From the IMG/VR virus record IMGVR_UViG_3300030031_000041, positions 2,764 through 66,763 of that record: 64,000 nt of DNA. One strand, written 5' to 3'. This DNA comes from a virus. Every line of letters starts with the position of its first letter. Positions within the stretch are counted from its first letter, which is position 1. The translations under genes were made by a program, and so were the position numbers. The notes below the pieces were generated by a model that did no database searches, was not told the origin of the DNA, and worked only from the letters and a program-made list of their open reading frames with translations. This document shows, piece by piece, positions 1-64,000 of this stretch.

Positions 1-1
1 G

Positions 2-388
2 AAAGTTTCTGAGATCGGAGAACTGGAAGCGGTTATTGATTGTGAGGAATTAAGACCGTACATTTCTCCGTCGTACTACGAAACACAGTCCAGAGAATCC
101 ATGATTATTCGTAAAATGCGTAACAACATCATGAAGTCTATTCCTAAGAAATGGGATAATCCGGTGCAGGCTTATGAATATAACACGATGGATGCCACAT
201 ACAGAGAAGTGCAGGAAGAAATCGAACAGAACGCTAACAAAGAGGAATTCATTCCAGAGCCAATGGCAATCGAAGAACAGCCTAAACAGCCAACAGTCGC
301 AGAAGTCGTAAAGACTGCCGAGAAAGAACCAGTTCCGGCAGCAGTTGTTGAGCCAGAGATTCCAGATTTTATGAAGCAGGAGGAATAA
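2..388 (+). CDS. hypothetical protein, 5-prime partial (frame open to window start)
   Basis: ORF track 101..388; same frame has no stop back to nt 2; acidic/Pro-rich C-terminus. Confidence 0.4.
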   Translation, partial: KVSEIGELEAVIDCEELRPYISPSYYETQSRESMIIRKMRNNIMKSIPKKWDNPVQAYEYNTMDATYREVQEEIEQNANKEEFIPEPMAIEEQPKQPTVAEVVKTAEKEPVPAAVVEPEIPDFMKQEE

Positions 389-400
389 CGAGGTGATAGC

Positions 401-802
401 ATGATCGGGACGTTAGAAGAAGTCATGAAGGATATGAAATATGGCGTACTTGATTTCACAAAGGACGGTAAATGCAGTGGTTGTGGACAATGTTGTAGCA
501 ACTACTTGCCAATATCCAGTAAAGAAATTAAAGAAATTAAACGTTACGTAAAGAAGCATCATATCACTGAACAGAAGCATAATTATCCTTCAGTTGTGGC
601 ATTTGACCTTACTTGCCCGTTCCTGGATGATTCCAAGTCAAAAGAAAAATGTCTTATATATCAAGTGAGACCTGAGATATGCAGAGATTTTGTCTGCAAC
701 AATCCGAACGGGGCAATCAAAAACAAGAAACTTATGCATAAGAAGTACGCAGCAGTAGATATGCGAGAAATATTTTTTGGAGGCAACGGGAATGAACAAT
801 AA
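401..802 (+). CDS. YkgJ/UPF0153-like Cys-cluster protein
   Basis: CSGCGQCC (CxxCxxCC) motif near N-terminus plus second Cys pair; RBS GAGGTG upstream. Confidence 0.5.
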   Translation: MIGTLEEVMKDMKYGVLDFTKDGKCSGCGQCCSNYLPISSKEIKEIKRYVKKHHITEQKHNYPSVVAFDLTCPFLDDSKSKEKCLIYQVRPEICRDFVCNNPNGAIKNKKLMHKKYAAVDMREIFFGGNGNEQ

Positions 803-1394
803 AGAAATTTTACAGAAAGCAAAGGAACTGGTTGAACTTCTGGAAAAACAGGAAGAAGCTGACAAAGTTGTGCTGTCAACACTGAAACGAGGAGATGTGT
901 TTCAGACCACTGGAAAGCGTAAATACAAGGTTCTGGAACAGTATGGAGATACAACGAAAATTATTTCGCTTGATCTGGTGAAAGAAAAGGTAGAGTTTGG
1001 TGATACCTTAGATTACAAAACATCAAAGGTAAAGAAACTGTGTGACACTGAAATCCTGAAAGACTTCGAAGAAGAATTCGGGGCAGGAAATATCGAGACA
1101 CACACAGCAGATATTATCACTGCGGATGGACAGAAATTGTGGACTGTTGATTGTAAAATTCGACCGATTACGTTTGATGAAGCACGAGAATACACAGATA
1201 TTACACCGAACAATGATCTGAACGACTGGTATTGGACGTTGTCGCCATGGTCGACAGAAGAGCGCGGTTGGAGTAGAAACTTAGCCGTTGTTTCCCCTTC
1301 GGGCTGTATCGGCGGCCGCCGTTGCGTCGGGGGTGGTGTTCGCCCAGTTTGTATCTTAAAATCTAATATCTTTGTATCTAAGGTGGAGGAATGA
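792..1394 (+). CDS. DGR variable (target) protein 1, C-terminal CLec-like variable region
   Basis: VR1 at C-terminus; W-rich motif DWYWTLSPWST before VR, ends ...VVSPSG..GVRPV; RBS GGAGG 8 nt before ATG 792. Confidence 0.75.
   Translation: MNNKEILQKAKELVELLEKQEEADKVVLSTLKRGDVFQTTGKRKYKVLEQYGDTTKIISLDLVKEKVEFGDTLDYKTSKVKKLCDTEILKDFEEEFGAGNIETHTADIITADGQKLWTVDCKIRPITFDEAREYTDITPNNDLNDWYWTLSPWSTEERGWSRNLAVVSPSGCIGGRRCVGGGVRPVCILKSNIFVSKVEE
1286..1345 (+). repeat. DGR variable repeat VR1 (plus IMH-like GTTTGTATCTT to ~1357)
   Basis: aligns to TR 2393-2457; 14 substitutions all at TR adenines plus one AAC codon deletion. Confidence 0.8.
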
Positions 1395-1996
1395 TTGTGA
1401 AGAAAAATCTGAAATATTTTGAGGATGAATTATCCAGATTAAGTAAAGAGTTCACAGAATTCAAGAAAAAGCACATCGGAAAGCCGGAAATCGGAAAAGC
1501 TATTAAGCTTGCTGGCATGGAATGGCTGATTCTGGATAATACAGAAAAAGGATATTTTGCCATTTTGAATGGATTTGATGGAAAAGAAAGAACATTTGAT
1601 TCAGATTCAAATAACTGGATTTCAAGTAAACTGAGAAATGAGTTAAACACTCGTTTTCTTAAAAAAATTACGGACGAGCTTGGAGAAGATGCAGTTATTG
1701 AGCTTGATCGAGATTTGCTTTCTCTGGACGGTCAGACAGAATACGGACATTGTAAAGATAGGATTTCACTTTTGACTGTGGATGAGTACCGGAAATATCG
1801 TAAATTGCTGCCGAACATGTCGAAATGGTGGTGGTTGATTACGCCATGGAGTACACCAGTAAATGATTACAGTACAACAATTACCGTTGTTTCCCCTTCG
1901 GGCTATATCTTCTTCATCCATTGCTACAACGTTCTTGGTGTTCGCCCGGTTTGTATCTTTTCTTCTTCAATCTTTGAAACAGGAAATGATGATTGA
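1391..1996 (+). CDS. DGR variable (target) protein 2, paralog of target 1
   Basis: VR2 at C-terminus; KWWWLITPWST motif; start overlaps stop of target 1. Confidence 0.75.
   Translation: MIVKKNLKYFEDELSRLSKEFTEFKKKHIGKPEIGKAIKLAGMEWLILDNTEKGYFAILNGFDGKERTFDSDSNNWISSKLRNELNTRFLKKITDELGEDAVIELDRDLLSLDGQTEYGHCKDRISLLTVDEYRKYRKLLPNMSKWWWLITPWSTPVNDYSTTITVVSPSGYIFFIHCYNVLGVRPVCIFSSSIFETGNDD
1883..1947 (+). repeat. DGR variable repeat VR2 (plus IMH-like GTTTGTATCTT to ~1959)
   Basis: 65-nt alignment to TR with 10 mismatches, all at 10 of the 18 TR adenines, no non-A differences. Confidence 0.85.
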
Positions 1997-2367
1997 TGGC
2001 GAATGAAGATTTAAAGGTAATAACAAAGGCCAAGCAACTTGCAAAGCATACATTAATAGTTACGAGTAATGCCAGACGATACCCGAAAAAATACAGGTTT
2101 TCACTTGTAGATAAAATGCAAAATAAAGCATTGGAAATTTATGAGTTACTATTTGAAGCCAACCGAACTGATCTGAAAGATTATAAAAGAGAACGATTAG
2201 AACTTCAAACAAAAGCCATTACTTATTGTGATGAGTTGATGTACTTTATAGAACTTTCATATGAATTAGGAATTATCAATTCCGGTGGAATGGAAGCATG
2301 GTCGCAAATGGTAAAAGATATAAAGTACATGACTATTTCATGGAGAACAAAAGACAGAAAAAGATAA
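1993..2367 (+). CDS. avd: accessory variability determinant (Avd)-like protein
   Basis: 124 aa basic helical ORF located between targets and TR/RT, the canonical Avd position. Confidence 0.6.
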   Translation: MMANEDLKVITKAKQLAKHTLIVTSNARRYPKKYRFSLVDKMQNKALEIYELLFEANRTDLKDYKRERLELQTKAITYCDELMYFIELSYELGIINSGGMEAWSQMVKDIKYMTISWRTKDRKR

Positions 2368-2392
2368 TTTTCACAGGTTATGCACTGCGAAT

Positions 2393-2457
2393 ACCGTTGT
2401 TTCCCCTTCGGGCTATATCAACAACAACCATTGCAACAACGAAAATGGTGTTCGCCC
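2393..2457 (+). repeat. DGR template repeat (TR), intergenic, AAC-rich
   Basis: intergenic copy of VRs with A at every variable position (AACAACAAC..AACAAC GAAAAT); 3-prime flank differs from VR flank (IMH* vs IMH). Confidence 0.85.
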
Positions 2458-2562
2458 AACATGGATCACATGCAGACAGAGTAAGCGTAAAGCTGAAATC
2501 AGAAAAGATACAAGCAAATGCATAACCTTTCCGCAATGGACAAACATAAAGGAACAAAATAA

Positions 2563-3582
2563 ATGGATAAAGAAATTGTTGCAAATTTTGAGAATTTATA
2601 TCGTTCTTACAAAAAGGTTAAGAGCGGTAAAAAATTTAATTCAGGTACTGCAAGATTTTCTAATTTGTCTCTTGAAGGCATTCATCTCTTGAAGGAACAA
2701 TTAGAAAGTCAAACGTATACCATAAATCCGTATAATAAATTTCAAATTCATGAGCCAAAAGAGCGAACGATAGAATCATGTGCATTTAAGGACAAAGTAG
2801 TGCAGAGATGCTTTTCTGATTACATTTTGACACCAAAACTTGAAAATATCCTGATTAAATGGAACACTGCCGGGCAGCAAGGAAAAGGGCAACACATGGC
2901 AATGGACGGGTTAAAAAATCAAATGTTGGATTTCTATAAAAGAAATGGAATGAATAGTTGGATTGTAAAATGTGATATTCACAAATACTTTTATTGCATA
3001 GACCATGAAATCATGAAAGATGTTTTGGATTATTACTTTGATGATGATTTTACAGTCTGGTTAAACCATTTGTTTATTGACAGTACAGGTAATCCCGGGC
3101 TTCCATTAGGAAATCAGGTAAATCAGAAGTACGCATTGTTGCTTTTACATTCACTGGATCAGATGATAACGATTGAATTTGGAAATCCATATTACGGACG
3201 ATACAACGATGATTTTTATGTGATTTGTAAAACGAAAGAAGATGCCAGAGAAATTCTTGAGGCAATCCGAAAGATGGTTGAAAGCCTTGGACTGGAACTA
3301 AACCCTAAATCACAAATTGTACCATTTCGCATGGGCTTGTGTTATCTGGGCTTTCATCATTACGTGACTGATGAAGGAAAATATATCAGAAAATTGCGTG
3401 GTGATAAGAAACGAAAAACACAGAGAAAAATCCGAAGATGGGTACGGGCAGTAAATGACAGGAAGATGTTGATAGAAAAATTTCATGAAAAATACGGAGC
3501 ATGCAAGAATCATATGCTTCATGGAAATTGCACCAAACTATGCCATAGTATGGATTTGGATATTGAAAGGAGAATGAAGTGA
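2563..3582 (+). CDS. DGR reverse transcriptase
   Basis: RT motifs: LPLGNQVNQ (DGR-type [I/L]GxxxSQ-like motif 4), YNDDF catalytic box (YxDD), 339 aa. Confidence 0.85.
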   Translation: MDKEIVANFENLYRSYKKVKSGKKFNSGTARFSNLSLEGIHLLKEQLESQTYTINPYNKFQIHEPKERTIESCAFKDKVVQRCFSDYILTPKLENILIKWNTAGQQGKGQHMAMDGLKNQMLDFYKRNGMNSWIVKCDIHKYFYCIDHEIMKDVLDYYFDDDFTVWLNHLFIDSTGNPGLPLGNQVNQKYALLLLHSLDQMITIEFGNPYYGRYNDDFYVICKTKEDAREILEAIRKMVESLGLELNPKSQIVPFRMGLCYLGFHHYVTDEGKYIRKLRGDKKRKTQRKIRRWVRAVNDRKMLIEKFHEKYGACKNHMLHGNCTKLCHSMDLDIERRMK

Positions 3583-3932
3583 AATTAATTAGTCAGAATG
3601 GGGAATTTGATGTTCCTTATGAAATTGCAGTATTAAGTAGAACAGGAAATATCATAAGAGTATATGTGCCGATAGTTGGTGAAAAAGGAACAATTATGGC
3701 GACATACTCAACAGAAGAAAAGGCTAAGAAAGTTATGGAAATGTTGCACAACACATATACAGGAGCATTCTTCGCACAGAATATAGAAGTTCCAGAAGAT
3801 ATCGAAAAGGAATTTATGAATATGGCAGCAACAAAAGGTTTTGGAATTATTAAAACTGCTATTGATAGTTCTGATATAAAATTCGAACCGGCAAACATTG
3901 TGTTTAGATTTCCAGAGGATGATGAAGTATGA
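3579..3932 (+). CDS. hypothetical protein (paralog of 8662..9003; both end FxxPEDxEV)
   Basis: GTG start with RBS; shares YSTEEKAKKV..../PEDDEV pattern with 8662..9003. Confidence 0.5.
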   Translation: MKLISQNGEFDVPYEIAVLSRTGNIIRVYVPIVGEKGTIMATYSTEEKAKKVMEMLHNTYTGAFFAQNIEVPEDIEKEFMNMAATKGFGIIKTAIDSSDIKFEPANIVFRFPEDDEV

Positions 3933-4132
3933 AAAGAGTAGACAGTAAGAAAGACTGGGAACAGGTAATAACCATTGAACTTCCGTTGAAGCAACTCAAA
4001 TTAATGCGAGATAGCATGTGCAAAGTAAGCTATGCGGAGTTAGAGAGCCTAAATAAAGGAAAAGACATTCCATATGCCTATTCCGATTTAGAAAAAGCCA
4101 TAGATGAAGTTGAAAATATCTTAGAAGCATAA
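3929..4132 (+). CDS. hypothetical protein
   Basis: ORF track, start overlaps upstream stop. Confidence 0.4.
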   Translation: MKRVDSKKDWEQVITIELPLKQLKLMRDSMCKVSYAELESLNKGKDIPYAYSDLEKAIDEVENILEA

Positions 4133-4163
4133 ATGCAATGTACAGAAAGCGAGGTGATGTCAT

Positions 4164-4925
4164 TTGTTCATGCGAGTAATTTCAACAGGTAGTACCAAAG
4201 GAAATTGTTACGCTTTGCAGTCAAGTGCAGACGAGATTGTTCTTCTTGACTGCGGATGCAACTACAAGAAAATCCTCAGAGGGATTGACTACCAGATAAG
4301 CAATGTTTCTGGCGTACTTCTCTCCCATGAACACGGAGATCACACTGGCAATCACAACAAAACTGTTCGTGAAATCATGAACGCTGGAATCACGGTCTAT
4401 ACCGGAGCAGAAACAATCAAAAATTTAGGCATAACGGACGGAACTATAAAAGCTGTTGCTAAAAAGAAATACTTCAAAATCGACTCGTTCAGCGCAGTTC
4501 CGTTCAGCCTGCCACATACATCTGCAAATAAAGAGCCGTGCCCGAACTTCGGGTATCTAGTGGAACATGAGGAAATGGGAAAGCTTCTTTACCTGACAGA
4601 CTTTGAGCATTGCCGGTACAAATTCAAATCAATGGAACTTAATCATTTGGTTATTGGTTGTAATTACTGCGAGGAGCTGATAGACAGAAACAACTCGAAG
4701 TGGGAGCACCAGATCACTGGGCATTGCTCTTTATCAACTTGCAAGCAATTCGTTAAGCAGAATCGCACAGAATCGCTTCGGACAGTAACACTTGTACATT
4801 TAAGTGGGGATTCATCTGATGCCCGTAAAATACAGCGAGAAATACAAGAAGTTACAGGAAACAATGTTCTGGTTCAGATTGGACGGGCTGGACTGGAAGT
4901 TGACTTGAATTTATGCCCGTTCTGA
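4164..4925 (+). CDS. MBL-fold metallo-hydrolase
   Basis: LSHEHGDHTGN (HxHxDH) motif. Confidence 0.65.
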   Translation: MFMRVISTGSTKGNCYALQSSADEIVLLDCGCNYKKILRGIDYQISNVSGVLLSHEHGDHTGNHNKTVREIMNAGITVYTGAETIKNLGITDGTIKAVAKKKYFKIDSFSAVPFSLPHTSANKEPCPNFGYLVEHEEMGKLLYLTDFEHCRYKFKSMELNHLVIGCNYCEELIDRNNSKWEHQITGHCSLSTCKQFVKQNRTESLRTVTLVHLSGDSSDARKIQREIQEVTGNNVLVQIGRAGLEVDLNLCPF

Positions 4926-4936
4926 AAGGAGATAGG

Positions 4937-5161
4937 ATGATAAATTTAAAAAATTGGAAAGAGGTTACGAAAGGGCTTTACAGATATGTTGTTTCATCAA
5001 ATGTTGCATACGAAATTCACGTCAAATATTGGGACATGGACACAGACATTTTAAGTGCGAATGCAAGTCTGTACATTGTTGGTGATTGGCGTTCGAGAGA
5101 TGGAAAAACACAAGAGAAAGAGAGCGCTTACTTGAATCTGCGCCTGTCATGGCTTGCTTAG
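4937..5161 (+). CDS. hypothetical protein
   Basis: ATG 4937 preceded by AGGAGATAGG; ORF track 4913..5161. Confidence 0.4.
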   Translation: MINLKNWKEVTKGLYRYVVSSNVAYEIHVKYWDMDTDILSANASLYIVGDWRSRDGKTQEKESAYLNLRLSWLA

Positions 5162-5321
5162 CCAAAGCAGAAGAAGATAATATTGAAAATAATGTCGAAT
5201 CTTAGAGGAGATAAGCCATGAACGAATTAACTGATTGTAGCAAATGTAGATTCCGTAATTGCTGTACGTTAGCATGGGATTACGGCTCGCTTTACTGTAA
5301 CGATTATGAGGAGGAAGATAC

Positions 5322-5693
5322 ATGAAAATTTTCTTAAAAGTGCTGGAAAAGTTAAAGAAAAAACAGTCTTCAAGCAAAATTACAGACGCATATCTCGGAT
5401 GTCAATACGATAAGGGCTGGAATGATGCAATCGAAAAGGTTGAGAAACTGATTAATTCCTATAGCTTATCGGATATGTGGATTCCAGTAGACGTGAAACT
5501 GCCTCCGGAACCAAAACCTAATCATATTTTCAAAGGAGACATATATTTGATTGCTACCGAAAAAGGAACAATTCCATTCAGAGCAATGTGGAATGGAGAA
5601 TATTTTACAGACGGTTTCGAAAAATTGAAAGTAATTGCATGGATGCCTTTGCCAGCTATGCCAGAACCGTACAAGGAGAACAAACATGAATAA
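5322..5693 (+). CDS. DUF551-like phage protein
   Basis: WIPVDVKLPPE ... IAWMPLP motifs typical of DUF551; paralog of 9179..9505. Confidence 0.55.
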   Translation: MKIFLKVLEKLKKKQSSSKITDAYLGCQYDKGWNDAIEKVEKLINSYSLSDMWIPVDVKLPPEPKPNHIFKGDIYLIATEKGTIPFRAMWNGEYFTDGFEKLKVIAWMPLPAMPEPYKENKHE

Positions 5694-6109
5694 AGTAATT
5701 TTGATCGGACGTTTGATTAAAGATCCAGACATCCGAATGGGAACAAATGATACCAAGATTGCCAGATACACGCTTGCAGTCGAAAGACAGTATCGCAAAA
5801 ATAATGAACGCACATCAGACTTCATAAATTGTGTTGCGCTTGGAAAAAAATGGTGAGTTTGCCGAAAAGTACTTGCATAAAGGCATGAAAATTGCGATTG
5901 TCGGCTCATGGCAGACTGGAAATTATACTGACAAGGACGGTAAGAAAGTTTACACAAATGATTGCCTTGTTGCATCTCAAGAATTTGCGGAAAGCAAGAA
6001 GAGCCAGCCAGAAGAACAGTCGCAACCACCAGTTCCAAGTCCAGAACAGGACACAAGTGGATTCATGGATATGCCGTCAATTATGGACGATGAACTTCCG
6101 TTTAATTAA
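5686..6109 (+). pseudogene. ssb: single-stranded DNA-binding protein, reading frame interrupted at A7 tract 5844-5850
   Basis: N-terminal MNKVILIGRL..SDFINCVALG in frame 1 stops at 5856; OB-fold continuation and C-terminal acidic tail DDELPF in frame 2 (5831..6109); deleting one A restores full SSB. Confidence 0.65.
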
Positions 6110-6120
6110 GGAGTGATGAA

Positions 6121-6540
6121 ATGGTACAAACAGGACAGATTATTTATTTTAGCAATCAGAAAATGATGTGCTTTGATGTTGAATCCATTGAGGATATTAC
6201 TGAACCACCAGAACAAATAGAAACTACATCGGTTTATGGCGAAACAAGAACATATGTGCCGGCAATGATGAATCCAACAACTCTTGTTGTAACTGGAAAG
6301 GAACTTGTAAAACTTGACCCAACAACCATGAAACGCATCGCCAGATATAATCTGGAAAAAGAGAACGCAGCACTGCTTAAAGAAATTGAAGAACGCAAAA
6401 AGGTTATTGATGATCTCGAACAGAAAGAACAGGTCTTGCGTGGCAGGTTCAGAAAGGCAATATCTACATTTAAAGAAATCATGGAAAATGGTTACTATGA
6501 TGATGGTGAAGAAGATGATGATGAAGATGAATGGGAGTGA
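6121..6540 (+). CDS. hypothetical protein with acidic C-terminus
   Basis: ORF track; coiled-coil plus DDGEEDDDEDEWE tail. Confidence 0.45.
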   Translation: MVQTGQIIYFSNQKMMCFDVESIEDITEPPEQIETTSVYGETRTYVPAMMNPTTLVVTGKELVKLDPTTMKRIARYNLEKENAALLKEIEERKKVIDDLEQKEQVLRGRFRKAISTFKEIMENGYYDDGEEDDDEDEWE

Positions 6541-6546
6541 TACTGG

Positions 6547-7125
6547 GTGGACTACAGAAAGGTTTTCGCCATAAATCAAGAGCGAGAAAACAGAATACAA
6601 AAGATATGTCCAAACATTCCGAATTCTAGTGGCATATATGCTTTTTACAGGGTGGATGAAGCTGGGATTAGGCGCAGTTACGTGGGACAAGCACTCAGGC
6701 TTCGCGAGAGATGTGCGGGCCATTTAGGCGAATATGACCACATAGCATTAAGCCTTAAAAAGCATAAGTTTTACAGTAAAAGCAATCCTACTGGTTGGAA
6801 ACTTGCATACAGAACTTGCCCTAAAAGTGAGCTTGACCAAAAAGAAATTGAAACGATCAAGACTTTTGCAGATAAAGGCTTCCAGATGTACAACATTACA
6901 GCTGGCGGACAATCAACCGGTAAGCAAGTAACAGGGCAGTACAAACCGCCTAAGACATACAGACAGGGTATACAGCAAGGCAAAATTACCCTTGCAAGAG
7001 AATTAAAACATATCATTGATACTCACTTAGATGTATCAATCAAACCAGAGAAATCAAACAACAAGGTGTCTATAAAGGCACTTGAGAAATTCAATAATCT
7101 TCTTGATGAAGAATCTTACAAATGA
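6547..7125 (+). CDS. GIY-YIG domain nuclease-like protein
   Basis: GIYAFYRV...YVGQA...R...H motif pattern of GIY-YIG; GTG start. Confidence 0.55.
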   Translation: MDYRKVFAINQERENRIQKICPNIPNSSGIYAFYRVDEAGIRRSYVGQALRLRERCAGHLGEYDHIALSLKKHKFYSKSNPTGWKLAYRTCPKSELDQKEIETIKTFADKGFQMYNITAGGQSTGKQVTGQYKPPKTYRQGIQQGKITLARELKHIIDTHLDVSIKPEKSNNKVSIKALEKFNNLLDEESYK

Positions 7126-7766
7126 TAAAGCTGCCAGTTCTGGCAGACAAAATCCCAAATAATTACAACTAAATATGCGCACGCCCTCTGGGTTTGGACT
7201 GATTCATGCAACTTCCTTGGCATATGAGCGCGATCTGAACCCAGAGGTTAAAAGAAATGAGGTAACTATGGTAAGTAAATATAACGCCGAAAGAAAGTAT
7301 CTCGAAGGGCAAGAGAACAGAACTGATCGAACGTGGAAAGAATATGTCCAGAAATAAATCAATTGATTACGAAGAAACGTCAGATTTCGATTCTGATGAT
7401 GATAACGAGGAAATGTTCACGTTTTAATGAAAGGCGGTTTTAGATAAAAATGAGCAAAGTAAAATCTTATGGTTTAAAAGCCTACGTATCCAATGCATTT
7501 GATTTGCATGTTGGAAAAAGAATTAAATACTCAGAAAGTGGTGAGGACGGAATAGAACATATATACGAAGTAAAACAGATGTTTTCATTTTGCGTTTTAC
7601 TGGAAGATATTTTCGATCACACAAGAATTTGCCCTTGTTATAGCAAATTAAGTTTGATGTTAAGAGGGATTGAATAAGAATCTGGTTAAGAAGATGGGAG
7701 TATAAAATTATGGAGGACTGCACAATAGCGTGTCAGTTGTTTACATAGGGAAAGGGAATAAGAAAA

Positions 7767-8291
7767 ATGAGAGATAAAGAACGCATTTTGATGATTATTA
7801 TTTCAAGGATCATACCGGGACTGACTTCTTGTACGGCAAAGAAAGAACATTATATTCGACCGTTTATATTTAACACGCATGAATTAAAAGCCGGTGATCT
7901 AGTTATGGCGAATACTACTATTTTCCCGAATGAATTTATGGTCGGTTTCGTGCATGAGGTAAAAAGTGATTGCGTCGTTATCCGGGAAATAGGCTCTAAA
8001 AAGTTGTGCAATTATTATAACGAAACTTTTTCGGTCATTAACAAGGAAAAACTGGGGTACGAAATTCTTGAAGGTGTGCAGTATAAAACGTATCAGAAAG
8101 TTTTGAAGGCATTTTCAAAATACACAAGCTATTCAACCAGATTTCGAAGTATAGAATTTTCTGGTAATACTTGCACGGTAACAAGCAGGATAATGTTCAA
8201 GAACGACAAAAACGGCGAAATTTCTTTCGAGTACAACCAGAAGACGAAAATTTCCGATATAGGTAAATTGTTGGAAAAAGCCGGGTTATAA
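7767..8291 (+). CDS. hypothetical protein
   Basis: ORF track. Confidence 0.4.
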   Translation: MRDKERILMIIISRIIPGLTSCTAKKEHYIRPFIFNTHELKAGDLVMANTTIFPNEFMVGFVHEVKSDCVVIREIGSKKLCNYYNETFSVINKEKLGYEILEGVQYKTYQKVLKAFSKYTSYSTRFRSIEFSGNTCTVTSRIMFKNDKNGEISFEYNQKTKISDIGKLLEKAGL

Positions 8292-8320
8292 TACGAAAAC
8301 GGGGAAAGTGAGGATGAGAA

Positions 8321-8668
8321 ATGGAGAAATTAAAACCTTGTCCGTTTTGTGGAGGAAAAGCAATAACCGAATGTTGGGCTAGTGGAGGCATTATGTACAT
8401 GGTTAAGTGCGGTAATCCAGATTGCGTTGTACCAGCGGAAGGTTATCCTTCTGGAAGAAATTTGACAGCTGTAAGAGAACAGTGGAATAGGAGGGTAAAA
8501 AAAATGAGCTACTGTGGCGGAACCTGTAAGTATCTGAATACAAGAAAACACAAATGCGAATTGACAGGAGAAAAACTCACATACATGACAAACAGTTGTG
8601 GAATCGAGTATTCAGTGCATGAGCACAGAGGATTCTGTGAGAAAGACAAGGAGGACGCAAAATGCTAA
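8321..8668 (+). CDS. Lar-family restriction-alleviation-like Zn-ribbon protein
   Basis: N-terminal KLKPCPFCGG motif and WNRR motif characteristic of Lar family. Confidence 0.5.
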   Translation: MEKLKPCPFCGGKAITECWASGGIMYMVKCGNPDCVVPAEGYPSGRNLTAVREQWNRRVKKMSYCGGTCKYLNTRKHKCELTGEKLTYMTNSCGIEYSVHEHRGFCEKDKEDAKC

Positions 8669-9003
8669 TCAGAAGTCAGGATAATAAAACACTGTTTAAT
8701 TTCACGCAATGCATCAATATTGGAGAGCACGGAAAAGGTGCTGTGATTTATGTTAATAATTTGTATCCGGCAGGCGAGTATTCTACCGCAGAAAAAGCTT
8801 TAAAGGTACTGGATATGATTCAGGATGCATACATGGAGTACAAATCTGGCGAAATTGTTGGCAACGGGCTGGCGGGATCAGCATATACAGGAAGCTATGA
8901 TACAAAAGAAAGTGTGGCGCATGGAATTGCTGTATTAAAAGGCTATGGAAATGAGATAAGAAAATCAATCCTGTTTCAGATGCCAGAAGATAGTGAGGTG
9001 TAA
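8662..9003 (+). CDS. hypothetical protein (paralog of 3579..3932)
   Basis: RBS AGGAGG; YSTAEKALKV.. and C-terminal QMPEDSEV shared with 3579..3932. Confidence 0.5.
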   Translation: MLIRSQDNKTLFNFTQCINIGEHGKGAVIYVNNLYPAGEYSTAEKALKVLDMIQDAYMEYKSGEIVGNGLAGSAYTGSYDTKESVAHGIAVLKGYGNEIRKSILFQMPEDSEV

Positions 9004-9005
9004 GT

Positions 9006-9182
9006 ATGAACAAGACCAATATTGGCTCTTTGAAACATGGAGATGTTTTCCAATATAAATGCGAAATGTATAGAGCTGGACATGTAATCGAAAATACAGA
9101 TGGATATGTTTCTTGCACAAATATCAAAACACGCAAAGTTGAAAGGATTTACATAGATACAGAAGTGGAGGTGGAAGTATGA
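9006..9182 (+). CDS. small hypothetical protein
   Basis: ATG 9006 in frame to TGA 9182; GDVFQ motif also seen in DGR target 1 N-terminus. Confidence 0.35.
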   Translation: MNKTNIGSLKHGDVFQYKCEMYRAGHVIENTDGYVSCTNIKTRKVERIYIDTEVEVEV

Positions 9183-9505
9183 GCCATATCAAAGACAGAT
9201 TATCGGATTATCATGATTTCATGAAGAAACTTGCGGATGGCCACCAGATGGTTTTAGCAAGTGATGTTCTGGAAATGATAGAGCAGCTTCAAGATGATCT
9301 GGAACAGGACGAGAAAGAAAATGGTTGGATTCCAGTCAGTGATAGATTACCGGAAGACGGAACATATATCACTACTTTAGACGGAGAGCTTGTCGGACAG
9401 GAAGAACCATTCACGGGAATGTGCGGTATCGAAAATGGAAAATGGGATGATGAAGACTGTGTTATTGCCTGGATGCCTCTTCCGAAACCATACAAGGAGG
9501 ATTAA
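9179..9505 (+). CDS. DUF551-like phage protein
   Basis: WIPVSDRLPEDG ... IAWMPLPKPYKED. Confidence 0.55.
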   Translation: MSHIKDRLSDYHDFMKKLADGHQMVLASDVLEMIEQLQDDLEQDEKENGWIPVSDRLPEDGTYITTLDGELVGQEEPFTGMCGIENGKWDDEDCVIAWMPLPKPYKED

Positions 9506-9507
9506 AC

Positions 9508-9696
9508 ATGGAAATGTCAATTTTCAAAAAGGATGACAAAACCTACACCAGATTCAAGATCACGCTAAAAGAGTTTAAATCTTGGCAGGCTTTACTCGAG
9601 ATAAAGTATTGTATTGATACATCAAAGCCGGTCAAGAAAAACAGCAGATACATTTACTTCGAGAAAGAGGGAGACTGGATTAATGGGATATTGTAA
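9508..9696 (+). CDS. hypothetical protein
   Basis: ORF track. Confidence 0.35.
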   Translation: MEMSIFKKDDKTYTRFKITLKEFKSWQALLEIKYCIDTSKPVKKNSRYIYFEKEGDWINGIL

Positions 9697-9946
9697 ATTA
9701 GAATGCCCGGACGGCGAAATAGAGTGCTGCATTTGTTGCGATAAACAAGGCGGTTGCGATAACCGGTGTGATATGATGGATAGCTACGAATATGCAGAAG
9801 ATTGCGAAGATTATGTTAAGGAGGAAGAAACATGATTGCATTTTTATTAGGATTCACACTTGGAATCATAGTCGGAGTGGTCGGTCTTGCATGCATAGCG
9901 ATCATGTACGATAAGCACCACCCAGACGATTAGAAAGGAGAACGGT

Positions 9947-10261
9947 ATGCTGACAAGGAATAAAAAGTTGAAAGACTACGGTATTCCGGCAGAGGACATA
10001 GAAAAACTGAATACGATGCTGAAAGACTTCCCGGCAGAGTACGGATACCTGCTTTCCGGTGCTGCCTTGTCAGCTTGCCCGAAGAACACGGTGATAGCGG
10101 ATATGGTGATTGAGAATATCCTACACCGGAAAAGTTACAGGAAAATCAGCAAAGAAAGATATATCCCGATGAATCCGAAAGACTTTTATGGATACAGACG
10201 CAAGACCGTCGCTGTACTGTATGAGAGGATGCGGTTGTTGGGAGTGTGGGAGGAAAAATAA
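9947..10261 (+). CDS. hypothetical protein
   Basis: ORF track, RBS AAAGGAG. Confidence 0.45.
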   Translation: MLTRNKKLKDYGIPAEDIEKLNTMLKDFPAEYGYLLSGAALSACPKNTVIADMVIENILHRKSYRKISKERYIPMNPKDFYGYRRKTVAVLYERMRLLGVWEEK

Positions 10262-10516
10262 ATGAAAGAATATAAATGTCCAAAGCAGAAACACGTAGAC
10301 GATGCTAATAGCAAACAAGACGATATTGCAAGCATCATTTATAGCACTCTCGATCATATGTATTGCGATAATTGCAGATTCAATAGCGAAATTAAAGAAA
10401 GTGATAATGGTGAATGGAACTGTGATGAATGCCACAGAAAATATAATGGATGGGGAATTTCCATGCAGGAAAGTAATAAAATCGCAAAAGAAATTTTAAA
10501 ACAGTTAGGAGAATAG
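10262..10516 (+). CDS. Cys-rich small protein (Zn-binding motifs CxxC)
   Basis: CDNCRF...CDECHRK. Confidence 0.4.
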   Translation: MKEYKCPKQKHVDDANSKQDDIASIIYSTLDHMYCDNCRFNSEIKESDNGEWNCDECHRKYNGWGISMQESNKIAKEILKQLGE

Positions 10517-10519
10517 AAT

Positions 10520-10747
10520 ATGAGCAGACTGATTGATGCAGACAAAATAATTGACTCTCTTGGAAATTCGGATATGGATTTTGCAATAGGTGCAGTTATT
10601 GACGAGCAGCCGACAGTTTTTGATGTGGATAAGGTTGTGGAAACACTTATGAACAGGTTTCGTGTTATTTCCAAGGATGAGGACTTGGAATGGAATAGAG
10701 CTATAGATTATGCTATTAAAATCTTAGAAGGTGGTGGAGTTGAATGA
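10520..10747 (+). CDS. hypothetical protein
   Basis: ORF track. Confidence 0.4.
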   Translation: MSRLIDADKIIDSLGNSDMDFAIGAVIDEQPTVFDVDKVVETLMNRFRVISKDEDLEWNRAIDYAIKILEGGGVE

Positions 10748-11022
10748 GTAAATCAGTATTAGTGATGAAAACGCCAGAAAATTGTGATTCATGTAGATTT
10801 GGAGAAAAGAAAAAAGTTCCAGCAGGCGAATTTATTCTTTGCAAATTGAGCCACACACTAAACGATATTGGAATGAAAAATATACCGGAATGGTGCTATC
10901 TAACTTTGCTACCAGAAAAACTCACTTATGAAGATAGTTACAAATATGCAAACGATTATTACCGTGACGGTTGGAACGATTGTATTGATGAGATTACAGG
11001 AGGAGTGGATTCTGATGATTAA
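10744..11022 (+). CDS. hypothetical protein
   Basis: ORF track, overlapping start/stop. Confidence 0.4.
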   Translation: MSKSVLVMKTPENCDSCRFGEKKKVPAGEFILCKLSHTLNDIGMKNIPEWCYLTLLPEKLTYEDSYKYANDYYRDGWNDCIDEITGGVDSDD

Positions 11023-11377
11023 TTTAACAGGAAAAAGCGTGTTCGTAAAGACGCAGGAAGAATATGAAAATATTCTTAACATTGCAAGGTTACACGGTTT
11101 TGATAAATGGTCTGATAAAGTCAGTTTGTCGTCTAGGAATATCAAACTGCCAAATATTTTGATTTTTAAGGATAATGGAACAGTTGCTTATTGGAGTGAT
11201 AAAGAAGTGCTTGAAGCATCCGAAATCATCGAAGATGAAGAAAGAATCAAGGATGCAATAAACCTTGTCAGAACATTCGCTAAATACCCAGACAGAACAG
11301 CATTGACGGACTCATTTATTGAGTCCTTGAAGTTACTTGCAGATACTGTAAAAAGTCAAATGAAAGAGGTGAAGTAG
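11015..11377 (+). CDS. hypothetical protein
   Basis: ATG 11015 after AGGAGG; within ORF track 10928..11377. Confidence 0.45.
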   Translation: MINLTGKSVFVKTQEEYENILNIARLHGFDKWSDKVSLSSRNIKLPNILIFKDNGTVAYWSDKEVLEASEIIEDEERIKDAINLVRTFAKYPDRTALTDSFIESLKLLADTVKSQMKEVK

Positions 11378-11941
11378 ATGGAGAGATTAACAATTGAAGA
11401 TGCCATCAATCGTTCAAGAAAATTAGCAGAACGTCATAGATGGAATAGTAGAAACGCAAAACTTGAAACGTTAGATGAAAATGCTAATGAAGTATATAAA
11501 AATACTTGCATCCTATATGCGAATCAGGAAGAACAGTATGCGGAATGGTTAGAAGAGCTAAAATCATATAAAGATATTGGCACTCCAAAAGAATTAAAGG
11601 AACTCAAAGAAAACGGTGCGTTTACTGGATTGGAGCTTGCTAAATTAGCGATAATGCAGAAAGAATTGAAGTCTTATAAAGACTTAGAAGAACAGGGCTT
11701 GCTTGTGAGATTGCCGTGTAAGGTTGGAGATACAGTGTATGTTCCAACAAGAAATTTTATTTCGGAGTTGAGAATCATAATGATATCAGTTGATATGCAC
11801 GGTACTTATTTCAGATGGATGTTGAACAGTGGAATCTATCCCAACTTGGACGGATTTTCAAGAAGCAAACTTGGCAAAACAGTATTCCTCACTCGTGAAG
11901 AAGCTGAGAAGAAGTTGGAGGAGATGAAGAAGAATGATTGA
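11378..11941 (+). CDS. hypothetical protein
   Basis: ORF track. Confidence 0.45.
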   Translation: MERLTIEDAINRSRKLAERHRWNSRNAKLETLDENANEVYKNTCILYANQEEQYAEWLEELKSYKDIGTPKELKELKENGAFTGLELAKLAIMQKELKSYKDLEEQGLLVRLPCKVGDTVYVPTRNFISELRIIMISVDMHGTYFRWMLNSGIYPNLDGFSRSKLGKTVFLTREEAEKKLEEMKKND

Positions 11942-12200
11942 AGCGATAAAAGAAATTTTTATGATACTGGGAATGTGCGTAGTTGGACTTGCTGTTTACA
12001 TACTATTGTATACAATAATCAGAAAATTCAACAGATGGCACAAGAGTGGCTGTAAAATCAAGTGTCTCTGCAAACCACACATTTACGAAATTCAATGGCA
12101 TTGGCGTAGAGATGGGGAAACCCAATTGGTATGTAAGAAATGTGGCAAAAAGAAAACACTGTTTATTGACTACGATTTCTCCAAGGAAAATAATCATTAG
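11934..12200 (+). CDS. membrane-anchored Zn-ribbon protein
   Basis: N-terminal TM helix; CxxC pairs. Confidence 0.4.
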   Translation: MIEAIKEIFMILGMCVVGLAVYILLYTIIRKFNRWHKSGCKIKCLCKPHIYEIQWHWRRDGETQLVCKKCGKKKTLFIDYDFSKENNH

Positions 12201-12210
12201 GAGGATTAAT

Positions 12211-12516
12211 ATGAAACCAGAAGAAGCAAAAGACATCTTATCAGATATGAGAGACCAGCATTTATGTTTCCTTGAAAATTCTGAAAACAAAGATGAATGG
12301 CAGAAAAAATATCTCAAGGAAGCATGGGCGTGTGATTCCGGAGCAAAAGCATTGGAAAAGCAGATTCCATGCAAACCTGAAGAATATGTTCCAGATTTTC
12401 CGTACAATATATTTTCCACTCAAAAATGTACGAAATGCGGAACACCTGTTATTGGTAAAAAAATAAGCAAGTACTGTTCTGAATGCGGGCAGAAAATTGA
12501 CTGGGGAGAGGAGTGA
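12211..12516 (+). CDS. Zn-ribbon protein
   Basis: ATG 12211 after AGGAGGA; CTKCG..CSECG. Confidence 0.45.
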   Translation: MKPEEAKDILSDMRDQHLCFLENSENKDEWQKKYLKEAWACDSGAKALEKQIPCKPEEYVPDFPYNIFSTQKCTKCGTPVIGKKISKYCSECGQKIDWGEE

Positions 12517-12680
12517 TTAAATGGATTTTAATACAGCAATGGCGAAATCAGTAGCATGGGCCAGTACATCATTTGCCGTAATAGCGGCACTCAGTTATAC
12601 AAAAGAACCATTATGCTTAATGGCATTAGTTCTTCCGCTGTTTGTTGGATTACCGCTTGATTGAGAGGAGCGATAGATAA

Positions 12681-13574
12681 TTGGCAGAAGTAAAATGGAT
12701 TAAAATGGCAACAAACATTTGGGATAATAGAAAAATTGTTCAAATTGAATCCCTTCCAGATGGAGATACGATCATTGTTATATGGTTAAAACTTTTGTGC
12801 CTTGCCGGGACAACTAATGATTCTGGAATGGTTTATTTTACAAAAGAAATACCATATACAGAACAAATGCTCTCCACACTGTTTAATCGACCTCTGGCAA
12901 CTATACAGTTTGCTTTAAAGGTGTTCCAAGAATTCGAAATGATATCAATTATTGATGATTTTTTACAGATTTCCAATTGGAAAAAATATCAGAACATCGA
13001 AGGCATGGACAAAATTAGAGAACAGAACCGAATCAGGAAGCAAAATCAGAGAGAAAGGCAAAAAATTATGATTGAACAAGATATGTCACGTGACATGTCA
13101 CGTGACGTCACGCAACAGAATAAGATAAAGAATAAGAAAGAAGATATAGATAAAGAGAAAGATAATAAATTAATAGTATCTAAAGATACTATTTGTCAGA
13201 CTGATGTCCGACGCGTCATCGAAGAATGGAACAAATTACAGGAAGTTGGTATCAATCCAATACGCGATATTAAACCATCATCAAAAAGATGTCAGTTACT
13301 CAAAGGGCGAATCCGTGAATACGGAATTGATGAAGTCCTTAATGCAATCAACAACGTTCGCAACAGTGATTTTCTGCGAGGAGAGAATAACCGCGGATGG
13401 ATGATAACATTTGACTGGTTCGTAAAGCCGAATAATTTTGCAAAAGTTTTAGAAGGAAACTACAACAAGGAGGGACAGCATGGAACTCGTAGAACAGTTA
13501 CAACACCTGTCAAACCACTTGTCCCATTCGACCAGTGGGACGGAGGAGAAGCTTCAGACACCCCATTCGTCTGA
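12681..13574 (+). CDS. phage replisome organizer (N-terminal phage_rep_org_N-like)
   Basis: MAEVKWIKMATNIWDNRKIV...; internal iterons. Confidence 0.65.
   Translation: MAEVKWIKMATNIWDNRKIVQIESLPDGDTIIVIWLKLLCLAGTTNDSGMVYFTKEIPYTEQMLSTLFNRPLATIQFALKVFQEFEMISIIDDFLQISNWKKYQNIEGMDKIREQNRIRKQNQRERQKIMIEQDMSRDMSRDVTQQNKIKNKKEDIDKEKDNKLIVSKDTICQTDVRRVIEEWNKLQEVGINPIRDIKPSSKRCQLLKGRIREYGIDEVLNAINNVRNSDFLRGENNRGWMITFDWFVKPNNFAKVLEGNYNKEGQHGTRRTVTTPVKPLVPFDQWDGGEASDTPFV
13083..13112 (+). repeat. tandem 12-bp iteron ATGTCACGTGAC x2.5 containing palindrome GTCACGTGAC; candidate replication origin
   Basis: direct tandem repeat inside replisome organizer gene linker region. Confidence 0.5.
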
Positions 13575-14331
13575 ATGCCCGAAATGTCATGGGACTGGAT
13601 ATTATATAGAATTTGAAGGTGACGTTCAGTATGCTGTGGAGTGTCAATGTGGAATTAGAAAGAAAACTATTTTGCAGAACCAGTTAAAATTTGCAGAGAT
13701 TCCCGAGATGTATAAAGAATGTACATTTGCGAATCTGAGAAGCAATGTTTATCGGTTGCCGGAAAGCAAAGAAATATTTATTCAGGCAGCAAAAGCTGTG
13801 AAGTACTGGATTGAAAATATCGGAGAGATGCAGGAACAGGGAATGGGATTGTATATCTGTTCCGGTGTAAAGGGATCTGGAAAGACAAGATTTGCGTGTA
13901 GCATGGCTAATGAACTGATACAGAAATACCAAAAATCAGTTAAGTTTACTACTTCATTGAGAATTCTTGAAGAAATCAAGTCCACATGGTCATCCCGTGA
14001 TAATGCGACGGAAAGCAAATTGATTCGTAATCTAACATATGCAGACATTTTGATTATTGATGATTTCGGAGCGGATTCCGGGAGAGATTGGATTAACGAA
14101 AAATTCTATGGGATTATCAACGGACGGTATGTGGATAGAAAAATCACTATCTTCACAAGTAATTATCGCATATCACAACTTCCGTATGATGATCGAATCA
14201 CGAATAGGATTCTGGAGCGGTCTTATGAAATCCCGTTTCCGGAAGAATCAGTCAGGGAACACATAGCGGATGCAATGAAACAGGAACTTATCAAAAAGAT
14301 TCAAGGCGGTGAAAATGGAAAACAAGCGTAA
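13480..14331 (+). CDS. DnaC/IstB-like helicase loader ATPase with N-terminal Zn-ribbon
   Basis: Walker A GVKGSGKT, Walker B ILIIDDFG; overlaps organizer gene end. Confidence 0.7.
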   Translation: MELVEQLQHLSNHLSHSTSGTEEKLQTPHSSECPKCHGTGYYIEFEGDVQYAVECQCGIRKKTILQNQLKFAEIPEMYKECTFANLRSNVYRLPESKEIFIQAAKAVKYWIENIGEMQEQGMGLYICSGVKGSGKTRFACSMANELIQKYQKSVKFTTSLRILEEIKSTWSSRDNATESKLIRNLTYADILIIDDFGADSGRDWINEKFYGIINGRYVDRKITIFTSNYRISQLPYDDRITNRILERSYEIPFPEESVREHIADAMKQELIKKIQGGENGKQA

Positions 14332-14569
14332 ACCGTGGAGAAAATTGACGCCACAAGAAATTCAGAATTTGACTAATCGTCAATGCACAGACTGCAAGTT
14401 CTATCCGAAATCAAACGGCACATCAGGGAAAATGCAACCGTGCGATTATATTTTTATGGTCGGCCATAGTCGAGGATGTGACCCAAGAGATTGCGTAAAA
14501 GAAGGCAAATTTGAATATGCAGCAACAAAGAAAAGGAGAAAAGCATGGAGGGCAAAGACGAAAAGTTAG
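14309..14569 (+). CDS. hypothetical protein
   Basis: ORF track. Confidence 0.4.
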   Translation: MKMENKRKPWRKLTPQEIQNLTNRQCTDCKFYPKSNGTSGKMQPCDYIFMVGHSRGCDPRDCVKEGKFEYAATKKRRKAWRAKTKS

Positions 14570-14690
14570 ATATCACGCCAGAACTGGTGCTTATATGCAG
14601 GAAAGTAATACGACAATACGCAAAGCAAATTGGTAGGCATGATTGCCATAAATGCGTCATATATGCAGAATGCGAGCATGACTTTGTCAG

Positions 14691-14939
14691 ATGCCCGGAA
14701 TTATGGAAGGACATCAGCCTATGAGAAGAATCAGCGAAATGTACAAGCGTTCGGGCGGTACGAACTACGAACATCAATGCTTTGAATGTAGGATGTTTAA
14801 AAACGTTAAAAGATGCAAATGCTTAAATTACGAACTGGATGCTGACTGGAATCCGAATTGGACAGCCTGCAAATTTTTTACAAAAGATGAAATAGAAGAA
14901 ATACAAGGACAGATGAATATTTTTGATTTTGTGAAATGA
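14691..14939 (+). CDS. hypothetical Cys-containing protein
   Basis: ORF track. Confidence 0.4.
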   Translation: MPGIMEGHQPMRRISEMYKRSGGTNYEHQCFECRMFKNVKRCKCLNYELDADWNPNWTACKFFTKDEIEEIQGQMNIFDFVK

Positions 14940-15079
14940 GAGGTGAGCATATGGCAATTGTTACGATTGATGGAAAAGAAATTGACATCGAACAAATTGA
15001 ACTGCCAGAAGAAATTATTAAAATCATAATTGAATGCTTAGGTTGACCGCAAAAATATTGTAGTGTAAAATGTGTCGTA

Positions 15080-15097
15080 ACATGATATGTGCGGCAC
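15080..15097 (+). repeat. inverted repeat arm L (ACATGATATGTGCGGCAC) upstream of recombinase
   Basis: 17/18 match to reverse complement of 16533..16550. Confidence 0.6.
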
Positions 15098-15122
15098 ATT
15101 TCTACACAAAGGAGGAATAGTC

Positions 15123-16487
15123 ATGGAATGTGTTGCGTATTTGCGTGTATCAACAGAAAAACAGGCCGAAGAGGGAAATGGATTAGACAGTCAGAAAAGA
15201 GATATTGAAAATTATTGTAGAAAAAATCAATTGATTATATCTGATTGGTACGAGGATGACGGCTTCACAGGTTCGAATATGAATCGTCCAGCATTGCAAC
15301 GCTTAATTAATGATTGCTCAAAGAAAAAATTAAAATGTGTTGTAGCGTTTAAACTAGATCGATTATCAAGAAGCATGGTCGATGGAATATACTTAATTGA
15401 ACGTGTATTCATACCTAATGGGGTGGATTTTAGATGCGTGCATGATAGTGTAAGCTACGACAGCCCAATGGAGCAAGCATACACTCAGATGATGGCAGTG
15501 TTTGCGCAACTTGACAAAAATACTATGTTGCTTAGAATGCGTGGCGGTATGCTGGAGCGAGTGAAACAGGGATATTGGATGGGAGGTGGCAACACTCCTT
15601 ATTGCTATAGATATAGCAAAGAAGACGGAATCTTAGTTCCCATACCAGAACGCAAAGAAATGGCTTTGCGAGCTATGAATTTGTATATATCCGGTTATTC
15701 TGATGTTCGAATACATAAATTGATAGGATTTAAAAGCGAGTTTGTTACACGACAGGTTCTTACCAGTCCTGTAAATATTGGCATGATTCCGTATAAAGGG
15801 AAACTATATAAGGGAAGACATGAACCAATTTTCGATATTAAAGTATTTGAATTAGCCCAGGAATTAAGAAAAACTCGTAAGCAAAGTAAAAGCTTCTGTG
15901 TTAATCACGAGAATCAGCTCTTGACGGGGCTGTGCTATTGCGGAGTGTGCGGGTGCAAGATGAGATATCAGAAATGGACTCATGGAAAGCATAAAATTTA
16001 TTGCTATTCAAGGGATAACGGCATGTCGTACTTACCAAATTATAATCCGAATTGCAACAATTCGCTTGAGTGGGCAGAAGATATTGAAAAGCAGGTTGAA
16101 GATGAGATTTTAAAGATTTCCCTCAATTTATCATCGCATAAGCCAAAAGAAAGAGAAAGCTGTCTGGACATTTTGAGTAAACAACTCCAAAAAGAAAAAA
16201 CGAAGCTAAAACGTCTATATACTCTTTATGCTGAGGGAAATGATACGGTTTTGGAGATGATAAAAGAAACGGAATCCGGTATAGATGAATTAAAACTAAA
16301 AATACAGAACGAGATGAAGAGCCCGGATAACTCACAGAAGAAAGAATTTGTATACGATAATATAAAAAAGCTTGCCGATGTGTGGGAACACATTGACAAG
16401 CAAAACAAAAACCGTATATTAAAAACTATAATATCAAAAATAATTATAGTCAATGGAAATATTGAAATACAGTTGAAGAAATTTTAG
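15123..16487 (+). CDS. large serine recombinase (integrase-type)
   Basis: VAYLRVSTEKQ..GLDSQ catalytic N-terminus, recombinase and Zn-ribbon/coiled-coil C-terminal region; RBS GGAGG. Confidence 0.8.
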   Translation: MECVAYLRVSTEKQAEEGNGLDSQKRDIENYCRKNQLIISDWYEDDGFTGSNMNRPALQRLINDCSKKKLKCVVAFKLDRLSRSMVDGIYLIERVFIPNGVDFRCVHDSVSYDSPMEQAYTQMMAVFAQLDKNTMLLRMRGGMLERVKQGYWMGGGNTPYCYRYSKEDGILVPIPERKEMALRAMNLYISGYSDVRIHKLIGFKSEFVTRQVLTSPVNIGMIPYKGKLYKGRHEPIFDIKVFELAQELRKTRKQSKSFCVNHENQLLTGLCYCGVCGCKMRYQKWTHGKHKIYCYSRDNGMSYLPNYNPNCNNSLEWAEDIEKQVEDEILKISLNLSSHKPKERESCLDILSKQLQKEKTKLKRLYTLYAEGNDTVLEMIKETESGIDELKLKIQNEMKSPDNSQKKEFVYDNIKKLADVWEHIDKQNKNRILKTIISKIIIVNGNIEIQLKKF

Positions 16488-16532
16488 CACAAACTATATG
16501 CCATAGGAACTGCATTATGTAAGTGCTAATAA

Positions 16533-16550
16533 GTGCCGCACGTATCATGT
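16533..16550 (-). repeat. inverted repeat arm R (GTGCCGCACGTATCATGT)
   Basis: reverse complement matches 15080..15097 at 17/18. Confidence 0.6.
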
Positions 16551-16573
16551 CAATAAATAACAGGAGGGTAACG

Positions 16574-17251
16574 ATGATCTCACAGGGAATCAGCCATACT
16601 GCATACGATACCATGAAAGAATATATGCTCACAGGAGCCGAACTGGACGGCAAATACCAAATTCCAATGATGGACAGGTATGTGGACGAAATACCACAAG
16701 ACACAGTGGATTTTAAAGACAGTTTCAGCCGAAAGATAAAGAATCATCGAGAATTAAGCATCAACTTTTATATCCATGACTGCGAATTTGAAAAGCTATG
16801 GAATAATCCAGATAGATACCTGGAACACTTGAAATGTTTCAAGAGCGTGATCGCACCAGACTTTTCAATGGCAGTCGGTGAAAATGGTATGCCATTTGCT
16901 ATGAATATCTGGAACAAATACAGAAATCATGCCATGGCTCATTATCTCAGTATGAACGAGATAAAGGTGATTCCTAACGTGAGCATACCTCCAGAGTATT
17001 GCTATGACTGGGCTTTTGATGGTGTGCCAAAAAGAAGCACCGTAGCATGTTGCACCAATGGAAGAATTAAATCCAGAGCATCCAGAGAAGAATTCTGTAT
17101 AGGCTTTAAAGAAATGGAAAGGCGCATAGAGCCGCTCCGAGTTATCGTTGTAGGGAAAATACCACCTGAACTCAATACGGACGTGGAAATCATCAATTTC
17201 AAGACCAGAAGTCAGAAGATCAAGGATAAGGAGGGAAAATATGGGGTATAG
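16574..17251 (+). CDS. hypothetical protein
   Basis: ATG 16574 after AGGAGGG; ORF track 16523..17251. Confidence 0.5.
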   Translation: MISQGISHTAYDTMKEYMLTGAELDGKYQIPMMDRYVDEIPQDTVDFKDSFSRKIKNHRELSINFYIHDCEFEKLWNNPDRYLEHLKCFKSVIAPDFSMAVGENGMPFAMNIWNKYRNHAMAHYLSMNEIKVIPNVSIPPEYCYDWAFDGVPKRSTVACCTNGRIKSRASREEFCIGFKEMERRIEPLRVIVVGKIPPELNTDVEIINFKTRSQKIKDKEGKYGV

Positions 17252-18157
17252 TACTGGAAACTCATTGAGAAAGAAATCGAAGACCAAAAAACAGGAAGAA
17301 CGAGAACAGAGGATGAAAAGTGGAACCGCAATAAAGAAGAAAAGAAGCACTGGTAAAGTAGATCATCTAAATAAATTGAAATAATTTTACATTTTCCACA
17401 GTCCCAAAATAGATGCTATAAAAATATTTGTACAAAATTACAAATAAATAAAAATTATAAAACGACCCGTATCCATGGAAAAATGATTTTTTTCGTTCAA
17501 AATCCATGCTTCGGGTCTTTTTGAATGTCTGTGAAAATTAGCGCTCGTGAGGCTTCATAGTAAAGCGATGATACATCAAGGAATATACCCGCGGCAAAGC
17601 ATGCCGCCATCCGATGCGCACGATCATACTAGAAACATTGTAATTAATTGCATAATTGCGCCTAAAATCAATTCGAACGGCATAAGCCTATACTTTATCG
17701 GGTGACGATATAAAACGGCTTAAAAACCAAAAATACAGCGTTACAGCACGAACAGGAACATAAACACACCTATAAATATATCTAGCAAGCCCGTAAACGT
17801 GTATAAAATCAATTTTATATTTACAGTCGATAAAATTCACATGTAAGCATATAAACAGCCGTAAAATGCCAAATAAGTGCTTGCAAGGATAACGAAACCG
17901 GCAACAGCTGCATAAACTGTACAGAATCCAAGTCGGCAATTATCCACATTGACATATATTATCATAATACGCCTGTTATATTTTGCCGTCAATCCTTTTA
18001 GTTGATTGTGTAAAACTGCTCAGAAACGATTTTATAGCCGTATGCGGTATATTTTACCGAAAGCCAGTTATAAACCGTTAAAAGTCGAATAAAAGGCACT
18101 ACAGCAGAAATCCCGGCACAGGTCACGAACCAACGCCGCCCGGAGAGGATGCAGGAC

Positions 18158-18186
18158 ACGAGAAAAATAGCAGCTTTTTACTGCTC
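18158..18186 (-). terminator. intrinsic terminator of minus-strand cassette
   Basis: AGCAG/CTGCT stem followed on minus strand by U-rich tract. Confidence 0.45.
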
Positions 18187-18564
18187 TAAATAATATATAT
18201 TTGTTATCGTTGGCAAGTCCCGGAAGAATTCCAGGAAGCCGGAACTGTCAAGAATATTATACTGGCGGTCAGATGTTGGAATCATGCAGCCGTTTTTGAT
18301 CTCCATACAGGAAAGTTGTAAATATCCCGGTTTTTTCGTGGATTTATGCAGCGCGTACCGCATAACAGACACCGCACCAGACCGGCAGCGCACCGGCGGC
18401 AAGTCGTACCAGATTAGCGGGACAGCACCGAAAGAAACCGTATCAAAGACCTGTTTAGCGTCTCTTTTTGCGGCTGCTCCGATTTTATCAACGGTGGAAA
18501 AATCCCCGCTTAAAATTGCGTCAATGGTCTGTTCTGACGTTGGTTTTACAATTCTGTCTATCAT
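18178..18564 (-). CDS. hypothetical protein
   Basis: ORF track; GC-richer than surroundings. Confidence 0.5.
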   Translation of the reverse strand: MIDRIVKPTSEQTIDAILSGDFSTVDKIGAAAKRDAKQVFDTVSFGAVPLIWYDLPPVRCRSGAVSVMRYALHKSTKKPGYLQLSCMEIKNGCMIPTSDRQYNILDSSGFLEFFRDLPTITNIYYLEQ

Positions 18565-18638
18565 ATATAAGCCTCCATTCTGATTGAAAAACAGGCGGGA
18601 AAGCCCCGCCCGAAATTGTTTTATTTGATTTAAAAAGC

Positions 18639-19007
18639 CTAAATCCTTTTTATAAACTCGGTTTCCGTATAGTTTTCTCCGGTTACCTCATTCACAAATG
18701 CCAAGATTCCGGACTTTGTGAAATCAAAGCGGGTAAAGTCAAAGCCCCTTTGTGCAAGCCTGTATTCATAAGAACGTCCGCAGCCTTCAGCGTCGTAATA
18801 CGTTCCGTCGATATGCAAGGCGTTAGGCTGTACCACTGGACAGCCTTTTTTATTTGCGTCGCGCCTCTGGTAGCTTCCAAAATCCGCAATAACGTGCAGG
18901 CCGTCCAATGTATCAAATTCTGCGCGAACTCTGCAATTTGGAACGTCTGAGCCGTTTCTATAGCCTGTTCCTGTACATCCGTATTCTACTAATGTTATTT
19001 TTTTCAT
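18639..19007 (-). CDS. hypothetical protein
   Basis: ORF track. Confidence 0.5.
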   Translation of the reverse strand: MKKITLVEYGCTGTGYRNGSDVPNCRVRAEFDTLDGLHVIADFGSYQRRDANKKGCPVVQPNALHIDGTYYDAEGCGRSYEYRLAQRGFDFTRFDFTKSGILAFVNEVTGENYTETEFIKRI

Positions 19008-19077
19008 GTTTTTAATCCTCCTGATTTTATTTTAAAAGGCCGCCGGGGAAATGCTCCCCGGTACGCTTGCCGGTCTG

Positions 19078-19677
19078 TTAATCGCAGATATATGACCAAG
19101 AATTCACTTTTGTTGTTCCGTATCTTTTTAAATATGCATCAATCCGTTTTTCGAATGCTTTTCTAACTTCTTTAAAGCCGTCAATAATTTTCTGGATATC
19201 GTCCGCACCCAGCTTTTTTATATCCTTGCAATTAATCCAACGCATCGGGGTAAATTCTGGATTATATCCGGTTCTCACCACCGTGAAAGCCTTTAATTTG
19301 CTGTCGTCTGGCTGTCCCATATAATGAGTATATGTATAACACTCGTATTCATAACCGCTCAAACATTTTTCAAGATCCTCTATATCAGAATCAATCTTTT
19401 TTAGATTTTGTTCTTTAAAATATTGCTCGCTTTTTCGGGCTAATGCTGCCATGTCTTCGGCGTCTTTCATTTCTTCATTGGTGCAAGTACCATAAGAGCC
19501 AGCACCAAAACAAAAGTCCTTTTTTATAGATGGTTTTTCAATATCTGCGATATCTCCATTTGAAAATTGAACCACATAAGCGCAATTTTTCTTTGCAAAA
19601 TTTTGCATGTACTCATCTTCCCATACCTCTGTTTTAATAATACTCATGTACATTTCTTTTAATTCTTTCTGCGTCAT
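19078..19677 (-). CDS. hypothetical protein
   Basis: internal Met MTQKELK chosen as start; upstream extension Arg/Ser-rich and likely spurious. Confidence 0.45.
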   Translation of the reverse strand: MTQKELKEMYMSIIKTEVWEDEYMQNFAKKNCAYVVQFSNGDIADIEKPSIKKDFCFGAGSYGTCTNEEMKDAEDMAALARKSEQYFKEQNLKKIDSDIEDLEKCLSGYEYECYTYTHYMGQPDDSKLKAFTVVRTGYNPEFTPMRWINCKDIKKLGADDIQKIIDGFKEVRKAFEKRIDAYLKRYGTTKVNSWSYICD

Positions 19678-19756
19678 AGCTGTTATACCTCTTTTCTTAT
19701 TTTTTTGAAATCCGGCGGTTGCGTTGGGGCTACGGCTTGACCGCCGCCGGAAAAAT

Positions 19757-20095
19757 TTATTTGATTTTTGTATCTGTCCAGATATCAAGGATACTACGGA
19801 AACAATTTAATTCATCAACGGTAAAGCCGCCGTCATTAATATGGAATATTGCATAATCTCCATATTTTTCGTTTATGTCCTGAACGTAATTATAAAATTT
19901 TTCGAACCGTTCCAGGCGGTCAAAATCTAAAATATACCATTTGTGACCGGCTGGAAGAGTTTTGATAAATTCCTCCGCGTTACTCGGGCAATTGAATGCA
20001 CCCGAAACGCTCACTTTGCTTTTACGGTCGTCTTGTGTGCTGCGGTCGATCATTGTGAAGACTGCCCAACTTAAATACTTTGTATATTTATTCAT
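19757..20095 (-). CDS. hypothetical protein
   Basis: start MNKYTKYL at 20095; upstream part of ORF track is Cys/Tyr-rich low-complexity overlapping operator region. Confidence 0.45.
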   Translation of the reverse strand: MNKYTKYLSWAVFTMIDRSTQDDRKSKVSVSGAFNCPSNAEEFIKTLPAGHKWYILDFDRLERFEKFYNYVQDINEKYGDYAIFHINDGGFTVDELNCFRSILDIWTDTKIK

Positions 20096-20243
20096 TGCTT
20101 TTTTCCTCCATTCTCCCGGCTTTGCGACCGGGTTGGTTGTTCTCTGTTGATGGTTATATAATACTATATATAACGCACATATACAAGACGGAATACTAAC
20201 CAAATAACGCACATATATTAAAGACAAAATTGTGCATAATGTA

Positions 20244-20290
20244 TAACGCACATAGATATATTGACAATCTAACGCACATACATTATAATA
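20244..20290 (+). promoter_or_regulatory. promoter-operator copy 1: TTGACA-17-TATAAT with TAACGCACATA sites
   Basis: exact 47-bp direct repeat with 20505..20551; consensus -35/-10 with 17-bp spacer. Confidence 0.6.
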
Positions 20291-20321
20291 GAAGAAAAAC
20301 GAAACGGGAGGCGGTCGAGTT

Positions 20322-20507
20322 ATGGCAACAGAAGCACAGCGTAAAGCAGTCAGAACATATGAAAAAAACAACTATAGACTTAATATAGTATTTCCCAAGG
20401 ACACCAAAGAACGCATTGAAAAATTAAACCTTAATAAAAGCAATAGCGCATTTATTAGAGATACCGTTCTTGCAGAGCTGGACAGACTTGAAAAAATATT
20501 AAAATAA
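20322..20507 (+). CDS. ribbon-helix-helix (CopG/Arc-like) regulator
   Basis: 61 aa, N-terminal basic beta-strand-like segment then helices; flanked by operator repeats. Confidence 0.5.
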   Translation: MATEAQRKAVRTYEKNNYRLNIVFPKDTKERIEKLNLNKSNSAFIRDTVLAELDRLEKILK

Positions 20508-20551
20508 CGCACATAGATATATTGACAATCTAACGCACATACATTATAATA
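20505..20551 (+). promoter_or_regulatory. promoter-operator copy 2
   Basis: identical to 20244..20290. Confidence 0.6.
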
Positions 20552-20602
20552 AAGATAACAAAAGAAGAACTCCCCAGACGGGGAAATATAGGAGGGTAAG
20601 AA

Positions 20603-20923
20603 ATGCAGGAAATTTACAGGAGTTTTGAAGGGAAGTTAAATGTTGATTGTCAGGACGGATATATTATCCTTGAGTTGAAAGAAAGATACCAAATTGAATG
20701 GTTGACTGTCTGGGGGAAAACGCAGAAAATACGAGTAAAAAAAGATCTGCTTCCGGTGGAAGATTTCGGAAATGCTTCGAAAATATCTGAACTTTTTACG
20801 GATATTTCGCATGGATGTTTAAAAGGATGCATGTATTATTACAAAAACTCGTGGTATAGCTATGACAAAATACTTGAGATTCAAAAGAAAAATCAAAGTA
20901 ATAACTGGCAGGCATATGTATAA
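20603..20923 (+). CDS. hypothetical protein
   Basis: ORF track, RBS GGAGGG. Confidence 0.5.
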   Translation: MQEIYRSFEGKLNVDCQDGYIILELKERYQIEWLTVWGKTQKIRVKKDLLPVEDFGNASKISELFTDISHGCLKGCMYYYKNSWYSYDKILEIQKKNQSNNWQAYV

Positions 20924-20993
20924 AATTAACAATTAAACAAGGGGAGGGAACAAGAGGATAATTACAAACAAGCCATATTTGAATACAAAATAA

Positions 20994-21025
20994 GCCCTTT
21001 GGAATTCACCAAGGGGCTTTTATCA
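20994..21025 (+). terminator. intrinsic terminator
   Basis: GCCCTTTGG/CCAAGGGGC stem then TTTTATC..TTTTTT. Confidence 0.5.
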
Positions 21026-21236
21026 TGCTTTTTTGTGGCGGCTTTTAGGACAGGTACAGAACTGCCGCCGAAGTCCTGACATAATTATTCATAGCACAAT
21101 ATCATCAAAAAGTCAACGACAAATTTTTACTTGACTTTTACGAGTCGTTCTGTTATGTTCAATACAACGAAGCCGACGGAACTCAGGAAGGGGCAGGGCT
21201 GACAAAGCGGATCGTAACTGAATACGAAAAAAATAT

Positions 21237-21280
21237 AGCCAGATCACACCGGAATAGCTGCCGGAAGGTCTGGCTTTTTG
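21237..21280 (+). terminator. intrinsic terminator (possible sRNA 3-prime end)
   Basis: AGCCAGATC..GGTCTGGC stem with inner hairpin, then TTTTT. Confidence 0.45.
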
Positions 21281-21656
21281 TGTGTTCAAAATGCCCTATT
21301 ATAATATTATATATATTAATATTATGGATTATGAATATCTATAATTATAGTTATTCCCTGTCCCTTCATAGATTCCAGAGGCTGAGTTGATTAATATAAT
21401 ATTGTATATAGTATATATAATATACATAGATATAGTATATGCTGTTATATGAGATTGACTAAAAGTTTTAAATTAATAGTTGACAGAATAACAACTTGTA
21501 TGTTAATACTGTTAATAGAGATACAGATACAGGCCGAAAGCGAGAACGAACCGCTGGAGGACTGAACCGGTTAGCTACTGGACAACGAACCAGAGTCGAC
21601 CGGCTTTTTTTATTTATGATGATTTAATAGATTAACGTTATAAAGGAGGTGATACA

Positions 21657-22352
21657 GTGCAGAGTACAGACAATAGCGTGTTAGATACGTTTAAACAGGA
21701 CACAAAGAAATACTTAGATATATTTTGCGCTGAATATGGTATTGAAGACCTTATGAAAGCACCTCAGAACACATTTGAGTCAGCTCTTAGTTATGCAGGG
21801 GATCATGTATTTCTGAAGCCTGAAAACGTAACGCTCAAGTACAACAGACAGACTATATTAGATTGCGATAATGCAGAACTGATCAATTACATACTCGACT
21901 ATTATATATTTATATGTGGCGTATATAACAAGGAGTCAAATATACAAGGGTTTGCTAAATATATTAAGATTAGTGAACAGACTATGTATAACTGGGTAAA
22001 TGGAGAATATAAGACAAAGATATATATAGATACAGACGGCAATGTTATTAAGGATATACAGGAGTGGAAGTTGAATAAGAGAGGGGAGTATAGGGAAATA
22101 GCAAGCACAGCACACCTTGACCTAATCAAAAAATTAAATGCGAATGACGAACACTCACTTGCGAACATTGGAATCAGTGATAAGAATAACACAGGCGTGG
22201 CAATGAAACTCAATTCTAAATTCGGATGGAACGCACCAAACGGACGGAGCGCAGAAGAGAACAACGGAAAGCCAAAGCAGACGGCACAGCAGATTGCGGA
22301 TAAATACAAAGATGTTCTAGAGCTTCCGGAGATGGAAAAGCCGGAGCTATAA
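21657..22352 (+). CDS. hypothetical protein
   Basis: GTG start after AAAGGAGGTGAT. Confidence 0.5.
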   Translation: MQSTDNSVLDTFKQDTKKYLDIFCAEYGIEDLMKAPQNTFESALSYAGDHVFLKPENVTLKYNRQTILDCDNAELINYILDYYIFICGVYNKESNIQGFAKYIKISEQTMYNWVNGEYKTKIYIDTDGNVIKDIQEWKLNKRGEYREIASTAHLDLIKKLNANDEHSLANIGISDKNNTGVAMKLNSKFGWNAPNGRSAEENNGKPKQTAQQIADKYKDVLELPEMEKPEL

Positions 22353-22629
22353 CAATATGTTGTAATTTCTGGGACTAGCACACAATATATAGTAACGTTC
22401 AATGTTCTTTTAGGGTGTACTCTAAGTATACATCAGCACAACAACGATTTTTTGTGCAATATGACAATAAAACGGCGAGTAATATTCCTTGATCGCTGCC
22501 GCAGGCTGAACGAATAACAGCGTTTAGACCGGGACAACGGGAACCCATGGGACAAAGGGTTGCCCGGTCAGCGATACCAGGAACAGACCCGGGAGGGGGT
22601 ATATATACAGACCCACATCGGCCTAGTGA

Positions 22630-22682
22630 GTGCCCCAAGTTCCCGAAAAAAATAAAAAAGCCCCGTCAATGTGACGGAGCAA
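22630..22682 (-). terminator. intrinsic terminator for XRE gene
   Basis: minus-strand hairpin CTCCGTC..GACGGGG followed by CTTTTTTATTTTTTTC. Confidence 0.5.
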
Positions 22683-22701
22683 GTAAAAAAAAGAAGAGCC
22701 A

Positions 22702-22935
22702 TTACGACTCTTCTCTAACATCATCAATATTAAATTTGACAATTACATCTGGTATGGCTTCAACCACTATTTGGCATCCGAGGAAATCCAGAATAGTAAT
22801 CAACTCATTAGCAGAAAGCGTTCCTCTGGAAAACTTATTTGCCAAAGCTTGTGGAGAAGTTCCAAGATGTTCGGCAACTTGAACATTGGTTGCTTTTTTG
22901 AGTCTCATTATCTGTTTTACTTTTTGAGAAACCAT
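22702..22935 (-). CDS. XRE-family HTH transcriptional regulator (Cro/CI-like)
   Basis: 77 aa, HTH QVAEHLGTSPQALANKFS. Confidence 0.7.
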   Translation of the reverse strand: MVSQKVKQIMRLKKATNVQVAEHLGTSPQALANKFSRGTLSANELITILDFLGCQIVVEAIPDVIVKFNIDDVREES

Positions 22936-23017
22936 AACGATACCTCCTATAATTATATAATAAACGCAAACGTTTCAAAAATCAATAATAATTCACTTGA
23001 ATGTGAACAATATACTT

Positions 23018-23046
23018 GCAATCACACACGCTAAGGTGTATAATTT
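23018..23046 (+). promoter_or_regulatory. sigma70-like promoter TTGCAA-17-TATAAT
   Basis: upstream of small serine recombinase. Confidence 0.4.
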
Positions 23047-23074
23047 ATTTATAAAGAAACAGGAGCGTGTATAT

Positions 23075-23665
23075 ATGAAGGTAGGATATGTAAGGGTTTC
23101 AACAGTTGACCAGAACGAAGCAAGACAGATTGAAGCCATGAAAGCAGATAGCGTTGAAAAAATATACGTGGACAAACAGTCAGGAAAAGATTTTAATCGT
23201 CCGCAATACCAGCAAATGATTTCGGAACTTAGAGAAGGTGACATGCTGGTTCTCCATTCTATCGATCGTCTCGGAAGAAATTATGAAGAGATTCTGGAAC
23301 AATGGAGGATTATTACAAAAGAAATCAAAGCGGACATCATGGTTCAAGATATGCCACTTCTCAATACATCCATATCAAAAAATTTGGATGGTACGTTTGT
23401 AGCAGACTTAGTTCTCCAGATTCTTTCGTATGTATCGCAAAAAGAAAGAGAAAATATCAAACGCCGTCAAGCAGAGGGCATTGCCATTGCTAAGGCTCAG
23501 GGCAAATATAAAGGACGTGCAAAGAAAGAGATTGACAAAAAACTTTTTGAAGATACTAAAGCCAGATGGCAGAATGGTGAGATTACAAAAATTCAATTTG
23601 CTGAAACCATTGGAGTTTCCAGGGGAACATTATACAGAATCTTAGGGGAGGAAAAGGATGATTGA
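23075..23665 (+). CDS. small serine recombinase (resolvase/invertase type)
   Basis: MKVGYVRVSTVDQN..., C-terminal HTH GVSRGTLYRIL; RBS AGGAG. Confidence 0.75.
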   Translation: MKVGYVRVSTVDQNEARQIEAMKADSVEKIYVDKQSGKDFNRPQYQQMISELREGDMLVLHSIDRLGRNYEEILEQWRIITKEIKADIMVQDMPLLNTSISKNLDGTFVADLVLQILSYVSQKERENIKRRQAEGIAIAKAQGKYKGRAKKEIDKKLFEDTKARWQNGEITKIQFAETIGVSRGTLYRILGEEKDD

Positions 23666-24125
23666 TTTTACAAACAAGGCTATTACTACAAAAAGTGATT
23701 TAGAATCGGAACAGTTACTTAAAAAAGCTGTGGCACAAGGGTTTGGATTACCAAAAGGCGAAAAAGCTTTAATCACTAACAGATTCTTTAGATTTATCGG
23801 AAGTCCATATAAGCAGATTTTAATTCCAGCAACGATAAGCCATGCAGAATTTGACCAGGCTATTTCTTACACGGATTTGTTTGGTGATCCTGAAGCGGAA
23901 TTAAGAAAAATTGTTGATTCAGCTACAAGATGGTGCAGAGCTTATGGATATGAGCATTTAAGCATATTTGCAAATGAGGGAATAGATAAATTTTCTGGCA
24001 AAGGACTTGCGAAAACTTCAGAAGGCATTATCCAGCGTGTTGATGCTGATGTGATGAAGCCAAGAAAGATTACTATTGCCGAGTTGGAAAAACAGCTTGG
24101 ATGCCCGATTGAGATTGTTAGTTAA
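23658..24125 (+). CDS. hypothetical protein
   Basis: ORF track. Confidence 0.45.
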   Translation: MIDFTNKAITTKSDLESEQLLKKAVAQGFGLPKGEKALITNRFFRFIGSPYKQILIPATISHAEFDQAISYTDLFGDPEAELRKIVDSATRWCRAYGYEHLSIFANEGIDKFSGKGLAKTSEGIIQRVDADVMKPRKITIAELEKQLGCPIEIVS

Positions 24126-24136
24126 GGATACTGCCT

Positions 24137-24286
24137 ATGAAAAAGAATAACTCTCAGGGCGAATCCATCCGCATCCGGTTGCCGTACCAGCTAGAACGAA
24201 AACTCATAGCTGAGAAGAACCGAACCGGCAAAAGTATATCACAGATTACTCGTGAAGCACTGGCAGAATATTTTCGAAAGAGGTAG
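24137..24286 (+). CDS. ribbon-helix-helix (CopG-like) small protein
   Basis: 49 aa ORF not in track; IRIRLPYQLERKL..GKSISQITREALAEYF. Confidence 0.45.
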   Translation: MKKNNSQGESIRIRLPYQLERKLIAEKNRTGKSISQITREALAEYFRKR

Positions 24287-24290
24287 GTAA

Positions 24291-24725
24291 ATGTCGATAC
24301 TCGAAAAATTTTTCAAAAATAAAAAAAGGCTTTCTGAGAAACCAGAGCCACAAAAGTCTGCTTCCCCCAAAATCATACAGAATGAACCTATAATTGCACA
24401 TGCTAAAGCAATTCTTTGTGACGAAAAAATGTATGACACAAGTAAAGCAACAGAGCTTATTGTAATAAATAAATACGAAAGGTTTTCTTTTAGCGAATCT
24501 GTTTATCGAGCGTATTTTGTAACGGAAAATGGAAGATTTTTTTCGGCTGAGAAAGTTATAGACCGCACGAAAGAATACAAAATGTTAGAAAATATTGAAG
24601 TGCATACGCAGCATATTCATTACTCTGATTTGAGAGTGGAAGCAGAAAACGTAGTTAAAGCAATTATTGGACAGCATGATATAGCACTGTATAAGCAGTT
24701 ATTCGGGGAGGTAGAGAAAGCATGA
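24291..24725 (+). CDS. hypothetical protein
   Basis: ORF track. Confidence 0.45.
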   Translation: MSILEKFFKNKKRLSEKPEPQKSASPKIIQNEPIIAHAKAILCDEKMYDTSKATELIVINKYERFSFSESVYRAYFVTENGRFFSAEKVIDRTKEYKMLENIEVHTQHIHYSDLRVEAENVVKAIIGQHDIALYKQLFGEVEKA

Positions 24726-25117
24726 ATAATAACGAGAAAGTTTATTATGTGTACGTAGAAAACGGAAAAGCAGTTATTACAGAGGAAGCACCGGACTTCG
24801 ATAAAGTTCACGATTACATGCTAATGAAAGCGGATGGAATCGAGCTTTTTATGGGAGTACATAAGAATCAGGACGATTTAATGCTTCCAGACGAACCAAT
24901 TGACGCGGCGTCCATGCTGATTAATGCAACGATAACTGTTGAACCTAGCAAATCCGGTACATTTTCACCATTGCATAATAAAGAACCGCAGACCTTTGCA
25001 AAGTACGACACAAATCAGCTTCAAGAGATTGCAGAACATCTACTGACATATTGCAATGCACAAGAAAGGGGATGTGTAGATGCCTGTTGTGAAAATTATA
25101 AATCCGAGTCCGTATAA
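24722..25117 (+). CDS. hypothetical protein
   Basis: ORF track. Confidence 0.45.
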   Translation: MNNNEKVYYVYVENGKAVITEEAPDFDKVHDYMLMKADGIELFMGVHKNQDDLMLPDEPIDAASMLINATITVEPSKSGTFSPLHNKEPQTFAKYDTNQLQEIAEHLLTYCNAQERGCVDACCENYKSESV

Positions 25118-25463
25118 CTGGATGGGGACACAGTGCTTTATTGACGGACATGAAGTCCCAAGAGTAAAGTCTGTTGATTTCCATGTTGCTGTTGACGAGC
25201 TTCCGACATTTGTATTCGAGATGGTGGCAGAGCCGGATATTGAAATGGAGTGTCTGGCACAAATTAGTTTCACTTCTCAATCAATTACTGATGCAGTTTC
25301 AGTTTTAAGGCATGAACTGTTACAACACGGGGAAATTTACCGTGGATTCAAAGCAAGCCTAAAATCGGCTTTAGAGCGTTATAATTACTGTGGATTACCA
25401 TTTGAGCCGGAAGAAGAAATTGCAGATAAGATACTTAATTTTATGATTGGAGAGGAAAAATGA
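25080..25463 (+). CDS. hypothetical protein
   Basis: ORF track. Confidence 0.45.
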   Translation: MPVVKIINPSPYNWMGTQCFIDGHEVPRVKSVDFHVAVDELPTFVFEMVAEPDIEMECLAQISFTSQSITDAVSVLRHELLQHGEIYRGFKASLKSALERYNYCGLPFEPEEEIADKILNFMIGEEK

Positions 25464-25633
25464 GATTACCATTAACCATTATCGCAGTGGCAATTAATAT
25501 TCTGATATTTACTACATTAGCTGCATTTTTGATGAGCCGGAATTACAAAGGCAATCAATTTTCCACAGCATTCTTCTTGCTGATGGAAGCAGGAATGATA
25601 CTTAATACAGTTTTGATTTGCACTGCGAGGTAA
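25460..25633 (+). CDS. small membrane protein (two TM helices)
   Basis: 57 aa ORF, hydrophobic. Confidence 0.4.
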   Translation: MRLPLTIIAVAINILIFTTLAAFLMSRNYKGNQFSTAFFLLMEAGMILNTVLICTAR

Positions 25634-25930
25634 ATACATGCTGATTGCAATTCCTATGAGGATTATTCCGTTTTTTATCATAGAACGGGTTAAACCTATA
25701 ATTAAACCGAAAGGATACGCTTGTCCGGTAGTGGAGCGGTATGCAAGCAAACGATCGAGGCATCCGATTTAGCAAATATGACTCTACAAAAAAAGAGAAC
25801 AACTTAGTTATTTAAACGCTGATTCTCCACATAAGTTGTGTTGCAATTGTAGAGCACATAATAAAAATATTATCACACACTCAATTCTTTCTCCTGCTTT
25901 TGTAATGGTGCGGAGTGGGAGAAAGATTCT

Positions 25931-26002
25931 AGGGCTATCGCCAAGTGGTAAGGCACAGCACTTTGACTGCTGTATTCGCGGGTTCGAATCCCACTAGCCC
26001 AG
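25931..26002 (+). tRNA. tRNA-Gln (anticodon TTG)
   Basis: cloverleaf: acceptor AGGGCTA/TAGCCCA, anticodon loop CTTTGAC, T-loop TTCGAAT; A1:A72 mismatch, one C-A in T stem; no encoded CCA. Confidence 0.65.
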
Positions 26003-26224
26003 CTTGCTAGGTTGCGCATGTACCTGGCAAAGGTTTATTTCACATAGACCCTCCGATACCCATCTAGCTCAACGGAGCTGTCTAAAGGGGCTTCAAACGT
26101 CCCGGATGGGATTCCCGTATAGGTGACAGCAAAACCAAAAAAGGGAGCCTTTGTTGCGACTGGTGGCAAAGAATCGCAACAGTAGAAAATATGGCTTTGA
26201 GGTGCTGGTAATATTTTCTACTCA

Positions 26225-26297
26225 GGAAATTTAGTTCAGTGGTTAGAACGCCCGGCTCATAACCGGCAAGTCCTGAGTTCGAATCTCAGAATTTCCA
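26225..26297 (+). tRNA. tRNA with CAT anticodon (Met or Ile2)
   Basis: acceptor GGAAATT/AATTTCC, D stem GTTC/GAAC, loop CTCATAA, T arm CTGAG-TTCGAAT-CTCAG. Confidence 0.65.
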
Positions 26298-26855
26298 TTT
26301 CTTCCATATGCTGCCCATCCGTTTTATGGGCAGAAAAAACTTTCGGATGAGCGTATGTGAATCAGAATGAGCAAAGATATGTAACGGCATAGGCTTGTGC
26401 TTGATCTGATTTCCCGTCCGATGAATGTTTCTTAGTTTCAATAAGCCATCACAGGTGCACATTGATGACAAGGGAGTTTTCAAGAAACATAAAGTCAAAA
26501 GGCATAATAATATCCGAAACAACTCTGTGTGGCTGACACAGCATAAAACAGTCTAGTGGAAAGCATAACACGATAAACATATTGCTAACCCGGGAATCCG
26601 GGTTATGGGAAAGCGGCAACGATTGGTGGTGTTGCGGCGGTCTGTAAAACCGTTCCCTTGTGGTAAACATTATAGGTTCAATTCCTATCTTTCCCATTGT
26701 TTGGAGACTGAAAGTTTGGTGGTAGGAAAAGCACAGGGCAGTGCGCAGGAATGTATAACCGAGTTCCGAATGCGTACTGTTTATCGGTGATATAGTGACT
26801 TCCTCTAGTAGTCAATAAGTGAACGTGCTGAAATGGTTCTTCCAAACATGTACAT
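26298..26855 (+). ncRNA. candidate large structured ncRNA between tRNAs (ROOL/GOLLD-like location)
   Basis: 558 nt, no credible ORF, many local hairpins; sits between tRNAs. Confidence 0.3.
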
Positions 26856-26927
26856 CGCAGGATAGAGAAGCGGAATCTCGCAAGGTTCATATCCTTGAGA
26901 ACGGCGGTTCAAATCCGTCTCCTGCAA
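26856..26927 (+). tRNA. tRNA with CAT anticodon, C1:A72 mismatch (initiator-like)
   Basis: acceptor CGCAGGA/TCCTGCA, D stem GAGA/TCTC, anticodon stem CAAGG/CCTTG loop TTCATAT, T arm GGCGG-TTCAAAT-CCGTC. Confidence 0.6.
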
Positions 26928-27613
26928 TTTCAAACATGATTAACTCAGTGCAGATAGATTTTCAGTCTAGCTGAGATACAGGGTTATGTAAGATGGAGTA
27001 GTTCGGGATACTGGACTATCAACCATCTTTTTAGCAGAAGTGATTCTGTTAGAGGAGGAAGAAACTTCCAACACACCTTGTAGTGTATCATCATAAAGAG
27101 ACCAAAAGCAGAATCCTTGTGGTCGGCGTACAATAGACGCTTGCTGTGCAAGAATAATCCGTTGATGTGAGTGGTGTGAGAGACCACAGACTAAACGGAA
27201 ATCTCGTTAAGCTGATTTGCCTTGAACCTGAGAAATTAGGGTATAACACAAGAGATTCGTTAAAGTAGCGGTATGGCAATTCATAAAAAAATTTCATGCT
27301 ATAAAAAACATTTTCTGAAAGAACCGTGAAATTTGTGGGTGACACTCCCATGTGTGCTTTGACCGCGGTAAGAAGCTCAGGGTCGCTCCCGAAAGCTCAG
27401 ACTTATCGTCACAGTGGCTGAACATGGTTGCAAGTATGGTGAATAAGGAGAAATCCTAATCGTGGTTGAATATGGTGCATTGCTGTAATGGTATCAGAGT
27501 AGGTTGCTAACCTATCCAACAGAAATGTTGTACACGTTCGAATCGTGTATGCACCGCTCCATCTACCATGAGTAGATAGGAAATCCGACTTTAGCATAGC
27601 TATTGTTGGTTTT
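26928..27613 (+). ncRNA. candidate large structured ncRNA between tRNAs
   Basis: 686 nt noncoding, structured, flanked by tRNAs. Confidence 0.3.
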
Positions 27614-27687
27614 CGGAATGTATCTCAGTTGGGAGAGCGGAGGACGCATAGTCCTTGACGTCGCAAGTTCGAATCTTGCCTTTCCGA
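27614..27687 (+). tRNA. tRNA-like gene with CAT in anticodon loop (atypical G33; possibly degenerate)
   Basis: acceptor CGGAATG/CTTTCCG (one mismatch), T arm GCAAG-TTCGAAT-CTTGC, loop CGCATAG. Confidence 0.4.
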
Positions 27688-27945
27688 TTCCTACGATTGC
27701 CATAGTAGGAATAAATTACTCCTAAAGTATGGTTTGGTTTCCAGTACTCCACGTTGGGTGGCTAGTTGCGGTTCAAGTCCGTGTACTGGAATTTTTGTTT
27801 AAGGATGTGACTTATGGAAGAAAAATGTTGTAAGAATTGCAGAAGACATGATGCTTCACATGGGTTTGTTTCAATGGTGTCAGTGAATATTGTGCAGACT
27901 TTAGATGTCTTGATGATAGTTGTGAATGTTGGGAGGGTGTAAATA

Positions 27946-28221
27946 ATGAAAATTCATGAAGCGATACGTCTGAGAAATGTATACGGTGGAGAAACGACTC
28001 TTAATGGTCTTGTAAGTCTAATACAAGGAAATAAAATTCATAGATGCCCGAAGTGCGGCGGAAGTGGAACTACTATCAAAAGAGTAAATCGTGCACAATA
28101 CTGGGAGTGTTGCGATGATTACAAAGAAATAGAAGTTACTTGCGACTTATGTAACGGCGAGGGATACACCGAGAAAATATACAAGCCTAAAATGGTACAG
28201 GATGGATGGAAATGCGAATAG
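27946..28221 (+). CDS. Zn-ribbon protein
   Basis: CPKCGG...CDLCNGEG. Confidence 0.45.
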   Translation: MKIHEAIRLRNVYGGETTLNGLVSLIQGNKIHRCPKCGGSGTTIKRVNRAQYWECCDDYKEIEVTCDLCNGEGYTEKIYKPKMVQDGWKCE

Positions 28222-28373
28222 CAGGCAAAGAAATCAACGATGAATGTTCCAAGTGCGGAAATATTCTCGAATGCGAGTTGTTTCGACAGGGACATGGAAT
28301 AAAACAGGAACGTGAGAATATAGCAAAGATGATCGAGTGCCAGATGAAACACAGGGAGGGCAAGGAAAAATAA
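28212..28373 (+). CDS. small Cys-containing protein
   Basis: ATG 28212 in frame to TAA 28373; overlaps upstream stop. Confidence 0.35.
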   Translation: MRIAGKEINDECSKCGNILECELFRQGHGIKQERENIAKMIECQMKHREGKEK

Positions 28374-28377
28374 AATT

Positions 28378-28659
28378 ATGGAAAATAATTTATCGTTACG
28401 AGACAAACGTAAATGTCCGTTTTGCGGAGGAGTAGTAATCAATACAGGAGTGGATTTCTTTTGCGGTGATGTAGATATTATTGATTTGAGAACTGATGCA
28501 GAATGGATTTGTACAAATTGTAAAACTGAATTTGATGCTGAATTTGATTTTTCAATTGATGGAATTAAAAAAATTCATAACTTAAAAGCGACATTCTTTG
28601 ATAGACGTAACAATGGTGTTAATGTGCTTGGAGAGACAAGCAATAGAATAAAAAGGTGA
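28378..28659 (+). CDS. Lar-like Zn-ribbon protein
   Basis: N-terminal KRKCPFCGG motif. Confidence 0.45.
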   Translation: MENNLSLRDKRKCPFCGGVVINTGVDFFCGDVDIIDLRTDAEWICTNCKTEFDAEFDFSIDGIKKIHNLKATFFDRRNNGVNVLGETSNRIKR

Positions 28660-28665
28660 TATAAA

Positions 28666-28836
28666 ATGATTAAAAGACTTTATAATATCTGGTTTAAACA
28701 AAAAACAAAGAATTTTACTCGCATTCCGGTGTTCGTAATGACGTTTGATTGGAATAAATTTCTAAAAGAAAAACTCAGTGGATGTGTAGATTATATCCGG
28801 GATAACTACGATATGGAAATGTTTACCAAAATTTGA
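28666..28836 (+). CDS. small hypothetical protein
   Basis: ATG 28666 to TGA 28836, 56 aa. Confidence 0.35.
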   Translation: MIKRLYNIWFKQKTKNFTRIPVFVMTFDWNKFLKEKLSGCVDYIRDNYDMEMFTKI

Positions 28837-28847
28837 GGGAGGATGCC

Positions 28848-29213
28848 ATGAGAATTGAAGATTTGAAAAATTGGACTGTAGATCAGCTAAAAGAAGAAGT
28901 TGTTCGTCTGGCTGATGAGAGAGAAGCAAAGCAACATGAAATTCTGGACAAAAATGAGAAAATCAATGAGCTTCAGGCTGAACTGGATAAAATGTATGGC
29001 TATAACAATGAATTGAAAGAACAGATAGCTGAATTGAAACCTATTTCTGACCTTATGGATGATTTCGAAGAGATACCCTTTGATAAGGATGAAATAAAAA
29101 GCCTGAGACTTGCTCACCATGAAAATTGCATCACAATCAATCAGCTTCTGACAACGATTGATGTTCTGGTTGACCGATATGCAAATTTAAGAAAGATTCA
29201 CGGGGGGAGTTAA
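28848..29213 (+). CDS. coiled-coil protein
   Basis: ATG after GAGGGAGG; heptad-rich. Confidence 0.45.
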   Translation: MRIEDLKNWTVDQLKEEVVRLADEREAKQHEILDKNEKINELQAELDKMYGYNNELKEQIAELKPISDLMDDFEEIPFDKDEIKSLRLAHHENCITINQLLTTIDVLVDRYANLRKIHGGS

Positions 29214-29214
29214 G

Positions 29215-29385
29215 ATGAGTGAAAAAGACACAGAAAACTTTATTGTTGGTGGAGGAGTTTTACAACGAAATTCTGACGGTTCTTTCACAGAGGTTGAATC
29301 TTTTAATATGAATATTGGGATGAACTCTTATGATAAAAAGAATCACAGGACACAGGTACAGCAGAATTTGTCAAAGAAATTATAG
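29215..29385 (+). CDS. small hypothetical protein
   Basis: ATG 29215 to TAG 29385. Confidence 0.35.
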   Translation: MSEKDTENFIVGGGVLQRNSDGSFTEVESFNMNIGMNSYDKKNHRTQVQQNLSKKL

Positions 29386-29498
29386 ACTTTGCGAAAACAC
29401 ATCCATATGAGTATATGAAAATAAGTTCACAACAATATCCGTATTGGGAAAACAAATACAATGGTTTTAATCGACAGAAAATTTAAGGAGATTTTTTA

Positions 29499-29732
29499 AT
29501 GAGCATCAAATCAGCATTTGAATCTGAGGGAATAGATTTCTCTCAGGTAATGAACTCACCAGAGCCGTGGGACGGACGGGCATTAATAAAGAACATCAAT
29601 GGCAAGTTGTGGTATTGCTGTCCTTTTTGCCAGAAGAAAGCACTTCTGATTAGTCCAGATACAAAAATCCAGCATCTTAAATTGAAGTGCAAGGGTAGTA
29701 ACTGCAAGAAAGAGTTCGAGGTGAATGTATGA
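29499..29732 (+). CDS. Zn-ribbon protein
   Basis: CCPFCQKK...CKGSNCKK. Confidence 0.45.
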   Translation: MSIKSAFESEGIDFSQVMNSPEPWDGRALIKNINGKLWYCCPFCQKKALLISPDTKIQHLKLKCKGSNCKKEFEVNV

Positions 29733-30307
29733 ATACTTGTTATGATTGTGCGTGTTCAAAAATTGAAACAGATGGCAGTCTCAGATTCCTTATTTGTGGA
29801 ATTTATGCAAAGCATTTTCGCGTCCCGTTCTCACTTCCGGTGCCAGATATATGCAATGAATTTCAAAAACGAAGTGGATTTTCTGCATTAGAAGTACTTA
29901 CTCCTGAGGAAAAAGAGAAATGCTTCAAAATATATCGGAAATTGCCTTCGTACAATCCAGAAGTAAGTCCTGAAGAATTTTTCGGAGGTATGGACAGTGG
30001 ATTTTTGGGGATATATCCGAAAAACACTTCGGACATTGTTAAAGCTATTGATTCTATAAAGGTGCCTGATGAAGATGTTATTAAAACAGTTGCCAGCGAT
30101 GCGGAAGAACTTCAAAAGACTAAACCTGTGGAACTGGACGAACTTTCGGAAGAAACCAAGTTTAGAATTTATAAATTAATTGTAAATGAAATTGGAAAGC
30201 ATTTTTACAATTGCGAGATGCGTATGTCATATAAAGACTTTATACTTGTTGAGGATTGCATCAGAAAAGTTTTGCAAGGAGAACAAGATGAACACAAAAC
30301 GGATTAA
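29729..30307 (+). CDS. hypothetical protein
   Basis: ORF track. Confidence 0.45.
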   Translation: MNTCYDCACSKIETDGSLRFLICGIYAKHFRVPFSLPVPDICNEFQKRSGFSALEVLTPEEKEKCFKIYRKLPSYNPEVSPEEFFGGMDSGFLGIYPKNTSDIVKAIDSIKVPDEDVIKTVASDAEELQKTKPVELDELSEETKFRIYKLIVNEIGKHFYNCEMRMSYKDFILVEDCIRKVLQGEQDEHKTD

Positions 30308-30464
30308 ATGTATTTTGACAGGTGGATGCAAGTTCAAAAGTTCTGATACAGAATCGAAATGTAATGACAAAGAAAAAACTTGCACTATTACAGAAACTTG
30401 CTGCAAATGCGGAAAGAAATATACAGCGGTATTTACTTACAAACAATTAGGTATTCCAGATTGA
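30288..30464 (+). CDS. small Cys-rich protein
   Basis: MNTKRIKCILTGGCKF..CKCGKK. Confidence 0.4.
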   Translation: MNTKRIKCILTGGCKFKSSDTESKCNDKEKTCTITETCCKCGKKYTAVFTYKQLGIPD

Positions 30465-30473
30465 GGTTAATGT

Positions 30474-30794
30474 ATGAGCAAATATTTTGTAGTAAATTTT
30501 CCAATAAAGATTTTTGCTAAAGACAAAAAAGTTGTCGATGCGTTGGCAAATATTGATGTGTACCATGAAAAAGATAAGAGAATTATTTTTGTAGAATTTG
30601 TCACACTTTATACTGTTTTTCCAAAAGAATGTGTTTTTGAAATAGGATATCTTAAAAAGAAATTCAAATTCTTACATGTTGAGCCACACGTATCTGATTC
30701 TGGACTATATAAAATAAAAATTCAATATAAACGAGAAGAAGATATAAAAGAAAAAGATGAGTGGTGGTATTCACTTAGAAGTATTGTGAGGTGA
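30474..30794 (+). CDS. hypothetical protein
   Basis: ORF track. Confidence 0.45.
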   Translation: MSKYFVVNFPIKIFAKDKKVVDALANIDVYHEKDKRIIFVEFVTLYTVFPKECVFEIGYLKKKFKFLHVEPHVSDSGLYKIKIQYKREEDIKEKDEWWYSLRSIVR

Positions 30795-30798
30795 GTAA

Positions 30799-31383
30799 AT
30801 GAAAAAGATACCAACATTATTTGAGCGAGAATTTAAAGACCATAAGGTTGTAAAGGTTCTTCCGAAAGTGCATCCGGGCATGGAATGGGTACTTAAAGGA
30901 GAAGGTGTTGCAACAGTCAAATACGACGGTTCTTGCTGCGCGATAATTGACGGAGAATATTATAAAAGATATGACTGCAAGAAAGACAAAATACCACCAG
31001 AGGGATTTATTCCTTGTTGTGAGCCAGATTCCATTACAGGTCATTGGCCGGGATGGGTAAAGGTTGATGAGAATAATCCGTCTGATAAGTGGTTTGTAAA
31101 AGCGTATAACTTTTCAATGCAATGTAATCTTAGCCCATGGGTGGACGGCACGTATGAAGCTATTGGAAAACATTTTAGTGGAAATCCATATAACTATAAT
31201 TACGATGATCTTGTCCCGCATGGGAGAAATGTTGTAGAAGTCGAACGAACATTTGAAGGAATCAAGAAATATCTTTCCGAACATAGAATAGAGGGATTAG
31301 TTTTCTGGAAAGACGGAAGCCCACAATGTAAAATCAAGCGTTCAGATTTTCGTTTTGAATGGCCAGTAAAGGGGGATTTATGA
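30799..31383 (+). CDS. small nucleotidyltransferase-type RNA ligase-like protein
   Basis: motif I VKYDGS (KxDG), motif IV EGLVFWK, motif V CKIKR. Confidence 0.55.
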   Translation: MKKIPTLFEREFKDHKVVKVLPKVHPGMEWVLKGEGVATVKYDGSCCAIIDGEYYKRYDCKKDKIPPEGFIPCCEPDSITGHWPGWVKVDENNPSDKWFVKAYNFSMQCNLSPWVDGTYEAIGKHFSGNPYNYNYDDLVPHGRNVVEVERTFEGIKKYLSEHRIEGLVFWKDGSPQCKIKRSDFRFEWPVKGDL

Positions 31384-31544
31384 ATCCAGTATTTATATTT
31401 CTAGTGATATGCGGGGCAGTGGCAGTATGGTTCCTGCTTTATAAATTATTTCAACCACTAGGTAAATTATTGAATCACATTGGCAGAAATGCTATTGATG
31501 AGTTAAATAAAGACGAAAGTCAAAACAAGGAGGACAAAGAATGA
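31380..31544 (+). CDS. small membrane protein
   Basis: single TM helix, overlaps neighbours. Confidence 0.4.
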   Translation: MNPVFIFLVICGAVAVWFLLYKLFQPLGKLLNHIGRNAIDELNKDESQNKEDKE

Positions 31545-32494
31545 AGAAAGGACTTTTAGGTGGAATCGGATTAGCTGCTGTAATCGTTGCAGGACTTATA
31601 TGCGTTGCAAAGTGTAGTGTAAGGGTTCCTGCTGGTTACATTGCGGTCGAGTACAAAATGAACGGAGGAATCTCTAAGAATGTACTTACACAGGGATGGC
31701 ATCTAATTTCACCTACAGTAAAAACTTCACTATATTCTGTTGGAATCGAACAGTCTTATCTTACATCTGAAGATAAAGGCGATTCTCCAAAAGACGAAAG
31801 TTTCAAGACACCAACAGCAGATGGCAAATCTCTTTTAGTTGATTTGGAATTTTCGTATAAATTCGATCAGAGCAGGGTAACTGATGTATTTACTCAGTTC
31901 AAAGGTCAATCCGGGGAATCTGTGAAAAATACCTTTATTAAGCCGAAAATGAAAGCATGGACGCAGGAAGTAACTGCGAAGTATCCAGTAACAGATGTTT
32001 TTGGTGATAAGCGCCAGGAACTGAATGAAGCACTTGACGAATATCTTAAACGGAAGTTTGAACCATACGGAATCATTATTGATACAGTAAACTTTACTTC
32101 TATTTCCACTGATGATGAAACACAAGCTGCAATCCAAAAGAAAGTAAATGCACAGCAAGAGCTTGAATTGGCCAATATTGAAGCTAAAACAGCCAAAGTA
32201 CAAGCCGATAAAGATAAAGAAGTTGCACTGATTGCTGCTGAACAGGAAAAAGAAAAAGCAGCTATTCAGGCAGAACAAGCCAAAATTGATGCAGAAGGTA
32301 AAGCTGAAGCGATTAAGATTAAAGCTGAAGCCGAAGCGGAAGCAAACAGAAAGATTGCAGAATCGCTTACCCCTGAACTAATTGAAAAGCAGAAAATTGA
32401 TAAATGGAATGGTGAAGTTCCGAAGATTCAGGGAAGTAACACTTCTACCATCGTAGATACAAGAGATATGACAGCCAATGAGAATGCTGAATAA
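31541..32494 (+). CDS. SPFH/band-7 domain membrane protein with C-terminal coiled coil
   Basis: N-terminal TM, SPFH-like core, long EAKxA coiled-coil repeats. Confidence 0.55.
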   Translation: MKKGLLGGIGLAAVIVAGLICVAKCSVRVPAGYIAVEYKMNGGISKNVLTQGWHLISPTVKTSLYSVGIEQSYLTSEDKGDSPKDESFKTPTADGKSLLVDLEFSYKFDQSRVTDVFTQFKGQSGESVKNTFIKPKMKAWTQEVTAKYPVTDVFGDKRQELNEALDEYLKRKFEPYGIIIDTVNFTSISTDDETQAAIQKKVNAQQELELANIEAKTAKVQADKDKEVALIAAEQEKEKAAIQAEQAKIDAEGKAEAIKIKAEAEAEANRKIAESLTPELIEKQKIDKWNGEVPKIQGSNTSTIVDTRDMTANENAE

Positions 32495-32522
32495 TAAATA
32501 AATCAGTCAGAGAGCCACATGA

Positions 32523-32566
32523 GAGCCAGACTAAATCCTAAAAGAAAGGAGGTCTGGCTCTATTTT
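32523..32566 (+). terminator. terminator-like hairpin whose loop contains the terminase RBS
   Basis: GAGCCAGAC/GTCTGGCTC 9-bp stem, loop with AAAGGAGGT, then TATTTTT-ATG. Confidence 0.5.
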
Positions 32567-32567
32567 T

Positions 32568-34262
32568 ATGCAAAAATTCACAGAAGGTTCGATTGAATGG
32601 TATCGGGCAATTTTAAATCAAATCATTAATGATGATATGACGGTCTATCAAAACCAAAAAGATTGCCTTGATCTGCTGTTAAATATGAATATTGACCTTC
32701 CTTTCAAGGATAATCCAGATGCACGGAACATGGCAATGAAAGTCAGCCGGTACGCTCATACAGTTGCAGCAAGAAACGCGGCACTGACTGGAAGCGGTAA
32801 TTTTGATGATATTTACTGGCAGTATTTACTGTTGGAATCCCCATGGGCGTTCGAGAGTTATTTGTTATACATGGAGAAGAATAGACCGGACAGCAAAAAG
32901 TTCTATATCCCAAGAAAAAAAACACTCCAAGTAGTCGCTCAAGATTTACAGGATTTGGAAGATAGGATAATTGAATTTTACGGTCTATCGTTACCAAGTC
33001 GTGTTGGTAAGAGTACTATGTGCATATTTTTTATGTCGTGGATAATGGGAAGACGACCAAACAGCCACAATGCAATGGGCGGTCACTCTGGAAAACTGGC
33101 CAAGGGTTTCTATGGTGAGCTTCTGAATCTCATAAGCACACAAGAATACACTTACAGTGAGATATTTCCAAAATCAAAATTGCAAAAGCAAAGTGCCGAT
33201 GATTTTGAGATAAATTTGGACAAGCCAGACCGATTCGCCACAATGACTTGCCGCGGTATCGAGGGAACATGGACGGGTGCTGTTGATATTTCGTCTGATG
33301 GATATTTGTATGTGGATGACCTTGTTCGAGACAGGCAGCATTCTTTAAGCCCTACTCGTTTGGAGAATACCTATCAAGAGTATCTGAACAAAATGGTTGA
33401 CCGTAAAATTGATGGGGCAAGAGAGTTGATGGTTGGAACAAGATGGAACCTGTACGACCCATTAGGCAAAATTGAAAAGCTCAATCGAGATAATCCATTG
33501 TATCGGTTCCGTAAGATTCCTGCCTTGAATGACGATGGTGAATCAAACTTTGAATATGATTATGGAGTTGGTTTTTCTACGAAGTATTATGTAGATATGA
33601 AAGCCAGACTTGATGCTAACGAATGGGAGGCTAAATATCAACAGAAACCATTCTTGCGTGAAGGAATCATGTTCGCAGAAGATGAACTAAGATATTACAA
33701 TGGAATTCTTCCAGAGGGCGGATTTGTAAAGAACGTATCTGCTTGTGACGTTGCGTGGGGCGGTGGTGATAGTTTGTCCATGCCGGTTGGTGCGGAATTT
33801 GAAAACGGAGATGTATACATTTATGACTGGATTTTTAATACAGGTCCGAAGGAAGTCACACTTCCACTGGTTGTCGGAAGAATTATGGGAAATGAGATCC
33901 AATCTATCAATTTCGAAGCTAACAATGGTGGCGATATGTATGCTTATTATGTCAGCGGAAGACTAAAAGAACATGGATATGCTTGCAGCACTACCAGCAC
34001 AAAAGCTCCATCAAAGCAAGCTAAAAAAGAAAAAATCAATCAGTACTCTGGAGATGTTAAAAGAAGATTCATATTTCTAGCACCTAAATACCAAAACAAG
34101 GAATATTCAAAAGCAATGGAACAGTTGACCACTTTTGTGTATATTGGCGACAACGATCACGACGATGCACCAGATGGTGTTACACAACTTATGATAACTC
34201 TGACTCAAAAACGATTTGCAGAAGTTACAGCAACTAAGAATTTTATGTGGGGAAGGAGATAG
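32568..34262 (+). CDS. terL: terminase large subunit
   Basis: 564 aa; P-loop-like GLSLPSRVGKST; position before portal. Confidence 0.75.
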   Translation: MQKFTEGSIEWYRAILNQIINDDMTVYQNQKDCLDLLLNMNIDLPFKDNPDARNMAMKVSRYAHTVAARNAALTGSGNFDDIYWQYLLLESPWAFESYLLYMEKNRPDSKKFYIPRKKTLQVVAQDLQDLEDRIIEFYGLSLPSRVGKSTMCIFFMSWIMGRRPNSHNAMGGHSGKLAKGFYGELLNLISTQEYTYSEIFPKSKLQKQSADDFEINLDKPDRFATMTCRGIEGTWTGAVDISSDGYLYVDDLVRDRQHSLSPTRLENTYQEYLNKMVDRKIDGARELMVGTRWNLYDPLGKIEKLNRDNPLYRFRKIPALNDDGESNFEYDYGVGFSTKYYVDMKARLDANEWEAKYQQKPFLREGIMFAEDELRYYNGILPEGGFVKNVSACDVAWGGGDSLSMPVGAEFENGDVYIYDWIFNTGPKEVTLPLVVGRIMGNEIQSINFEANNGGDMYAYYVSGRLKEHGYACSTTSTKAPSKQAKKEKINQYSGDVKRRFIFLAPKYQNKEYSKAMEQLTTFVYIGDNDHDDAPDGVTQLMITLTQKRFAEVTATKNFMWGRR

Positions 34263-34263
34263 T

Positions 34264-34686
34264 ATGGATATAAAGGAGTATCTGAATCAAATTCAACGAT
34301 ACGAAAAAATTATAAATAACAAACTGGAAGAAATCGAACACTTAAAATTGCTTGCTACTAGCATTAGTGCTTCGACGTATGGCATTGAACGCGTTCAAAC
34401 TTCTGGAAGCCAAGATAAAATAGGCGATACAATTGCAAAATTGGTGGATGCGCAGCGAGAACTAGCTGACAATGTGGTAGAGCTTATGGAGAAAAAGCAG
34501 AAACTTATAGATGTTATAGAGTCTGTGGAAAATTCCCAGTATTATGATTTTTTGTATAAACGATACGTAGAGGGAAAAAAGCTAACTGTCATTGCAGATG
34601 AAATGGAATACAATGAAGAATATATTAAACAATTTCACGGGAAAGCAGTAAATTACGTAAAAGAAATGCTTAATTTCAAAAGTTAA
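34264..34686 (+). CDS. putative late transcriptional regulator (ArpU/sigma region 4-like HTH)
   Basis: C-terminal HTH-like LTVIADEMEYNEEYIKQF; between terL and portal. Confidence 0.4.
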   Translation: MDIKEYLNQIQRYEKIINNKLEEIEHLKLLATSISASTYGIERVQTSGSQDKIGDTIAKLVDAQRELADNVVELMEKKQKLIDVIESVENSQYYDFLYKRYVEGKKLTVIADEMEYNEEYIKQFHGKAVNYVKEMLNFKS

Positions 34687-34688
34687 CA

Positions 34689-34776
34689 CCTTTTCTTACT
34701 GAATATAACTTTCCGATTATGTATAATATATGATGAAAATGTATGAAGCATCGGGTGAAAACTCGGTGCTTTTTTC
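34689..34776 (+). promoter_or_regulatory. late regulatory element copy A (CCTTTTCTTACTGAATA box, -10-like TATGTATAAT, leader hairpin + U-tract)
   Basis: one of three conserved copies; hairpin 34748-34769. Confidence 0.55.
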
Positions 34777-34802
34777 ATGCTCAAAAACAGGAGGTATAGG
34801 CA

Positions 34803-36290
34803 GTGGGAAGAAACAAAAGTAATTTTGTTGACCTATGCCAAGGCGATTTTGGCAGAAAAACTGCCTACACTGGCGTAGCTCAAATTACTACCGAAAATGT
34901 TGTTCAAGTTCTATCTGATACGATTGGTACACATAATCGAAACAGAATGATGATTAATTATCTTTATCGGTACTACAAAGGCGACCAACCAATCTTATAT
35001 CGGGAAAAGCTTGTGAGACCGGAAGTAAATAACAGAGTTGTCGAAAATCACGCTCTGGAAGTTGTCAAGTTTAAGGCAGGACAAATATATGGAGAACCTA
35101 TTCAATATGTCTGCAAAAAGAAAAAAGCAGATAAAAAGATAAATGAGCAGGTCGACTTGCTGAATGATTATCTGGACGAAGCAAATGCGGATGCCCGAAA
35201 TATTCAGCTTGGAATATACCAGAGTGCCGTAGGAACTGCATACAAGACAATTCTACGAGAAGACGATTGGACAAAAGACCGTGATTTACCACCATTTAGA
35301 ATTTTTATTCCGTATCCGGGAGATGTTTATATTGTTTATTCCAGAAACACAGGAAAAGCAATGCTTTCCGTGCAGATACTGAAAGATGAAGAGAATCAGC
35401 AGTATTATCTTTGCTATTCTTCAAATCAATATTTCAAGATAAAGAACGGACAAGTAACCGTCAGCGGCATTAATGGCTTTGGCGGAATCCCAATTATCGA
35501 GTATCCAAACAACCATGACCGGCTATCTGATGTCGAAATTGCAATTACAGCATTTGATGCGATCAACAAGTATCAGTCGGATAGATTAAACGGTGTTGAA
35601 CAGTTTGTTCAAGCATTTATGAAATTCAAAAACTGTGAAGTTGACGAGAATGAATTTTTGAAAATGGTCAAGCTAGGAGCAATATCTGTAAAAGATGCTG
35701 GAAACGGTGTTCAGTCAGATGTTGACTTGATGACTGCGGAATTAAACCAGTCGGAGAGCCAAGTTGCTAAAGACGACATTTACAATAATATGCTGATTGT
35801 AGAAGCAATGCCAAACCGCCAGAGCAACACCGGTGGTGATACTGGTAATGCTGTATATTTGCGTAATGGATGGGATTTTGCAGAGCGAGATGCAAAACTT
35901 GTTGAAGCATTTACAAAAGAAGCCGAAAAAGCTTCTGTCAGAATTATTCTCAACATCATTCGCAAAACCTCCAATGATGTCAAGATTTCTACCAGAGATT
36001 TTGATGTCAAAATCACCAGAAACCCAACAGATAACATGCTTGTTAAAGCACAGGCACTTGATTATCTGTTTAAGAATAAAATTCACCCGCTTATTGCATT
36101 GATTACTTGTGGATTATTCAGCGATCCGCAAAAGGTATATGAAATGAGCTTACCATATCTTGGAACTGTTTATCCCGAACTGGCAAACCCAGACGCAGAA
36201 ATGAAGAAAGCACAAGAATTGATTAAAGATTTTAGTCAGAAATCAATTCAAAATCAATCAGCAACAATTTCTTCCACTGGTGAAGAATAG
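34803..36290 (+). CDS. portal protein
   Basis: 495 aa after terminase; GTG start with RBS GGAGG. Confidence 0.7.
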   Translation: MGRNKSNFVDLCQGDFGRKTAYTGVAQITTENVVQVLSDTIGTHNRNRMMINYLYRYYKGDQPILYREKLVRPEVNNRVVENHALEVVKFKAGQIYGEPIQYVCKKKKADKKINEQVDLLNDYLDEANADARNIQLGIYQSAVGTAYKTILREDDWTKDRDLPPFRIFIPYPGDVYIVYSRNTGKAMLSVQILKDEENQQYYLCYSSNQYFKIKNGQVTVSGINGFGGIPIIEYPNNHDRLSDVEIAITAFDAINKYQSDRLNGVEQFVQAFMKFKNCEVDENEFLKMVKLGAISVKDAGNGVQSDVDLMTAELNQSESQVAKDDIYNNMLIVEAMPNRQSNTGGDTGNAVYLRNGWDFAERDAKLVEAFTKEAEKASVRIILNIIRKTSNDVKISTRDFDVKITRNPTDNMLVKAQALDYLFKNKIHPLIALITCGLFSDPQKVYEMSLPYLGTVYPELANPDAEMKKAQELIKDFSQKSIQNQSATISSTGEE

Positions 36291-36449
36291 ACGTTTTTAC
36301 ATCAATTATTTAAGGAATCTTGGAAAACTGAGATTCCTTTTTTAATACTCAAAAATATTGCAACAGCCCGTGAGCGCAAATCGGGTACAGATCATGTGCG
36401 GAGCGAACCGTGTGAACAAAGCGTGTTGGTCTGGAAGAAAGGAGATTTC

Positions 36450-37091
36450 ATGACAAGAGAACAGGCAAAACAAGTACTTATCGGTATGGGAATTGAGGAG
36501 CCGTCTGATGAACAGGTGTCTAAATACCTTGATTCCGTTACAGGAGAAGTAAAGAAAGAAAAAGACAAAAATGCTTCATTACAAGAAAAAGCCAACAAGG
36601 CAGCAGACCTTGAAAAAGAATTGGAAGAGCTGAAACAGCAGAATATGACAGACGCTGAGAAAGCAGAACTGGAACGCCAGAAAGAAAAAGCTGCAAACGA
36701 GAAAAGAATTTCTGACCTTGAATCCGCACTTGCAACTTCCCAGAGAGAAGCACTGACAGGAAAAATCACTTCCATTTTTGCTAATGCAGGAATGCAAGGT
36801 GATGCCTACGCAGGAGCAATCAAAGCATTTTCCAATATGAATAAAGAAGATGCACTCAAAGAAGCACAGACTTTTGTTGATGGAATTTCCGAAGTAAATA
36901 AAACAACTCTCGATACTGCAAAAGCTGCATGGGAAAAAGAAATCCTTGAAAACACGCCTAATCCGGGTGGTGGAGCTGGCGACAGTAACGAGACAAAGAA
37001 AAGTGATGCATCTGAATATGCAAAAGCGTACTCAGCAAGAATGAATCAAGAAGCCAAGGCAGCAGATGATAATGCCCCGGTAAATATTTAA
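36450..37091 (+). CDS. scaffolding protein
   Basis: coiled-coil, acidic, between portal and capsid. Confidence 0.6.
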   Translation: MTREQAKQVLIGMGIEEPSDEQVSKYLDSVTGEVKKEKDKNASLQEKANKAADLEKELEELKQQNMTDAEKAELERQKEKAANEKRISDLESALATSQREALTGKITSIFANAGMQGDAYAGAIKAFSNMNKEDALKEAQTFVDGISEVNKTTLDTAKAAWEKEILENTPNPGGGAGDSNETKKSDASEYAKAYSARMNQEAKAADDNAPVNI

Positions 37092-37113
37092 TTTTAGTAA
37101 AGGAGAAAAAGAT

Positions 37114-37458
37114 ATGGCTTTTATGAAAACTGAGCAGTATGAATCCAGACCTAACATCCTTGAATCTGAGGTTGGATTAGTACTCAAAACTTACACAGCA
37201 GATCAGACAAATGCTGAAACAGTTGGAACTAAGAAAATCATCAAAGCAGGTTCTGTATATCCGACAAATGCAACAGGCGCAATCGGCATTGTGTTTGAAG
37301 ATGTTGATATGACAGATGATGCTAAAAGACCGATTTCTGTGATTATTGCAGGTCGTGTTCTTGAAAAAAGACTCCCGGTAACAGTTGATGAAACTGCAAA
37401 AACTGAACTTGAGAAATCAGGTATCGTTTTTGTGGTCACAGAAGATCCAGTATATTAA
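37114..37458 (+). CDS. head-associated protein (decoration/minor capsid)
   Basis: position between scaffold and capsid. Confidence 0.45.
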   Translation: MAFMKTEQYESRPNILESEVGLVLKTYTADQTNAETVGTKKIIKAGSVYPTNATGAIGIVFEDVDMTDDAKRPISVIIAGRVLEKRLPVTVDETAKTELEKSGIVFVVTEDPVY

Positions 37459-37471
37459 GGAGGTATAACAA

Positions 37472-38506
37472 ATGCCATTTAATGTTTTAGAATCCATCAC
37501 AGAGGAAGAGAGACTTAATTTCTCCCAGAGTTTTGATGTAAAAAGACCTGGTATCCTTGATACTATTTTTCCAGATATAAAAACACAATATCTGAAAGCC
37601 GAATATTACAGACTTATGGCCGGACAGAGACTTCCAGAAGTAGCGTTTGTTCATGCTCTTGATACTGAAGCAGAAATCGGTACAAGACCAGGATTCGAAA
37701 AAGTACTGACTGAAAAACTTTTCATTAAAAGAAAAATCAATCAGTCTGAAAGATTACGTCAGGCAATCGAAAATGGTGTGCCGGACAACGAAGCACTGAA
37801 AAACTTTGTATTTGACGATGCAGCTAACCTGTTTGAAGGCGTTGTTGCAAGAGCAAATGTCATGAAAGGTCAGTTCCTTTCTACTGGTGCTGTAACAATC
37901 AAAGAAAATCATGTTGATATGGGAATCAATTATGGTGTTCCAGCAACTGCAAAAGTAACACTTACCAACTGGGCTACACCAGAAGCAGATATCATGGGAG
38001 ATATCCAGAAAATGGTAGCTGTAGCAGAAGACAATGGTTATGTAGTTAATAAAGCCCTTACTTCTCTCAAAATGATTAACTACATGAGAAATAACACTGC
38101 TATGCAGACAGCAGTTCTGGGAGCAGATAACAAACGTCTTCTGACAAAACAGGAACTTGCAAATCTGCTTATGCAGGAATACGGAATCACAATTGATCGT
38201 TGCGATGAGAAATTCCGCTTCAGAAAAGCAGATGGTTCTCTTAAAACAGGCAGATACTTCAAAGAAGATGTATTTACTCTGTATGAAGCAGATGCAAACG
38301 GTTCTTTCGGTACAGGACTCTGGGGCGTGACGCCTGAGGAACTTGAATACAGACAGTTCATTCAGGAAGAAAACCGTTCTTTCGTAACACTGTCCATGTG
38401 GGCTACACAGGATCCGGTTGCAGTATGGACAAAAGCGTCCGGTATATTCGTTCCGGTTGCTCCGAAAGCTAATGGCGGTATCGTTATCGGCACAAAGGGG
38501 GAATAA
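37472..38506 (+). CDS. major capsid protein
   Basis: 344 aa, position and composition typical of HK97-fold capsid proteins. Confidence 0.7.
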   Translation: MPFNVLESITEEERLNFSQSFDVKRPGILDTIFPDIKTQYLKAEYYRLMAGQRLPEVAFVHALDTEAEIGTRPGFEKVLTEKLFIKRKINQSERLRQAIENGVPDNEALKNFVFDDAANLFEGVVARANVMKGQFLSTGAVTIKENHVDMGINYGVPATAKVTLTNWATPEADIMGDIQKMVAVAEDNGYVVNKALTSLKMINYMRNNTAMQTAVLGADNKRLLTKQELANLLMQEYGITIDRCDEKFRFRKADGSLKTGRYFKEDVFTLYEADANGSFGTGLWGVTPEELEYRQFIQEENRSFVTLSMWATQDPVAVWTKASGIFVPVAPKANGGIVIGTKGE

Positions 38507-38523
38507 GCGGGCATAGTCTCAAT

Positions 38524-38709
38524 GTGAACAGCCAATCACCGTCTGTAGCAAGTGTTGAATCCGAAGAACCAACACATAAATACACAGAAAGTGAGCTGTC
38601 TAATATGACTGTACCACAGTTAAGGCAGCTTGCAAGTGATAATGGCTATGCCCTGACCTCAACAAATAAGGCTGGTATCATTTCTGAAATATTAACTCGG
38701 CAAGGGTAG
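38524..38709 (+). CDS. small protein with Rho-N/SAP-like motif
   Basis: TVPQLRQLASDNGYA. Confidence 0.4.
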   Translation: MNSQSPSVASVESEEPTHKYTESELSNMTVPQLRQLASDNGYALTSTNKAGIISEILTRQG

Positions 38710-38719
38710 GTGATTTTGG

Positions 38720-39046
38720 ATGAACGAAGAGCTTATAAACGATTTGGTAAACTATCTTACCGATGATACAGAATCACCTGAAATGATTTCTCTTGCCGTA
38801 AAACGGGCAATTCGTTCGTTCAAGAATAAGAGAAACTATCCTTCAAGTTATACAGATAAAAAAATAGATAGTGACATGGAAAAGTGCTATGATTGCATAT
38901 TTGATTTAGCCCTCTATTTTCTTGTGAAGCAGGGGGCTGAGTTCCAAGGAATACATTCTGAATCTTCTGTAAATAGAAGTTGGGAATCTGAAACTGAAAT
39001 TTATATTAATCATGGTGTTTTTCCTTTTGCTGGAAGTTTCAGTTAA
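38720..39046 (+). CDS. head-tail connector-like protein
   Basis: position after capsid. Confidence 0.45.
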   Translation: MNEELINDLVNYLTDDTESPEMISLAVKRAIRSFKNKRNYPSSYTDKKIDSDMEKCYDCIFDLALYFLVKQGAEFQGIHSESSVNRSWESETEIYINHGVFPFAGSFS

Positions 39047-39156
39047 AAAAGATGGGATGGAACGCAATGTGTTTTTCCTCCCGGCACGTTGCAGGGTTGC
39101 TCGTTAAAGTAGGGAAAGAGCAAAAATCTTATAGGGAGTGAAAGAAAGGAAAAGCG

Positions 39157-39468
39157 ATGGGATGTGAACATGAGTGCTTTAACAATCACCGCTTCGAAGA
39201 AATTGAAAAAAATATTCATGATATGCAGGAAAAGCAGTCTGAAAGACACAAGGAATTTTATTCTAGAATTAATAAACTCGAACAGAAGACTGCCCTGTAT
39301 AGCAATGACTTAGATCATATCAAAGAAACAGTCGATGAGATGAACAACAATTTAAAAATTCTCATGGCAGTCCCTGGCAAACGTTATGACACCATTATTG
39401 TATGCATTATAACAGCAGTCGTGGGAGCAGTTGTAGGATTTATGTTGAGCGGTGTATTTCCTATGTAA
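39157..39468 (+). CDS. XhlA-like membrane protein (coiled coil + C-terminal TM)
   Basis: 103 aa; C-terminal IIVCIITAVVGAVVGFMLSGVF. Confidence 0.45.
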   Translation: MGCEHECFNNHRFEEIEKNIHDMQEKQSERHKEFYSRINKLEQKTALYSNDLDHIKETVDEMNNNLKILMAVPGKRYDTIIVCIITAVVGAVVGFMLSGVFPM

Positions 39469-39507
39469 CAAATCGATTCCACTTGTAAGGGAGGACGGTG
39501 GAGTTAT

Positions 39508-39762
39508 ATGAATTATGCGGATTTTTCAGAAGATGAAAGAAAATTTTACTTGCAAGAAGCAGGTTTTGATTCACGTGAAGAAAAATTATTTCGATTACGG
39601 GCTTATGGCGAAAAAACATTATGGGAAGCATCTGAATTAATGGGGTACAGTCCCAGAACCATAGACCGAATCAATAGAAAAATAAAAAAGAAAATTACCA
39701 AAGTTGCCCCGATGTATATTCGGGGCTTTTCTTTGTATAATGGCGGAAATGTGGCGAAATAG
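39508..39762 (+). CDS. small HTH protein (sigma region 4-like)
   Basis: EASELMGYSPRTIDRINRKIKKKI. Confidence 0.45.
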   Translation: MNYADFSEDERKFYLQEAGFDSREEKLFRLRAYGEKTLWEASELMGYSPRTIDRINRKIKKKITKVAPMYIRGFSLYNGGNVAK

Positions 39763-39917
39763 TGACGTTCAAATACAGTGTTCCTTCCTATATAATATAA
39801 TCATAGGAGAAAACGTAATGATTATATTAAGAAACCCTTACGAGGGTATATGGGAAAAGCATCGTTCTATAGATGATATGGATATGATTCTTGAATCCCG
39901 GACAGGAGGAACAGATT

Positions 39918-40424
39918 ATGGCAGGTTATCCGTATTATCCGCAACAGCCAATGATGAGCAACCCTTACGGACAAATACAGCCGTATCAAGACAGGTTGGC
40001 ACAATTACAGAATAACTATCAACAGGCAATGCCATATGGACAAATGCAGATGCAGCAGCCTGTACAACAAATGCAGCAAATGCCAATGCTTCAAGGGCAG
40101 ATGGTTGATGGCATTGATACTGTAAAAGCAAAAGATGTAGATATGTCTGGAAATCCTGTTTATTATCCAAAAACAGATGGTACAGAAGTCTACAGGAAAC
40201 AATTACAAGCAGACGGAAGAAGCAAAATTTTTGTTTACCGACTTGTCAATCCAGAAGCAGAGCAGCAACAGGAAGAACCAAAGCAGGTTGATCTAGTTGC
40301 TATGATTAATCAGCTTCGAAACGATGTATGTGCTGAAATTTCTGGAATCAAAGACATGTTTCCGACATTTATATCGGGAACATCGGAGCCTGCAAAACAG
40401 CAGAACGGAGGTAAGCAGAGATGA
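39918..40424 (+). CDS. Gln/Pro/Met-rich low-complexity protein
   Basis: RBS AGGAGG before ATG 39918. Confidence 0.45.
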   Translation: MAGYPYYPQQPMMSNPYGQIQPYQDRLAQLQNNYQQAMPYGQMQMQQPVQQMQQMPMLQGQMVDGIDTVKAKDVDMSGNPVYYPKTDGTEVYRKQLQADGRSKIFVYRLVNPEAEQQQEEPKQVDLVAMINQLRNDVCAEISGIKDMFPTFISGTSEPAKQQNGGKQR

Positions 40425-40666
40425 ATTTCAGCCCAAACGCTATGATGAAAAAGCAATTCGAGAAAATGATTTCTCAGAGGTTCGGAAGTGTGGATAACAT
40501 GATGAACGATATGAGTAAATTTGCAGGAAACAATCCGACATTGAAAAATGCGTTGGATTTATACAAAAAAGGTGATGCAGACCAGCTACATCAAATACAA
40601 CAAAATGTATTCAATGAAAAACATTTATCTCCAGATGGAATTATCCAGAAATTCCTTGGATTATAA
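40421..40666 (+). CDS. hypothetical protein
   Basis: ORF track. Confidence 0.4.
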   Translation: MNFSPNAMMKKQFEKMISQRFGSVDNMMNDMSKFAGNNPTLKNALDLYKKGDADQLHQIQQNVFNEKHLSPDGIIQKFLGL

Positions 40667-40762
40667 CATTTCCCCATAATTGGGTGATTCAGAATCGCTA
40701 CAATTTGGGACGACAGCCGCGGATGTCTCCTATTGTAAATAATATTTAAGGAGACTAAAAAC

Positions 40763-41563
40763 ATGATGAATGGTTCAAATTACAGTCTTAGTGACATTGC
40801 TGCCGCTACAGGCTCTAATAATCGCGCCAATGATATGTGGGGCGGTGATGGCTTTTCACTTATCTGGCTTGTCTTGATCTTTGCTATCTTTGGATGGGGA
40901 GGTTTTGGCGGCTGGGGCGGCGGCTTCGGTGGCAATGGTGCAAATGGTGCAGGTTTCCAAGGATGGGCTACACGTTCCGATATCAATGAGGGATTTGCTC
41001 TTAATGATATCCAGAATGGTATTAGAGGTATTCAGCAGGGTATCTGCGATAGCACATATGCTCTCAACAATACCATGCAGAGTGGATTTAATGGCATGAA
41101 TGTTGGAATGCTCCAAGGCTTCAATGGAATTCAGCAGGCTATTAACGCTGATACTGTAGCAAACATGCAGAACACAAATGCATTACAGTCTCAATTAGCA
41201 AATTGTTGCTGTGAAACAAGAGAAGCTATCCAAGGTATCAACTACAACCTGGCAACCAACACTTGTGCTCTTCAAAACACAATGAACAACAATACCAGAG
41301 ATATTCTGGACAATCAGAACAGCAATACAAGAGCAATCCTTGATTTCTTGACGAATGATAAGATTGCAACATTGCAGGCAGAGAACTCTGATCTGAAGCG
41401 TGCTGCATCTCAGGATCGCCAGTCCGCGCTGATTGTAACTGAAATGAATGCACAGACGCAGCGATTAATCAATTCAATCAATCCATCCCCGATTCCTGCA
41501 TTTCAGGTACCGGCTCCGTATGCATACGCAGGATGCAACGGATATGGAAACGGTTGCTGCTAA
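40763..41563 (+). CDS. Gly/Asn-rich membrane protein with C-terminal Cys pair
   Basis: TM helix LIWLVLIFAIFGW then GGFGG repeats, ends CNGYGNGCC. Confidence 0.45.
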   Translation: MMNGSNYSLSDIAAATGSNNRANDMWGGDGFSLIWLVLIFAIFGWGGFGGWGGGFGGNGANGAGFQGWATRSDINEGFALNDIQNGIRGIQQGICDSTYALNNTMQSGFNGMNVGMLQGFNGIQQAINADTVANMQNTNALQSQLANCCCETREAIQGINYNLATNTCALQNTMNNNTRDILDNQNSNTRAILDFLTNDKIATLQAENSDLKRAASQDRQSALIVTEMNAQTQRLINSINPSPIPAFQVPAPYAYAGCNGYGNGCC

Positions 41564-41640
41564 GTAACTCGCCCTTAGAGGTTGACTAATTCTAAGAGGT
41601 GGGTTGCGGCTCACCTCTTATTTGATTGAGAGGTAGAAAT

Positions 41641-42066
41641 ATGAGTTGTAAAAATGTTTGTAAGCTCTGCAACCATCTTGTGATAAGCCAGTCTGTCGCA
41701 TTCACTGGTGGGAATCTTGTGGTTACACTCCCGGCAGGCAGTTATTCCAATGGAGAAAAGTATTGCATTGTTATCGCACAAAGCATACCAGAAGCCACTA
41801 CGATTACTGCCCCGGTAATGATTCAAATAGGAACAGGAACAACTTTGTATCCGCTAGAGAATCGTTGCTGCGCACAGGTTACAGCTTGTGGCGTAAGAAC
41901 CAGAACGAAGTACGCAACCAGAATAGCTACAAGTGCAACTGGTGGAGTATTCAAGATGCTAGGAAACCCGGCTTGTAGTCCGAGTAATAATTTAACTGCA
42001 ATTAATGGTACAGCCCCAACAACAGACACACCTGTTACACAGGCTGTTAGAAAGGGGGCACTGTAA
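41641..42066 (+). CDS. Cys-containing hypothetical protein
   Basis: ATG after GAGAGGTAG. Confidence 0.45.
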   Translation: MSCKNVCKLCNHLVISQSVAFTGGNLVVTLPAGSYSNGEKYCIVIAQSIPEATTITAPVMIQIGTGTTLYPLENRCCAQVTACGVRTRTKYATRIATSATGGVFKMLGNPACSPSNNLTAINGTAPTTDTPVTQAVRKGAL

Positions 42067-42692
42067 TGCATAAAGTTGCAATGGAAATGGGAAAATGGGC
42101 TATGGAAAAAGCCAAAACACATGGCTTCGATAATCTCAGTGCTCAAGACTGGGACGATCTGAAAGACTGCATGGAATCCGTAAAGTGTGCGATTTGTGCA
42201 GATAAAGATTACAGAATCGTAGAAGCTATGGACGAATGTGAACAGGAAGAGAAATATCTTGGACGCATGGGATATGACAGATATCGTTATGCAAACGGCA
42301 GATTTGCACCAAAAGGCAGAGGAAGCCGTATGGGATACAAGCCGTATCTGTACATGGAAGATGATGACTGGATGGAAGAGTATCTGAACAATCCAGAGTT
42401 CGAACGTAATATGTACCGCATGGGATATCATCCAGATCGTAGTGATATGAGAATGGATGGAATGAACCATAAGCAGTCCAGATATGGCGAAAGCTATGAC
42501 AGATACAGCGAGAATCGCAGGCATTACCATGATTCCAACGATACAGAATCTAAGAGAAAAATGGATGATTCCATGAAAGAGTACACATCTGACATTATCC
42601 GCAATCTTACTGAGATGTGGTCTGATGCAGATGCGACCCTTAGGCAGTCGATGAAAACCGACTTAACTCGTCTGATACAGCAGATGAATTGA
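42066..42692 (+). CDS. repeat-containing hypothetical protein (RMGY repeats)
   Basis: ORF track. Confidence 0.45.
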   Translation: MHKVAMEMGKWAMEKAKTHGFDNLSAQDWDDLKDCMESVKCAICADKDYRIVEAMDECEQEEKYLGRMGYDRYRYANGRFAPKGRGSRMGYKPYLYMEDDDWMEEYLNNPEFERNMYRMGYHPDRSDMRMDGMNHKQSRYGESYDRYSENRRHYHDSNDTESKRKMDDSMKEYTSDIIRNLTEMWSDADATLRQSMKTDLTRLIQQMN

Positions 42693-42761
42693 ATATGAAA
42701 TGAATTTTGCCCTTGTTACAGGAATGTAGCAGGGGCTTTTAATTGGAAATGGGGTATAAAC

Positions 42762-43010
42762 ATGATTCCTAATTTAAGAAAGTTATTTTGCAAACATAAG
42801 AACAGCGAAGTGATCTGCTGGCACTGGACACACGGACCGAATGGCAATGATATAAGATTTTTGGAAATCCAAAGAAAATGTATGGAATGTGGAAAATATT
42901 TCTTTACGCATATAAAAGATTGGGATGAGTGCGATGAATTTATTAAGAAGTATCCCGACAAAGAATGGTCAGATAAATGTAAGCCCGTTTTATACTTTAA
43001 AGGATGGTGA
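42762..43010 (+). CDS. Zn-binding small protein
   Basis: CWHW..CMECG. Confidence 0.4.
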   Translation: MIPNLRKLFCKHKNSEVICWHWTHGPNGNDIRFLEIQRKCMECGKYFFTHIKDWDECDEFIKKYPDKEWSDKCKPVLYFKGW

Positions 43011-43016
43011 TAAACC

Positions 43017-43403
43017 ATGCTAAGACAATTTTACATGAACGGCGACTTATGGAGAGTGCAGTTCGTATCTCCGCACGACAGTGTGTTAATTGATCGCACA
43101 GGTAATAGAACACTTGCGGTATCGGATTATTCTACAATGATAATTTCAATTGCAAATAATCTGCATGGGGAACTTCTGAACCGTGTGTTTATCCATGAAT
43201 TAGGTCATTGCGTGATGTTCAGCTACGGTCTATTACCAGAACTTCACCGCATGGTCAAAAAACGATACTGGGTGGACGCAGAGGAATGGTGTTGCAATCT
43301 TCTAGCTGACTATTCTTGTTTCGTGATTGGCACAGCTAGAGATGCTTTAGGAAACCAGTTCACATATGTATCTCCTGTTGGGGTAGAAAGGATGATAGCT
43401 TAA
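43017..43403 (+). CDS. HExxH metallopeptidase-like protein (ImmA/DUF955-like)
   Basis: IHELGHCVMF. Confidence 0.5.
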   Translation: MLRQFYMNGDLWRVQFVSPHDSVLIDRTGNRTLAVSDYSTMIISIANNLHGELLNRVFIHELGHCVMFSYGLLPELHRMVKKRYWVDAEEWCCNLLADYSCFVIGTARDALGNQFTYVSPVGVERMIA

Positions 43404-45043
43404 TGGCATTTGCAGACAATAATATCATACCAATACAATTAGATTATAGATTCGTGACAACCCGTAAAATCTGGCAATACGACTACGGTCAGATATTGAG
43501 CATCACGGGACAGAATCTTCCAACAGCTACGGAGGTACATTTTAGCCTTGACATAAGAGGTGGAAGCACACTGTCAAGAGTTGGAACAACAATGGATGGC
43601 GTGACAACTGTTAAGATTCCAGACGAATTACTGAAAAACAATGGAAAGTCTGGTGATTTTTCCATCTATGCATTCATATATGTGGCTGATGAGGAATCTG
43701 GCAATACAGAGTACAGAATTACTATTCCGGTGTACAGTCGACCAAAGCCAGAGAATCCAAGCGTAGATCCAGCACCGGAACCGAATATTTTCCACGAAAC
43801 GGTTACTGCGGTCAATAACGCGGCTGATCGGGCAGAAAAAGCAGCGAAAGATACGGAGCAAATACGTGACAATCTGAATCTTGACCTGTCAGAGAAAATC
43901 ACTCGACCACAGTACGCAAAGGTTGGACAGGTAATAGCGGTAAAAGAAGTCGGTACAGACGGCAAACCGACAGATTTCGAAGCGAAGGACATGACAGGCG
44001 GTGCGTCTACGGAAGAAATCAAAGAAGCTGTCGGCGCGTATATGCAAGAACACCCGTTTGAAGAGACCGACCCAACAGTTCCAGACTGGGCGAAACAACC
44101 AGAAAAACCGACATATACTGCGGAAGACGTTGGTGCATTGCCAGATAATACAAAGATTCCAACAAAGACATCTGAGCTAGAAAATGACAGCGGATTTCTT
44201 GATTCTCCCCCAGCTCCCGAAGTTGGCAAAATCCTCAAAATTAAATCAGTCAACGAAGACGGCACATTCACTTGTGAGTGGGCTGATGGTGGAAGTAACT
44301 TGGATGTGCGGATTAATGGTGAGAGTATTGTGCAGGATGGGGTTGCGGAGATACCGATATCTTCGCATGATACTCTTGGATTGGTATACACCGACAACTC
44401 GGCCGGAGGCTATACTACTGGGCTAATGAATCAACAAGGAAGATTAAAAGTAAATACCGCAAGCATTGACGATGTAAATAAGAGACGTCTTAGAAAAGAA
44501 ATTGATTGTTCCAACTTTGATTACGCCGTCAAAGCCGCCATGTGCGACGGAAAAGGTGCTGCATGGACAGCAGAGGAACAGGCGACGGCTAGAGCGAGGA
44601 TAGGTGCGCTTGACACTCAAGATATGATAGACATCACAGAAATAACAATGGATGCCGAAACATTGAAATATGTATTCCCATCATTTGCAGACTACAGAAT
44701 ATTAGAGATTTCATTTTTGAAAACAAAAAAAGAGATCGCAGGACTTACAGGGAATATTTGGCTTAAGCCTAATTATGCTCATGCTCAATGGATTGTTACC
44801 AGTACGTTTGCGGATATGCTTAATATATTCACTTTAGACACGTCTGGAAAATCATGCATCGGGAAAAATGTGCATACAAACAATACACAAATTGTAATAG
44901 GCACACAAGGACTCATTGTAGATAAAGAATATTGGAACACAGAGTTTCGGGGATCCCCCTATCTCTTGTTACCAAATACAGAGTGGGCACAGTATTGTGC
45001 AGAATGTAATACAATAATAAAAGTTAGGGGGATTAAGAGATGA
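43403..45043 (+). CDS. structural protein, tail fiber-like
   Basis: 546 aa, Thr/Asp/Gly-rich. Confidence 0.5.
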   Translation: MAFADNNIIPIQLDYRFVTTRKIWQYDYGQILSITGQNLPTATEVHFSLDIRGGSTLSRVGTTMDGVTTVKIPDELLKNNGKSGDFSIYAFIYVADEESGNTEYRITIPVYSRPKPENPSVDPAPEPNIFHETVTAVNNAADRAEKAAKDTEQIRDNLNLDLSEKITRPQYAKVGQVIAVKEVGTDGKPTDFEAKDMTGGASTEEIKEAVGAYMQEHPFEETDPTVPDWAKQPEKPTYTAEDVGALPDNTKIPTKTSELENDSGFLDSPPAPEVGKILKIKSVNEDGTFTCEWADGGSNLDVRINGESIVQDGVAEIPISSHDTLGLVYTDNSAGGYTTGLMNQQGRLKVNTASIDDVNKRRLRKEIDCSNFDYAVKAAMCDGKGAAWTAEEQATARARIGALDTQDMIDITEITMDAETLKYVFPSFADYRILEISFLKTKKEIAGLTGNIWLKPNYAHAQWIVTSTFADMLNIFTLDTSGKSCIGKNVHTNNTQIVIGTQGLIVDKEYWNTEFRGSPYLLLPNTEWAQYCAECNTIIKVRGIKR

Positions 45044-45336
45044 AGGTGTCAGAATACAAACAAACAGGAACCCGTACAGAATCCTACACAGTAACCGTTC
45101 CAGCAGAATACGATGAAGAGGGCAATCTCATCTCCGAAGAACACGAAGAAACCCGTACCCGTGAAGTCCCAGTCATGGGAATGGTCTACAGAGATATGAC
45201 ACCTGAAGAGATTGCCGAGCTGGAGAAGATTCAGACGGAACTCCCAGAAGAACAACCGACTCAGCAAGATCGTATCGAGGCACAGGTTATGTACACGGCA
45301 CTGATGACAGACACATTATTAGAAAGTGAGGAATAA
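45040..45336 (+). CDS. XkdW-like protein
   Basis: precedes XkdX-like ORF. Confidence 0.4.
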   Translation: MKVSEYKQTGTRTESYTVTVPAEYDEEGNLISEEHEETRTREVPVMGMVYRDMTPEEIAELEKIQTELPEEQPTQQDRIEAQVMYTALMTDTLLESEE

Positions 45337-45338
45337 AA

Positions 45339-45464
45339 ATGTTTGAGAAAATTAAGAGATTTTTCAACCTGCATCTGTACACGAAGAAACAGATCAGACA
45401 GTTTGCGGAGAAAGGTGTAATCACCCCGGAGCAGTATAAGCAGATCACCGGAGAAGAGTACTAA
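45339..45464 (+). CDS. XkdX-family small protein
   Basis: 41 aa ORF not in track: LYTKKQIRQFAEKGVITPEQYKQITGEEY. Confidence 0.45.
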   Translation: MFEKIKRFFNLHLYTKKQIRQFAEKGVITPEQYKQITGEEY

Positions 45465-45469
45465 CACGA

Positions 45470-45868
45470 GTGAGGTATATTATGAGAGGGTTAAAGCGAC
45501 AGCAACAGATAGTATACTGGTCAAAAGTAACCGAAGCACTTGATGGGATAGATACCGTATCGTCCTACAGTCAGCCACAAAGTTTTAAGTTTTCCGTATC
45601 ATCCACCGCAGGAACACCAGAGGAAATATCGGCAGGAATTGTGCCGGATTACGACAGGTACATTACTTCATTCAACCGTTCTTTCCATCCGCAAGAGGGA
45701 GATGTATTTTGGATTGATACCGTGCCACAGGTTGACACACTCGGAAATCTGGTTCTGGAAGATGGTATTCCTACAACACCGCCAGATTATCGTTTGAAGA
45801 AAATCCTTGATACGCAAAGAGGGAATCTGGCTAGATATGGAATTAAAAAGATAGGTGCAGAAGAATGA
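45470..45868 (+). CDS. hypothetical structural protein
   Basis: ORF track. Confidence 0.45.
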   Translation: MRYIMRGLKRQQQIVYWSKVTEALDGIDTVSSYSQPQSFKFSVSSTAGTPEEISAGIVPDYDRYITSFNRSFHPQEGDVFWIDTVPQVDTLGNLVLEDGIPTTPPDYRLKKILDTQRGNLARYGIKKIGAEE

Positions 45869-46383
45869 ATGGACGAGTAATCAAATGCAATCTGAGTCAA
45901 AAATCTATTGGAAATGCAATCAAAGAATTGGAAGCATACCAAAACAGTCTTCGCGATAAAAACGAGTTGTTCCTTAAAAGGCTTTGCGAATTGGGAATTC
46001 CTGTCATAGACGAAAATATTATGTTGGCACAGGGAGATTCTGATAAAAACCACAATACCTACATCAAAATCAACAGGTTCGGAAATTACGCGCAGGCAAC
46101 TCTTGTGTGCGAGGGTTCTGGGATTTTATTCATAGAATTCGGTGCAGGTATTTCGTACAACACTCCGGCAGGAACAAGCCCGCATCCAAAAGGAGAAGAA
46201 TTTGGTTACACAATCGGTTCTTACGGACAAGGCAAAGGAAAAAACGAATCGTGGGTATATGTGGCAGATTCTGGCGAGTGGGTACGTTCTTACGGTACGG
46301 AGGCTACAATGCCCGTTTACAAAGCAAGCGTAGAAATTATGCAGAATATCCGTAGAATCGCAAAAGAAGTGTTTTCTGCATAA
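45865..46383 (+). CDS. hypothetical structural protein
   Basis: ORF track. Confidence 0.45.
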   Translation: MNGRVIKCNLSQKSIGNAIKELEAYQNSLRDKNELFLKRLCELGIPVIDENIMLAQGDSDKNHNTYIKINRFGNYAQATLVCEGSGILFIEFGAGISYNTPAGTSPHPKGEEFGYTIGSYGQGKGKNESWVYVADSGEWVRSYGTEATMPVYKASVEIMQNIRRIAKEVFSA

Positions 46384-46393
46384 AAACATAGCA

Positions 46394-46474
46394 CCTTTTC
46401 TTACTGAATATAACGTCTGTTTTATGTATACTGTAAGATATAAAAGCATCTACCGAAATGGTGGGTGCTTTTTC
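46394..46474 (+). promoter_or_regulatory. late regulatory element copy B
   Basis: box CCTTTTCTTACTGAATA, TATGTATACT, hairpin 46446-46468 + U-tract. Confidence 0.55.
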
Positions 46475-46501
46475 TATGCTCAAAACAAGGTGGTGACAGA
46501 G

Positions 46502-46903
46502 ATGCCAGATGTAGTAAAAAATCCAGTTTCAGACGTATTTGAAAGATGGAGAACAACTATTGAACCTGTTGTAGGAAAAGGTAACTTTTCTAATGATGAA
46601 AGCCAGACGGTAGCTTCAAACAAAAGGGTTTACGCACGTTTGTTCTTGCTTGGAAATCCAACATCACGTGGCAATCTTGAGGGGGATGAGTGCGCGACAA
46701 CGCCATCTTTCCAATCAGAATCCTATGCGGCTGGTTCAAAAGCTTCTTCAAAAGTATATGAAATTGACGATGCCAGCCACAAGGCCATGGTTGACATGGG
46801 GTTCCGTAGGATATACGGGCCCGTAAGACAGAATAATGCTGATAACAGCATAAAACGTGTTGTTAGCAGATATAGCCGGATATATACCGGCACATTACTC
46901 TAG
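46502..46903 (+). CDS. hypothetical structural protein
   Basis: ATG 46502 after AAGGTGGTG. Confidence 0.45.
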   Translation: MPDVVKNPVSDVFERWRTTIEPVVGKGNFSNDESQTVASNKRVYARLFLLGNPTSRGNLEGDECATTPSFQSESYAAGSKASSKVYEIDDASHKAMVDMGFRRIYGPVRQNNADNSIKRVVSRYSRIYTGTLL

Positions 46904-46920
46904 GAAAGGAGTGAAAAAAC

Positions 46921-47214
46921 ATGGAACAGATTATGAACTATGTGAAACCGGAACTTCTTATTGTCGCGGTTGTACTGTACTTTATCGGAATGGGTATTAA
47001 AAAATCCGAAGTCATACCGGACAAATATATCCCGGCAATCCTTGGTGCTTTAGGCATTCTGATTTGTGGAATTTATGTTATTGCTACATGTGCTATATCT
47101 GGCGCACAGGAAATCGCAATGGCAATTTTTACCGCAATCACACAGGGAATCCTCGTTGCAGGACTTAGTAATTATGTAAATCAGATCGTAAAGCAGGCAA
47201 GCAAAGAAGACTAG
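46921..47214 (+). CDS. putative holin (multi-TM small protein)
   Basis: 97 aa, 2-3 TM helices, charged C-terminus. Confidence 0.45.
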   Translation: MEQIMNYVKPELLIVAVVLYFIGMGIKKSEVIPDKYIPAILGALGILICGIYVIATCAISGAQEIAMAIFTAITQGILVAGLSNYVNQIVKQASKED

Positions 47215-47262
47215 AAGGAGGTGATCCTTTTATCTCCCGGTACAGGGTTAAGTATCAGAACC

Positions 47263-47287
47263 AGAGCCATTAAGGCTCTTTTTTATT
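47263..47287 (+). terminator. intrinsic terminator
   Basis: AGAGCC/GGCTCT stem + TTTTTTATT. Confidence 0.45.
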
Positions 47288-47324
47288 GCAATAATTCATA
47301 GCCGAAAGGCAGAAAGGAGCCAAA

Positions 47325-47804
47325 ATGGCACGATTAACTACACTTGGTGTGAAATTTTCATATGCCGTTGAAACCGTGAAAGGCACAAAGCCTACCAAAT
47401 TCACACAGCTGGAAGAAGCCTCTTCCATTGGCGGCATTTCTCTTGAAACAGAACAGATTGACGTTTCTGCACTGGAAGATTATCTGACACAGTATGCAGC
47501 TGGTAGACAGGATACTGGTGGTACATGGGAAATTGAATTCATCATGGATCCAGACAAATCTGTTAAACAGATTAAAAAACTGTACGAAGATTCTAAAGCT
47601 GCAAAAACTACAGGACTGGCAACCTGGTTCCAGGTGTCATTCCCGGATATGTCCGACGCATTCTTTGTTATTGCGGAATGCGGTCGCGAAATTCCAATGC
47701 CAGAAATTGCACAGAACGAAGCAGCAACCATGTCTATTTCTCTTATCATCAATACATATAAGGGACTGGATACCAAAATTGAGCCGACAGCGGCTGCTGA
47801 ATAA
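47325..47804 (+). CDS. major tail protein
   Basis: 159 aa upstream of chaperone pair and tape measure. Confidence 0.55.
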   Translation: MARLTTLGVKFSYAVETVKGTKPTKFTQLEEASSIGGISLETEQIDVSALEDYLTQYAAGRQDTGGTWEIEFIMDPDKSVKQIKKLYEDSKAAKTTGLATWFQVSFPDMSDAFFVIAECGREIPMPEIAQNEAATMSISLIINTYKGLDTKIEPTAAAE

Positions 47805-47828
47805 GATGTAGATCAGGGAGGATAATTC

Positions 47829-48248
47829 ATGTTTAGTTTCTCAGTAAATGATAAAACATACAAAGTAAAATTCGGATACGGAGTGCTTACTCAGTCGGAC
47901 ATTCTTACACAGGTGTCTTCTATGGGGGCAATTAATAATCCGAAAGATATGATTAAAATGCTTCCAGAACTGATTCTGGCAGGACTGCAAAGAAAACACA
48001 AAGATGAATTTGGGTATGAAACCGAAGAGGAAAAGAAAGTTGCATATGAAAAGGTATGTGACCTTCTGGATGATTACGAAGATGAATCCACAGAGGAAAA
48101 TCCTCAGAATGGATTTACTCTATTTGAAAAAGCGAGTAAGGAGCTTGAGAAGAACGGTTTTTTATCCGGCATGCTGAAAGCGATGGAAGAAGCCGAGAAG
48201 AATCAGAAAGTAACCAAAATGCCACAGGATCACAAGAAGAAGAGCTGA
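47829..48248 (+). CDS. tail assembly chaperone (gpG-like)
   Basis: position; acidic; followed by -1 frame extension. Confidence 0.6.
   Translation: MFSFSVNDKTYKVKFGYGVLTQSDILTQVSSMGAINNPKDMIKMLPELILAGLQRKHKDEFGYETEEEKKVAYEKVCDLLDDYEDESTEENPQNGFTLFEKASKELEKNGFLSGMLKAMEEAEKNQKVTKMPQDHKKKS
48158..48164 (+). promoter_or_regulatory. slippery heptamer T TTT TTA for -1 programmed frameshift
   Basis: X XXY YYZ site in frame 0; frame -1 open from 48128 to 48652. Confidence 0.55.
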
Positions 48249-48652
48249 GCTTTCCTGAGGTAGTCCATAAAAAACTACTTCCACTTTATTTGTCTATTGG
48301 CGTTTCTGAGGAAAAGTTTTGGGATTCCACACCGTATGATTTAGAACCATATATGGAAGCCTACAAATTAAAACAAAAAATGGCCGATTCGCAAGCATGG
48401 CAGTTCAACATGTACACGATGTGTGCAGTTCAGACTGCAGTTGCAAATGTGCTTATTGGCAAAAAGTCAAAGGCTGAATACCTTAAAGAACCATTTTCGC
48501 AAACAGCCGAAAAGCAAAAGCAAGAGGATGAAGAGAATCTTTCTGAAACAGAAAAGAAACGGCAACGTGACAGGTTGCTCATGACATTGCAACTCATGCA
48601 AGCAAATTTTGAGTTGAATCATGGTAATAATGACGAGGGCAGGCAGGATTAA
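48164..48652 (+). CDS. gpGT-like frameshift extension of tail chaperone
   Basis: frame 2 open across overlap; ORF track 48290..48652. Confidence 0.5.
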   Translation: MRHAESDGRSREESESNQNATGSQEEELSFPEVVHKKLLPLYLSIGVSEEKFWDSTPYDLEPYMEAYKLKQKMADSQAWQFNMYTMCAVQTAVANVLIGKKSKAEYLKEPFSQTAEKQKQEDEENLSETEKKRQRDRLLMTLQLMQANFELNHGNNDEGRQD

Positions 48653-48679
48653 AAGTCTTGTCTGCCCTTTATTTTTTTG
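48637..48679 (+). terminator. intrinsic terminator
   Basis: GGGCAGGCAG..CTTGTCTGCCC stem then TTTATTTTTTT. Confidence 0.5.
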
Positions 48680-48698
48680 ATTAAAAGGAGGTGCTTTA

Positions 48699-50273
48699 AT
48701 GGCCGATAATACCATAGATACCCTCAATATACAAATAGACAGTAGCACAACTCAGGCGGTACGGTCTATTAATAACCTTGTAAAAAAATTAGATACATTA
48801 AACACTGCCCTTGGAAATCTTGACATAAGCCGGTTAAATAATTTTTCCAATTCTTTAAAAAGTTTAGGTAGCGTGAATTTTAAAGCAAATGGATTGAATG
48901 CGGCTATAAACGCTATCAATCGTCTTGGAAAATCCGATTTCAGTCAGTTTGATACAGGGAAATTAGGCAAAATTCTTACTGAGATGCAGAAACTTGATGC
49001 TATTCCAGATGTTTCTCCGAGCGTTAGCCGGTTTACAACCGCTATAGCTAAACTTGCCGGTACAGGACAGTATATCGGCAATGTATCAAAGGAACTTCCG
49101 AATCTTGCGACAGGTTTAAATAATGCGGCTACTAAATTAGGCTCTATGAGTGAAGTATCAGCATCCACCAATGCCTTTATTACTTCTCTTGGAAAATTAG
49201 CTGGTGCAGGAGATAAAACTGGAAAGACTGCAAGTCAATTATCAACTCTCGCGCAAGAGGTTTTGAAGTTTTTTGACGTAATGAAAAGTGCACCAGATAT
49301 CAGTTCGAGCACAATAAGAATGACAGAAGCTCTTGCAGTATTAGCATCGTCTGGAAGCAAAGTAGGGCGTGCCACAAGTATCGTTTCGAATTCATTTAAC
49401 ACGCTTTCTTCGTTAGGTTCAAAAGCAAGTACTGTAATCAATGGGCTGACAAATGCTTTTCAAAAATTTGCTTCAAAAGCTATTTCTTTAGGCGGAAAAG
49501 CCGTATCTGCAATCGCAGGTATTGGAAATGCATCTTCTGAAGCTGGTGAAAAAATAAGAAGATTGTCAAATCCTCTGAGTTCGGTAACGAATAAGTTGAG
49601 TGCTCTTTACGCCAAAGGTTTTCTCGCAAAAAGAGCATTAGATGTTCTGGCATCGCCAGTAGAATCCGCAATGAACTATGTAGAGACTCTGAACTATTTC
49701 AACTCTGCGTTCAATCAGGTGGCAGAAGGAATCAACACTGACGAATGGAAAAAAAGTGGCATAAAATCCGCTGAAGCATATGCAAATTCATTCCAGGAAA
49801 GGGCAAAACAGCTTTCACAGAAACTGACAGGATTCGAAATTTCAGATACTGGTGAACTGGCTAGAACCAATACCGCTAGTCTTGGACTTGACCCAGAAAA
49901 AACAATGCAGTATCAGGCAACATTTGCACAGATGGCATCATCTATGGGCGATACATCAGAGACTGCATTAAAATTGTCTAATGCACTCACTATGATTGGT
50001 GCAGATCTTGCTTCTGTAAGAAATATGGACTTCGAGGATGTATGGCAGGACATGGCATCTGGCTTGACTGGTATGAGCCGCGCTATGGATAAGTACGGCA
50101 TTAATATCCGTAATGCCAACATGCAACAGGAACTGTATAATCTTGGGATTAATACCAGCATATCGAAGTTGTCTCAGGCAGATAAAACGATTTTGAGAAC
50201 GATTATCTTGCTAAACAACTCTAAGTATGCATGGGCTGATTTGTCAGAAACGATAAATAGGTCAGTAGCGTGA
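48699..50273 (+). CDS. tail tape measure protein, 5-prime part (exon 1 candidate)
   Basis: 524 aa Ala/Ser/Leu-rich helical; ends DLSETIN.. just before intervening sequence. Confidence 0.65.
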   Translation: MADNTIDTLNIQIDSSTTQAVRSINNLVKKLDTLNTALGNLDISRLNNFSNSLKSLGSVNFKANGLNAAINAINRLGKSDFSQFDTGKLGKILTEMQKLDAIPDVSPSVSRFTTAIAKLAGTGQYIGNVSKELPNLATGLNNAATKLGSMSEVSASTNAFITSLGKLAGAGDKTGKTASQLSTLAQEVLKFFDVMKSAPDISSSTIRMTEALAVLASSGSKVGRATSIVSNSFNTLSSLGSKASTVINGLTNAFQKFASKAISLGGKAVSAIAGIGNASSEAGEKIRRLSNPLSSVTNKLSALYAKGFLAKRALDVLASPVESAMNYVETLNYFNSAFNQVAEGINTDEWKKSGIKSAEAYANSFQERAKQLSQKLTGFEISDTGELARTNTASLGLDPEKTMQYQATFAQMASSMGDTSETALKLSNALTMIGADLASVRNMDFEDVWQDMASGLTGMSRAMDKYGINIRNANMQQELYNLGINTSISKLSQADKTILRTIILLNNSKYAWADLSETINRSVA

Positions 50274-50570
50274 TAAATGCGTAGCTACTGGCAAGTCGCT
50301 CATATCGAAACCGTCAAGTAGGATATGAGTTATTAGTGATGAAATAAGCTGGAAAGCCGTTTGCAACGGTAATCAGAGAGTGAAGGCTATGATTAAAAGC
50401 ATAGTCAACCGCAACGCGTAGGAAGTGAAACTGTAGTTGAGATACTACAGAATATAATCTTCCCAAGAGGCATCACTATCGGACGGTACAGGTGCAGAGC
50501 CTGTGGTAAAAAGGTACGCTGGACATGCATTGTAATAATGCAGAAGTGAGGATAAAAAGCCTTACGATAA
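50257..50570 (+). other. 314-nt intervening sequence (group I intron candidate) flanked by 7-bp repeat ACGATAA
   Basis: removal joins 48699.. frame to 50564.. frame exactly; highly structured, multiple stops. Confidence 0.5.
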
Positions 50571-53500
50571 CAAATCGAAATCAACCGGCAAATCAGATTC
50601 GTATGCTTCAATCTAACTTTGCATCCCTTGGTAGAACAATAGGTTCCTTATTCATTCCTATACTGCAAACAGTACTTCCATATATCAATGCAATAGTAAT
50701 CGCAATACAAAGAATGTTCGCTTATATTGCAAAACTTCTTGGAATCAAACTGTCAAACTTCGTATCATCTACTGGTGGTATTTCTGTAGATACCGGAGAT
50801 ATTGCAGATAATATGGATAATGCCAGTGGCGCAATTGATACAGCAAATTCTAATGCTAAAAAACTTGAAAAAACATTATCTGTTATGTCCTTCGATGAAC
50901 TGAATCAGCTCAACGATAACTCTGATTCTAGCAGCTCAACTACTCCGTCTTCTGGTTCTGGAACAGGCGGTTTGGGGCATATCGGAGCACTTGACGCAGC
51001 TTTGGACGATGCTTTATCTGCTTATCAAAAAGCATGGGACGAAGCATTCAAGAAAATGTCCAACAGAGCAAATGAGATGGCAGATGCTATCGTGAATGCC
51101 TTTAAGAGAAAAGACTGGAAAGGTCTTGGAAAAATCATGGCTGACGGCATTAACTGGGGAATGCAAAAGCTTTATGATTTCATTAACTGGAATAACGTAG
51201 GCCCTTACATCACTAAATTCACCAGTGCGTTCACCCAGACTTTCAACAGCCTTGTTGATAATATCAACTGGGATTTGATGGGACGTACCGTTGGAGCTGG
51301 TATGAATACTATTGTAAATACTGCAAACCAACTTCTGGAAGGAATCGACTGGAAGAACCTTGGTGCTAAATTTGCCAATGGTATCACTGGCCTTGTTCGT
51401 GAAGTGAATTGGGAAAACTTCGGCAATCTGCTTGGAAATTCCTTTATGCGTGGATGGGATATTTTCTCAGGCTTCGTAGAAAATCTCCAGTACGGAGAAA
51501 TTGGAACAGCTGTCGCAGAAGGCTTGAACGGAATCTTTGAAAAGATTAATTTCGGTGAAATTGCTCATACACTTGCAACTGGATTGAATGGTGCTTTTGA
51601 TACATTGGCTTCATTTACAGCAAGCTTTAATTGGGAAAATCTTGTTGATAACATTACAAATGGAATCACCACATTCATGCAAGAATTCAACTGGAAAGAG
51701 AATGGACAGAAGTTAGAAGAATTTATTAACAAATTACTCACGTCACTTATCGAGATTGCAAGGGGTGTCGATTGGGAAGCGTTTGGACACAATGTAGGCG
51801 TATTCCTCAGTGAAATTGACTGGGGAAAACATCTTGCACAGTTACTTACGGTTATCGGAGACGTTCTTGGTGGAATCTGGGAAGGACTTGGAACAACATC
51901 TGCCGGCACATTTGTTCAAGCTATGGCTGTATTTGCAGTTGGTAATAAGCTCATGCCATTAGTTGATACAATTACTAAGTTTTTTACAGGTGATACTGTA
52001 TTTGGAAATCTTTCTAAAGCTGTACGAGGTATGCTGAGTCCCGCAATCACAGAAGCAGTCTCAACAACTATTCCGGCTCTTGGGACATCGTTAGGCTCAC
52101 TTGTTGCAACTGGTGGTGGAATTGCTCTTGCAGTAGATGGTGCAGTATTACTTACCAAGAAATTAGCAGGACTTTTTGAGACCATGCAAGGTGGTAATGG
52201 AATGACTACACAGTATGGTGGTTATCTCCATGATTACGCAACACAGCTGACTGATGTAGCAAATCTTACAAACGATCAATCGGAAGCGTTGTGGCAGCTT
52301 ATTGAGAAGGATGAAGAACTTGGAAAAACTCACGATGAAATGTACTCTGATATGGTTGAAAAATTGAAAGAGTATGGCGTTTCATCCGATCAGGCTAGAA
52401 CAGCTCTTGAGCAGTATGGCGCACAGGCCGGTGTATCGGCTGAATTTGTTGAGGGTATGACTAATCAAATCTCCGCACTTGGAGATGGCGTGTCAGAAGC
52501 AGCTGGTAAATTCGATACATCAAAAATCAGTATTTCGGATTTGAAAGACGAGCTATACTTATTGAGTCTGAAATCTGACGATTTTGGTGGTTCATACAAA
52601 ACAGCCATGGACGAACTTGATAATGCTAATAATGGTGGAACTATCACAAATACCAAAGATGCATTAGATACAGTCTACACTTCATTGAAGAATGCAGGAG
52701 TTCCACTCGATGAACTGAACAACAAACTTGCAAAAGACTTCCCGAACGCTACGTTAGCCACAAAATCAGCAGTAGACAAGAATATTGTTGGAGCACAGCA
52801 GACTATATCAACATCAGTTGGACAGGCATCAAGAGACACTCAAACAGCCACAAATCAAATGGCAAAAAATGCCACAGATGATTTCTCGGAAATCCAGAAA
52901 CAGGCTGATACTTACATGAAAGGCATGGAAACTACAACTACTAGCTCATGGGGAAATTCTTCCAGAGAAGCGACATTAAAGGCAAGGGAGATGAAAAATG
53001 CCGTAAGTACAGAACTTGGAAATATGGACAAATCTGTAACAAGCCATTTCCAAAGTCAGTACAACATTGCTTATAAGAAATGGGAGAATATCGGAAGAGA
53101 TATCTCTTCTTATGTTTCTGGAAGTATGTCAAAGAGTATGGATAGCTCTTTAAATAGCTTTATGAGAACTATTCGCAGCGCATTCAGTGATATGTACAGC
53201 ATTGGCCATAATGCGGCTCAATCATTAAGAAATGGAATGAAATCCGTGAGAATGCCTACGCTTTCGTATTATATTTCTCAGTGGAAAACACATAGCCTTG
53301 GGAACGGCGGTACCAGTTCAACCCCTGTCTATAGTCCGAACTGGTATGCAAAAGGTGGTTTGTTCAAAAATGCATCTGTCATTGGTGTAGGCGAAGCAGG
53401 ACAGGAAGCTGTTCTCCCTTTGGAAAATCGTAAAGCCATGAAATCCATTGCCGACAGCATCATGTCCGGCTATGACGGCAACATGGGACTTACGAAAGAT

Positions 53501-53683
53501 GAGATCATGGAAGCTGTCGAGCGTGGCGTAGTTACTGCTTTGATGAACAATGGTGGTTTTGGCGGTTCTTCACCAGAGTACATCATGAACAGCATCAAAG
53601 TGAACGAGCGTGAACTGGCGCGAATTGTCACAAAGGCTCAGAACAACACAGATTACCGCATGAATCCGTCCCCGGCATATTGA
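50571..53683 (+). CDS. tail tape measure protein, 3-prime part (exon 2 candidate)
   Basis: continues TMP core motif PANQIRMLQ..LGRTIGSLFIPIL; 1000+ aa. Confidence 0.65.
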
Positions 53684-53739
53684 TTTTTGCGGTAGAATTT
53701 GATATACTAAACGAGAAATAGTTATTACATTTGTTGAAG

Positions 53740-53802
53740 AGAGCACACTAAAGATGAAACGAGGGAAAAACCTCACGATTCTTTGGTGTGCTCTTTTTTT
53801 TG
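53740..53802 (+). terminator. intrinsic terminator after tape measure
   Basis: AGAGCACAC/GTGTGCTCT stem then TTTTTTTT. Confidence 0.55.
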
Positions 53803-53829
53803 TTTGGTAAAGCAAAGAGAAAGGTATTT

Positions 53830-54039
53830 ATGAAACCGTATGGATTAGTTGATAAGAAAATTTTATTTAACAACAATTTATCTCTTGAAGCCAAGGGAAT
53901 TTATGGACTTATAATGAGCTTTGATAGTGAAAGAATTAATGTAGAGGAAATTTATAAATTATCATTAGAAGATAAAGAGGTTGTTGACAGAGCCATAGAT
54001 GAATTGCAATCACACGGCTATGTCTTTATTGAAAAATAA
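53830..54039 (+). CDS. small winged-helix-like protein
   Basis: ATG 53830; LSLEAKGIYGLIMSF. Confidence 0.4.
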   Translation: MKPYGLVDKKILFNNNLSLEAKGIYGLIMSFDSERINVEEIYKLSLEDKEVVDRAIDELQSHGYVFIEK

Positions 54040-54172
54040 TTTTGGTAAAACCAGTAGGCTAGGGTAGCTCCCGAAAAGTGTAATTCCATGATACACCTGC
54101 CTACTGTTTTTATAAATCATGGATCTGTGGCTACAAGGCAGTCACGCATTAACGACATGGAGGTTATCTATT

Positions 54173-55333
54173 ATGAGCGAACAAATCAAAGAATTATCCC
54201 AAAATGAATTAGAAAGAAAAGTAGATTACATATTTTCACATAGATTTAATCACACTCTGCATGCTTATATCGATATTGCAGGTGATTTAACAGCAGGTGT
54301 TTTATTATCTCAAATTATGTACTGGTTTGATAAAGATTCAAAAAATGAGTGCGTCAGAACAAAAATCAAAAAGAAAGGTTATTTTTGGATTGCTAGGCGT
54401 AGAGATGAATGGGCAAACGAAATAAGAGTTGCACCTAAGCAGTATGATTCTGCGATGAAAAAATTAAAAGCTAGAAATTTGGTAGTTGTTGAAAAATTTA
54501 AAATTAATGGTGCTCCAACAACGCATATCAGACCTAATGATGAAGTAATAAATGTTGCTATTAAAGAATGGAAAGAACAAATTGCTCTTGAAATTATCAA
54601 AGACAACGAAGCGGAACAAAGTGACGTGAATTCCTCAAATCAGAATTTACCAGAAGAGGAAAATCACGAAAAAGTAGTGCCAAATGATGATAAACACTGG
54701 TTTTCCCCAAAAGAGGAATTTCCAAATTCCCAAAACAAGGAAAACCATGGAATTTCCCAAAATGGGAAAATGGAACTTCCCCAAAATGGAAACTCTTTAA
54801 TTAATAAGAACTATAATAAAGATTTAGATGAGGTTTATAAAAAGAGGGTTAAAGATTCTGATACTACTAAAGTAGTACCAGTAGATTCTCCATGTCCGGG
54901 TAAGCCGGAAACAAGGAGCATCCAGTCTCCACTCGGAATGGGAATAAGCGAAATCCTTTTGAGGAAAGGAATAAACCAATATTGGAATGATGTAGGATGC
55001 GAAGAGTATGAAGAATTGAAAACAAATGTCACTAATGTCATATTATATTTTTTGGAAAAATACAAAATTAAACTAGGCAAAAGCCATGTTCATTTAAAAG
55101 AAGAATATATAAAAACCGTAGTAGAAGGAATTGTTACAGTACCAGACGAGATGATTGAGTTGATAGATGCTTATGGCTTTGAGTATATTTATAAATCATG
55201 CATTGACATGTATTTTGATACAAAATTCAGAGAAGATACCAATTATCGTATTTTTCATTTCATAAAAGGTGATATTAGGAAAAATATTGCAATGAAACTT
55301 TCAGACCAAATAGAGTTGATAAGCGATAAATAA
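54173..55333 (+). CDS. replication-initiator-like protein (inserted module)
   Basis: RBS GGAGG before ATG 54173; N-terminal wHTH-like region, Asn/Lys-rich middle. Confidence 0.45.
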   Translation: MSEQIKELSQNELERKVDYIFSHRFNHTLHAYIDIAGDLTAGVLLSQIMYWFDKDSKNECVRTKIKKKGYFWIARRRDEWANEIRVAPKQYDSAMKKLKARNLVVVEKFKINGAPTTHIRPNDEVINVAIKEWKEQIALEIIKDNEAEQSDVNSSNQNLPEEENHEKVVPNDDKHWFSPKEEFPNSQNKENHGISQNGKMELPQNGNSLINKNYNKDLDEVYKKRVKDSDTTKVVPVDSPCPGKPETRSIQSPLGMGISEILLRKGINQYWNDVGCEEYEELKTNVTNVILYFLEKYKIKLGKSHVHLKEEYIKTVVEGIVTVPDEMIELIDAYGFEYIYKSCIDMYFDTKFREDTNYRIFHFIKGDIRKNIAMKLSDQIELISDK

Positions 55334-55477
55334 AAACGAATAGTTCCTGTGGCAACAGGCAATTAAAACGAGCCAAAATCCATTTAAAATACCGTAGGTG
55401 ATAACTTCTTCACGTAAACGATTCAAATTGATTCTGACTTAAAATAATACAGTAATTAATTAGAAAGTGAGAAAGAA

Positions 55478-55807
55478 ATGAGTAGACTTGGAAAAGAAAT
55501 GCCGGCAGAGTATTCTGACCGATTTGATGAACTGAGGCAAAACCGGTGCGAAACAAGCTTTTACAAATACGGCACGGCAAAAGATAATTTTGGAGAACGT
55601 CTGGTAAATGCGATTGAATCACACGATATGTGCATTAAAAAATATAAAGAAACTGGTAACACGGAGTATCTTTGCGATGCTGCGAATTATCTGATGTTCG
55701 AATTTATGTATCCACAAATCGAAGGTGCTTATTTCAAAGCAACCGACAGTGGGAAAAGTGCCGGAGTAGTTGGAACACCAATTAATCAGTTAAAGGAGAA
55801 ATGGTAG
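55478..55807 (+). CDS. hypothetical protein
   Basis: ORF track. Confidence 0.45.
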   Translation: MSRLGKEMPAEYSDRFDELRQNRCETSFYKYGTAKDNFGERLVNAIESHDMCIKKYKETGNTEYLCDAANYLMFEFMYPQIEGAYFKATDSGKSAGVVGTPINQLKEKW

Positions 55808-55912
55808 GATGAAAAAATCGGGCAATTCTTATGGGAAACACGGATTATGAATCATTTTGCAAAGAGCACTTCGAAAGATTCATTTCTGATATCCAAAAGA
55901 AACATTAATATA

Positions 55913-56033
55913 ACTTTTTCTTACTGAATCTCACCTTGTATATGTGATAGAATAAAGAATCATAAAGCGTCTATCAGAGCGATAGGCGCTATTTTCGTGT
56001 AATTAAGCATCTTCTTTCGGGAAGGTGCTTTTT
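55913..56033 (+). promoter_or_regulatory. late regulatory element copy C
   Basis: box CTTTTTCTTACTGAAT, TATATGTGATAGAAT, hairpin 56006-56027 + U-tract. Confidence 0.5.
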
Positions 56034-56049
56034 CTTTTATGAGGTGTTA

Positions 56050-56413
56050 TATGGCAGAAATATTTTTAAAAGTAAACGGTGTCTCGATGCCTTGCCCGTC
56101 TTCCTACACATGGGGATTACAGGACGTATCAGCGGCAAAATCAGGAAGATCTGATGACTCTGTCATGCATAAAAACAGGGTAGCACAAAAAAGGAAATTA
56201 GCTTTGCAGTGGAAAGGTAAAGATTGGGCTACTACAGCTAAGATTCTTCAAGCGTTCAATCCCGAGTACATCCAAATTACATATCCAGATATGATGTCTG
56301 GAAAATACGAAACCAGAACATTTTATGTTGGTGACAGGAGTGCGCCTGTTAAATGGTGGTGGCATGGAAACCAGAGAACAGAATCTATCAGTTTTGATGT
56401 GATTGAGAGGTAA
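56050..56413 (+). CDS. tail-associated structural protein
   Basis: ATG 56050 after TGAGGTG. Confidence 0.45.
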
Positions 56414-56416
56414 TGC

Positions 56417-59400
56417 ATGAGAAAATTATCTAACAGATGGAAAGAAAAAGTTAAGAACGGAATGGACGTGCAGTACCTCAAGTATGCAGATATCACACTT
56501 ACAGATGGAACTGTACTCAATCTGACCAGTGCCAATCTGTGGCAAAACGGAATGGAATTCGAAGATTCCGTGTCCGGGGATAGTAGCTTTGACATCGGTT
56601 CTGCAATCATTAATGTATTGAATCTTAGCATTAATAATTTTGACGGTGAGTACTCCGATTACGATTTTGAGGGAGCAGAAGTCATATGTTATGTTGGATT
56701 ACAGATTGAAGATGAGGACACAAGTGAACTGTTAGATTCAGACGGAGAACAAATACTGGATTCAACCGGTGATACAATCATAGTTCATAAAAATGCGGTT
56801 ATTGAAAAAACACGTATTTGCACAGTGACAGTTATTGAACAGCCGGAAGACGAAACGGTGACCATAGACCTTACGTGTGAAGATAATATGCGGAAGTTTG
56901 ACCGGAACTATTCAGACAGCAAATTGAAGTATCCGGCAACCAGAGGGCAGATTGTACGAGATGCCTGCGAGGTATGTGGAGTTACTTTGCAAACAACATC
57001 ATTTGACAGAGATGATTATATCGTGCAGAATCGTCCAAATGACGAAGCTTTAACATTTCGCCAGGTTCTACAGTGGGTTGCACAGATTGGCTGTCAGTGG
57101 ATGAGATGCGATGAATATGGCAGATTGTGCATCAATTGGTACGGTTCTGTCAATGAAGAAGAACTTACAGTTGATGAACTTGGAGTATTAAAAACACAGG
57201 ACGGAAGCAACGTTAATCTTAACTTCTCGAACTCAGATGGTGCGTTGTCGGCTGACAATGGTACGCTTCTTGAAAATGATGGGATTCTGAGGCTTTTTGC
57301 AACTGACGAAAAAGGTAACATTTCTGAAATAGAAACCACCTATGGTTTTACTCCGCATCATACAGATGTAGTAATCACAGGCGTGAAAGTAACTGAATAC
57401 AGCGAATCCTCTTCTGATAATCCGCAAACTTACATGGTTGGTACAGAGGGATATGTACTTGGAATTTCTGGTAATAAATTAATTCGTGTTGGCGATGGCC
57501 AGACGATTGCTTCAATGATTGCCGAGAAATGCGTTGGCATGAGATTTAGACCATTTGAATCCGAGTGCCCTACAGATGTGGCTCTGGAAGCCGGAGATTC
57601 ACTGATTATTGTGGATAGAAATGGAAAAATATACACATCGCTACTTACCACAACTACATTGAAACCGGGATCCGGTCAGAAGATAGCTTGTAATGCCAAA
57701 AGCGCTGCTAAAAATAGCAGCACCCAATATTCCCAGGCGACGCAGGCATTTGTTACTGCAAGAAATATGGTTAAGCAGGAAAAAACCGAGAGAGAAAAAG
57801 CTCTTGAAGAATTTGGAAAAAGAATTGATTCGGCCACTGGTGTATATACCACCGAAGAAATACAGGAAGATGGAAGCCGGATTTTTTATTTGCATGATAA
57901 GCCTACACTCGCTGAATCCAAAGCAATTTGGAAGATGACCTCCGAGGCGTGGGGCGTATCCACAGATGGTGGTCAAACGTGGAATGGCGGCATGACTGTT
58001 GATGGCGATACCATTGTTCGAATCTTGAATGCAGTTGGAGTAAATGCAACGTGGATTAATACAGGAGCAATCACAGTAAAGGATGCAAACGAAAATATTC
58101 TTTTCCAAGTCGATATGGACACCAAAACGGTTGTTATCGACCCAGATGTTTTGATTATCGGAAATATGACATTGTCCGAGAAATTGGAAAACATGGATGA
58201 GAATATTGCATCTGCCAAGAATATGACATTCCAGCTGTCAAACGATATGCAGACGATTACATCTGACGCAGACGGCAACATTCCGGTATTTCCAACAGTG
58301 GCAACTACAGCGAAAGTTATGTACGGCTCGTCAGATATCACAAATGATTGTAGCTATACCATTACAAAATCAGACAGTGTAACCGGCTCTTGGGATGTAG
58401 ATACGCATACCTATACAGTCACAGGTTTGAGTGCCGACAATGGATGGGTGGACATTAAGGCAACGTACCTGATTAATCTTTCTGTAACGAAGAGATTTAC
58501 ATTAGCGAAACAAAAGCAGGGACTTGAAGGTGACAAAGGACTTCCGGGAAAATCACCGACCATTCGTTATGCGTCTATGCCGGATGGCACCGATATGTCG
58601 GATAATCCGAAGTATGTAAAATTACTTGACAGTGCCGGAAATATAATAAGCGATTCAACTGGTGACATTATTTATACAAGTGGTGAAGCATTTTATGTCG
58701 GATTCCTAAAAGAAAGCGCAGAAGTAGACAGTACGAATCCAAGTGACTATGAATGGTCACGGTACAAAGGAACTGACGGGCTGACTCAATACACTCATCT
58801 CGCTTATGCGAATAGTGCTGATGGAAAAACAGATTTCTCAGTCGATAATCCAAACCGTGAATATATCGGAATGTACGTGGACTTCGAAGAACAGGATTCC
58901 ACTAACCCGGAAAAGTACGCATGGACATTGGTTAAGGGCGCAAACGGAGCACAGGGCGTGCCGGGGAAACCTGGAACCGATGGTAAAACACCTTATTTCC
59001 ATATTGCCTATGCGAACAGTGCGGATGGAAAGACTGAATTCTCAGTAGATAACAGTGTCGATAAGCTGTATATCGGTCAGTACACAGATTACTTACCAGA
59101 TGATAGCACTGACCCAGCTAAGTATAGTTGGACAAAGATTAAAGGTAACGACGGTACTCCGGGAAGAACGTATTATCTGAGAGCCAACGCAGGAGTTCTG
59201 ATGATGGGACAGGATAAGAAAATAACTCCTAATCCATTTAATGTTCATGCGTATTACAGAGATGGACAGGGTGACGAAGCAACTTTTAAAACCTGGTGGG
59301 TAGTAGAATACAGCAAAGATGCCGGAAAAACATGGACAAAAATGGCCTTTAATTCACAGACCAGTGGAATAACTATTAATCCAGATAGCTATTCTCTTGG

Positions 59401-60385
59401 TGCTGACGGAATGATACGTGCAACAATTTATACGGATTCCGGAAGAACTAAAATCGCCGATCAGCAGACATGGCAGGTTGCTGTTGACGTTGGCATGCTT
59501 ACGCAGGAGCAGATTGTTGAGATATTGTCTAATGACGGAGAATTTAAAGGTCTCTACTATCTGAATGGACATCTGTACATCAGTTTAGACGCATTGATGG
59601 GAAATGCCGCAATTCTAGGTGGAGCCAAAAACGGCAACGGATACCTAAAGATTAAAGATAAAAAAGGCACCGTGAAGGAACTGATAGATTACTCAGGCTA
59701 CACTGCATTTACAAGCTATGAAGAAAATTCTACGCGCATGAAATATACAGGAATTTGTTTTTCAGATACTGGAATAAATCCTGTTAGTGCCGAGAAATAC
59801 TTTAGCAGCACTGCGGATATTGAATACGTTGAAACGGCGTGGGGAATCGACTGGACTGCCGAAGAGCTTAATATTAGTGCAACAGAAGTATCGGCTGATA
59901 CCGGTACATTTGGAGATTTAACTGTTACTAATTCTGCATCTTTTGCAAAATCGCCAAAGATAGAAGACATGGAGTATACGACATCATCAAATACTATTTG
60001 TTGGGATGGACGTACAGGATACAAACAGCTGATGCTGAAATCTTCATCCTCGAAACGCTATAAAGATATTGGAAACGATATTTCAGAGCAAGAAATTGAA
60101 AACTGGTACAATATTGAACCAACGTGGGCGAAATATAAAGAGGGATATCTAGTTGAAGGGGACGAGAATGAAGGCAGATATATCCCGATGTTTATTGCTG
60201 AGAATGTAGAAGCATTCTTTCCAGAAGCTACTCGGTATCAAAACGGACTTGTTGAGGACTGGAACGAACGTATCATGATACCGGCAATGTTTGCGATGAT
60301 AAAAAGCCAGAAAAAACAGCTTGACCGACAGGAGAAACTAATTAATCAGCTCTATAAAAAGCTCAATATAGAAAAGGAGAATTAA
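56417..60385 (+). CDS. tail fiber/host-specificity protein with collagen-like GxPGKxG and repeated AYANSADGKT motifs
   Basis: 1322 aa; three repeats of Y(T/F)H(L/I)AYANSADGKT(D/E)FS. Confidence 0.7.
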   Translation: MRKLSNRWKEKVKNGMDVQYLKYADITLTDGTVLNLTSANLWQNGMEFEDSVSGDSSFDIGSAIINVLNLSINNFDGEYSDYDFEGAEVICYVGLQIEDEDTSELLDSDGEQILDSTGDTIIVHKNAVIEKTRICTVTVIEQPEDETVTIDLTCEDNMRKFDRNYSDSKLKYPATRGQIVRDACEVCGVTLQTTSFDRDDYIVQNRPNDEALTFRQVLQWVAQIGCQWMRCDEYGRLCINWYGSVNEEELTVDELGVLKTQDGSNVNLNFSNSDGALSADNGTLLENDGILRLFATDEKGNISEIETTYGFTPHHTDVVITGVKVTEYSESSSDNPQTYMVGTEGYVLGISGNKLIRVGDGQTIASMIAEKCVGMRFRPFESECPTDVALEAGDSLIIVDRNGKIYTSLLTTTTLKPGSGQKIACNAKSAAKNSSTQYSQATQAFVTARNMVKQEKTEREKALEEFGKRIDSATGVYTTEEIQEDGSRIFYLHDKPTLAESKAIWKMTSEAWGVSTDGGQTWNGGMTVDGDTIVRILNAVGVNATWINTGAITVKDANENILFQVDMDTKTVVIDPDVLIIGNMTLSEKLENMDENIASAKNMTFQLSNDMQTITSDADGNIPVFPTVATTAKVMYGSSDITNDCSYTITKSDSVTGSWDVDTHTYTVTGLSADNGWVDIKATYLINLSVTKRFTLAKQKQGLEGDKGLPGKSPTIRYASMPDGTDMSDNPKYVKLLDSAGNIISDSTGDIIYTSGEAFYVGFLKESAEVDSTNPSDYEWSRYKGTDGLTQYTHLAYANSADGKTDFSVDNPNREYIGMYVDFEEQDSTNPEKYAWTLVKGANGAQGVPGKPGTDGKTPYFHIAYANSADGKTEFSVDNSVDKLYIGQYTDYLPDDSTDPAKYSWTKIKGNDGTPGRTYYLRANAGVLMMGQDKKITPNPFNVHAYYRDGQGDEATFKTWWVVEYSKDAGKTWTKMAFNSQTSGITINPDSYSLGADGMIRATIYTDSGRTKIADQQTWQVAVDVGMLTQEQIVEILSNDGEFKGLYYLNGHLYISLDALMGNAAILGGAKNGNGYLKIKDKKGTVKELIDYSGYTAFTSYEENSTRMKYTGICFSDTGINPVSAEKYFSSTADIEYVETAWGIDWTAEELNISATEVSADTGTFGDLTVTNSASFAKSPKIEDMEYTTSSNTICWDGRTGYKQLMLKSSSSKRYKDIGNDISEQEIENWYNIEPTWAKYKEGYLVEGDENEGRYIPMFIAENVEAFFPEATRYQNGLVEDWNERIMIPAMFAMIKSQKKQLDRQEKLINQLYKKLNIEKEN

Positions 60386-60386
60386 C

Positions 60387-60884
60387 ATGGCAAAATTTAA
60401 TGAATACACAGTAAAGGCAACTCCAGAAGATGCAGATACCTTAATGCTCTATGATGCTGCATCAAAAACAAACAAACTTTCACCATTCAGCGGAATCTGG
60501 AACTGGATGGTCAATAAATTGACAAATGCAGTAATCAATAACTTGCAGACTTCAAACAAGACTGTAGTGGGGGCTCTTAATGAATTAAATAGTAAGCTCT
60601 TCTTTGATATTCGAAATCTTTCGACTTTTTCTGTGCAAGCCAAGCTTGAGAAAGAGAATTATACGTCTTTCCTTATGTACGGATCAACTTCCGCAAATAA
60701 TGGCTTTATGTATATTGTTTTTGTTAATAACGCTGCGGGAAAACGACAGGTCAGTTTTATTAAAATTGCAGATTTTGCGGCAACCAGGACTTTTTCAGGT
60801 ACATACAGTGATGACTCATCCACACTGACAATAAATTCCAATGAGACCATATGGGGAGGTATCAAATTGCTGATGATTAAATAG
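60387..60884 (+). CDS. hypothetical tail-associated protein
   Basis: ORF track. Confidence 0.45.
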   Translation: MAKFNEYTVKATPEDADTLMLYDAASKTNKLSPFSGIWNWMVNKLTNAVINNLQTSNKTVVGALNELNSKLFFDIRNLSTFSVQAKLEKENYTSFLMYGSTSANNGFMYIVFVNNAAGKRQVSFIKIADFAATRTFSGTYSDDSSTLTINSNETIWGGIKLLMIK

Positions 60885-60964
60885 TAATACTCCTGTTTAG
60901 TTAACTAAGGACTTTGAAAATTTCATAAAAATGTTTCATGATTTCATGAAAGGAGCTGATAAAT

Positions 60965-62440
60965 ATGGAAATTAAAGGAATTGACGTATCATCGTGGCAA
61001 GGGAAGATCGATTGGAATAAGGTTGCAAATTACGGAATGGATTTTGCAATCTTGAGAATTACAGAAGCCGGAAATGTTATTGATGGACAGTTCGAGAACA
61101 ACTTTGCCGGATGCAATAAATATAAAATTCCAGTAGGAGTATACAAGTATTCCTATGCTTCGACAGTATCCGAAGCCCGGAGTGAAGCCAGAAAGGTTGT
61201 TTCCGTACTGAACGGAAGAAAGATTCAGTTTCCAGTATTCCTCGACTTAGAGAATCATAGACAGAGAGTACTTGGAGCTGAAAGTATTCATAATCTGGCA
61301 GAAGCATTCAGAGAGATTATTGTTGCTGCTGGTTATAAATTTGCAATCTATTGCAATCTTGACTGGTACATGAATGTGATTTGCAGTCACCTCAAAAAGC
61401 ATGATTTCTGGATTGCCAGATATCCGGCAAATGATAACGGGACAGTAGTTGAGAGATTACGTCCAAGTTGGGGTGTTGGCTGGCAGTACAGCTCAAAAGC
61501 AACGATTCCAGGAATTAATACCAAAGTTGATAGAAATATATTTTATAAAGATTATACAGAAGCAAAGGAGAGTGGAACAATGGCAAAGACAAAAGAACAG
61601 ATTATCCAGAATGTGAAAAACGATGCAGTAAGCTTTGCGGTAAATATTGCCAATGATAACAGTCATGGATACAGTCAGAGAATTAGGAGTTTATACGAAA
61701 TTAACATTCCGAAATCTTTTGACTGTAGCTCATTGGCACTTACTGCTTATTACTATGCGTTCCTCAAAAATGGGCTTACCAAACAGGCGCGTTATCTCAA
61801 AGAGAATTGCTCTTATACTGGCAATATGCTCAAGATGCTGAATGCCGGATTTGAGGTTGTCGCTAGGAATCAGACCGCACACAAACAGATGATAAAAGGC
61901 GACCTGGAACTGGCGGACAATAATCCGAATGGATCCAATAGTCATGTAGCAATGGCGATTGGTAAGAACGACATTGTTCATGCCAGAAGTTCGGAGGGCA
62001 CAAAAGATACGAAAGATAATTCTGGAAATGAGATCCGTACACAGCCCTGGTACCTGTACAGTCACGGATGGACGCATCGTCTTAGATTTACTGGAAAAGG
62101 AATTGATTTTAGTGGACTTACCAATACTACTGGAAGTAAGCCTACCGCAAAACCATCAACTAGCACAAAACCATCAACGACCACATCGAAAGGAGCCGGT
62201 TATATGTTTGAGCCAAAATTAGTAAAACTTGGAAGCGAAGGAACTTCTGTCCTGTTGCTTCAAGAGATTTTGATCGCAAGAGGATTTAAAGGAAAAAACG
62301 GGAAAGCACTGAGCTTATCCAGAAAAGCAGATGCAAATACCATTTATGCATTAAAACAGTATCAGAAATCCAGAAACGGGGTTCTGAGCGTTGACGGGGA
62401 ATGCGGAAAGAACACCTGGAAAGATTTGATTGCCATCTAA
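60965..62440 (+). CDS. endolysin: GH25 muramidase N-terminus, middle domain, C-terminal peptidoglycan-binding repeat
   Basis: GIDVSSWQGKIDW..DFAILR (GH25 signature); PG_binding_1-like C-terminus. Confidence 0.7.
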   Translation: MEIKGIDVSSWQGKIDWNKVANYGMDFAILRITEAGNVIDGQFENNFAGCNKYKIPVGVYKYSYASTVSEARSEARKVVSVLNGRKIQFPVFLDLENHRQRVLGAESIHNLAEAFREIIVAAGYKFAIYCNLDWYMNVICSHLKKHDFWIARYPANDNGTVVERLRPSWGVGWQYSSKATIPGINTKVDRNIFYKDYTEAKESGTMAKTKEQIIQNVKNDAVSFAVNIANDNSHGYSQRIRSLYEINIPKSFDCSSLALTAYYYAFLKNGLTKQARYLKENCSYTGNMLKMLNAGFEVVARNQTAHKQMIKGDLELADNNPNGSNSHVAMAIGKNDIVHARSSEGTKDTKDNSGNEIRTQPWYLYSHGWTHRLRFTGKGIDFSGLTNTTGSKPTAKPSTSTKPSTTTSKGAGYMFEPKLVKLGSEGTSVLLLQEILIARGFKGKNGKALSLSRKADANTIYALKQYQKSRNGVLSVDGECGKNTWKDLIAI

Positions 62441-62630
62441 TAATTGGCTAATGGCATTGCCACCTTTTTGTCGCTGATAGGAACAAAAGACAAAACCGAC
62501 TGGTACTACATCCGCATTGCCGGAAAGTATTTCGGATTTGTTTCCACGAAATATATTTGCAAAGTGTGATAAATGTGATATAATAAATATACCATAATTC
62601 AACTCCTCCCCAGAGTTTGGATATGAACTC

Positions 62631-62682
62631 AAAAAAGAGATGATCTGTTTCTATTCCTTGACAGATCATCTCTTTTATTTTA
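62631..62682. terminator. bidirectional intrinsic terminator between convergent genes
   Basis: 13-bp stem AGAGATGATCTGT/ACAGATCATCTCT with A-run and T-run flanks. Confidence 0.6.
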
Positions 62683-63387
62683 TTTAATAATATATTCCCA
62701 ATATTGATTTTTAATATCCGCATATCCGTTCTTACGAATCAGTACTTTATCACCAGAAAACATCGTAAAATCAGAATCCAGCTTTTGCACATAATCCATG
62801 TTTACAACAAATGACTTATGGCAACGCAAAAACCGTTTATCAAGGTAAGGCTCAACCGACTTTAAAGTTGCATACATACTGTGCATAATCCCGTTCGTGC
62901 AATGAACAAAAACTTGCTTATCCCGTGCTTCGAGGTACTCGATTTTGTTCAATGGAATCCTTATAATGCAATCTCTGTGTCTGATTGTGAGCATCTTGTG
63001 TTTCATATCACTCAAGGTATTGTCAATCATAGAAAACATTCTTCCGTGTTCATTTCCCTTGATGATATAATGCGTAAATTCAACATCCAACGCATCAAAA
63101 ACAAAATCCTTGTGAGCTGTCCAGAAAGCAATTTTGCCCTTATATCCACACTCTCGGAGTTCTTTGGCAATATCCACGCCATTTTCGTTTTTAAGTATTA
63201 CATCCAAGACAATCATATCAAACCATTTTCCGTCCTTAACATCATCTATCAAGGGTTCCCCACTGAAATAACCGTCTATCGTATAATTCCGGTCACCGTT
63301 TTGCTTCAAAAACGGTTCAATCCGATGCTTAAAATACTCAACCTGTAGTTCACAATCGTCACAAATAGCAATTTTCATAGTAATCAC
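62680..63387 (-). CDS. LytTR-family two-component response regulator
   Basis: N-terminal receiver (IAICDDCE, D residues), C-terminal LytTR DNA-binding domain. Confidence 0.7.
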   Translation of the reverse strand: MITMKIAICDDCELQVEYFKHRIEPFLKQNGDRNYTIDGYFSGEPLIDDVKDGKWFDMIVLDVILKNENGVDIAKELRECGYKGKIAFWTAHKDFVFDALDVEFTHYIIKGNEHGRMFSMIDNTLSDMKHKMLTIRHRDCIIRIPLNKIEYLEARDKQVFVHCTNGIMHSMYATLKSVEPYLDKRFLRCHKSFVVNMDYVQKLDSDFTMFSGDKVLIRKNGYADIKNQYWEYIIK

Positions 63388-63622
63388 CTTCCGTTTATCG
63401 CCTACGCTTCAACTTTCATCAGATTATCCTCATCTAATCAATTAATTATGGTAATATAGTAGCACTGAAACGGAAATGTGTAAATAGTTCAGCGAAATTT
63501 CGAAAAAATTCGACATATTAATTCGTTGGTACAGCCTGCCAGATTGCTCTGGGGAGGAACGTGATCGTGAATGCAGGTTTTACCATAAAAAGAGCCGAGG
63601 ATTTTACTCCCCGGCTCTTTGC

Positions 63623-64000
63623 TTACTGCAATTTAATTAATACTTTTTCATCAGTCCAGACGTTGGCAGTATACTCCAATTCTACAGACTGAGAATCAAT
63701 TGGTATACTGTAATATGTAGAAAAAGAAACACTTCTTCCAGAGGAAAGATTAGTATTTATGAAACCTCTGTTATCCAAACCATATGTTTGTTCACAAGTT
63801 TGATTATCAGCATAGCACTTAAAGTCATAGATACTTGCGTACTTGTCTGTGTTTCCAACATTATTGTATGTAAAAGATACCTTTGCATATTTCATTCCAT
63901 CGGCAGGCGTATAAAGCCCGTATTCGTCTTCGTAATCCTGAAAATCAGTGTCCGCATCATCTACAGTGATTTGCAACCCGTTAACTTCAAATGTAGATCC
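63623..64000 (-). CDS. hypothetical protein, 5-prime partial (continues beyond window)
   Basis: minus-strand frame open to window end. Confidence 0.4.
   Translation of the reverse strand, partial: GSTFEVNGLQITVDDADTDFQDYEDEYGLYTPADGMKYAKVSFTYNNVGNTDKYASIYDFKCYADNQTCEQTYGLDNRGFINTNLSSGRSVSFSTYYSIPIDSQSVELEYTANVWTDEKVLIKLQ

Follow-up and report, generated by a model that had tools for sequence, protein, structure and literature searches.

Diversity-generating retroelements (DGRs) are abundant in gut phages, and the literature on them is dominated by tail-fibre targets. In Bordetella phage BPP-1, a DNA stem-loop downstream of the IMH acts as an enhancer, an element that is not universal among DGRs. 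The published BPP-1 model places the priming base at A56 (PMC5703328), and the Bordetella DGR RNA contains an avd:Sp 'cPRT Stop' duplex (bioRxiv 2023.10.23.563531). Small targets composed of a DUF6273 domain only have been published for the DGRs of phages nd4/nd12 (tgt2; PMC10743442, Baykov et al. 2023), Lelie/CP11 (PMC11792537) and Toutatis (bioRxiv 2024.10.15.618418), so that the cassette described here belongs to a known kind: it is a new DGR member with a previously published type of target.

The window, a stretch of 64 kb from a phage genome of roughly 78 kb, carries on its plus strand a cassette in the order target1-target2-avd-TR-RT, with intact ORFs and coupled start and stop codons. 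We consider it very probable that this region is a complete and functional DGR of a gut phage. The initial annotation had proposed a complete DGR with two tandem targets, and this proposal is upheld by adenine-restricted mismatches, an Avd, a bRT-like reverse transcriptase (RT), a C-lectin fold and hypervariability of the variable repeats (VRs) in related phages. Our analysis establishes the anatomy of the element, its adenine specificity, and the families and fold of its proteins. The genes lie on the same strand, tightly spaced or overlapping, and would form one operon in a recombination/replication module, with RecT-like, CxxCxxCC, MBL hydrolase and SSB genes as neighbours. About 30 kb separate the cassette from TerL and more than 44 kb from the tail genes. 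The location of the targets in the early region and not in a tail fibre gene had been called atypical, which is only partly right: tail-fibre targets dominate, and small DUF6273-only targets are already published. The host probably belongs to the Lachnospiraceae, an assignment that is tentative because TerL yielded only relatives at 55-65%, mostly in genomes of this family. No GenBank phage matched in a megablast search with 8 kb of the sequence, and an RT-based scan of GTDB genomes revealed no prophage.

The template repeat (TR; 2391-2457) is intergenic and contains 19 adenines, mostly in AAC/AAT codons, from which no mutation to a stop codon is possible in the VR reading frame. VR2 (1881-1947) aligns without gaps to TR 2391-2457 with 11 mismatches, mostly A>T and all at TR adenines. 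VR1 (1284-1345) corresponds to TR 2393-2457 minus one AAC codon, and its substitutions, mostly A>G, likewise fall on TR adenines without exception. When the comparison is extended to TR position 2459, adenines account for 13 of 13 mismatches in VR2 (1881-1949 against 2391-2459; hypergeometric P about 5e-9) and for 16 of 16 in VR1 (1284-1347, within 2393-2459; P about 3e-15), the latter with an additional 3-nt deletion; non-A mismatches are thus zero over 69 nt and 64 nt, respectively. The first non-A mismatch of VR1 is at T2392. All three repeat copies reported in the initial annotation are present where it had placed them, and recounting returned the same figures, namely 10 substitutions in VR2 within 2393-2457, which hit 10 of the 18 adenines of TR there, and 14 in VR1 within 2396-2457, all at TR adenines, plus one lost AAC codon. 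Realignment with mismatches tabulated by TR base, as had been suggested, placed every one at an adenine. The homology reaches slightly further (TR 2391-2459) than the ~65 nt given initially. A degenerate TR pattern with N at each A matched only VR2 and TR itself in the 64 kb and nothing in 100 shuffles; searches of the window found neither a third VR nor a large target. As for the AAC codon missing from VR1, either slippage would have accompanied the last rewrite of this repeat, or another TR allele would have been its source; other loci likewise contain indels of 3n.

The avd gene (1996-2367; 123 aa) lies between VR2 and TR, and its start overlaps the stop codon of target 2 (TGATG). Its sequence matches identify the product as Avd, the four-helix-bundle accessory protein of DGRs: it hits phrog_3206 ('Avd protein of DGR') with E 2.5e-24, NCBIfam NF033474 (DivGenRetAVD) scores 41 bits for a cutoff of 80, the Pfam models also remain below cutoff, and no match was obtained against PDB sequences. 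The RT gene (2563-3582; 339 aa; phrog_1423, E 5.9e-87) encodes a YNDD catalytic box (YNDDF) and the motif LGNQVNQ. The Avd-sized ORF and the RT with these motifs had both been recognized beforehand. Judged by similarity, the RT belongs to the DGR clade and is closest to Bordetella bRT, its best solved relative (8ub7_A, E 3.8e-26, versus E 4.7e-12 for a group II RT). LGNQVNQ aligns with I181-GSLTSQ187 of bRT and has N in place of the S usual in DGR RTs ([I/L]GxxxSQ); 22 relatives read LGNQVNL. Of 80 relatives, 70 encode the protein at its full length of 339 aa, and the catalytic box reads YNDY in two related loci. The locus would not be a DGR at all if its RT were of the group II intron or retron type and its repeats were simply stretches of paralogous sequence. 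The top NCBIfam match of the RT is indeed a group II RT/maturase model, at 103.7 bits and far below the 300-bit cutoff. However, bRT surpasses the group II RT by 46 bits, an avd gene adjoins, the mismatches occur exclusively at adenines, and the RT is shorter than the matched PDB group II RT/maturases (427 and 562 aa). Moreover, Rfam searches detected neither a group II intron nor any other known RNA, at gathering score in the window and at E<=1 in 2300-2620 of the locus. We therefore attribute a negligible probability to this explanation.

The sequence (A/G)GTTTGTATCTT comes after each VR (1346-1357 and 1948-1959), within IMH-like flanks that read AGTTTGTATCTT after VR1 (1346-1357) and GGTTTGTATCTTTTCT after VR2 (1948-1963). 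That the VRs share this flank had been noted correctly, but TR, described as lacking it, has, like that of BPP-1, a diverged counterpart resembling IMH*: AACATGGATCAC (2458-2472), which matches the VR flank at 6 of 12 positions. Among related phages, 72 loci have (A/G)GTTTGTATCTT behind both VRs, the corresponding sequence behind TR being AAC(A/C)TG(G/T/C)ATCAC. At the sequence level, the locus thus displays the difference between the IMH after VR and the IMH* after TR that characterizes DGRs. The VR flanks are also complementary to a segment of the spacer, AGAAAAGATACAA (2501-2513), a candidate primer strand in the spacer RNA that ends at spacer nucleotide 54 (A2513). This segment is the exact 13-nt complement of 1951-1963 in the VR2 flank, forming an inverted repeat that none of 500 shuffles reached, and its part 2505-2513 is the 9-nt complement of TTGTATCTT (1349-1357) in the VR1 flank. 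By contrast, it makes about 5 pairs only with the TR flank, the longest exact run anywhere being 5 nt. Covariation speaks neither for nor against primer-IMH pairing, as the spacer segment is invariant and TTGCATCTT (T>C), present in the VR2 flank of 15 loci, is uncompensated. The inverted repeat was considered as a new guide element and dropped, this relationship having already been noted for BPP-1 (Naorem et al. 2017). A DNA hairpin or cruciform of the BPP-1 type is absent 3' of the VRs (z +1.4 for the VR1 flank and -1.6 for the VR2 flank), neither flank having a GC-rich hairpin.

Directly after the candidate primer begins the 3' strand of a predicted long-range RNA duplex, GCAAATGCATAACCT (2514-2528), which pairs over 13 bp with 2375-2388 and thereby brackets TR. 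In this duplex 98.5% of cells are paired, with changes that are one-sided and wobble-compatible only (42 distinct sequences); for the consensus RNA structure the figure is 99.4%, versus 28-39% with the partners slid. The TR flank overlaps a separate 4-bp hairpin (2460-2463/2469-2472, loop GATCA) that has one covarying pair (CG:25 / AU:16). Further downstream, a predicted UUCC/GGAA stem-loop (2529-2554) followed by an A-rich stretch (together 2529-2562) also carries the RT ribosome-binding site; it is invariant and hence provides no covariation evidence. A promoter/terminator scan yielded no more sites than in shuffles. By analogy with Bordetella BPP-1, the long-range duplex may correspond to the avd:Sp 'cPRT Stop' duplex, and the priming site and IMH-primer pairing may be equivalent as well. 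In such a mechanism, an RNA that starts within the 3' part of avd and includes TR as well as the 105-nt spacer would fold with the duplex around TR, and the RT-Avd complex would prime cDNA in cis from the adenosine ending segment 2501-2513 (predicted A2513). TR would be copied with random misincorporation opposite adenines and the mutagenized cDNA would replace VR1 or VR2. The direction from TR to VR, never the reverse, would be set by the VR flank (AGTTTGTATCTT), of which the cDNA-linked RNA primer is a much better complement than of the diverged TR flank. A surface beta-hairpin at the C-terminal tip of the two 200-aa paralogs could in this way take on as many as about 1e10 protein variants.

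Related phages allow this activity to be followed in populations. Across 144 TR/VR pairs from 80 related IMG/VR loci, 1491 of 1596 mismatches fall on TR adenines and 105 elsewhere, adenine making up 30% of TR. Differences among target-2 protein variants (4299 matches; top 120 at 83-92% identity) are almost confined to TR-adenine codons. Where two DGR-containing phages show at most 3 differences over the 1069 nt of target sequence outside the VRs, they diverge on average at 11.5-11.9 of 33 VR-core positions, and phages identical over these 1069 nt still do so at about 12. Close pairs in which the DGR is deleted (n=4, at most 10 differences) have identical VR2 in 4 of 4 cases and identical VR1 in 3 of 4. 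One exact target-2 protein is encoded on 24 contigs, with avd-RT absent at all six places shown. Population hypervariability of the VRs is tied to the presence of avd-TR-RT, and mutagenic retrohoming is ongoing at the population level; we infer that the cassette copy in the window is active too. It might instead be a relic, with old TR/VR differences and targets that are no longer diversified. The 3-nt deletion in VR1 would fit a relic, as would the readiness with which relatives lose the machinery: a clean avd-RT deletion with retention of the targets in at least 8 related loci, recombination deletions between VR1 and TR and between VR1 and VR2 in loci L079 and L065, and the two YNDY loci. 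Nevertheless, this is very unlikely given the intact, coupled ORFs, the absence of any non-A mismatch over the 69 nt of VR2 and 64 nt of VR1, the conserved RNA elements, and the fact that near-identical relatives with the DGR almost never share a VR whereas close relatives that have lost it usually do. Sister phages with and without the clean avd-TR-RT deletion thus offer a natural experiment, opposing hypervariable to frozen VRs.

The substrates of this diversification are target gene 1 (792-1394; 200 aa from ATG 792, with GGAGG 8 nt upstream, the mechanical ORF beginning at TTG 777) and target gene 2 (1391-1996; 201 aa, VR codons about 164-183). Their description as small (~200 aa) paralogs without signal peptide agrees with their 37% identity (E 4e-24) and with charged N-termini devoid of any hydrophobic segment (maximum 19-aa Kyte-Doolittle 1.1-1.5). 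Both have an N-terminal helix followed by a DUF6273/C-lectin-like domain: target 2 matches DUF6273 (PF19789) at 27.7 bits, above the GA of 23.5, and target 1 at 18.0 bits, below it, the latter also hitting phrog_9958 (E 3.9e-20). The targets belong to a widespread family (1970 clusters at 50% identity). A fold prediction of the C-termini, proposed in the initial annotation, gave a C-lectin fold with AlphaFold, using an alignment of 86 diverse representatives; a shallower one (33 sequences, three subfamilies) gave pLDDT 40.6. The model consists of one helix and the C-lec domain, nothing more, and Mtd-like beta-prism/beta-sandwich N-terminal domains are absent from it. A sequence search of target 2 against PDB produced spurious calmodulin matches only. 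According to the model, the VR is located at the C-terminal end of a target with a C-type-lectin fold, as is typical of DGRs.

We tentatively regard these proteins as oligomeric modules for ligand binding, which may be adhesins on the virion or else binders that are released or act inside the cell. We give slightly less than even chances to a place in the virion, where they would bind receptors or mediate adhesion in the manner of Mtd or tentaclin and the DGR would switch host range or surface adhesion. A C-lectin fold with a C-terminal VR is the hallmark of the Mtd, TvpA and pilin-tip targets, such a role has been proposed by the authors who published the homologous nd4/nd12 tgt2 and Toutatis proteins, and the heptad-spaced hydrophobics (L7, F10, L14, L17, F21, F24) of the predicted N-terminal helix of target 2 (residues 2-27) suggest an oligomerizing neck, as in collectins. 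On the other hand, the genes sit in a RecT/SSB operon far from the tail genes, likewise in nd4, Toutatis and Lelie, and the proteins have neither a beta-prism/sandwich domain for docking on a fibre nor a signal peptide. Alternatively, they could be early-expressed hypervariable binders that act inside the infected cell or lysogen (inhibitors or decoys against variable host defence proteins, superinfection exclusion) or are released by lysis and are not part of the virion: four phage lineages agree in placing such genes in the early recombination/replication operon, an export signal is missing, the adjoining MBL hydrolase resembles the anti-Pycsar protein Apyc1 in relatives (18 bits only in the window), and the targets are kept where the DGR is deleted. 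Such a role seems improbable to us, since it has no precedent among known DGR targets, characterized C-lectin targets being so far surface-exposed, the place of a gene says little about when or where its product acts, and no homology to known anti-defence families was found. If true, the DGR studied here and its nd4, Toutatis and Lelie counterparts would diversify a phage counter-defence or host-manipulation factor and not a tail tip. Small targets lie in a replication/recombination operon both here, as twins, and in three further phage lineages, so that the receptor-binding role assumed for this family merits experimental test.

Comparison with BPP-1 reveals many shared traits: the order target-avd-TR-RT, a C-terminal VR in a C-lectin-fold protein, adenine-specific mutagenesis, a GC-rich block after which VR has the IMH and TR a diverged IMH*, a duplex (predicted here) joining the region upstream of TR to the spacer, and a primer strand in the spacer (a candidate here) with better complementarity to IMH than to IMH*, its end lying about 55 nt past TR. 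The priming base is A56 in BPP-1, at the end of a 9-nt IMH complement, and is predicted here at A2513, spacer nucleotide 54. The complementarity would support RNA-primer/IMH pairing as a homing-direction mechanism common to distant DGRs, those of a Bacillota phage and BPP-1, although phage nd4 shows no comparable spacer/IMH complementarity. It would represent a second, evolutionarily distant case of a cis-priming spacer RNA favouring the IMH, which bears on how DGR cDNA homes to VR. The differences are also clear. BPP-1 (mtd-avd-TR-brt) has one target, located by the tail genes, and the phage studied here two in tandem, located in a replication/recombination operon; Mtd has beta-prism and sandwich domains, whereas our targets are 200-aa single-domain DUF6273 proteins; TR measures 134 nt in BPP-1 and 67-69 nt here; the stem-loop 3' of VR exists only in BPP-1; and the RT is only distantly related to bRT (E 3.8e-26), with LGNQVNQ instead of IGSLTSQ. 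Treponema denticola TvpA and the Bacteroides pilin-tip protein (4EPS) are cellular, exported and surface-anchored, unlike the phage-encoded targets described here, which have no export signal. The cassette also resembles the DGRs of nd4/nd12, Toutatis and Lelie/CP11, in which two DUF6273 (C-lec-like) targets likewise depend on one TR, the smaller being a homologous single-domain protein flanked by short helices (28-33% identity) and located among replication/early genes in nd4, Toutatis and Lelie, and some relatives have targets without a DGR. Toutatis and Lelie/CP11 are Faecalibacterium phages, and the host lineage here is probably Lachnospiraceae. Their main target, beside the RT, is a large 'tentaclin' or Hoc-like protein with Ig domains, the small one lying 9-17 kb off, whereas the phage studied here has two small paralogous targets in tandem, immediately preceding avd.

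Our analyses show that the locus is a genuine and complete diversity-generating retroelement (DGR), with an intergenic template repeat (TR) and two variable repeats, VR1 and VR2, at the C-terminal ends of targets 1 and 2. The initial annotation had described these three repeat copies, and all were found where it placed them. In an ungapped alignment of the TR (2391-2459) with VR2 (1881-1949), all 13 mismatches fall at TR adenines, in line with the 10 adenine-only substitutions previously counted over a narrower interval. VR1 (1284-1347) differs from TR positions 2393-2459 by 16 mismatches, again all at adenines, and lacks one AAC codon, just as had been claimed. Given that 21 of the 69 nt are adenines, A-only mismatches would arise by chance with a probability of about 5e-9 for VR2 and 3e-15 for VR1, and a TR pattern with N at each adenine matches only the TR and VR2 in the 64-kb window, with 0 matches in 100 shuffles. 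In the VR reading frame, the TR adenines lie in AAC, AAT, TAT, ATC, CAT, ACC and GAA codons from which no stop codon is reachable, and they allow about 1e10 possible protein variants. The substitutions are almost all A>T in VR2 and almost all A>G in VR1. The conserved 3' block GGTGTTCGCCC, which has just three occurrences in the window, is followed by (A/G)GTTTGTATCTT in both VRs and by AACATGGATCAC in the TR (6/12 identical). The IMH-like flank is thus common to both VRs, as first reported, but it is not absent from the TR, which carries a diverged version (IMH*); this corresponds to the IMH/IMH* arrangement found in Bordetella phage BPP-1.

The protein-coding genes complete the cassette. Target 1 (792-1394; mechanical ORF from TTG 777) and target 2 (1391-1996) are paralogs with matches to the same family of unknown function, PHROG 9958; target 2 scores above the Pfam gathering score for DUF6273 and target 1 below it. 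The avd gene (1996-2367, 123 aa) was recognised by two models, the PHROG 'Avd protein of DGR' at E 2.5e-24 and, below its cutoff, NCBIfam DivGenRetAVD. The best solved relative of the reverse transcriptase (RT; 2563-3582, 339 aa), and its sole DGR RT match among solved structures, is 8ub7_A (328 aa, E 3.8e-26), presumably bRT, the Bordetella enzyme studied by cryo-EM. Aligned to bRT, LGNQVNQ falls on I181-G-S-L-T-S-Q187 and YNDD on YMDD. These matches bear out the Avd-sized ORF and DGR-type RT of the initial annotation, and group II RTs, clustering with which it had named as a refuting result, match less well among solved structures (best E 4.7e-12). An Rfam scan of the locus revealed no group II intron and no other RNA family. 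Starts and stops overlap between the CxxCxxCC gene and target 1, target 1 and target 2, target 2 and avd, and RT and the next ORF; the block therefore reads as one operon. A promoter and terminator scan gave nothing above background.

The window belongs to a phage, with TerL at 32.6 kb followed by portal, capsid, tape measure, a 1322-aa tail protein and endolysin, and with a large serine recombinase at 15.1 kb. TerL relatives at 55-65% identity lie mostly within Lachnospiraceae genomes. The cassette is preceded by a RecT-like fragment and a CxxCxxCC protein and followed by an MBL-fold hydrolase and SSB; the gene order in relatives is AAA ATPase, RecT, DUF5052, CxxCxxCC, target 1, target 2, (avd-TR-RT), two small ORFs, MBL hydrolase, SSB and DNA methylase. 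Judged by these neighbouring genes, 'early region' is a fair label. The hydrolase (4164-4925, three genes downstream of RT) matches Pfam Anti-Pycsar_Apyc1 in relatives; in the window the match is weak, at 18 bits where the cutoff is 50. The hydrolase may be an anti-defence gene in the cassette's operon. The SSB gene (5686-6109) lies in two frames, broken at a seven-A run (about 5843-5849), and is a single 141-aa protein in relatives; either an error in sequencing or assembly accounts for the split, or the frameshift is real. Further along, a full-length ROOL RNA (Rfam RF03087, 384 bits; 26920-27477, + strand) sits inside a cluster of five tRNA genes (25931-26002, 26225-26297, 26856-26927, 27474-27556 and 27614-27687). 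A non-coding stretch of about 250 nt (50274-50524) interrupts the tape-measure gene. The ORFs on either side, 48699-50273 and 50525-53683, correspond to successive parts of a single PHROG profile (positions 1-195 and 198-914). This insert folds unusually well (z -2.84, 0/200 shuffles), matches no Rfam family even at E<=1, and could be an unclassified self-splicing intron or other inserted RNA element. An int-alpA RNA (RF02996, 54 bits; 54052-54122) lies directly upstream of a 404-aa DnaD-like/replication-initiator ORF (54119-55333). Together they separate the tape-measure gene from the tail-protein gene; a replication gene is unexpected at such a site, and the two may be an inserted element.

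Comparison with related phages indicates that the DGR is very probably active. A search with the target 2 protein retrieved 4299 proteins, and among the best 120 of these (83-92% identical) differences cluster at residues 164-165 and 172-182, exactly the TR-adenine codons. We assembled 80 IMG/VR loci with RTs 81-98% identical; 70 of them have an uninterrupted RT ORF of 339 aa. The VR1-VR2-avd-TR-RT spacing is mostly kept and all three repeats occur in 72 loci, the rest being cut by contig ends or rearranged. Across 144 equal-length TR/VR pairs, 1491 substitutions lie at TR adenines and 105 elsewhere. The adenine substitutions are strongly skewed (807 A>G, 600 A>T and only 84 A>C), which may stem either from a misincorporation bias of the RT or from selection. 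Several TR alleles also differ from their VRs at the first repeat bases (CTATTG in TR, CCGTTG in VRs). A set of 72 distinct DGR-bearing loci contains 70 distinct VR1 cores and 71 distinct VR2 cores, and in pairs of them with <=3 differences in 1069 nt of non-VR target sequence, on average 11.9 (VR1) and 11.5 (VR2) of 33 VR-core positions differ. By contrast, in four close DGR-deleted pairs VR2 is identical in all four and VR1 in three. One exact target 2 protein occurs on 24 contigs, with the DGR absent in 6/6 places listed. These sister loci with and without the DGR are as near a natural knock-out control as sequence data permit. The RTs of 22 relatives (the L043-L071 group and others) carry LGNQVNL instead of LGNQVNQ and their VRs are still diversified; bRT Q187, to which this final Q/L aligns, is reported to contact the incoming dNTP. 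YNDY replaces YNDD in two loci. In-frame VR indels of 3-9 nt relative to the locus's own TR occur in L014, L030, L053, L059, L022 and L074, as in the window VR1, and are consistent with slippage on AAC repeats in cDNA synthesis or integration; in L022 all three repeat copies are 61 nt.

The deletion variants were found by scanning with the upstream CxxCxxCC gene. Eight loci (L088, L096, L098, L101, L103, L111, L116 and L117) have cleanly lost avd-TR-RT and kept both targets, with an identical junction at which avd codon 9 runs into the final 40 nt or so of RT (...GATTTAAAGGTAAT|TCCATAGTCTGG...). Target 1 is the sole target kept in L086 and L094, and in L102 and L121 avd is truncated and RT absent. 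The three repeats also recombine with each other: in L079 (3356-5016) target 1 is fused at VR1 straight to TR-spacer-RT, with target 2 and avd lost; in L065 (2827-5165) VR1 is joined to VR2, leaving a single target; and in L027 (7-5991) target 2-avd-TR is duplicated at a contig end, so that it may be an assembly artefact.

The 105-nt spacer (Sp) between TR and RT is more conserved than the TR or the avd end. In the consensus fold of 42 distinct sequences, a long-range 13-bp duplex is predicted between 2375-2388, just past the avd stop codon, and 2514-2528, with every variant wobble-compatible. At the TR boundary (2460-2472) the fold has a 4-bp hairpin in which one pair covaries, being CG in 25 sequences and AU in 16. 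Across the whole fold, paired cells make up 99.4%; sliding the partners lowers this to 28-39%. In position and length the duplex resembles the one that the Bordetella DGR RNA forms between avd and Sp ('cPRT Stop'); duplexes of this type occur in 207/278 DGRs examined, with 13 bp on average (bioRxiv 2023.10.23.563531). Directly 5' of the duplex strand lies a candidate primer strand, AGAAAAGATACAA (2501-2513), the exact complement of the VR2 flank over 13 nt (0/500 shuffles) and of the VR1 flank over 9 nt, whereas against the TR flank it makes only about 5 pairs, and the spacer's longest exact complement to that flank, which lies at another position, is 5 nt. The segment is invariant in relatives, and 15 VR2 flanks carry an uncompensated T>C change. 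Likewise, in BPP-1 all 9 nt of Sp 48-56 (AGGTGGTCA) are exactly complementary to the VR IMH, with a longest exact match to IMH* of 5 nt; this segment ends at A56, the known priming nucleotide, and the window segment at spacer nucleotide 54. The idea of primer-IMH pairing is not new, since Naorem et al. 2017 had pointed out that in BPP-1 IMH is a better pairing partner of the RNA primer than IMH* is, and had proposed that this sets homing direction (PMC5703328). The window locus would be an independent example from a distant DGR. Among the three DGRs compared (window, BPP-1 and nd4), complementarity of this kind was not found in the gut phage nd4. No DNA hairpin was found after VR1 or VR2.

An AlphaFold model of target 2 from a diverse 86-sequence alignment (pLDDT 94.8) predicts an N-terminal helix (residues 2-27) with heptad-spaced hydrophobic residues, followed by a compact alpha/beta domain, and its BFVD matches include many viral DUF6273 proteins, small and large. 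A profile search of 1.84 billion representatives yielded 1970 clusters (169 at E<=1e-30), mostly of 185-240 aa matched at full length, with a few two-domain fusions of 355-411 aa. In five of the latter (P0242, P0249, P0250, P0260 and P0297), two tandem copies of the whole 200-aa unit are fused, giving two matched stretches each; these are the fused counterpart of the window's tandem pair. Our results agree with the initial description of small paralogs lacking a signal peptide; the two targets are 37% identical, and neither has a hydrophobic segment. The default reading is that they are virion adhesins. That they are intracellular or released binders seems unlikely, and this reading stays alive because of where the genes lie and because the proteins have neither a docking domain nor an export signal.

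Small DUF6273-only DGR targets have been published for the gut phages nd4/nd12 (tgt2; PMC10743442), the Faecalibacterium phages Lelie/CP11 (PMC11792537) and, as a core-genome protein, Toutatis-like phages (bioRxiv 2024.10.15.618418); they are 28-33% identical to target 2. The nd4 protein sits among replication/early genes (DNA pol III subunit, SSB, DnaC), that of Toutatis among methyltransferases and a replication initiator, upstream of the antiterminator Q, and that of Lelie is also embedded among replication or early genes. The 'atypical' location claimed initially is therefore correct in that the targets lie away from tail genes, but small early-region DUF6273 targets already had these precedents. 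The text of the nd4/nd12 paper makes no mention of replication or gene modules and assumes an Mtd-like receptor-binding role (PMC10743442). In nd4/nd12, Toutatis and Lelie/CP11, a large Ig-domain protein ('tentaclin' or Hoc-like) adjoining the RT is the main target, with the small one 9-17 kb off. No large DGR target was seen in the 64-kb window, where, unlike in those phages, both targets are small tandem paralogs placed directly upstream of avd.

Follow-up and report, generated by a model that had tools for sequence, protein, structure and literature searches.

A complete DGR lies at positions 792–3582 of the window (the whole 64-kb stretch of viral DNA analyzed here), with target 1, target 2, Avd, the template repeat (TR), and the reverse transcriptase (RT) following one another in that order (Table 1). 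Judged from population variation, this element is active and diversifies both targets: one 64-nt TR, together with Avd and the RT, directs adenine-specific mutagenic homing to the same 11-residue β-hairpin (residues 172–182) in the two proteins. The usual view of phage DGRs is that they switch host range by acting on tail fibers; here, the sole DGR targets in the window are a small lectin-fold pair located by the lysogeny switch and recombination genes. The best explanation of the whole, to which we assign a probability of roughly 0.55, is that a complete and active DGR rewrites a pair of small lectin-fold proteins that would be made early and work off the tail.

Table 1. Features of the DGR locus and of the gene that precedes it, in window coordinates.
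Feature	Positions	Strand	Basis
CxxCxxCC Zn/Fe-chelating-domain protein	401..802	+	Pfam PF03692, E 1.3e-11; phrog_32498
DGR target 1 (position-1 paralog), 200 aa	792..1394	+	phrog_9958, E 3.6e-20; BLASTP to target 2
VR1 in target 1, 61 nt, residues ~165-185	1285..1345	+	TR/VR alignment
Putative IMH-type element GTTTGTATCTT, copy 1, just 3' of VR1	1347..1357	+	Read from sequence
DGR target 2 (position-2 paralog), 201 aa	1391..1996	+	DUF6273 above Pfam cut-off
VR2 in target 2, 64 nt	1884..1947	+	TR/VR alignment
Putative IMH-type element GTTTGTATCTT, copy 2, 3' of VR2	1949..1959	+	Read from sequence
Avd accessory protein, 123 aa	1996..2367	+	phrog_3206 'Avd protein of DGR', E 2.5e-24
Template repeat (TR) core, 64 nt, 17 adenines	2394..2457	+	TR/VR alignment
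DGR reverse transcriptase, 339 aa	2563..3582	+	phrog_1423, E 5.9e-87; RVT_1, E 5.5e-13

The genes of the cassette are tightly packed. The original prediction had described two paired ORFs of about 200 aa with overlapping stop and start codons, and both points hold: the proteins have 200 aa (205 if target 1 starts at TTG 777) and 201 aa, and the overlap is an ATGA at 1391–1394. We favor ATG 792 as the start of target 1, with a GGAGG 8 nt upstream, over TTG 777, which has no ribosome-binding site; a database protein (P0271) is 100% identical to the 200-aa form. The 3' end of the CxxCxxCC gene overlaps the start of target 1, though this gene is not a kept neighbor and is present in three loci. 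Target 2 in turn overlaps Avd through a TGATG at 1994–1998. Avd is assigned to ATG 1996, with TTG 1993 as an alternative, and relatives call a 123-aa gene at the same place. Its match to the NCBIfam model DivGenRetAVD (E 1.6e-10, 41 bits) falls under the cut-off of 80, and its matches to Pfam 23S_rRNA_IVP and bAvd are likewise under the curated cut-offs. The RT, which starts 105 nt after the end of the TR, contains PLGNQVNQ and YNDD, which look similar to the [ILV]GxxxSQ motif of DGR-type enzymes and the catalytic YxDD motif. A scan of positions 1–5200 found no promoters or terminators above shuffled expectation.

Alignment of the variable repeats (VRs) to the TR confirms that both proteins are DGR targets, since every substitution falls at a TR adenine. 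VR1 differs from the TR by 14 substitutions, 14 of them at adenines, plus one in-frame 3-nt deletion, which explains why it is only 61 nt long; all 10 mismatches of VR2 are at adenines. Read in the VR frame, the TR encodes TVVSPSGYINNNHCNNENGVRP, with abundant AAC codons. The VR2 stretch is predicted to form a β-hairpin with strands at residues 173–177 and 181–183. Searches with a degenerate TR pattern (≤3 mismatches; 0.00 matches expected by chance) and with the 3' 12-mer (≤1 mismatch) recovered three repeat copies only and no third VR anywhere in the 64-kb window, the tail module included. Both VRs are followed by GTTTGTATCTT, which is missing at the TR, where the counterpart is ACATGGATCAC (2459–2469). 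By likeness to the IMH/IMH* pair of BPP-1 (PMC3240598), GTTTGTATCTT is a putative mark of the recipient; the sequence 3' of the VRs contains no convincing GC-rich inverted repeat of the kind that would form a BPP-1-like hairpin or cruciform.

Each target is a soluble protein of ~23 kDa composed of an N-terminal amphipathic helix and one DUF6273 domain with a lectin fold. The helix spans residues 3–23 in target 1 and, with a heptad pattern, residues 2–27 in target 2. Against the DUF6273 model (PF19789; cut-off 23.5 bits), target 2 scores 27.7 bits and target 1, under the cut-off, 18.1; target 1 is placed in the family by its homology to target 2 and its phrog_9958 match. The proposed paralogy is borne out by 37% identity over 134 aa (BLASTP, E 4e-24). 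The W-rich motif that the two were said to share (DWYWTLSPWST in one, KWWWLITPWST in the other) proves to be the conserved core of the whole family, with the consensus WWWLxTPxST and one tryptophan at least 90% conserved among 61 diverse homologs. Structure prediction, which had been suggested as a check, returned confident AF2 models of one helix plus one domain (pLDDT 95.2 for target 1 and 95.4 for target 2). The fold is that of C-type lectins and the VR sits at its C-terminal end. This is the standard ligand-binding fold of DGR targets, and the pair is therefore not an unknown kind of target.

A comparison with Mtd, TvpA, and DUF1566 had also been proposed. It yields kinship at the level of fold, the DUF6273 fold being related by structure to DUF1566/Lcl and TvpA, but no match to a family model and none of the N-terminal domains of Mtd. 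Neither target matches Pfam DUF1566 (PF07603) or FGE-sulfatase at E up to 0.1, and neither has an NCBIfam match. Pfam and the predicted structures reveal no tail-attachment, β-prism, or Ig domain in either protein; both stop just past DUF6273, with no Ig or Fn3 domain following it. In longer family members, the only extra domain detected by Pfam is DUF6273 itself, sometimes present twice. A signal-peptide-like N-terminus or anchor is absent from both targets, whose highest 19-residue hydrophobicity (1.1–1.5) falls within the VR region. PADLOC assigned no defense or anti-defense match to the targets and their neighbors, with the RT alone matching generic RT/DRT models, and a tblastn search of PLSDB gave no sign of plasmid carriage.

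Natural relatives provide the evidence that diversification is ongoing. Database proteins matching target 2 and target 1 number ~4299 and ~3937, respectively. In ~120 close homologs per target, variability is confined to residues 172–182 while the rest of the protein is conserved; entropy reaches 3.3 bits at residues 172–181 in relatives of target 1 and 2.5–3.3 bits at residues 172–182 in relatives of target 2. The VRs of four relatives (L001–L004) also differ from one another.

The pair itself is conserved. Two tandem copies are found in 42 of 58 loci, and in all 42 a target resembles its positional counterparts at other loci more than it does the partner beside it. By this measure of sequence similarity, the targets are two anciently diverged lineages and not recent duplicates. 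The spacing within the pair ranges from −23 to +38 nt, and the two tightly spaced genes are probably translationally coupled. Natural two-domain fusions also exist (P0122, P0144, P0147, P0170, and P0237), and the pair is kept down to ~30% identity across families of Clostridia. Toutatis gp23 was considered as a hidden position-1 paralog and rejected (hhalign probability 0.7%).

The carrier is a temperate siphophage of gut Clostridia, with Blautia as a lead for the host; closely related contigs are ~78–84 kb long. Close relatives share the gene order HTH repressor (minus strand), ORF6N, SSB, AAA ATPase, RecT, CxxCxxCC, target 1, target 2, Avd, RT, and the same type of neighborhood surrounds more distant homologs as well as those of the annotated phages Toutatis, nd4, and Brigit. 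Across ~59 loci, which are not independent events because many may share ancestry, tyrosine or serine integrases and S24-HTH repressors recur upstream on the opposite strand, and SSB, replication initiators, ERCC4, RNase H, MBL, and methylases recur on either side. Among 111 large neighbors, PHROGs assignments include anti-repressors, helicases, primases, RecT, methyltransferases, and TerL/portal, with no tail family in the top 25 neighbor families. Short homologs thus occupy an early recombination/replication region in every context examined.

Within the window, the tail module occupies ~48.7–60.4 kb and includes the tape measure (48699–53683) and a 1322-aa tail/host-specificity protein (56417–60385). 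The targets (792–1996) lie ~47 kb upstream of the former gene and 55 kb upstream of the latter, on the lytic-operon side of the integrase/repressor switch and outside the tail module, and not within or beside that module as a canonical tail fiber would be. In contrast, a long DUF6273 protein of a Moorella phage (608 aa; the one long-protein context examined) adjoins a tail-fiber gene, and published papers place the long targets of Toutatis and FP01 beside tail genes. The original prediction held that the targets are not receptor-binding tail proteins. Their architecture and early context are indeed unlike those of tail fibers, and a non-structural role is plausible but unproven. The accompanying description of the proteins as cytoplasmic-looking does not discriminate and proves nothing: virion proteins, too, are put together in the cytoplasm and have no signal peptides.

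Small DUF6273 targets of DGRs were known before this pair. Short DUF6273-only targets have been described from gut Firmicutes phages: nd4_tgt2 and nd12_tgt2 (PMC10743442), along with gp24 of Toutatis and the 'small target' of Lelie (PMC11792537; bioRxiv 10.1101/2024.10.15.618418). Like the proteins described here, they belong to phage DGRs, consist of one DUF6273 lectin-like domain with short flanking helices, carry their VR on a C-terminal β-hairpin, and are encoded among early or replication genes; they align to target 2 with 28–33% identity (tblastn) over 86–89% of its length. Those phages combine one short target with one long Ig-domain 'tentaclin', whereas here both targets are short and form a conserved tandem directly upstream of Avd-TR-RT, with no long target in the window. 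Tentaclins further differ in that Ig-like/Fn3 domains follow an N-terminal DUF6273.

The DGR of BPP-1 (mtd-avd-TR-brt) provides a second comparison. It shares the cassette order of target, Avd, TR, and RT, a VR placed C-terminally in a C-type-lectin-fold domain, an AAC-rich TR, adenine-only mutagenesis, and a VR-specific 3' element missing from the TR. The Mtd gene, however, sits with tail genes in BPP-1, whereas the two 200-aa-class targets are encoded in the early region and lack the features of the Mtd family. Mtd has 381 aa, with an N-terminal β-prism and a β-sandwich domain, and is presumed to be attached to the tail fiber as a trimer (PMC10743442). A further comparison is with the second DGR target of Quimbyvirus, which also has a C-type-lectin domain, is encoded away from structural genes (among methyltransferases, a nuclease, and a tRNA ligase), and has been proposed to be non-structural (Benler et al., 2021, PMC8008677); the likeness is one of description, and Quimbyvirus differs in that it infects Bacteroides and has one target that is structural and another that is not.

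Other proteins with this type of scaffold are bacterial, whereas the present targets are phage-encoded. Lcl of Legionella, TvpA of Treponema, and the Bacteroides fimbrial tip protein are surface proteins with export signals. C-type-lectin-fold scaffolds are seen in the Lcl C-terminal domain (DUF1566, 8q4e), TvpA (2y3c), and the fimbrial tip protein (4eps). In the IgA protease of Thomasclavelia ramosa (PDB 9qa6), DUF6273 is the N-terminal domain of a secreted 137-kDa metallopeptidase and, unlike the targets, lacks a VR; the passages that treat this domain do not describe it as a DGR target and establish no role for it (PMC12402451).

What the pair does can be approached from its position in the genome. 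From gene order alone, we infer early timing and a cellular location for the targets. Under the reading that we prefer, target 1 and target 2 would be made together early after infection or induction and would probably form a hetero-oligomer through their N-terminal helices, exposing two independently diversified binding hairpins. Our best guess is that the pair would act as hypervariable binders of a variable ligand within the infected cell, for example, a host defense or takeover target, and not as an adsorption protein. An early protein would be read from the very genome bearing the new allele, which could expose each variant directly to selection. The narrower proposal that the DGR serves counter-defense or takeover, with the early hetero-pair as an intracellular antibody-like binder of variable host proteins instead of an adsorption factor, is one that we put forward tentatively.

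We regard as possible, but doubtful, that the targets are virion-borne accessory adhesins in the manner of Mtd, with helices that dock on the tail fiber, baseplate, or capsid and diversified tips that bind receptors or glycans. Host-range switching is the paradigm for phage DGRs, the fold class is common to Mtd, TvpA, and pilus-tip adhesins, tentaclins and further proteins presumed to bind receptors make use of DUF6273, and earlier authors preferred such a role for nd4_tgt2, nd12_tgt2, and Toutatis gp24. The missing tail-attachment domain speaks against it, as do the early-operon placement of the ~59 loci beside the lysogeny switch and recombination/replication genes, with no tail family in the commonest 25, and the 1322-aa host-specificity tail protein, without a VR, that this phage already has. 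The cassette is moreover carried on contigs of ~49 to 115 kb with differing neighbor genes, which argues against one specific docking partner. Several counterpoints nonetheless touch the non-structural reading. DUF6273 also occurs in long, probably virion-borne proteins (tentaclins and BFVD entries named 'receptor-binding' or 'tail-collar'), and the N-terminal helix could equally dock onto a virion component. Early placement might serve RT/TR expression and not target function, although the short target of Toutatis lies 17 kb from its own RT. Published commentary on short DUF6273 targets all presumes receptor binding (PMC10743442; bioRxiv 10.1101/2024.10.15.618418), and our search of the literature on these short proteins found no proteomic data.

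It seems unlikely that the targets are extracellular lectins, released from the lysogen or at lysis, that bind bacterial or gut glycans or immunoglobulin to the benefit of phage or lysogen. There is precedent in the DGR-diversified DUF6273 tentaclin of Mushuvirus, which is expressed and secreted during lysogeny, when the DGR is active, is found in the bacterial secretome, and has been proposed to have an extracellular role (bioRxiv 10.64898/2026.05.08.723808); however, that protein is a long Ig-domain form and not a short one. The sole solved DUF6273 domain likewise comes from a gut bacterium, whose IgA protease is secreted and probably anchored in the cell wall (PMC12402451). The present targets have no signal peptide or anchor, and they are encoded downstream of the repressor/cro switch on the strand of the lytic operon, away from the positions typical of lysogenic conversion. 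That the pair consists of decaying, non-functional duplicates of a longer tail protein that still bear VRs is highly improbable. The proteins are short and VR1 has its 3-nt deletion, but neither ORF is broken, the models show a complete domain folded with confidence, relatives of target 1 are nearly all full-length (201 aa), and neither the persistence of the pair at ~30% identity across Clostridia families nor the restriction of hypervariability to the VR fits decay.

Dozens of prophages from major gut Clostridia have the same arrangement, and close relatives are widespread in public metagenome assemblies. Were the targets non-structural, hypermutation in gut phages would in large part be put to uses other than adsorption, and inducible Lachnospiraceae lysogens would offer a way to test what non-structural DGR targets do. 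Were they instead virion-borne, early operons would be shown to encode receptor-binding proteins, with consequences for annotation and host-range prediction.

A last point concerns the pentapeptide GDVFQ, which the original prediction had noted in target 1 (891) and in the small ORF at 9006–9182 (9039). The motif is present in both, but the link is no better than chance: the six-frame translation of the window has 17 pentapeptides in common with target 1 and 4–18 with each of eight control proteins. Kinship between target 1 and this ORF was rejected, with 8 of 15 residues matching in the pairwise comparison and an hhalign probability of 4% for the family profile. In target 1, GDVFQ lies on the first β-strand of the domain, at which the family has a G-x-x-F consensus whose glycine is almost invariant.

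The diversity-generating retroelement (DGR) is real and complete, because Avd, the reverse transcriptase (RT) and the template repeat (TR) are all present and the substitutions in the variable repeats (VRs) are confined to TR adenines. The genes from 401 to 3582 all run in the same direction and overlap or are separated by short gaps. Compared with the TR, VR2, in target 2 (T2), carries 10 substitutions and VR1, in target 1 (T1), 14, every one at a TR adenine; VR1 also lacks 3 nt, in frame. Read in the VR frame, the TR gives TVVSPSGYINNNHCNNENGVRP; its codons are rich in AAC, as is usual for DGR templates, and no further copies of its core occur elsewhere in the 64 kb window. GTTTGTATCTT lies directly 3' of both VRs; the corresponding place 3' of the TR has ACATGGATCAC. 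A comparable 3' asymmetry distinguishes recipient from donor in BPP-1 (PMC3240598), and the one seen here may be a similar mark. Two small ORFs that match phrog_25456 end alike (FRFPEDDEV and FQMPEDSEV); the first is immediately 3' of RT and overlaps its stop codon.

Features of the DGR cassette and of the remaining window
Feature	Position (strand)	Details
Partial gene	2-388 (+)	window start
CxxCxxCC-domain protein	401-802	
Target 1	792 (ATG)-1394	200 aa
VR1	1285-1345	TR core copy
Target 2	1391-1996	201 aa; ATGA overlap with target 1
VR2	1884-1947	TR core copy
Avd	1996-2367	TGATG overlap with target 2; phrog_3206, E 2.5e-24; Pfam and NCBIfam support
TR	2394-2457	64 nt
RT	2563-3582	phrog_1423, E 5.9e-87; Pfam and NCBIfam support
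Small ORF	3579-3932 (+)	117 aa; phrog_25456
Small ORF	8662-9003 (+)	113 aa; phrog_25456
Serine-recombinase-type integrase	15087-16487 (+)	466 aa; phrog_95, E 1.7e-96
tRNA cluster	25931-27688	six genes (Gln, Met, Tyr, Met, Ser, Met)
ROOL RNA, full-length	26920-27477 (+)	RF03087, 384 bits, model positions 1-574
TerL	32568	
Portal	34803	
Major head protein	37472	
Tape measure	48699-53683	ORFs 48699-50273 and 50525-53683
int-alpA RNA motif	54052-54122 (+)	RF02996, 54 bits
DnaD-like / replication-O-like protein	54119-55333	404 aa
Tail/host-specificity protein	56417-60385	1322 aa
Endolysin	60965-62440	

The original prediction correctly described two overlapping genes for DGR targets of ~200 aa that share a W-rich motif. 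It began target 1 at 777; the ORF is real, but TTG 777 lacks a ribosome-binding site, whereas GGAGG lies 8 nt 5' of ATG 792. The targets are paralogs (37% identity over 134 aa, E 4e-24) and both match phrog_9958. Target 2 scores 27.7 against Pfam DUF6273, above the gathering score of 23.5, and target 1 scores 18.1. A search of 1.84 billion cluster representatives, with a limit of E 1e-3, returned 1325 clusters, most of them 170-270 aa long. Within the family, the W-rich motif represents the conserved core (consensus WWWLxTPxST). AF2 models built from 61-66 diverse homologs (pLDDT 95.4 and 95.2) predict an N-terminal helix (residues 2-27 or 3-23) and, C-terminal to it, a single globular domain, with the VR as a beta-hairpin at 173-183. 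Structural relatives of the modeled domain include many C-type lectin domains, with which Foldseek concurs, and on these models the domain is the standard ligand-binding scaffold of DGRs. A clean heptad pattern runs through the target 2 helix, in which 7 of 8 a/d positions are hydrophobic. Both targets lack a signal-peptide-like N-terminus and any strongly hydrophobic stretch; the 19-residue segment of highest hydrophobicity (1.1-1.5) falls inside the VR.

A proposed relationship between target 1 and the small ORF at 9006-9182 was rejected. Both contain the pentapeptide GDVFQ, yet such sharing is at chance level: target 1 has 17 pentapeptides in common with the six-frame translation of the window, and eight control proteins have 4-18. 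The local match around GDVFQ covers 8 of 15 residues, and the family profile gives the ORF a probability of 4%. In target 1, GDVFQ lies on the domain's first beta-strand, at a place where family members share the consensus G-x-x-F.

Database searches at E up to 1e-3 yielded 4299 relatives of target 2 and 3937 of target 1. The best 120 of each (83-100% identity; source contigs up to ~84 kb and more) have per-column entropy near 0 outside residues 172-182 and, within them, up to 3.3 bits and 13 residue types. Together with the differing VR sequences of the close relatives L001-L004, this confinement indicates that both targets are under diversification in nature, a mechanism demonstrated to the extent that sequence allows. 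The VR1 deletion is unusual and rare among relatives, nearly all of which are 201 aa long. The substitution spectrum is one-sided in each VR: 12 of 14 adenines became G in VR1 (Gly/Arg-rich loop CIGGRRCVGGG) and 9 of 10 became T in VR2 (hydrophobic loop YIFFIHCYNVL). A mid-hairpin Cys (Cys178 of target 2, 1915-1917) is mostly kept amid the hypervariable stretch (1.2-1.3 bits), because its TR codon, TGC at 2425-2427, contains no adenine. Family members commonly have two more Cys, at 121 and 187/188.

A tandem two-copy arrangement occurs at 42 of 58 tabulated loci. At all 42, the position-1 protein resembles its counterparts from other loci more closely than it does its own partner, and the position-2 proteins behave likewise, in a comparison from which the C-terminal 40 residues were cut to exclude VR homogenisation. 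Paired genes are spaced by -23 to +38 nt, and five cluster representatives (P0122, P0144, P0147, P0170 and P0237) are natural two-domain fusions. By these comparisons the two positions are ancient, tightly paired lineages; lineage age, spacing and fusions suggest that T1 and T2 act together, and they probably form a hetero-oligomer. The fusions, of 355-411 aa with two DUF6273 domains each, are equivalent to a fused T1-T2.

The window is a segment of a siphophage genome in which the DGR lies 47-55 kb from the tail genes, and the window's tail genes contain no VR. In L001, whose DNA is 90% identical over 4.7 kb, the order is HTH repressor (-), ORF6N, SSB, AAA ATPase, RecT, CxxCxxCC, T1, T2, Avd, RT and a second SSB. 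More distant homologs occupy a comparable setting: SSB, AAA_23, T1, T2, Avd, RT, RecT around P0124 (54% identical); AAA_23, RecT, T, Avd around P0149 (38%); and ligase, Metallophos, T, RT around P0185 (33%; 115-kb contig). FP_Toutatis gp24 is flanked by methyltransferases/prohibitin and by a regulator/replication initiator, FP_Brigit gp06 sits directly 3' of an HTH switch and 5' of exonuclease/RecT, and nd4_tgt2 precedes Pol III, SSB and DnaC genes.

Scanning one genome per species located 51 loci in Lachnospiraceae, Oscillospiraceae, Acutalibacteraceae, Christensenellaceae and other Clostridia. Across 59 neighbourhoods, with ORFs called and clustered and cluster representatives annotated, the DUF6273 cluster has 99 members at 55 loci; Avd occurs at 39 loci and RT at 37. 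Recurrent upstream neighbours encoded on the opposite strand comprise tyrosine integrase at 18 loci, S24-HTH repressor at 12 and serine recombinase at 7; additional HTH proteins are found upstream in either orientation (11 and 6 loci). Where an upstream flank of 5 kb or more is available (44 loci), 32 loci carry an integrase or HTH cluster there. Recurrent same-strand neighbours are SSB (19 plus 8 loci), REP_ORF2-type initiator (13), MBL hydrolase (9) and AAA_23 (8), more rarely ERCC4 (7), Lin1244 (7), RNase H (6), methylase (5) and HNH nuclease (5). TerL is found at 5 loci, +3.8 to +8.5 kb. PHROGs matches of 111 large neighbours comprise anti-repressors, helicases, primases, replication initiators, RecT, methyltransferases, PAPS reductase, TerL and portal, with no tail family in the top 25. 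As a positive control, a long (608-aa) DUF6273 protein of a Moorella phage adjoins 'central tail fiber J', and published papers place the long Toutatis and FP01 targets beside tail genes.

We favor a reading, with a probability of about 0.55, in which T1 and T2 are expressed early and off the tail, and a probable hetero-oligomer of the two would bind through its hypervariable surface inside the infected cell. Architecture and genomic context uphold the original view that these are not tail fibres. Structure prediction and family comparison, which return a single lectin-fold domain with an N-terminal helix, make them members of the known DUF6273 target family with a canonical binding fold, and the label 'cytoplasmic-looking' proves nothing. 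Virion-borne accessory adhesins are a possible but less likely alternative. Short DUF6273-only DGR targets have been described (Lelie and CP11 'small' targets, PMC11792537; Toutatis gp24, 17,480 nt upstream of its TR and core in 98.8% of related phages, bioRxiv 10.1101/2024.10.15.618418), at 28-33% identity to target 2; each report presumes receptor binding and none gives a localisation. The missing signal peptide does not discriminate between such adhesins and early intracellular binders.

A role as lectins produced in the lysogenic state or set free at lysis seems unlikely, though a DUF6273 tentaclin, a long protein with Ig-like domains, has been reported in the bacterial secretome during lysogeny. 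That the targets are decaying remnants is very improbable. PADLOC gave neither target a defence or anti-defence family match, and tblastn against PLSDB found no plasmid copies of the family. Quimbyvirus is a phage for which non-structural DGR targets have been put forward (PMC8008677). In the literature searched we did not find stated a conserved two-lineage tandem pair of short DUF6273 targets, a systematic early-operon position of paired targets, or a phage DGR restricted to targets of this type. The pair and its early-operon architecture make the question of non-structural DGR targets approachable by experiment.

Several other features of the window were observed. The partial gene at its start ends in 65 residues that share 78% identity with the C-terminus of the L001 RecT-family protein, and the preceding 63 do not align with it; this pattern suggests that the recombinase was swapped and its acidic tail conserved. 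The repressor switch of relatives sits upstream of the window's left end, and the integrase lies midway in the early region, co-oriented with the genes around it. The ROOL RNA is embedded in the tRNA cluster. The tape measure is apparently split by a gap of ~250 nt, its ORFs matching consecutive parts of phrog_28918 (1-195, then 198-914); an intervening sequence, a frameshift or an assembly error could account for this. Within the tail module, the DnaD-like ORF, directly 3' of the int-alpA motif, separates the tape measure from the 1322-aa tail protein; it may represent a moron or an inserted element.

Follow-up and report, generated by a model that had tools for sequence, protein, structure and literature searches.

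A candidate RNA switch spanning attP at the large serine integrase gene of gut Clostridia phages

The integrase gene and its flanking inverted repeat

The DNA analyzed here, a stretch of 64,000 nucleotides referred to below as the window, is that of a tailed temperate phage. It carries a gene for a large serine integrase (int; Table 1), and the call of a large serine recombinase made in an earlier note on this DNA is borne out by the Pfam domains of the open reading frame. The Resolvase domain (PF00239) scored 113.5 bits over residues 4 to 151 and Zn_ribbon_recom (PF13408) scored 33.2 bits, over its cut-off, while the Recombinase domain (PF07508) fell slightly under its cut-off (19.8 bits versus 21.1). 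The protein begins with MECVAYLRVST and, as in large serine recombinases generally, combines an N-terminal resolvase catalytic domain bearing the active-site serine motif with C-terminal recombinase and zinc-ribbon domains. Homologues were numerous (3,131 at E ≤ 1e-30). A megablast search of positions 14000 to 18000 against GenBank phages gave no match, and the phage therefore has no close cultured relative. Likewise, a contig scan with a degenerate pattern of attP plus the right arm returned a single chance match, in a Burkholderiales MAG; naming of the host therefore rests on one source label ("Lachnospiraceae") and on gene content.

Table 1. Features of the int locus (positions in the window)
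Feature	Position	Strand	Description
Promoter-like site of int	15043..15071	+	TTGACC, 17-nt spacer, TAAAAT; 10/12 matches in consensus scan
Element H	15068..15077	+	AAATGTGTCG; upstream strand of local hairpin, pairs with H'
Left arm of inverted repeat	15080..15097	+	ACATGATATGTGCGGCAC; 5' end of int leader, covaries with right arm
Element H'	15092..15101	+	CGGCACATTT; 3' part of left arm, pairs with H
Shine-Dalgarno sequence of int	15110..15115	+	AGGAGG; read from sequence
Large serine integrase gene (int)	15123..16487	+	454 aa; Pfam domains, homologues
Start-region segment	15125..15148	+	G of ATG to codon 9; complementary to leader 15080-15102, alternative partner of left arm
attP	16484..16529	.	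46-bp imperfect palindrome, TTAGCAC to GTGCTAA, central GG at 16506-16507
Right arm of inverted repeat	16533..16550	+	GTGCCGCACGTATCATGT; 3' untranslated region of int
DUF4417 gene	16574..17251	+	PF14386, 135.6 bits; phrog_8680, phrog_940; context only, outside the element

The inverted repeat that the earlier note had described around the gene is real and far beyond chance. Its arms are complementary at 17 of 18 positions, and the sole mismatch, T versus C at arm position 9, becomes a U.G wobble in plus-strand RNA. Only the two arms matched in the entire 64-kb window at up to three mismatches (0.03 expected; 0 of 100 shuffles gave two hits), and a repeat search of the window reported the same pair (18 nt, 94% complementary, 1,435 nt apart). 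The duplex score of the 5' untranslated region (UTR) against the 3' flank was 17.5, compared with a median of 8 and a maximum of 12 in 300 shuffles. The distances to the start codons had also been given correctly, with 25 nt from the left arm to the ATG at 15123 and 23 nt from the right arm to the ATG at 16574. In other lineages, the right arm is kept in front of different downstream genes or at a different spacing. In relatives of the L001/L102 type, approximately 120 nt separate it from the following start codon, and the promoter-like site of the gene concerned lies downstream of it; the 23-nt distance in the window is therefore incidental.

Transcription of int is predicted from the consensus promoter to start at approximately 15077 to 15080, which is where the left arm begins. 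The promoter motifs, TTGAC(A/C/T) and TA(A/G)AAT, are present in all lineages, and 104 of 105 distinct int-flank combinations have the same promoter and left arm upstream of int, the exception (L118) being a mis-assigned start. In 12 lineages the 5' edge of the complementarity falls within 2 nt of the predicted transcription start, taken as 7 nt after the -10 hexamer. Element H overlaps the -10 hexamer of the int promoter, so H would be present only in transcripts reading in from upstream. No plus-strand terminator was predicted between int and the right arm, and both arms are therefore expected on one transcript. No sequence near the right arm pairs with it; its complement lies in the 5' leader.

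attP, crossover, and integration into forespore sigma factor genes

The attP site takes in the int stop codon (TAG, 16485 to 16487) and extends from there toward the right arm, which starts 3 nt past its end. It resembles the sites of other large serine integrases in being an imperfect palindrome of approximately 40 to 50 bp with a central dinucleotide and with attL and attR as products. The comparison with attP that the earlier note had suggested proved to be the productive one, and the attP site is distinct from the arms. Integrated and phage-form loci part company directly after GCCATAGG, and in a lineage of 74% identity, attR and attL from the same provirus contigs set the crossover at the equivalent GG.

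An identical integrase protein (P0001) was found at prophage ends adjoining a truncated sigG in four contigs. The truncated open reading frame beside int, of 102 aa, matched SigG (NF006071, 163 bits over 96 aa). In the 74%-identity lineage, whose right arm was used to recover attL, the 3' part of sigG lies at attL beside the right arm. Pattern scans with the right arm of the window and a look-up of the DUF4417 protein returned phage-form contigs only. The target in relatives is sigG or, in some, sigF, both of which encode forespore sigma factors, and insertion into sigG occurs inside the coding sequence, as is typical of prophages that intervene in sporulation genes. One contig in a single sample has both attP and attR forms. 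Excised copies thus exist, although the contig does not tell when excision takes place.

In all phage-form lineages the right arm starts 0 to 8 nt past the GCTAA end of attP. In integrated forms it is missing downstream of int and is present at attL. As the crossover takes place at attP, between int and the right arm, integration carries the right arm away to the opposite, attL end of the prophage. The right arm is thus distal to int, across attP, and is uncoupled from int by integration, as is the sib element of phage lambda.

Covariation of the arms and predicted folding of the leader

Covariation was assessed on the subset of the approximately 3,100 homologues that had flanking DNA, with significance taken from shuffles. 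Complementarity of the arms was found in 58 distinct phage-form flank combinations comprising at least 14 sequence-distinct arm types; the repeat is thus kept in related phages. The best arm duplex scores in integrated forms (6 to 10) were the same as those of shuffles. The long-range helix was 94% paired, 9 of its 18 pairs had changed on both sides (69 cells), and 0 of 500 shuffles reached the observed score. RNAalifold recovered this helix unprompted, with 10 compensatory pairs. Complementarity with covariation between the 5' and 3' UTRs is the pattern expected of an interaction within one mRNA. The strongest covariation was located at alignment columns 25 to 34. Excluding the terminal pair, mismatches on the sense strand were mostly G.U (32 cells at 8 positions), compared with 6 A.C cells at 2 positions and 3 transversion cells. 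A few A.C mismatches occur in the L001 and Dulem types. The extent of the complementarity slides between lineages, and bulges occur in the L180 and L201 types.

At five of six phage-form loci of the Dulem virus 39 subfamily, whose Int is 41% identical, the same layout was observed with an unrelated arm sequence and compensatory changes. At the Dulem-like phage-form locus L329, the leader hairpin is present and the right arm is missing. No 5'/3' complementarity was detected around more distant serine integrases (Streptococcus Str01, Stenotrophomonas BUCT702, and a Lactococcus-type phage), which indicates that the feature is specific to this clade and not general to serine integrases. A search of positions 14800 to 16800 against Rfam at a permissive threshold returned no family and three chance-level matches only, and no description of such an element was found in the literature searched.

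In predicted folds, the leader alone folds onto the int start region in a hairpin of -20.8 kcal/mol. Core pairs between leader and start region had probabilities of 0.95 to 1.0 in the fold of the full-length prophage-form RNA, in which the Shine-Dalgarno sequence sits in the loop of this hairpin. In the fold of the 1,487-nt phage-form RNA, these pairs had a probability of 0, and the long-range pairs between the arms had probabilities of approximately 1.0. Across 30 lineages the helix of leader and start region was 92.5% paired and had no covariation, because its start-region side is coding. In 92 coding sequences, codons 2 and 3 read GAA TGT without exception, and Val4 is GTY throughout. A sliding-window analysis of synonymous-site conservation over the start region was not significant (rank 84 of 304), with codons 2 to 4 suggestive. 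The local H:H' helix was 97% paired across the 30 lineages, with three pairs changed on both sides and 0 of 500 shuffles reaching the observed score.

The Dulem-like subfamily is predicted to have the leader paired with the Shine-Dalgarno sequence itself (13 bp, -20 kcal/mol). The right arm is predicted to free that sequence, with the opening energy decreasing from 13.5 to 0.4 kcal/mol. With the 3' segment added, each of the 18 lineages tested was predicted to need less energy for opening its ribosome-binding region. When phage forms were matched with integrated controls, only 5 of the 7 pairs showed a clearly larger decrease due to the 3' segment. Furthermore, the phage form folded by RNAalifold retains a residual 7-bp helix over the start codon.

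A possible RNA switch, its alternatives, and known systems

As a separate attP lies between int and the right arm, the most likely role of the arms is to pair with each other in the RNA of the integrase transcript and so to report the integration state. Before integration, while the genome is circular or replicating, transcription from the int promoter would cross attP and yield an RNA with both arms, which would then pair over 18 to 22 bp. Integration into the host sigG places the right arm approximately 55 to 80 kb away, at the other end of the prophage. The prophage int mRNA would lack it, and the leader would fold back on the int translation-initiation region. The right arm would serve as an "anti-anti-ribosome-binding-site." Int would be translated efficiently only with attP intact and integration still pending, and its synthesis would be shut down automatically once the phage had integrated.

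As the earlier note had held, the repeat appears to be functional and tied to the recombinase. The best overall reading of the sequence and its modeled folds is a 5'UTR-3'UTR RNA switch that reports attP integrity, to which we assign a probability of about one-half. That the element acts at the RNA level and depends on the integrity of attP, whatever its effect, is probable from the pairing patterns and folds, while the complete model, including activation of Int translation, is offered tentatively. The layout of the locus, the placement of attP, the parting of the arms upon integration, and the covariation are shown by the sequences; we infer that the pairing occurs in RNA and, with less certainty, that its effect is activating. 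With more reserve still, the locus may represent a previously undescribed class of phage RNA switch. In it, a 3' element across attP would capture an inhibitory leader, a "positive retroregulation" of serine integrases by which Int would be made from unintegrated genomes only. Its layout would be conserved through complete sequence turnover in a broad clade of gut Clostridia phages, all targeting sigG or sigF. A helix over a range of 1.4 kb must compete with translating ribosomes and with cotranscriptional local folding. The model does not yet cover the supply of Int for excision; one possibility is that read-through transcripts, which would contain H, open the leader. With the U-rich tract that comes after it, the H:H' hairpin could just as well terminate transcription.

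Several other explanations of the repeat were considered. By geometry alone, an inverted repeat flanking a recombinase gene could mark where recombination occurs or where a mobile unit ends, and the earlier note had raised an invertible or excisable 1.45-kb unit and a minimal mobile element. However, the crossover maps to attP between the arms, host junctions were never at the arms, and the arms are unlike att half-sites, all of which speaks against an excisable cassette as well. An invertible segment needs both orientations, and the inverted arrangement that the note had proposed looking for was absent from the approximately 105 distinct int-flank combinations. For an insertion sequence or a minimal transposon with terminal inverted repeats, the DNA outside both arms (the promoter and attP) should not be conserved along with them, as it is. 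A role as recombination sites or mobile-unit ends is thus hardly credible. The note's further idea of paired operators, here taken as DNA sites at which a phage protein (a repressor, a directionality factor, or another regulator) represses int or loops out the int gene, is partly in keeping with the data. Operators classically lie where the left arm and the H/H' dyad do, over the -10 hexamer and +1 of the int promoter, and a coevolving protein could also yield covariation of the arms across lineages. Yet covariation peaks in what would be the spacer between half-sites, the loop between H and H' differs in length by several bp among lineages, and the right region is a single arm, not a dyad, which in the window is not near a promoter. 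The strand-asymmetric mismatches, with G.U prevailing over A.C and hardly any transversions, the sliding, sometimes bulged complementarity, and the placement of the right arm in the L001/L102-type relatives also speak against operators, and we regard this explanation as quite unlikely. Int itself is an unlikely binder, and Int accessory sites were rejected as a role of the arms, because arm sequences are wholly different while the att target (sigG/sigF) is conserved.

The remaining alternatives accept the RNA duplex and assign it another effect. A duplex of 18 to 22 bp is long enough for RNase III, and that of the arms is perfect or near perfect, so the effect of the same helix could be the reverse: as a substrate of RNase III or another kind of mRNA destabilizer, it would keep Int low during lytic growth and make it expressible only from the prophage. 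The right arm occupies, across attP from int, the exact position of lambda sib (PMC2951348), and Firmicutes are known to have duplexes of 5' and 3' UTRs that lead to cleavage (icaR and hbs). Against such an effect, the leader alone is already predicted to occlude the start region or the Shine-Dalgarno sequence in both subfamilies; destruction of the mRNA by the duplex as well would leave Int low whether or not the phage had integrated, although Int is needed in the unintegrated state to establish lysogeny. We therefore consider a destabilizing duplex unlikely. The helix might instead form, with a U-tract, a split intrinsic terminator just past attP, or cap both mRNA ends against exonucleases, with no control of translation. 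Most lineages have a run of 4 to 6 T just after the right arm (L038, L046, L075, L110, L116, L121, L180, L201, and L257), and the duplex would take in the extreme 5' end of the mRNA. However, such a run is lacking in the lineage of the window and in the L001 and L002 types, and no promoter-like site lies between the right arm and the ATG of the DUF4417 gene, so read-through seems to be needed there. Terminator hairpins with a 1.4-kb loop are, to our knowledge, not established. Termination or capping is accordingly a very unlikely function for the helix.

How phages control the synthesis of their integrase is well understood only in the case of lambda-type tyrosine integrases. With large serine integrases, which are widely used in genome engineering, attention has so far been directed to directionality factors, and little was found in the literature searched that ties their expression to the integration state. 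If the proposed attP-reporting switch is correct, these phages would have a new principle of regulation, a self-limiting RNA device responsive to the integrity of attP, and this would explain why a constitutive-looking int promoter is tolerated in the lysogen. It would also provide a compact, portable part for synthetic circuits, with expression turned off by the integration of a cassette. The clade targets sigG and sigF exclusively, in gut Lachnospiraceae that are abundant, and this would tie the switch to sporulation and to the carriage of phages in the human gut.

Among known systems, invertible switches of the Hin/Gin type share an inverted repeat that flanks a serine recombinase gene. Their repeats are crossover sites and both orientations coexist, whereas the crossover here is at attP. 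Prophages that intervene in sporulation genes, such as skin (SpoIVCA) in sigK, SPbeta (SprA) in spsM, and gin in gerE, likewise have a large serine recombinase at the end of a prophage or prophage-like element (PMC4191935, PMC5025042, PMC5595907). Those elements interrupt mother-cell genes and not, as here, genes for forespore sigma factors, and complementarity between a leader and a right arm was not described in the papers found on them. In the mycobacteriophages BPs, Brujita, and Charlie, recombination at attP alters a phage gene product, so that the viral or prophage state of the DNA directly sets gene expression (PMC3694055), as would be the case here. However, these phages use a tyrosine integrase, and their attP lies in the repressor coding sequence, so that integration strips a C-terminal degradation tag. 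In the window, attP lies just past the int stop codon and a noncoding RNA partner is lost.

In Staphylococcus aureus, the 5' and 3' UTRs of icaR pair within one mRNA, which can trigger cleavage. In Bacillus subtilis, complementarity between the 5' and 3' UTRs of the hbs mRNA governs its translation or decay (PMC5737220). Both resemble the int transcript in the complementarity of the two untranslated ends of a single mRNA in Firmicutes, and neither is coupled to a DNA rearrangement. The icaR 3'UTR masks the Shine-Dalgarno sequence and is inhibitory, whereas the 3' element of int would mask an inhibitory leader and be activating.

The closest parallel in position is lambda sib, a local 3' hairpin that is cleaved by RNase III and lowers Int. 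As a cis element distal to int across attP, sib is uncoupled from int by integration, and Int expression thus depends on whether the genome is integrated (PMC2951348). The two-transcript logic is also shared, with an int promoter of its own and read-through from upstream genes. The int locus described here differs in having a large serine integrase and a Firmicute host, where lambda has a tyrosine integrase, and it has no local hairpin; its 3' element pairs instead with a leader 1.4 kb away. From the modeled folds, the effect is most likely positive, through release of the ribosome-binding region. Lambda sib is thus resembled in logic and not in mechanism.

The integrase locus and insertion into sigG

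The inverted repeat described in the earlier note is present at both of its positions (see the table), and the gene between its arms does encode a large serine recombinase. At ≤3 mismatches, the arm sequence occurs only at these two sites in 64 kb (0.03 expected; 0 of 100 shuffles gave two). The sole arm mismatch becomes a U·G wobble if the arms are read as plus-strand RNA. The window is a tailed-phage genome, with a replication module (DnaD-like and DnaC-like) upstream of int and genes for the large terminase, portal, major head protein, and endolysin downstream. No close relative was found among GenBank phages; hundreds of relatives are present in IMG/VR, ENA, and Logan. The integrase family has 3,131 members at E ≤ 1e-30, the best 120 of which are 71 to 99% identical, and one of these carries the source label Lachnospiraceae. 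Gene calling picks out the 31-aa ORF preceding int in almost every related contig, but not in L116/L117.

Features of the integrase region (nucleotide positions in the window)
Feature	Position	Description
31-aa ORF	14951-15046	directly upstream of int promoter; stop codon overlaps -35 hexamer
H:H' helix	H, 15068-15077; H', 15092-15101	third conserved helix; H overlaps -10 hexamer; three compensatory pairs
Left arm	15080-15097	ACATGATATGTGCGGCAC
Predicted leader hairpin	15080-15102 with 15125-15148 (int start)	16+1+5 bp, -20.8 kcal/mol; Shine-Dalgarno in loop; G of ATG closes stem
int	15123-16487	large serine integrase, 454 aa
Promoter-like site	16393-16420	strong; in int 3' end, pointing through attP; TTGACA, 16-nt spacer, TATATT; 11/12 matches
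attP	16484-16529	46-bp imperfect palindrome TTAGCAC...GTGCTAA; centre GG 16506-16507; contains int stop codon
Right arm	16533-16550	GTGCCGCACGTATCATGT; its reverse complement matches left arm at 17/18
DUF4417 gene	16574-17251	adjoins attP; protein also matches nuclease-annotated PHROG phrog_940 (122.7 bits)
Leftward ORFs	18178-20371, minus strand	four ORFs without hits in Pfam or PHROG; local reversal of GC and AT skew

Many related contigs stop or switch sequence right after the int stop codon, and integrated copies match the window through GCCATAGG before running into host DNA. An identical integrase protein in four contigs abuts a truncated, convergent 102-aa sigma-factor ORF, identified as sigG by NCBIfam (163 bits on 96 residues), beyond which lie ordinary bacterial genes (glutamate dehydrogenase, aminotransferase, citrate synthase). 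Both junctions were recovered from the same provirus contigs in a lineage of 74% identity: at attR, int is followed by the 5' portion of sigG, and attL consists of the sigG 3' part, then the P' half-site, then the right arm. The attB reconstructed for this lineage, AAATTTTCCACTTATGCTGTG-CC-AATGATTATCGGTG, encodes KFSTYAVP/MIIG. Because the integrated copies and the attR and attL junctions place the crossover within the palindrome, the palindrome is attP. The crossover thus lies outside both arms, which are therefore not crossover sites. The right arm starts 3 nt beyond attP, and integration shifts it to the far end of the prophage, which is roughly 55 to 80 kb long.

Insertion splits sigG, which encodes a forespore sigma factor, after the codons for ..KFSTYAVP and before those for MI(I/M)GEI.. 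(window attP; locus L099, 7362-7670; attL in L277, L298, and L306; attR in L053, L051, and L072). Excision during sporulation would need to happen in the forespore (germ line), unlike that of skin in sigK. Integrases of this clade range from 37% to 100% identity, and each inserts at the homologous site of either sigG (L194, L042, L320, L327) or sigF (L118, L125, L219); the orientation relative to the sigma gene differs between lineages, being opposite in L015, L050, and L200. Loci L180-L193 carry two tandem attP-like palindromes 0 to 110 nt after the int stop; only the distal one, which the right arm follows, is the crossover site (L194 junction), and the proximal one may be either vestigial or an additional att site. 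The 77-kb contig IMGVR_UViG_3300045988_082060 (L015, L089) has attP at one end and attR plus host DNA at the other, a combination implying that one sample contained both integrated and excised copies. In L320 (MT839977.1), integrated in sigG, an otherwise intact integrase gene has an in-frame TAG at codon 10; this record is marked UNVERIFIED, so the early TAG may be a sequencing error.

Conservation of complementarity between the arms

When the 75 nt preceding int are compared with the 140 nt following it, every phage-form (unintegrated) locus gives its best duplex from the same pair of elements: one starts about 43 to 52 nt ahead of the ATG, and the second starts 0 to 8 nt past the GCTAA that ends attP. 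Duplex scores in integrated forms (6 to 10) are the same as in shuffled controls. The arm sequences differ by lineage (e.g., ACATGATATGTGCGGCAC, AACATGATATATGCGGCA, AACGTGATAAATGCGGCA, GTATGATAAATACGGCA, ATCGTGATAAATGCGGCA, AAGTACGATAAATGCGG, AACGCGATAAGTACGGCA, TGTAGTGAATATG-GCGCATT). When 30 distinct lineages are aligned, the arm helix is 94% paired, with 9 of 18 pairs changed on both sides (69 cells) and covariation that 0 of 500 shuffles reached; RNAalifold finds the helix unprompted, with 10 compensatory pairs. As judged from these alignments, the repeat is kept by complementarity and not by sequence.

The same layout surrounds the 41%-identical integrase of Dulem virus 39 and its relatives, in wholly unrelated sequence, the leader AAAACCTAGCCATTTC being complementary to GAAATGGCTAGGYTTT just beyond an attP-like palindrome. 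It occurs, with compensatory changes, in five of the six phage-form loci of this subfamily; the distal arm is absent from L329. No similar complementarity was found in the ~30%-identity serine integrases of Streptococcus, Stenotrophomonas, and Lactococcus-type phages.

In most lineages (L038, L046, L075, L110, L116, L121, L180, L201, and L257), four to six T come directly after the right arm; the window and the L001 and L002 types have no such run. Located 20 to 90 nt beyond the right arm in the L038, L046, L075, L121, and L257 types are three to four TGTCGC-like repeats at ~11- to 13-nt spacing, followed by a terminator-like hairpin. The repeats are candidate operators or iterons and do not occur in the window lineage.

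Predicted RNA pairing and proposed control of Int translation

We propose that the arms pair as a long-range helix between the 5' and 3' UTRs of int, which would exist only while attP is intact. In the unintegrated genome, the right arm would sequester an inhibitory leader and Int would be translated; integration would take the right arm away, the start region would close, and Int synthesis would be turned off. Established are the anatomy, the attP position, the separation of the arms by integration, and covarying conservation in two distant subfamilies. The whole statement, an attP-dependent helix with a positive effect on Int translation, is tentative (probability roughly 0.45). Pairing in the sense transcript is itself probable, and its positive sign is proposed with less confidence.

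The conserved promoter is TTGAC(N)-17-TA(A/G)AAT, and the complementarity has its 5' edge 7 nt past this promoter, to within 2 nt. As this edge coincides with the predicted start, the left arm is the predicted 5' end of int mRNA. No plus-strand terminator is predicted ahead of the right arm. Read-through into DUF4417 is expected, since the window has no promoter-like site between the right arm and its ATG. The right arm of L001/L102-type relatives precedes a promoter-like site belonging to the downstream gene itself and a ~100-nt leader; the 23-nt distance from the arm to ATG 16574 in the earlier note is thus incidental.

If real, the promoter-like site in the int 3' end could drive DUF4417 in the phage form, supply the right arm as a separate RNA, and fire antisense into sigG in the lysogen. 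Other lineages have other genes at the DUF4417 position, so its linkage to the int module is not absolute. The leftward ORFs are, by position, probably a lysogeny-control region, and relatives carry HTH proteins there.

The leader alone is predicted to fold onto the int start. In the full-length phage-form transcript (15079-16565), the long-range pairs have p ~1.0 and leader:start-region pairs 0; in the prophage form (L099), core leader:start-region pairs have p = 0.95 to 1.0, with +4 to +15 97% paired. The Dulem-like leader is predicted to pair with the Shine-Dalgarno itself (13 bp, -20 kcal/mol), which the 3' segment frees (predicted opening energy, 13.5 to 0.4 kcal/mol). The predicted opening cost of the ribosome-binding region drops with the 3' segment in 18 of 18 lineages tested; against matched integrated-form 3' segments, the phage-form advantage was clear in only five of seven comparisons. 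Across lineages, 92.5% of the leader:start-region helix is paired, and no covariation is seen because one strand is coding. Among 92 coding sequences, codons 2 and 3 show no synonymous variation and Val4 is encoded only by GTY, the overall test for synonymous-site conservation over the start region not being significant. H:H' could form only in transcripts entering from the upstream replication genes, where it might open the leader or, with a U-rich tract, terminate transcripts. Such a tract follows H:H' in most lineages, and in the Dulem-like subfamily H:H' resembles a canonical intrinsic terminator of the upstream operon.

The same RNA duplex could have a negative effect through RNase III, as for lambda sib, a reading we regard as unlikely. 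Slightly less likely is that the arms are paired DNA operators. With the terminal pair excluded, arm mismatches are mostly G·U on the plus strand (32 cells at 8 positions, versus A·C in 6 cells at 2 positions and transversions in 3 cells). Furthermore, the limits of the complementarity shift by a few bases from one lineage to another, with one-base bulges in some, and covariation is strongest in the segment separating the two halves of the local dyad, which would be free spacer if bound by a dimeric repressor. Together with the place of the left arm at the predicted 5' end of int mRNA and the lack of a predicted terminator ahead of the right arm, these features point to sense-transcript pairing and not to two protein-binding sites. 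A split terminator or mRNA end-cap is improbable. The arms are most improbable of all as recombination sites or transposon ends: the host sigG junctions put the crossover in a separate palindrome, and the inversion suggested earlier is not seen, as about 105 distinct int-flank combinations include no inverted arrangement. The repeat itself stands, and its interpretation is largely replaced.

Relation to known systems

Lambda sib is defined by a local RNase III hairpin; the window element does not have this feature and so is not a member of that family. As a cis element distal to int, across attP, sib ties Int expression to integration state (PMC2951348), and the right arm shares this position and, as proposed, this logic. 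The position of attP is also used in mycobacteriophage integration-dependent immunity, where it alters a gene product at the protein level (PMC3694055). No Rfam family matches the window element, and no description of such an element was found in the literature searched. Intramolecular pairing of 5' and 3' UTRs is known in icaR. It is likewise known in hbs (PMC5737220); in neither case is it coupled to DNA rearrangement. Strong comparative evidence, with a mechanism drawn from prediction, suggests a variant of a known control type. The phage itself, whose target is sigG, is one of the sporulation gene-interrupting elements with a serine recombinase (PMC4191935, PMC5025042, PMC5595907).

Follow-up and report, generated by a model that had tools for sequence, protein, structure and literature searches.

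A 64-kb stretch of viral DNA, called the window in what follows (64,000 nucleotides, the whole of the sequence analysed), carries a gene for a 61-amino acid ribbon-helix-helix (RHH) protein that is bracketed by two identical promoters and surrounded by six copies of the 11-mer TAACGCACATA. The question raised by this locus is what such a protein and its repeats control. The original prediction was of a lysogeny switch with an XRE partner, built around an autoregulated RHH repressor of two rightward promoters. The repressor and the switch can be judged separately, and the comparison of the window with related phages bears on both.

Promoters, putative operators and the RHH protein

The six-site, two-promoter feature is real and non-random. 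All six exact copies of TAACGCACATA lie on the plus strand, at positions 20171, 20205, 20244, 20270, 20505 and 20531; the original prediction had the right number, with the second copy given as 20215 where it should read 20205. When one mismatch is tolerated, seven matches occur in 64 kb against an expectation of 1.13, and none of 100 shuffled sequences reaches seven. The seventh match, at 55627 on the minus strand with one mismatch, is the sole one outside the RHH locus and no more than chance would give, which confines the sites to that locus. With no further sites in the 64-kb window, the predicted regulon would therefore be local.

The exact repeat that brackets the RHH gene had been described as 47 bp long. 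The bracketing stands and the length is 48 bp, positions 20243-20290 (block P1, plus strand) being identical to 20504-20551 (block P2, plus strand). Each copy consists of TTGACA, the 17-nt spacer ATCTAACGCACATACAT and TATAAT, at 20261-20266 and 20284-20289 for the P1 hexamers and at 20522-20527 and 20545-20550 for those of P2, and these are the only promoter matches of 12/12 within 17-24 kb. As predicted, every block holds one 11-mer in the spacer and one upstream. The spacer is filled by putative site 4 (20270-20280) in P1 and by putative site 6 (20531-20541) in P2, at about -27 to -17; putative sites 3 (20244-20254) and 5 (20505-20515) lie 6 nt 5' of the -35 hexamer, at about -53 to -43. All four are on the plus strand, and the paired 11-mers are non-palindromic direct repeats spaced 24-26 bp apart.

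The predicted repressor gene itself (20322-20507, plus strand, ribosome-binding site GGGAGG) occupies the place between the blocks that the original prediction gave it, and its TAA stop codon forms the first three bases of site 5. Behind P2 follows one open reading frame of 106 codons, which we refer to as the cargo gene (20603-20923, plus strand, ribosome-binding site GGAGG) and which P1 read-through would also reach. The P1/P2 unit is closed by an intrinsic terminator at 20992-21034 on the plus strand, with an 11-bp stem (-17.7 kcal/mol, z -3.9) and a U-rich tract after it.

On the other side of the region a gene of 112 codons diverges leftward, as had been noted (19757-20095, minus strand, ribosome-binding site GGAGGA). 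It is the first of four open reading frames, of 112, 198, 122 and 128 amino acids, that make up a leftward accessory operon at 18178-20095 on the minus strand. The operon is presumed to be driven by a leftward promoter, PL, at 20158-20186 on the minus strand (-35 TTGTAT at 20186-20181, a 17-nt spacer and -10 TATTAT at 20163-20158). The original prediction did not contain the point that putative operator site 1 (20171-20181, plus strand), whose position is kept in relatives, probably lies within the spacer of this promoter, which it fills. We infer PL rather than assert it, since its hexamers, although relatives conserve them beside the first operator, reach only 8-10 of 12, less than P1 or P2. 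Putative site 2 (20205-20215, plus strand), a sequence match between PL and P1 that is likewise kept in relatives, would be an auxiliary operator.

An AlphaFold2 model of the 61-amino acid protein, computed from an alignment of the homologue clusters found by HMMER, has helices at residues 4-16, 28-34 and 41-60 and an extended segment between the first two (pLDDT 91). The predicted strand covers approximately residues 18-24 (YRLNIVF), and together these elements form a strand-helix-helix unit of about 45 residues. On this model the RHH (MetJ/Arc/CopG) fold that had been proposed for the protein is accepted. The N-terminal helix is conserved in the family, as KAVRxYEKxN, and may contribute to DNA or inter-dimer contacts.

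By sequence the protein is not placed in any curated family. It has no significant match in Pfam, NCBIfam or PADLOC, and its PHROGs match, phrog_31631, is a family of unknown function (E 5.2e-18, residues 4-59 aligned with profile positions 11-65 of 68). A HMMER search of 1.8 billion cluster representatives returned only 39 homologue clusters at E <= 1e-3, so the family is small. No curated RHH model is significant on the 39 family representatives; the best sub-threshold Pfam scores are those of RHH_5 in 5/39 (E 0.013), Arc in 1/39 (E 0.005) and RHH_1 in 1/39 (E 0.077), and RepB-RCR_reg also matched below threshold. Against PDB sequences the family profile aligns in register with the RHH domains of PutA, HP0222 and AmrZ, at non-significant E values of 0.11-0.31.

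The cassette and its protein across relatives

The exact 61-amino acid protein, which carries the annotation hypothetical protein and is assigned to Blautia obeum, is found on 276 contigs; a variant, P0106, occurs on 399 contigs and belongs to phages of about 44 kb. Hosts of close homologues are Blautia, Dorea, Roseburia, Falcatimonas, a Clostridium sp. and Oscillospiraceae, and the contig search with the single 61-amino acid protein gave seven Clostridia hosts. Among GenBank phages no match was obtained by megablast of 18-24 kb or by tblastn of the RHH protein, and Rfam gave none on 17-24 kb at E <= 1. Literature searches for the TAACGCACATA motif returned chance matches only, in plant and human papers, and those for phage RHH early promoters returned no match.

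The protein and the 11-mer travel together. A scan of IMG/VR for two motif copies 10-40 nt apart yielded 93 stretches, in 89 of which an RHH homologue adjoins the motif pair; another three are truncated pieces of contigs that encode an RHH homologue, which brings the linked stretches to 92 of 93. The one stretch with the motif and no RHH gene comes from an AT-rich virus and proved to be an unrelated 36-bp coding tandem repeat.

Comparison with related phages had been proposed along with the original prediction, and it reveals that the layout of four upstream and two downstream sites is kept and that the operator co-varies with the β-strand. Two sites lie just 3' of the RHH stop codon in 81 of 91 unique regions, and upstream of the gene there are four or five sites in 47/91 and one in 33/91. 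Within promoter pairs the sites of relatives are again 24-26 bp apart, and the distance of site 2 is 34-45 bp to site 1 and 37-39 bp to site 3. The promoter associated with the last downstream site, equivalent to P2, scores 12/12 in 53 of 87 unique relatives and at least 10/12 in 82; that associated with the last upstream site, equivalent to P1, scores at least 9/12 in 75/87 and 12/12 in 18/87. The 52 unique relatives with at least three upstream sites give an anchored consensus for the PL region of ttgTAT-ATGTGCGTTA-TAttt..tattata, the commonest form being TTGTAT-17-TATTAT.

The identity of P1 and P2 is also a property of the family. Within one locus, P1 and P2 agree at 93% of the non-operator bases that separate their paired sites (21 of 31 identical), compared with 73% identity between loci, so the duplication is a maintained family trait and not an accident of one genome. 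The sequences suggest that this identity is kept through gene conversion or through selection for an equal response. Site 5 is inverted in three loci (L144, L147 and L148), which fits with orientation-tolerant units.

Where the strand of the protein changes, so does the repeat. In loci with the strand NYRLNIVFP (V23; 77 unique loci), operator position 9 is A in 333 of 362 sites and T in 29, and in those with NYRLNLTFP (T23; seven loci) it is T in 32 of 33 sites, with the proviso that these counts are not phylogenetically independent and that the T23 variants may form one clade. In an alignment anchored on the Pro at the end of the strand we take residue 23 to be equivalent to Arg13 of Arc, and R19 and N21 to be equivalent to Gln9 and Asn11, all three of these Arc residues having side chains that contact bases. 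Among more distant homologues the repeats diverge further. L150, 48% identical and with the strand RVNCRL, carries TAAGGCACAAA in the familiar layout of four upstream and two downstream copies, situated in promoter spacers; L163 (RVNLIL) has AGTGCGTAA in promoter spacers that flank the RHH gene on both sides; L160 and L162 (RVPVTF) have AAATTCTACCGGGA, once upstream and four or five times downstream; and L151 (TVSCRL) has a different AT-rich repeat. The operator repeats thus change where strand residues 21 and 23 change, and this covariation is the pattern that direct readout by the strand would predict. With the linkage in 92/93 stretches, the conserved layout and the covariation, the proposal of an autoregulated RHH repressor of the two rightward promoters is well supported in silico.

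The window belongs to a temperate, tailed phage of gut Blautia, about 79 kb in size. It encodes a reverse transcriptase (2563-3582), DnaD/DnaC-like loaders (12681-14331), a large serine integrase (15087-16487), a DUF4417 nuclease, and terminase, portal and major head proteins whose genes start at 32.5 kb. In two integrated copies (L156 and L159, both in Blautia contigs) host genes abut the DUF4417 gene and homology to the window begins at about 16502, which places attP immediately behind the integrase gene and means that the window shows the excised or circular junction. In the window phage 3.6 kb separate the RHH module from the serine integrase and attP, and in the prophage form the module is about 3.7 kb from the left end. 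Leftward open reading frames at 5.4-7.0 kb were weighed as a possible canonical CI/Cro module in another part of the window and were rejected, being non-coding in appearance and having no Pfam match.

The setting is different in the most abundant relatives, the 44-kb group, where the cassette lies within the head-morphogenesis operon in antisense orientation, between minor-capsid and scaffold genes, and consists of P1 with one site, the RHH gene, P2 with two sites and a perfect consensus, a gene for an acidic protein of 57 amino acids and a terminator. The cassette recurs in hundreds of gut-phage sequences. From these sequences it is a portable unit with interchangeable cargo, present in many phages of Lachnospiraceae and Oscillospiraceae.

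The variety of that cargo is large: about 140 loci contain approximately 33 gene families downstream of the RHH cassette and 32 upstream, and most of the flanking proteins are small and acidic (45-170 amino acids, pI 4-5). The leftward genes vary even among phages with an identical RHH protein, as in the replacement of the 198-amino acid gene by one for a 318-amino acid DUF4121 protein. The four leftward genes of the window have no family match in Pfam, PHROGs, PADLOC or NCBIfam. The same four collections gave no match for the 106-amino acid cargo protein, whose family is narrow (24 clusters) and whose AlphaFold2 model is unreliable (pLDDT 49). We scanned 51 flank representatives, and 50 of them are without anti-defence annotation. 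The remaining one, whose gene immediately follows P2 in L072/L130, belongs to the AcrIC5 family (PF22147, E 5.6e-25; 87.7 bits, where the cutoff is 27), and a second, weak association with an anti-CRISPR gene occurs in L034. Other flank representatives matched GIY-YIG and ParE/RelE, the latter toxin type being cargo in L034 and L111. Homologues of AcrIC5 are known outside Pseudomonas, according to a passage in a recent preprint (bioRxiv 10.1101/2023.05.22.541795, citing Leon et al.).

A regulatory model and its rivals

We consider it probable that the 61-amino acid protein is an autoregulated repressor of P1, P2 and the inferred PL, and that through this circuit accessory genes, possibly with anti-defence roles, would be expressed either in a burst that is then shut off or homeostatically. 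The protein would recognise the non-palindromic 11-mer and, bound to the site in the -35/-10 spacer, would block RNA polymerase at each promoter; the placement of sites in the spacers is consistent with repression of the cargo promoter. The site 5' of each -35 hexamer, and site 2 in the divergent region, would probably add cooperativity. P1 would transcribe the repressor gene itself, P2, at the repressor stop codon, would transcribe the single cargo gene up to the terminator, and PL would transcribe the four-gene leftward operon. At infection, and perhaps at induction, there would be no repressor and the near-consensus promoters P1, P2 and PL would fire at once; the accumulating protein would then turn down all three, its own included, with the result of a burst followed by shut-off. 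In a lysogen the feedback loop would instead set a low level of expression that does not depend on copy number. Points against the model are the modest score of PL, the phylogenetic dependence of the covariation counts, with T at position 9 in 29 sites of V23 loci, and the spacing of the sites. Cooperating RHH dimers of Arc, CopG and omega use roughly one-turn spacing, and the 24-26 bp between the sites of a pair, about 2.3-2.5 helical turns, is unlike such a contact.

A more far-reaching version, which we put forward tentatively, is that the RHH family (phrog_31631, with no Pfam assignment) marks anti-defence islands, much as Aca proteins do, in phages that infect gut Clostridia. The approximately 65 flanking families would then be largely new anti-defence genes, those for the 106- and 112-amino acid proteins of the window among them, the operator-bearing promoters would produce an immediate-early counter-defence burst followed by shut-off, and the homogenised P1 and P2 would be recombination handles for swaps of cargo.

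The same repressor and operators could instead serve steady expression of prophage "moron" genes, with a constant low level of cargo in lysogens, no early burst, and cargo that acts in superinfection exclusion, host fitness or defence. The promoter-gene-terminator design would fit with this, as would the antisense placement in a late operon of the 44-kb group, the copies integrated in Blautia contigs, where about 3.7 kb lie between the module and the end of the prophage, and the ParE/RelE-type toxin as cargo in L034 and L111. However, perfect-consensus promoters exceed what a low steady level needs, PADLOC gave no defence match for the cargo of the window, and a cargo that is mostly small and very acidic, with one AcrIC5-family member, has the profile typical of early anti-defence genes; we regard moron expression as rather unlikely. 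The lysis-lysogeny or immunity switch, with the RHH protein as CI or Cro and a divergent partner, was suggested by the divergent promoter region with its multiple operators, and by the nearness of an integrase, the serine integrase with attP 3.6 kb away in the window and a tyrosine integrase 1.5-2.5 kb away in a distant homologue; P22 Arc, a similar protein, also belongs to an immunity region. A CI/Cro switch has two divergent DNA-binding regulators, shared operators and a fixed place, and controls the early lytic operons. The cassette does not have this form. Neither an HTH/XRE nor another DNA-binding signature was found in the 112-amino acid leftward protein with Pfam, PHROGs, NCBIfam and PADLOC, so that the XRE partner falls away, and relatives have genes of some 32 families at its place. 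The nearest HTH gene (77 amino acids, 22702-22935) is paired with a DNA invertase, absent from some relatives and outside the conserved cassette. P2 leads to one gene and a terminator, not to replication or lytic genes, the operator has no copies elsewhere in the 64 kb, and the commonest relatives carry the cassette inside a head operon. Since identical P1 and P2 would both be repressed by the product of one of them, negative feedback would be expected rather than a bistable switch. The switch of the original prediction is therefore one that we now consider very improbable.

Two further readings deserve mention and have, in our estimate, very little chance of being correct. The RHH protein could be the antitoxin of a type II toxin-antitoxin pair with the downstream gene as the toxin, and we give this a very slight chance. 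In the AlphaFold2 model the protein ends with helix B at residue 61 and has no C-terminal toxin-binding tail; a separate full promoter stands between the RHH gene and the cargo; and in place of a conserved cognate toxin there are 33 unrelated downstream families, mostly acidic and with AcrIC5 and GIY-YIG members, of which ParE/RelE-like proteins account for only two clusters. Slighter still is the chance that the 11-mers serve replication or partition, as iterons or a centromere, and are not transcriptional operators. They are direct repeats in one orientation, and RHH proteins that bind centromeres do exist, such as ParG and omega (PMC3130281). However, no ParA or Rep gene is adjacent, the phage integrates, and in nearly all relatives the sites are located precisely in promoter spacers.

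Relation to known RHH circuits

The autorepressor model has counterparts in several mobile elements. In Salmonella phage P22, Arc is encoded in the immI region (Pant-arc-ant) and binds as a tetramer to a palindromic 21-bp operator, with the antirepressor gene downstream. The logic of that circuit matches the cassette, and the sequence anatomy that it would call for is present in the window and kept in relatives. The window differs from P22 in that its sites are non-palindromic direct 11-mers 24-26 bp apart, its promoter is duplicated 3' of the regulator, and its cargo has no match to Ant and varies between phages. There is no significant sequence similarity between the regulators (Pfam Arc on one of 39 members, E 0.005). 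Omega of plasmid pSM19035 is an RHH dimer that reads a short non-palindromic unit, direct or inverted, at several promoters of one element. It needs contiguous 7-bp heptads, whereas the 11-mers of the window are 13-34 bp apart with unrelated sequence between them. ArtA of pSK41 is another RHH regulator whose dimer uses a short non-palindromic unit, again direct or inverted, at several promoters of one element (PMC2777438). Both omega and ArtA are plasmid maintenance regulators, and no sequence relationship was found between either of them and the RHH protein of the window.

The RHH repressor Reg576 of the conjugative plasmid p576 (pLS20 family, clade II) controls four strong promoters, its own included, from direct-repeat operators, so that genes for establishment and anti-restriction are expressed transiently once the plasmid has entered a new cell (PMC6294495, PMC8708921). 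An autoregulated RHH protein, direct-repeat sites and several strong promoters are likewise predicted in silico for the window, with three promoters and six sites. The Reg576 operator, however, is the dual heptamer TTATCCCnnTTATCCC, placed 5' of the -35 and sometimes after the start site and not in the spacer, and Reg576 is a plasmid protein, whereas the RHH protein of the window is from a phage. Reg576 is not among the matches of the family profile against PDB sequences at E <= 10.

Aca14 of Pasteurella multocida, a 66-amino acid RHH protein with an N-terminal helical extension, represses two operons, its own and an adjacent one for anti-defence, by way of similar sites in the two promoters (bioRxiv 10.64898/2026.07.27.740549). 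Aligned with hhalign, Aca14 and the RHH protein of the window are in register, with a common Y-x-K-x-N-Y motif before the strand; the homology is not significant, the family profile aligning with the Aca14-like protein P0160 (66 amino acids) at E 0.039 and a probability of 1.3%, and BLASTP giving an out-of-register segment at E 0.023. Aca14 differs from the window cassette in its site, an AT-rich inverted repeat overlapping the -10, and in its gene order, with the regulator downstream of the cargo. Its homologues match Pfam RHH_1 and RepB-RCR_reg, whereas the family studied here has no Pfam assignment. As to the anti-CRISPR adjacency that marks an Aca protein, it is seen with the AcrIC5-family gene after P2 in L072/L130, and the cargo genes of the window match nothing. 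With Arc, Reg576 and Aca14 alike, what is common would be the logic of the circuit rather than demonstrated homology, and the cassette stands apart from these three in the type of operator, the placement of sites, the order of genes and the duplication of the promoter.

The Arc, Aca and Reg576 circuits are all means by which mobile elements fire their entry genes hard and then silence them. The cassette would be a further, sequence-distinct RHH family that uses this logic of strong promoters and a small autorepressor, and it is unusual in its non-palindromic 11-mers, in the placement of a site inside a perfect consensus promoter and in the duplication of an identical block around the regulator. 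It also carries a caution for annotation, namely that a divergent, operator-rich region near an integrase is not always a lysogeny switch. The V23/A9 and T23/T9 pairs of protein and operator provide natural material for specificity swaps. The RHH family is very common in the phages of human-gut Lachnospiraceae. Since the flanking gene pool is rich, almost wholly uncharacterised and inclusive of an AcrIC5 homologue, the operator together with the RHH gene would be a search handle for anti-defence and accessory genes, of use for phages of gut bacteria that are hard to culture. If the Aca-like reading is true, new anti-defence genes would be discoverable there by guilt by association.

Phage form and other genes in the window

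Comparison of the window with two integrated copies of the phage, carried by the Blautia contigs L156 and L159, places the attP junction at 16488-16575. In both integrated copies the host genes, encoding PPK2 and an ECF-type sigma factor, directly adjoin the DUF4417 gene, and homology to the window starts at ~16502, i.e., 15 bp past the serine-integrase stop codon; the window thus shows the phage in its excised or circular state. A reverse transcriptase gene at 2563-3582 (phrog_1423, E 6e-87) suggests the presence of a diversity-generating retroelement. A minus-strand gene for a 77-aa HTH protein (DUF6471/HTH_26; within 22702-23665) and a divergent gene for a Hin/Gin-type DNA invertase (23066-23665) are separated by near-consensus promoters, and this pair is absent from some otherwise syntenic relatives, namely L154, L158 and L159.

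Variants of the operator sites and of the RHH gene

In the related stretches L144, L147 and L148, site 5 of the six putative operators lies just after the RHH stop codon and is inverted (TAAGTGCGTAA), with site 6 in the usual orientation, suggesting that either orientation is tolerated at the auxiliary site. Downstream of the distant RHH homologue in L150, positions 780-1397 encode a 205-aa protein; its N-terminus (KAIDKYNEKFERMTVNLPLGTRAMI...) has the appearance of another copy of this RHH module. Only one of the 93 IMG/VR stretches with a motif pair lacks an RHH gene. This is L036 (1730-1860), from an AT-rich viral contig of 127 kb, where a 386-aa ORF contains a 36-bp tandem repeat that holds the 11-mer; L036 was rejected as an operator locus, the 11-mer there being a chance occurrence in a coding repeat.

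Leader hairpins and the gap after the cargo gene

The predicted 5' leader of the P2 transcript contains a GC-rich hairpin (CTCCCCAGACGGGGAA; 20570-20587), and another GC-rich hairpin occupies the predicted 5' leader of the leftward transcript (20115-20132). The gaps that follow the 198-aa and 112-aa leftward genes each contain a related GCCGCCGG(G/A)GAAAT element, at 19039 and 19743 respectively.

The 730-bp gap 3' of the cargo gene is kept in relatives and contains two promoter-plus-terminator units without an ORF. One runs from a TTGACT-17-TATGTT promoter to a terminator at 21260-21280 (unit 21131-21280), the other (unit 21482-21612) from TTGACA, near 21482, as far as a T-run at about 21605. 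Their products may be small RNAs; neither unit had a match in Rfam at E <= 1. A short way upstream of a GP3_package-like gene (21657-22352), AT-rich palindromes and inverted repeats (I4, I7, I8, I12 and I24) are densely clustered at 21298-21440, which makes this stretch a possible site of packaging or replication.

Genes in the post-P2 position of relatives

Directly after P2, L072 (the same contig as L130) encodes a 67-aa AcrIC5-family protein (557-757; PF22147, 87.7 bits). A weaker AcrIC5-related stretch is found in L034 (5906-5992), downstream of a ParE-like gene. The post-P2 position is occupied by a ParE/RelE-type toxin gene in L034 and L111, and by a GIY-YIG homing-endonuclease-like gene in L005 and L101; the post-P2 slot is thus open to selfish or toxic genes as well.
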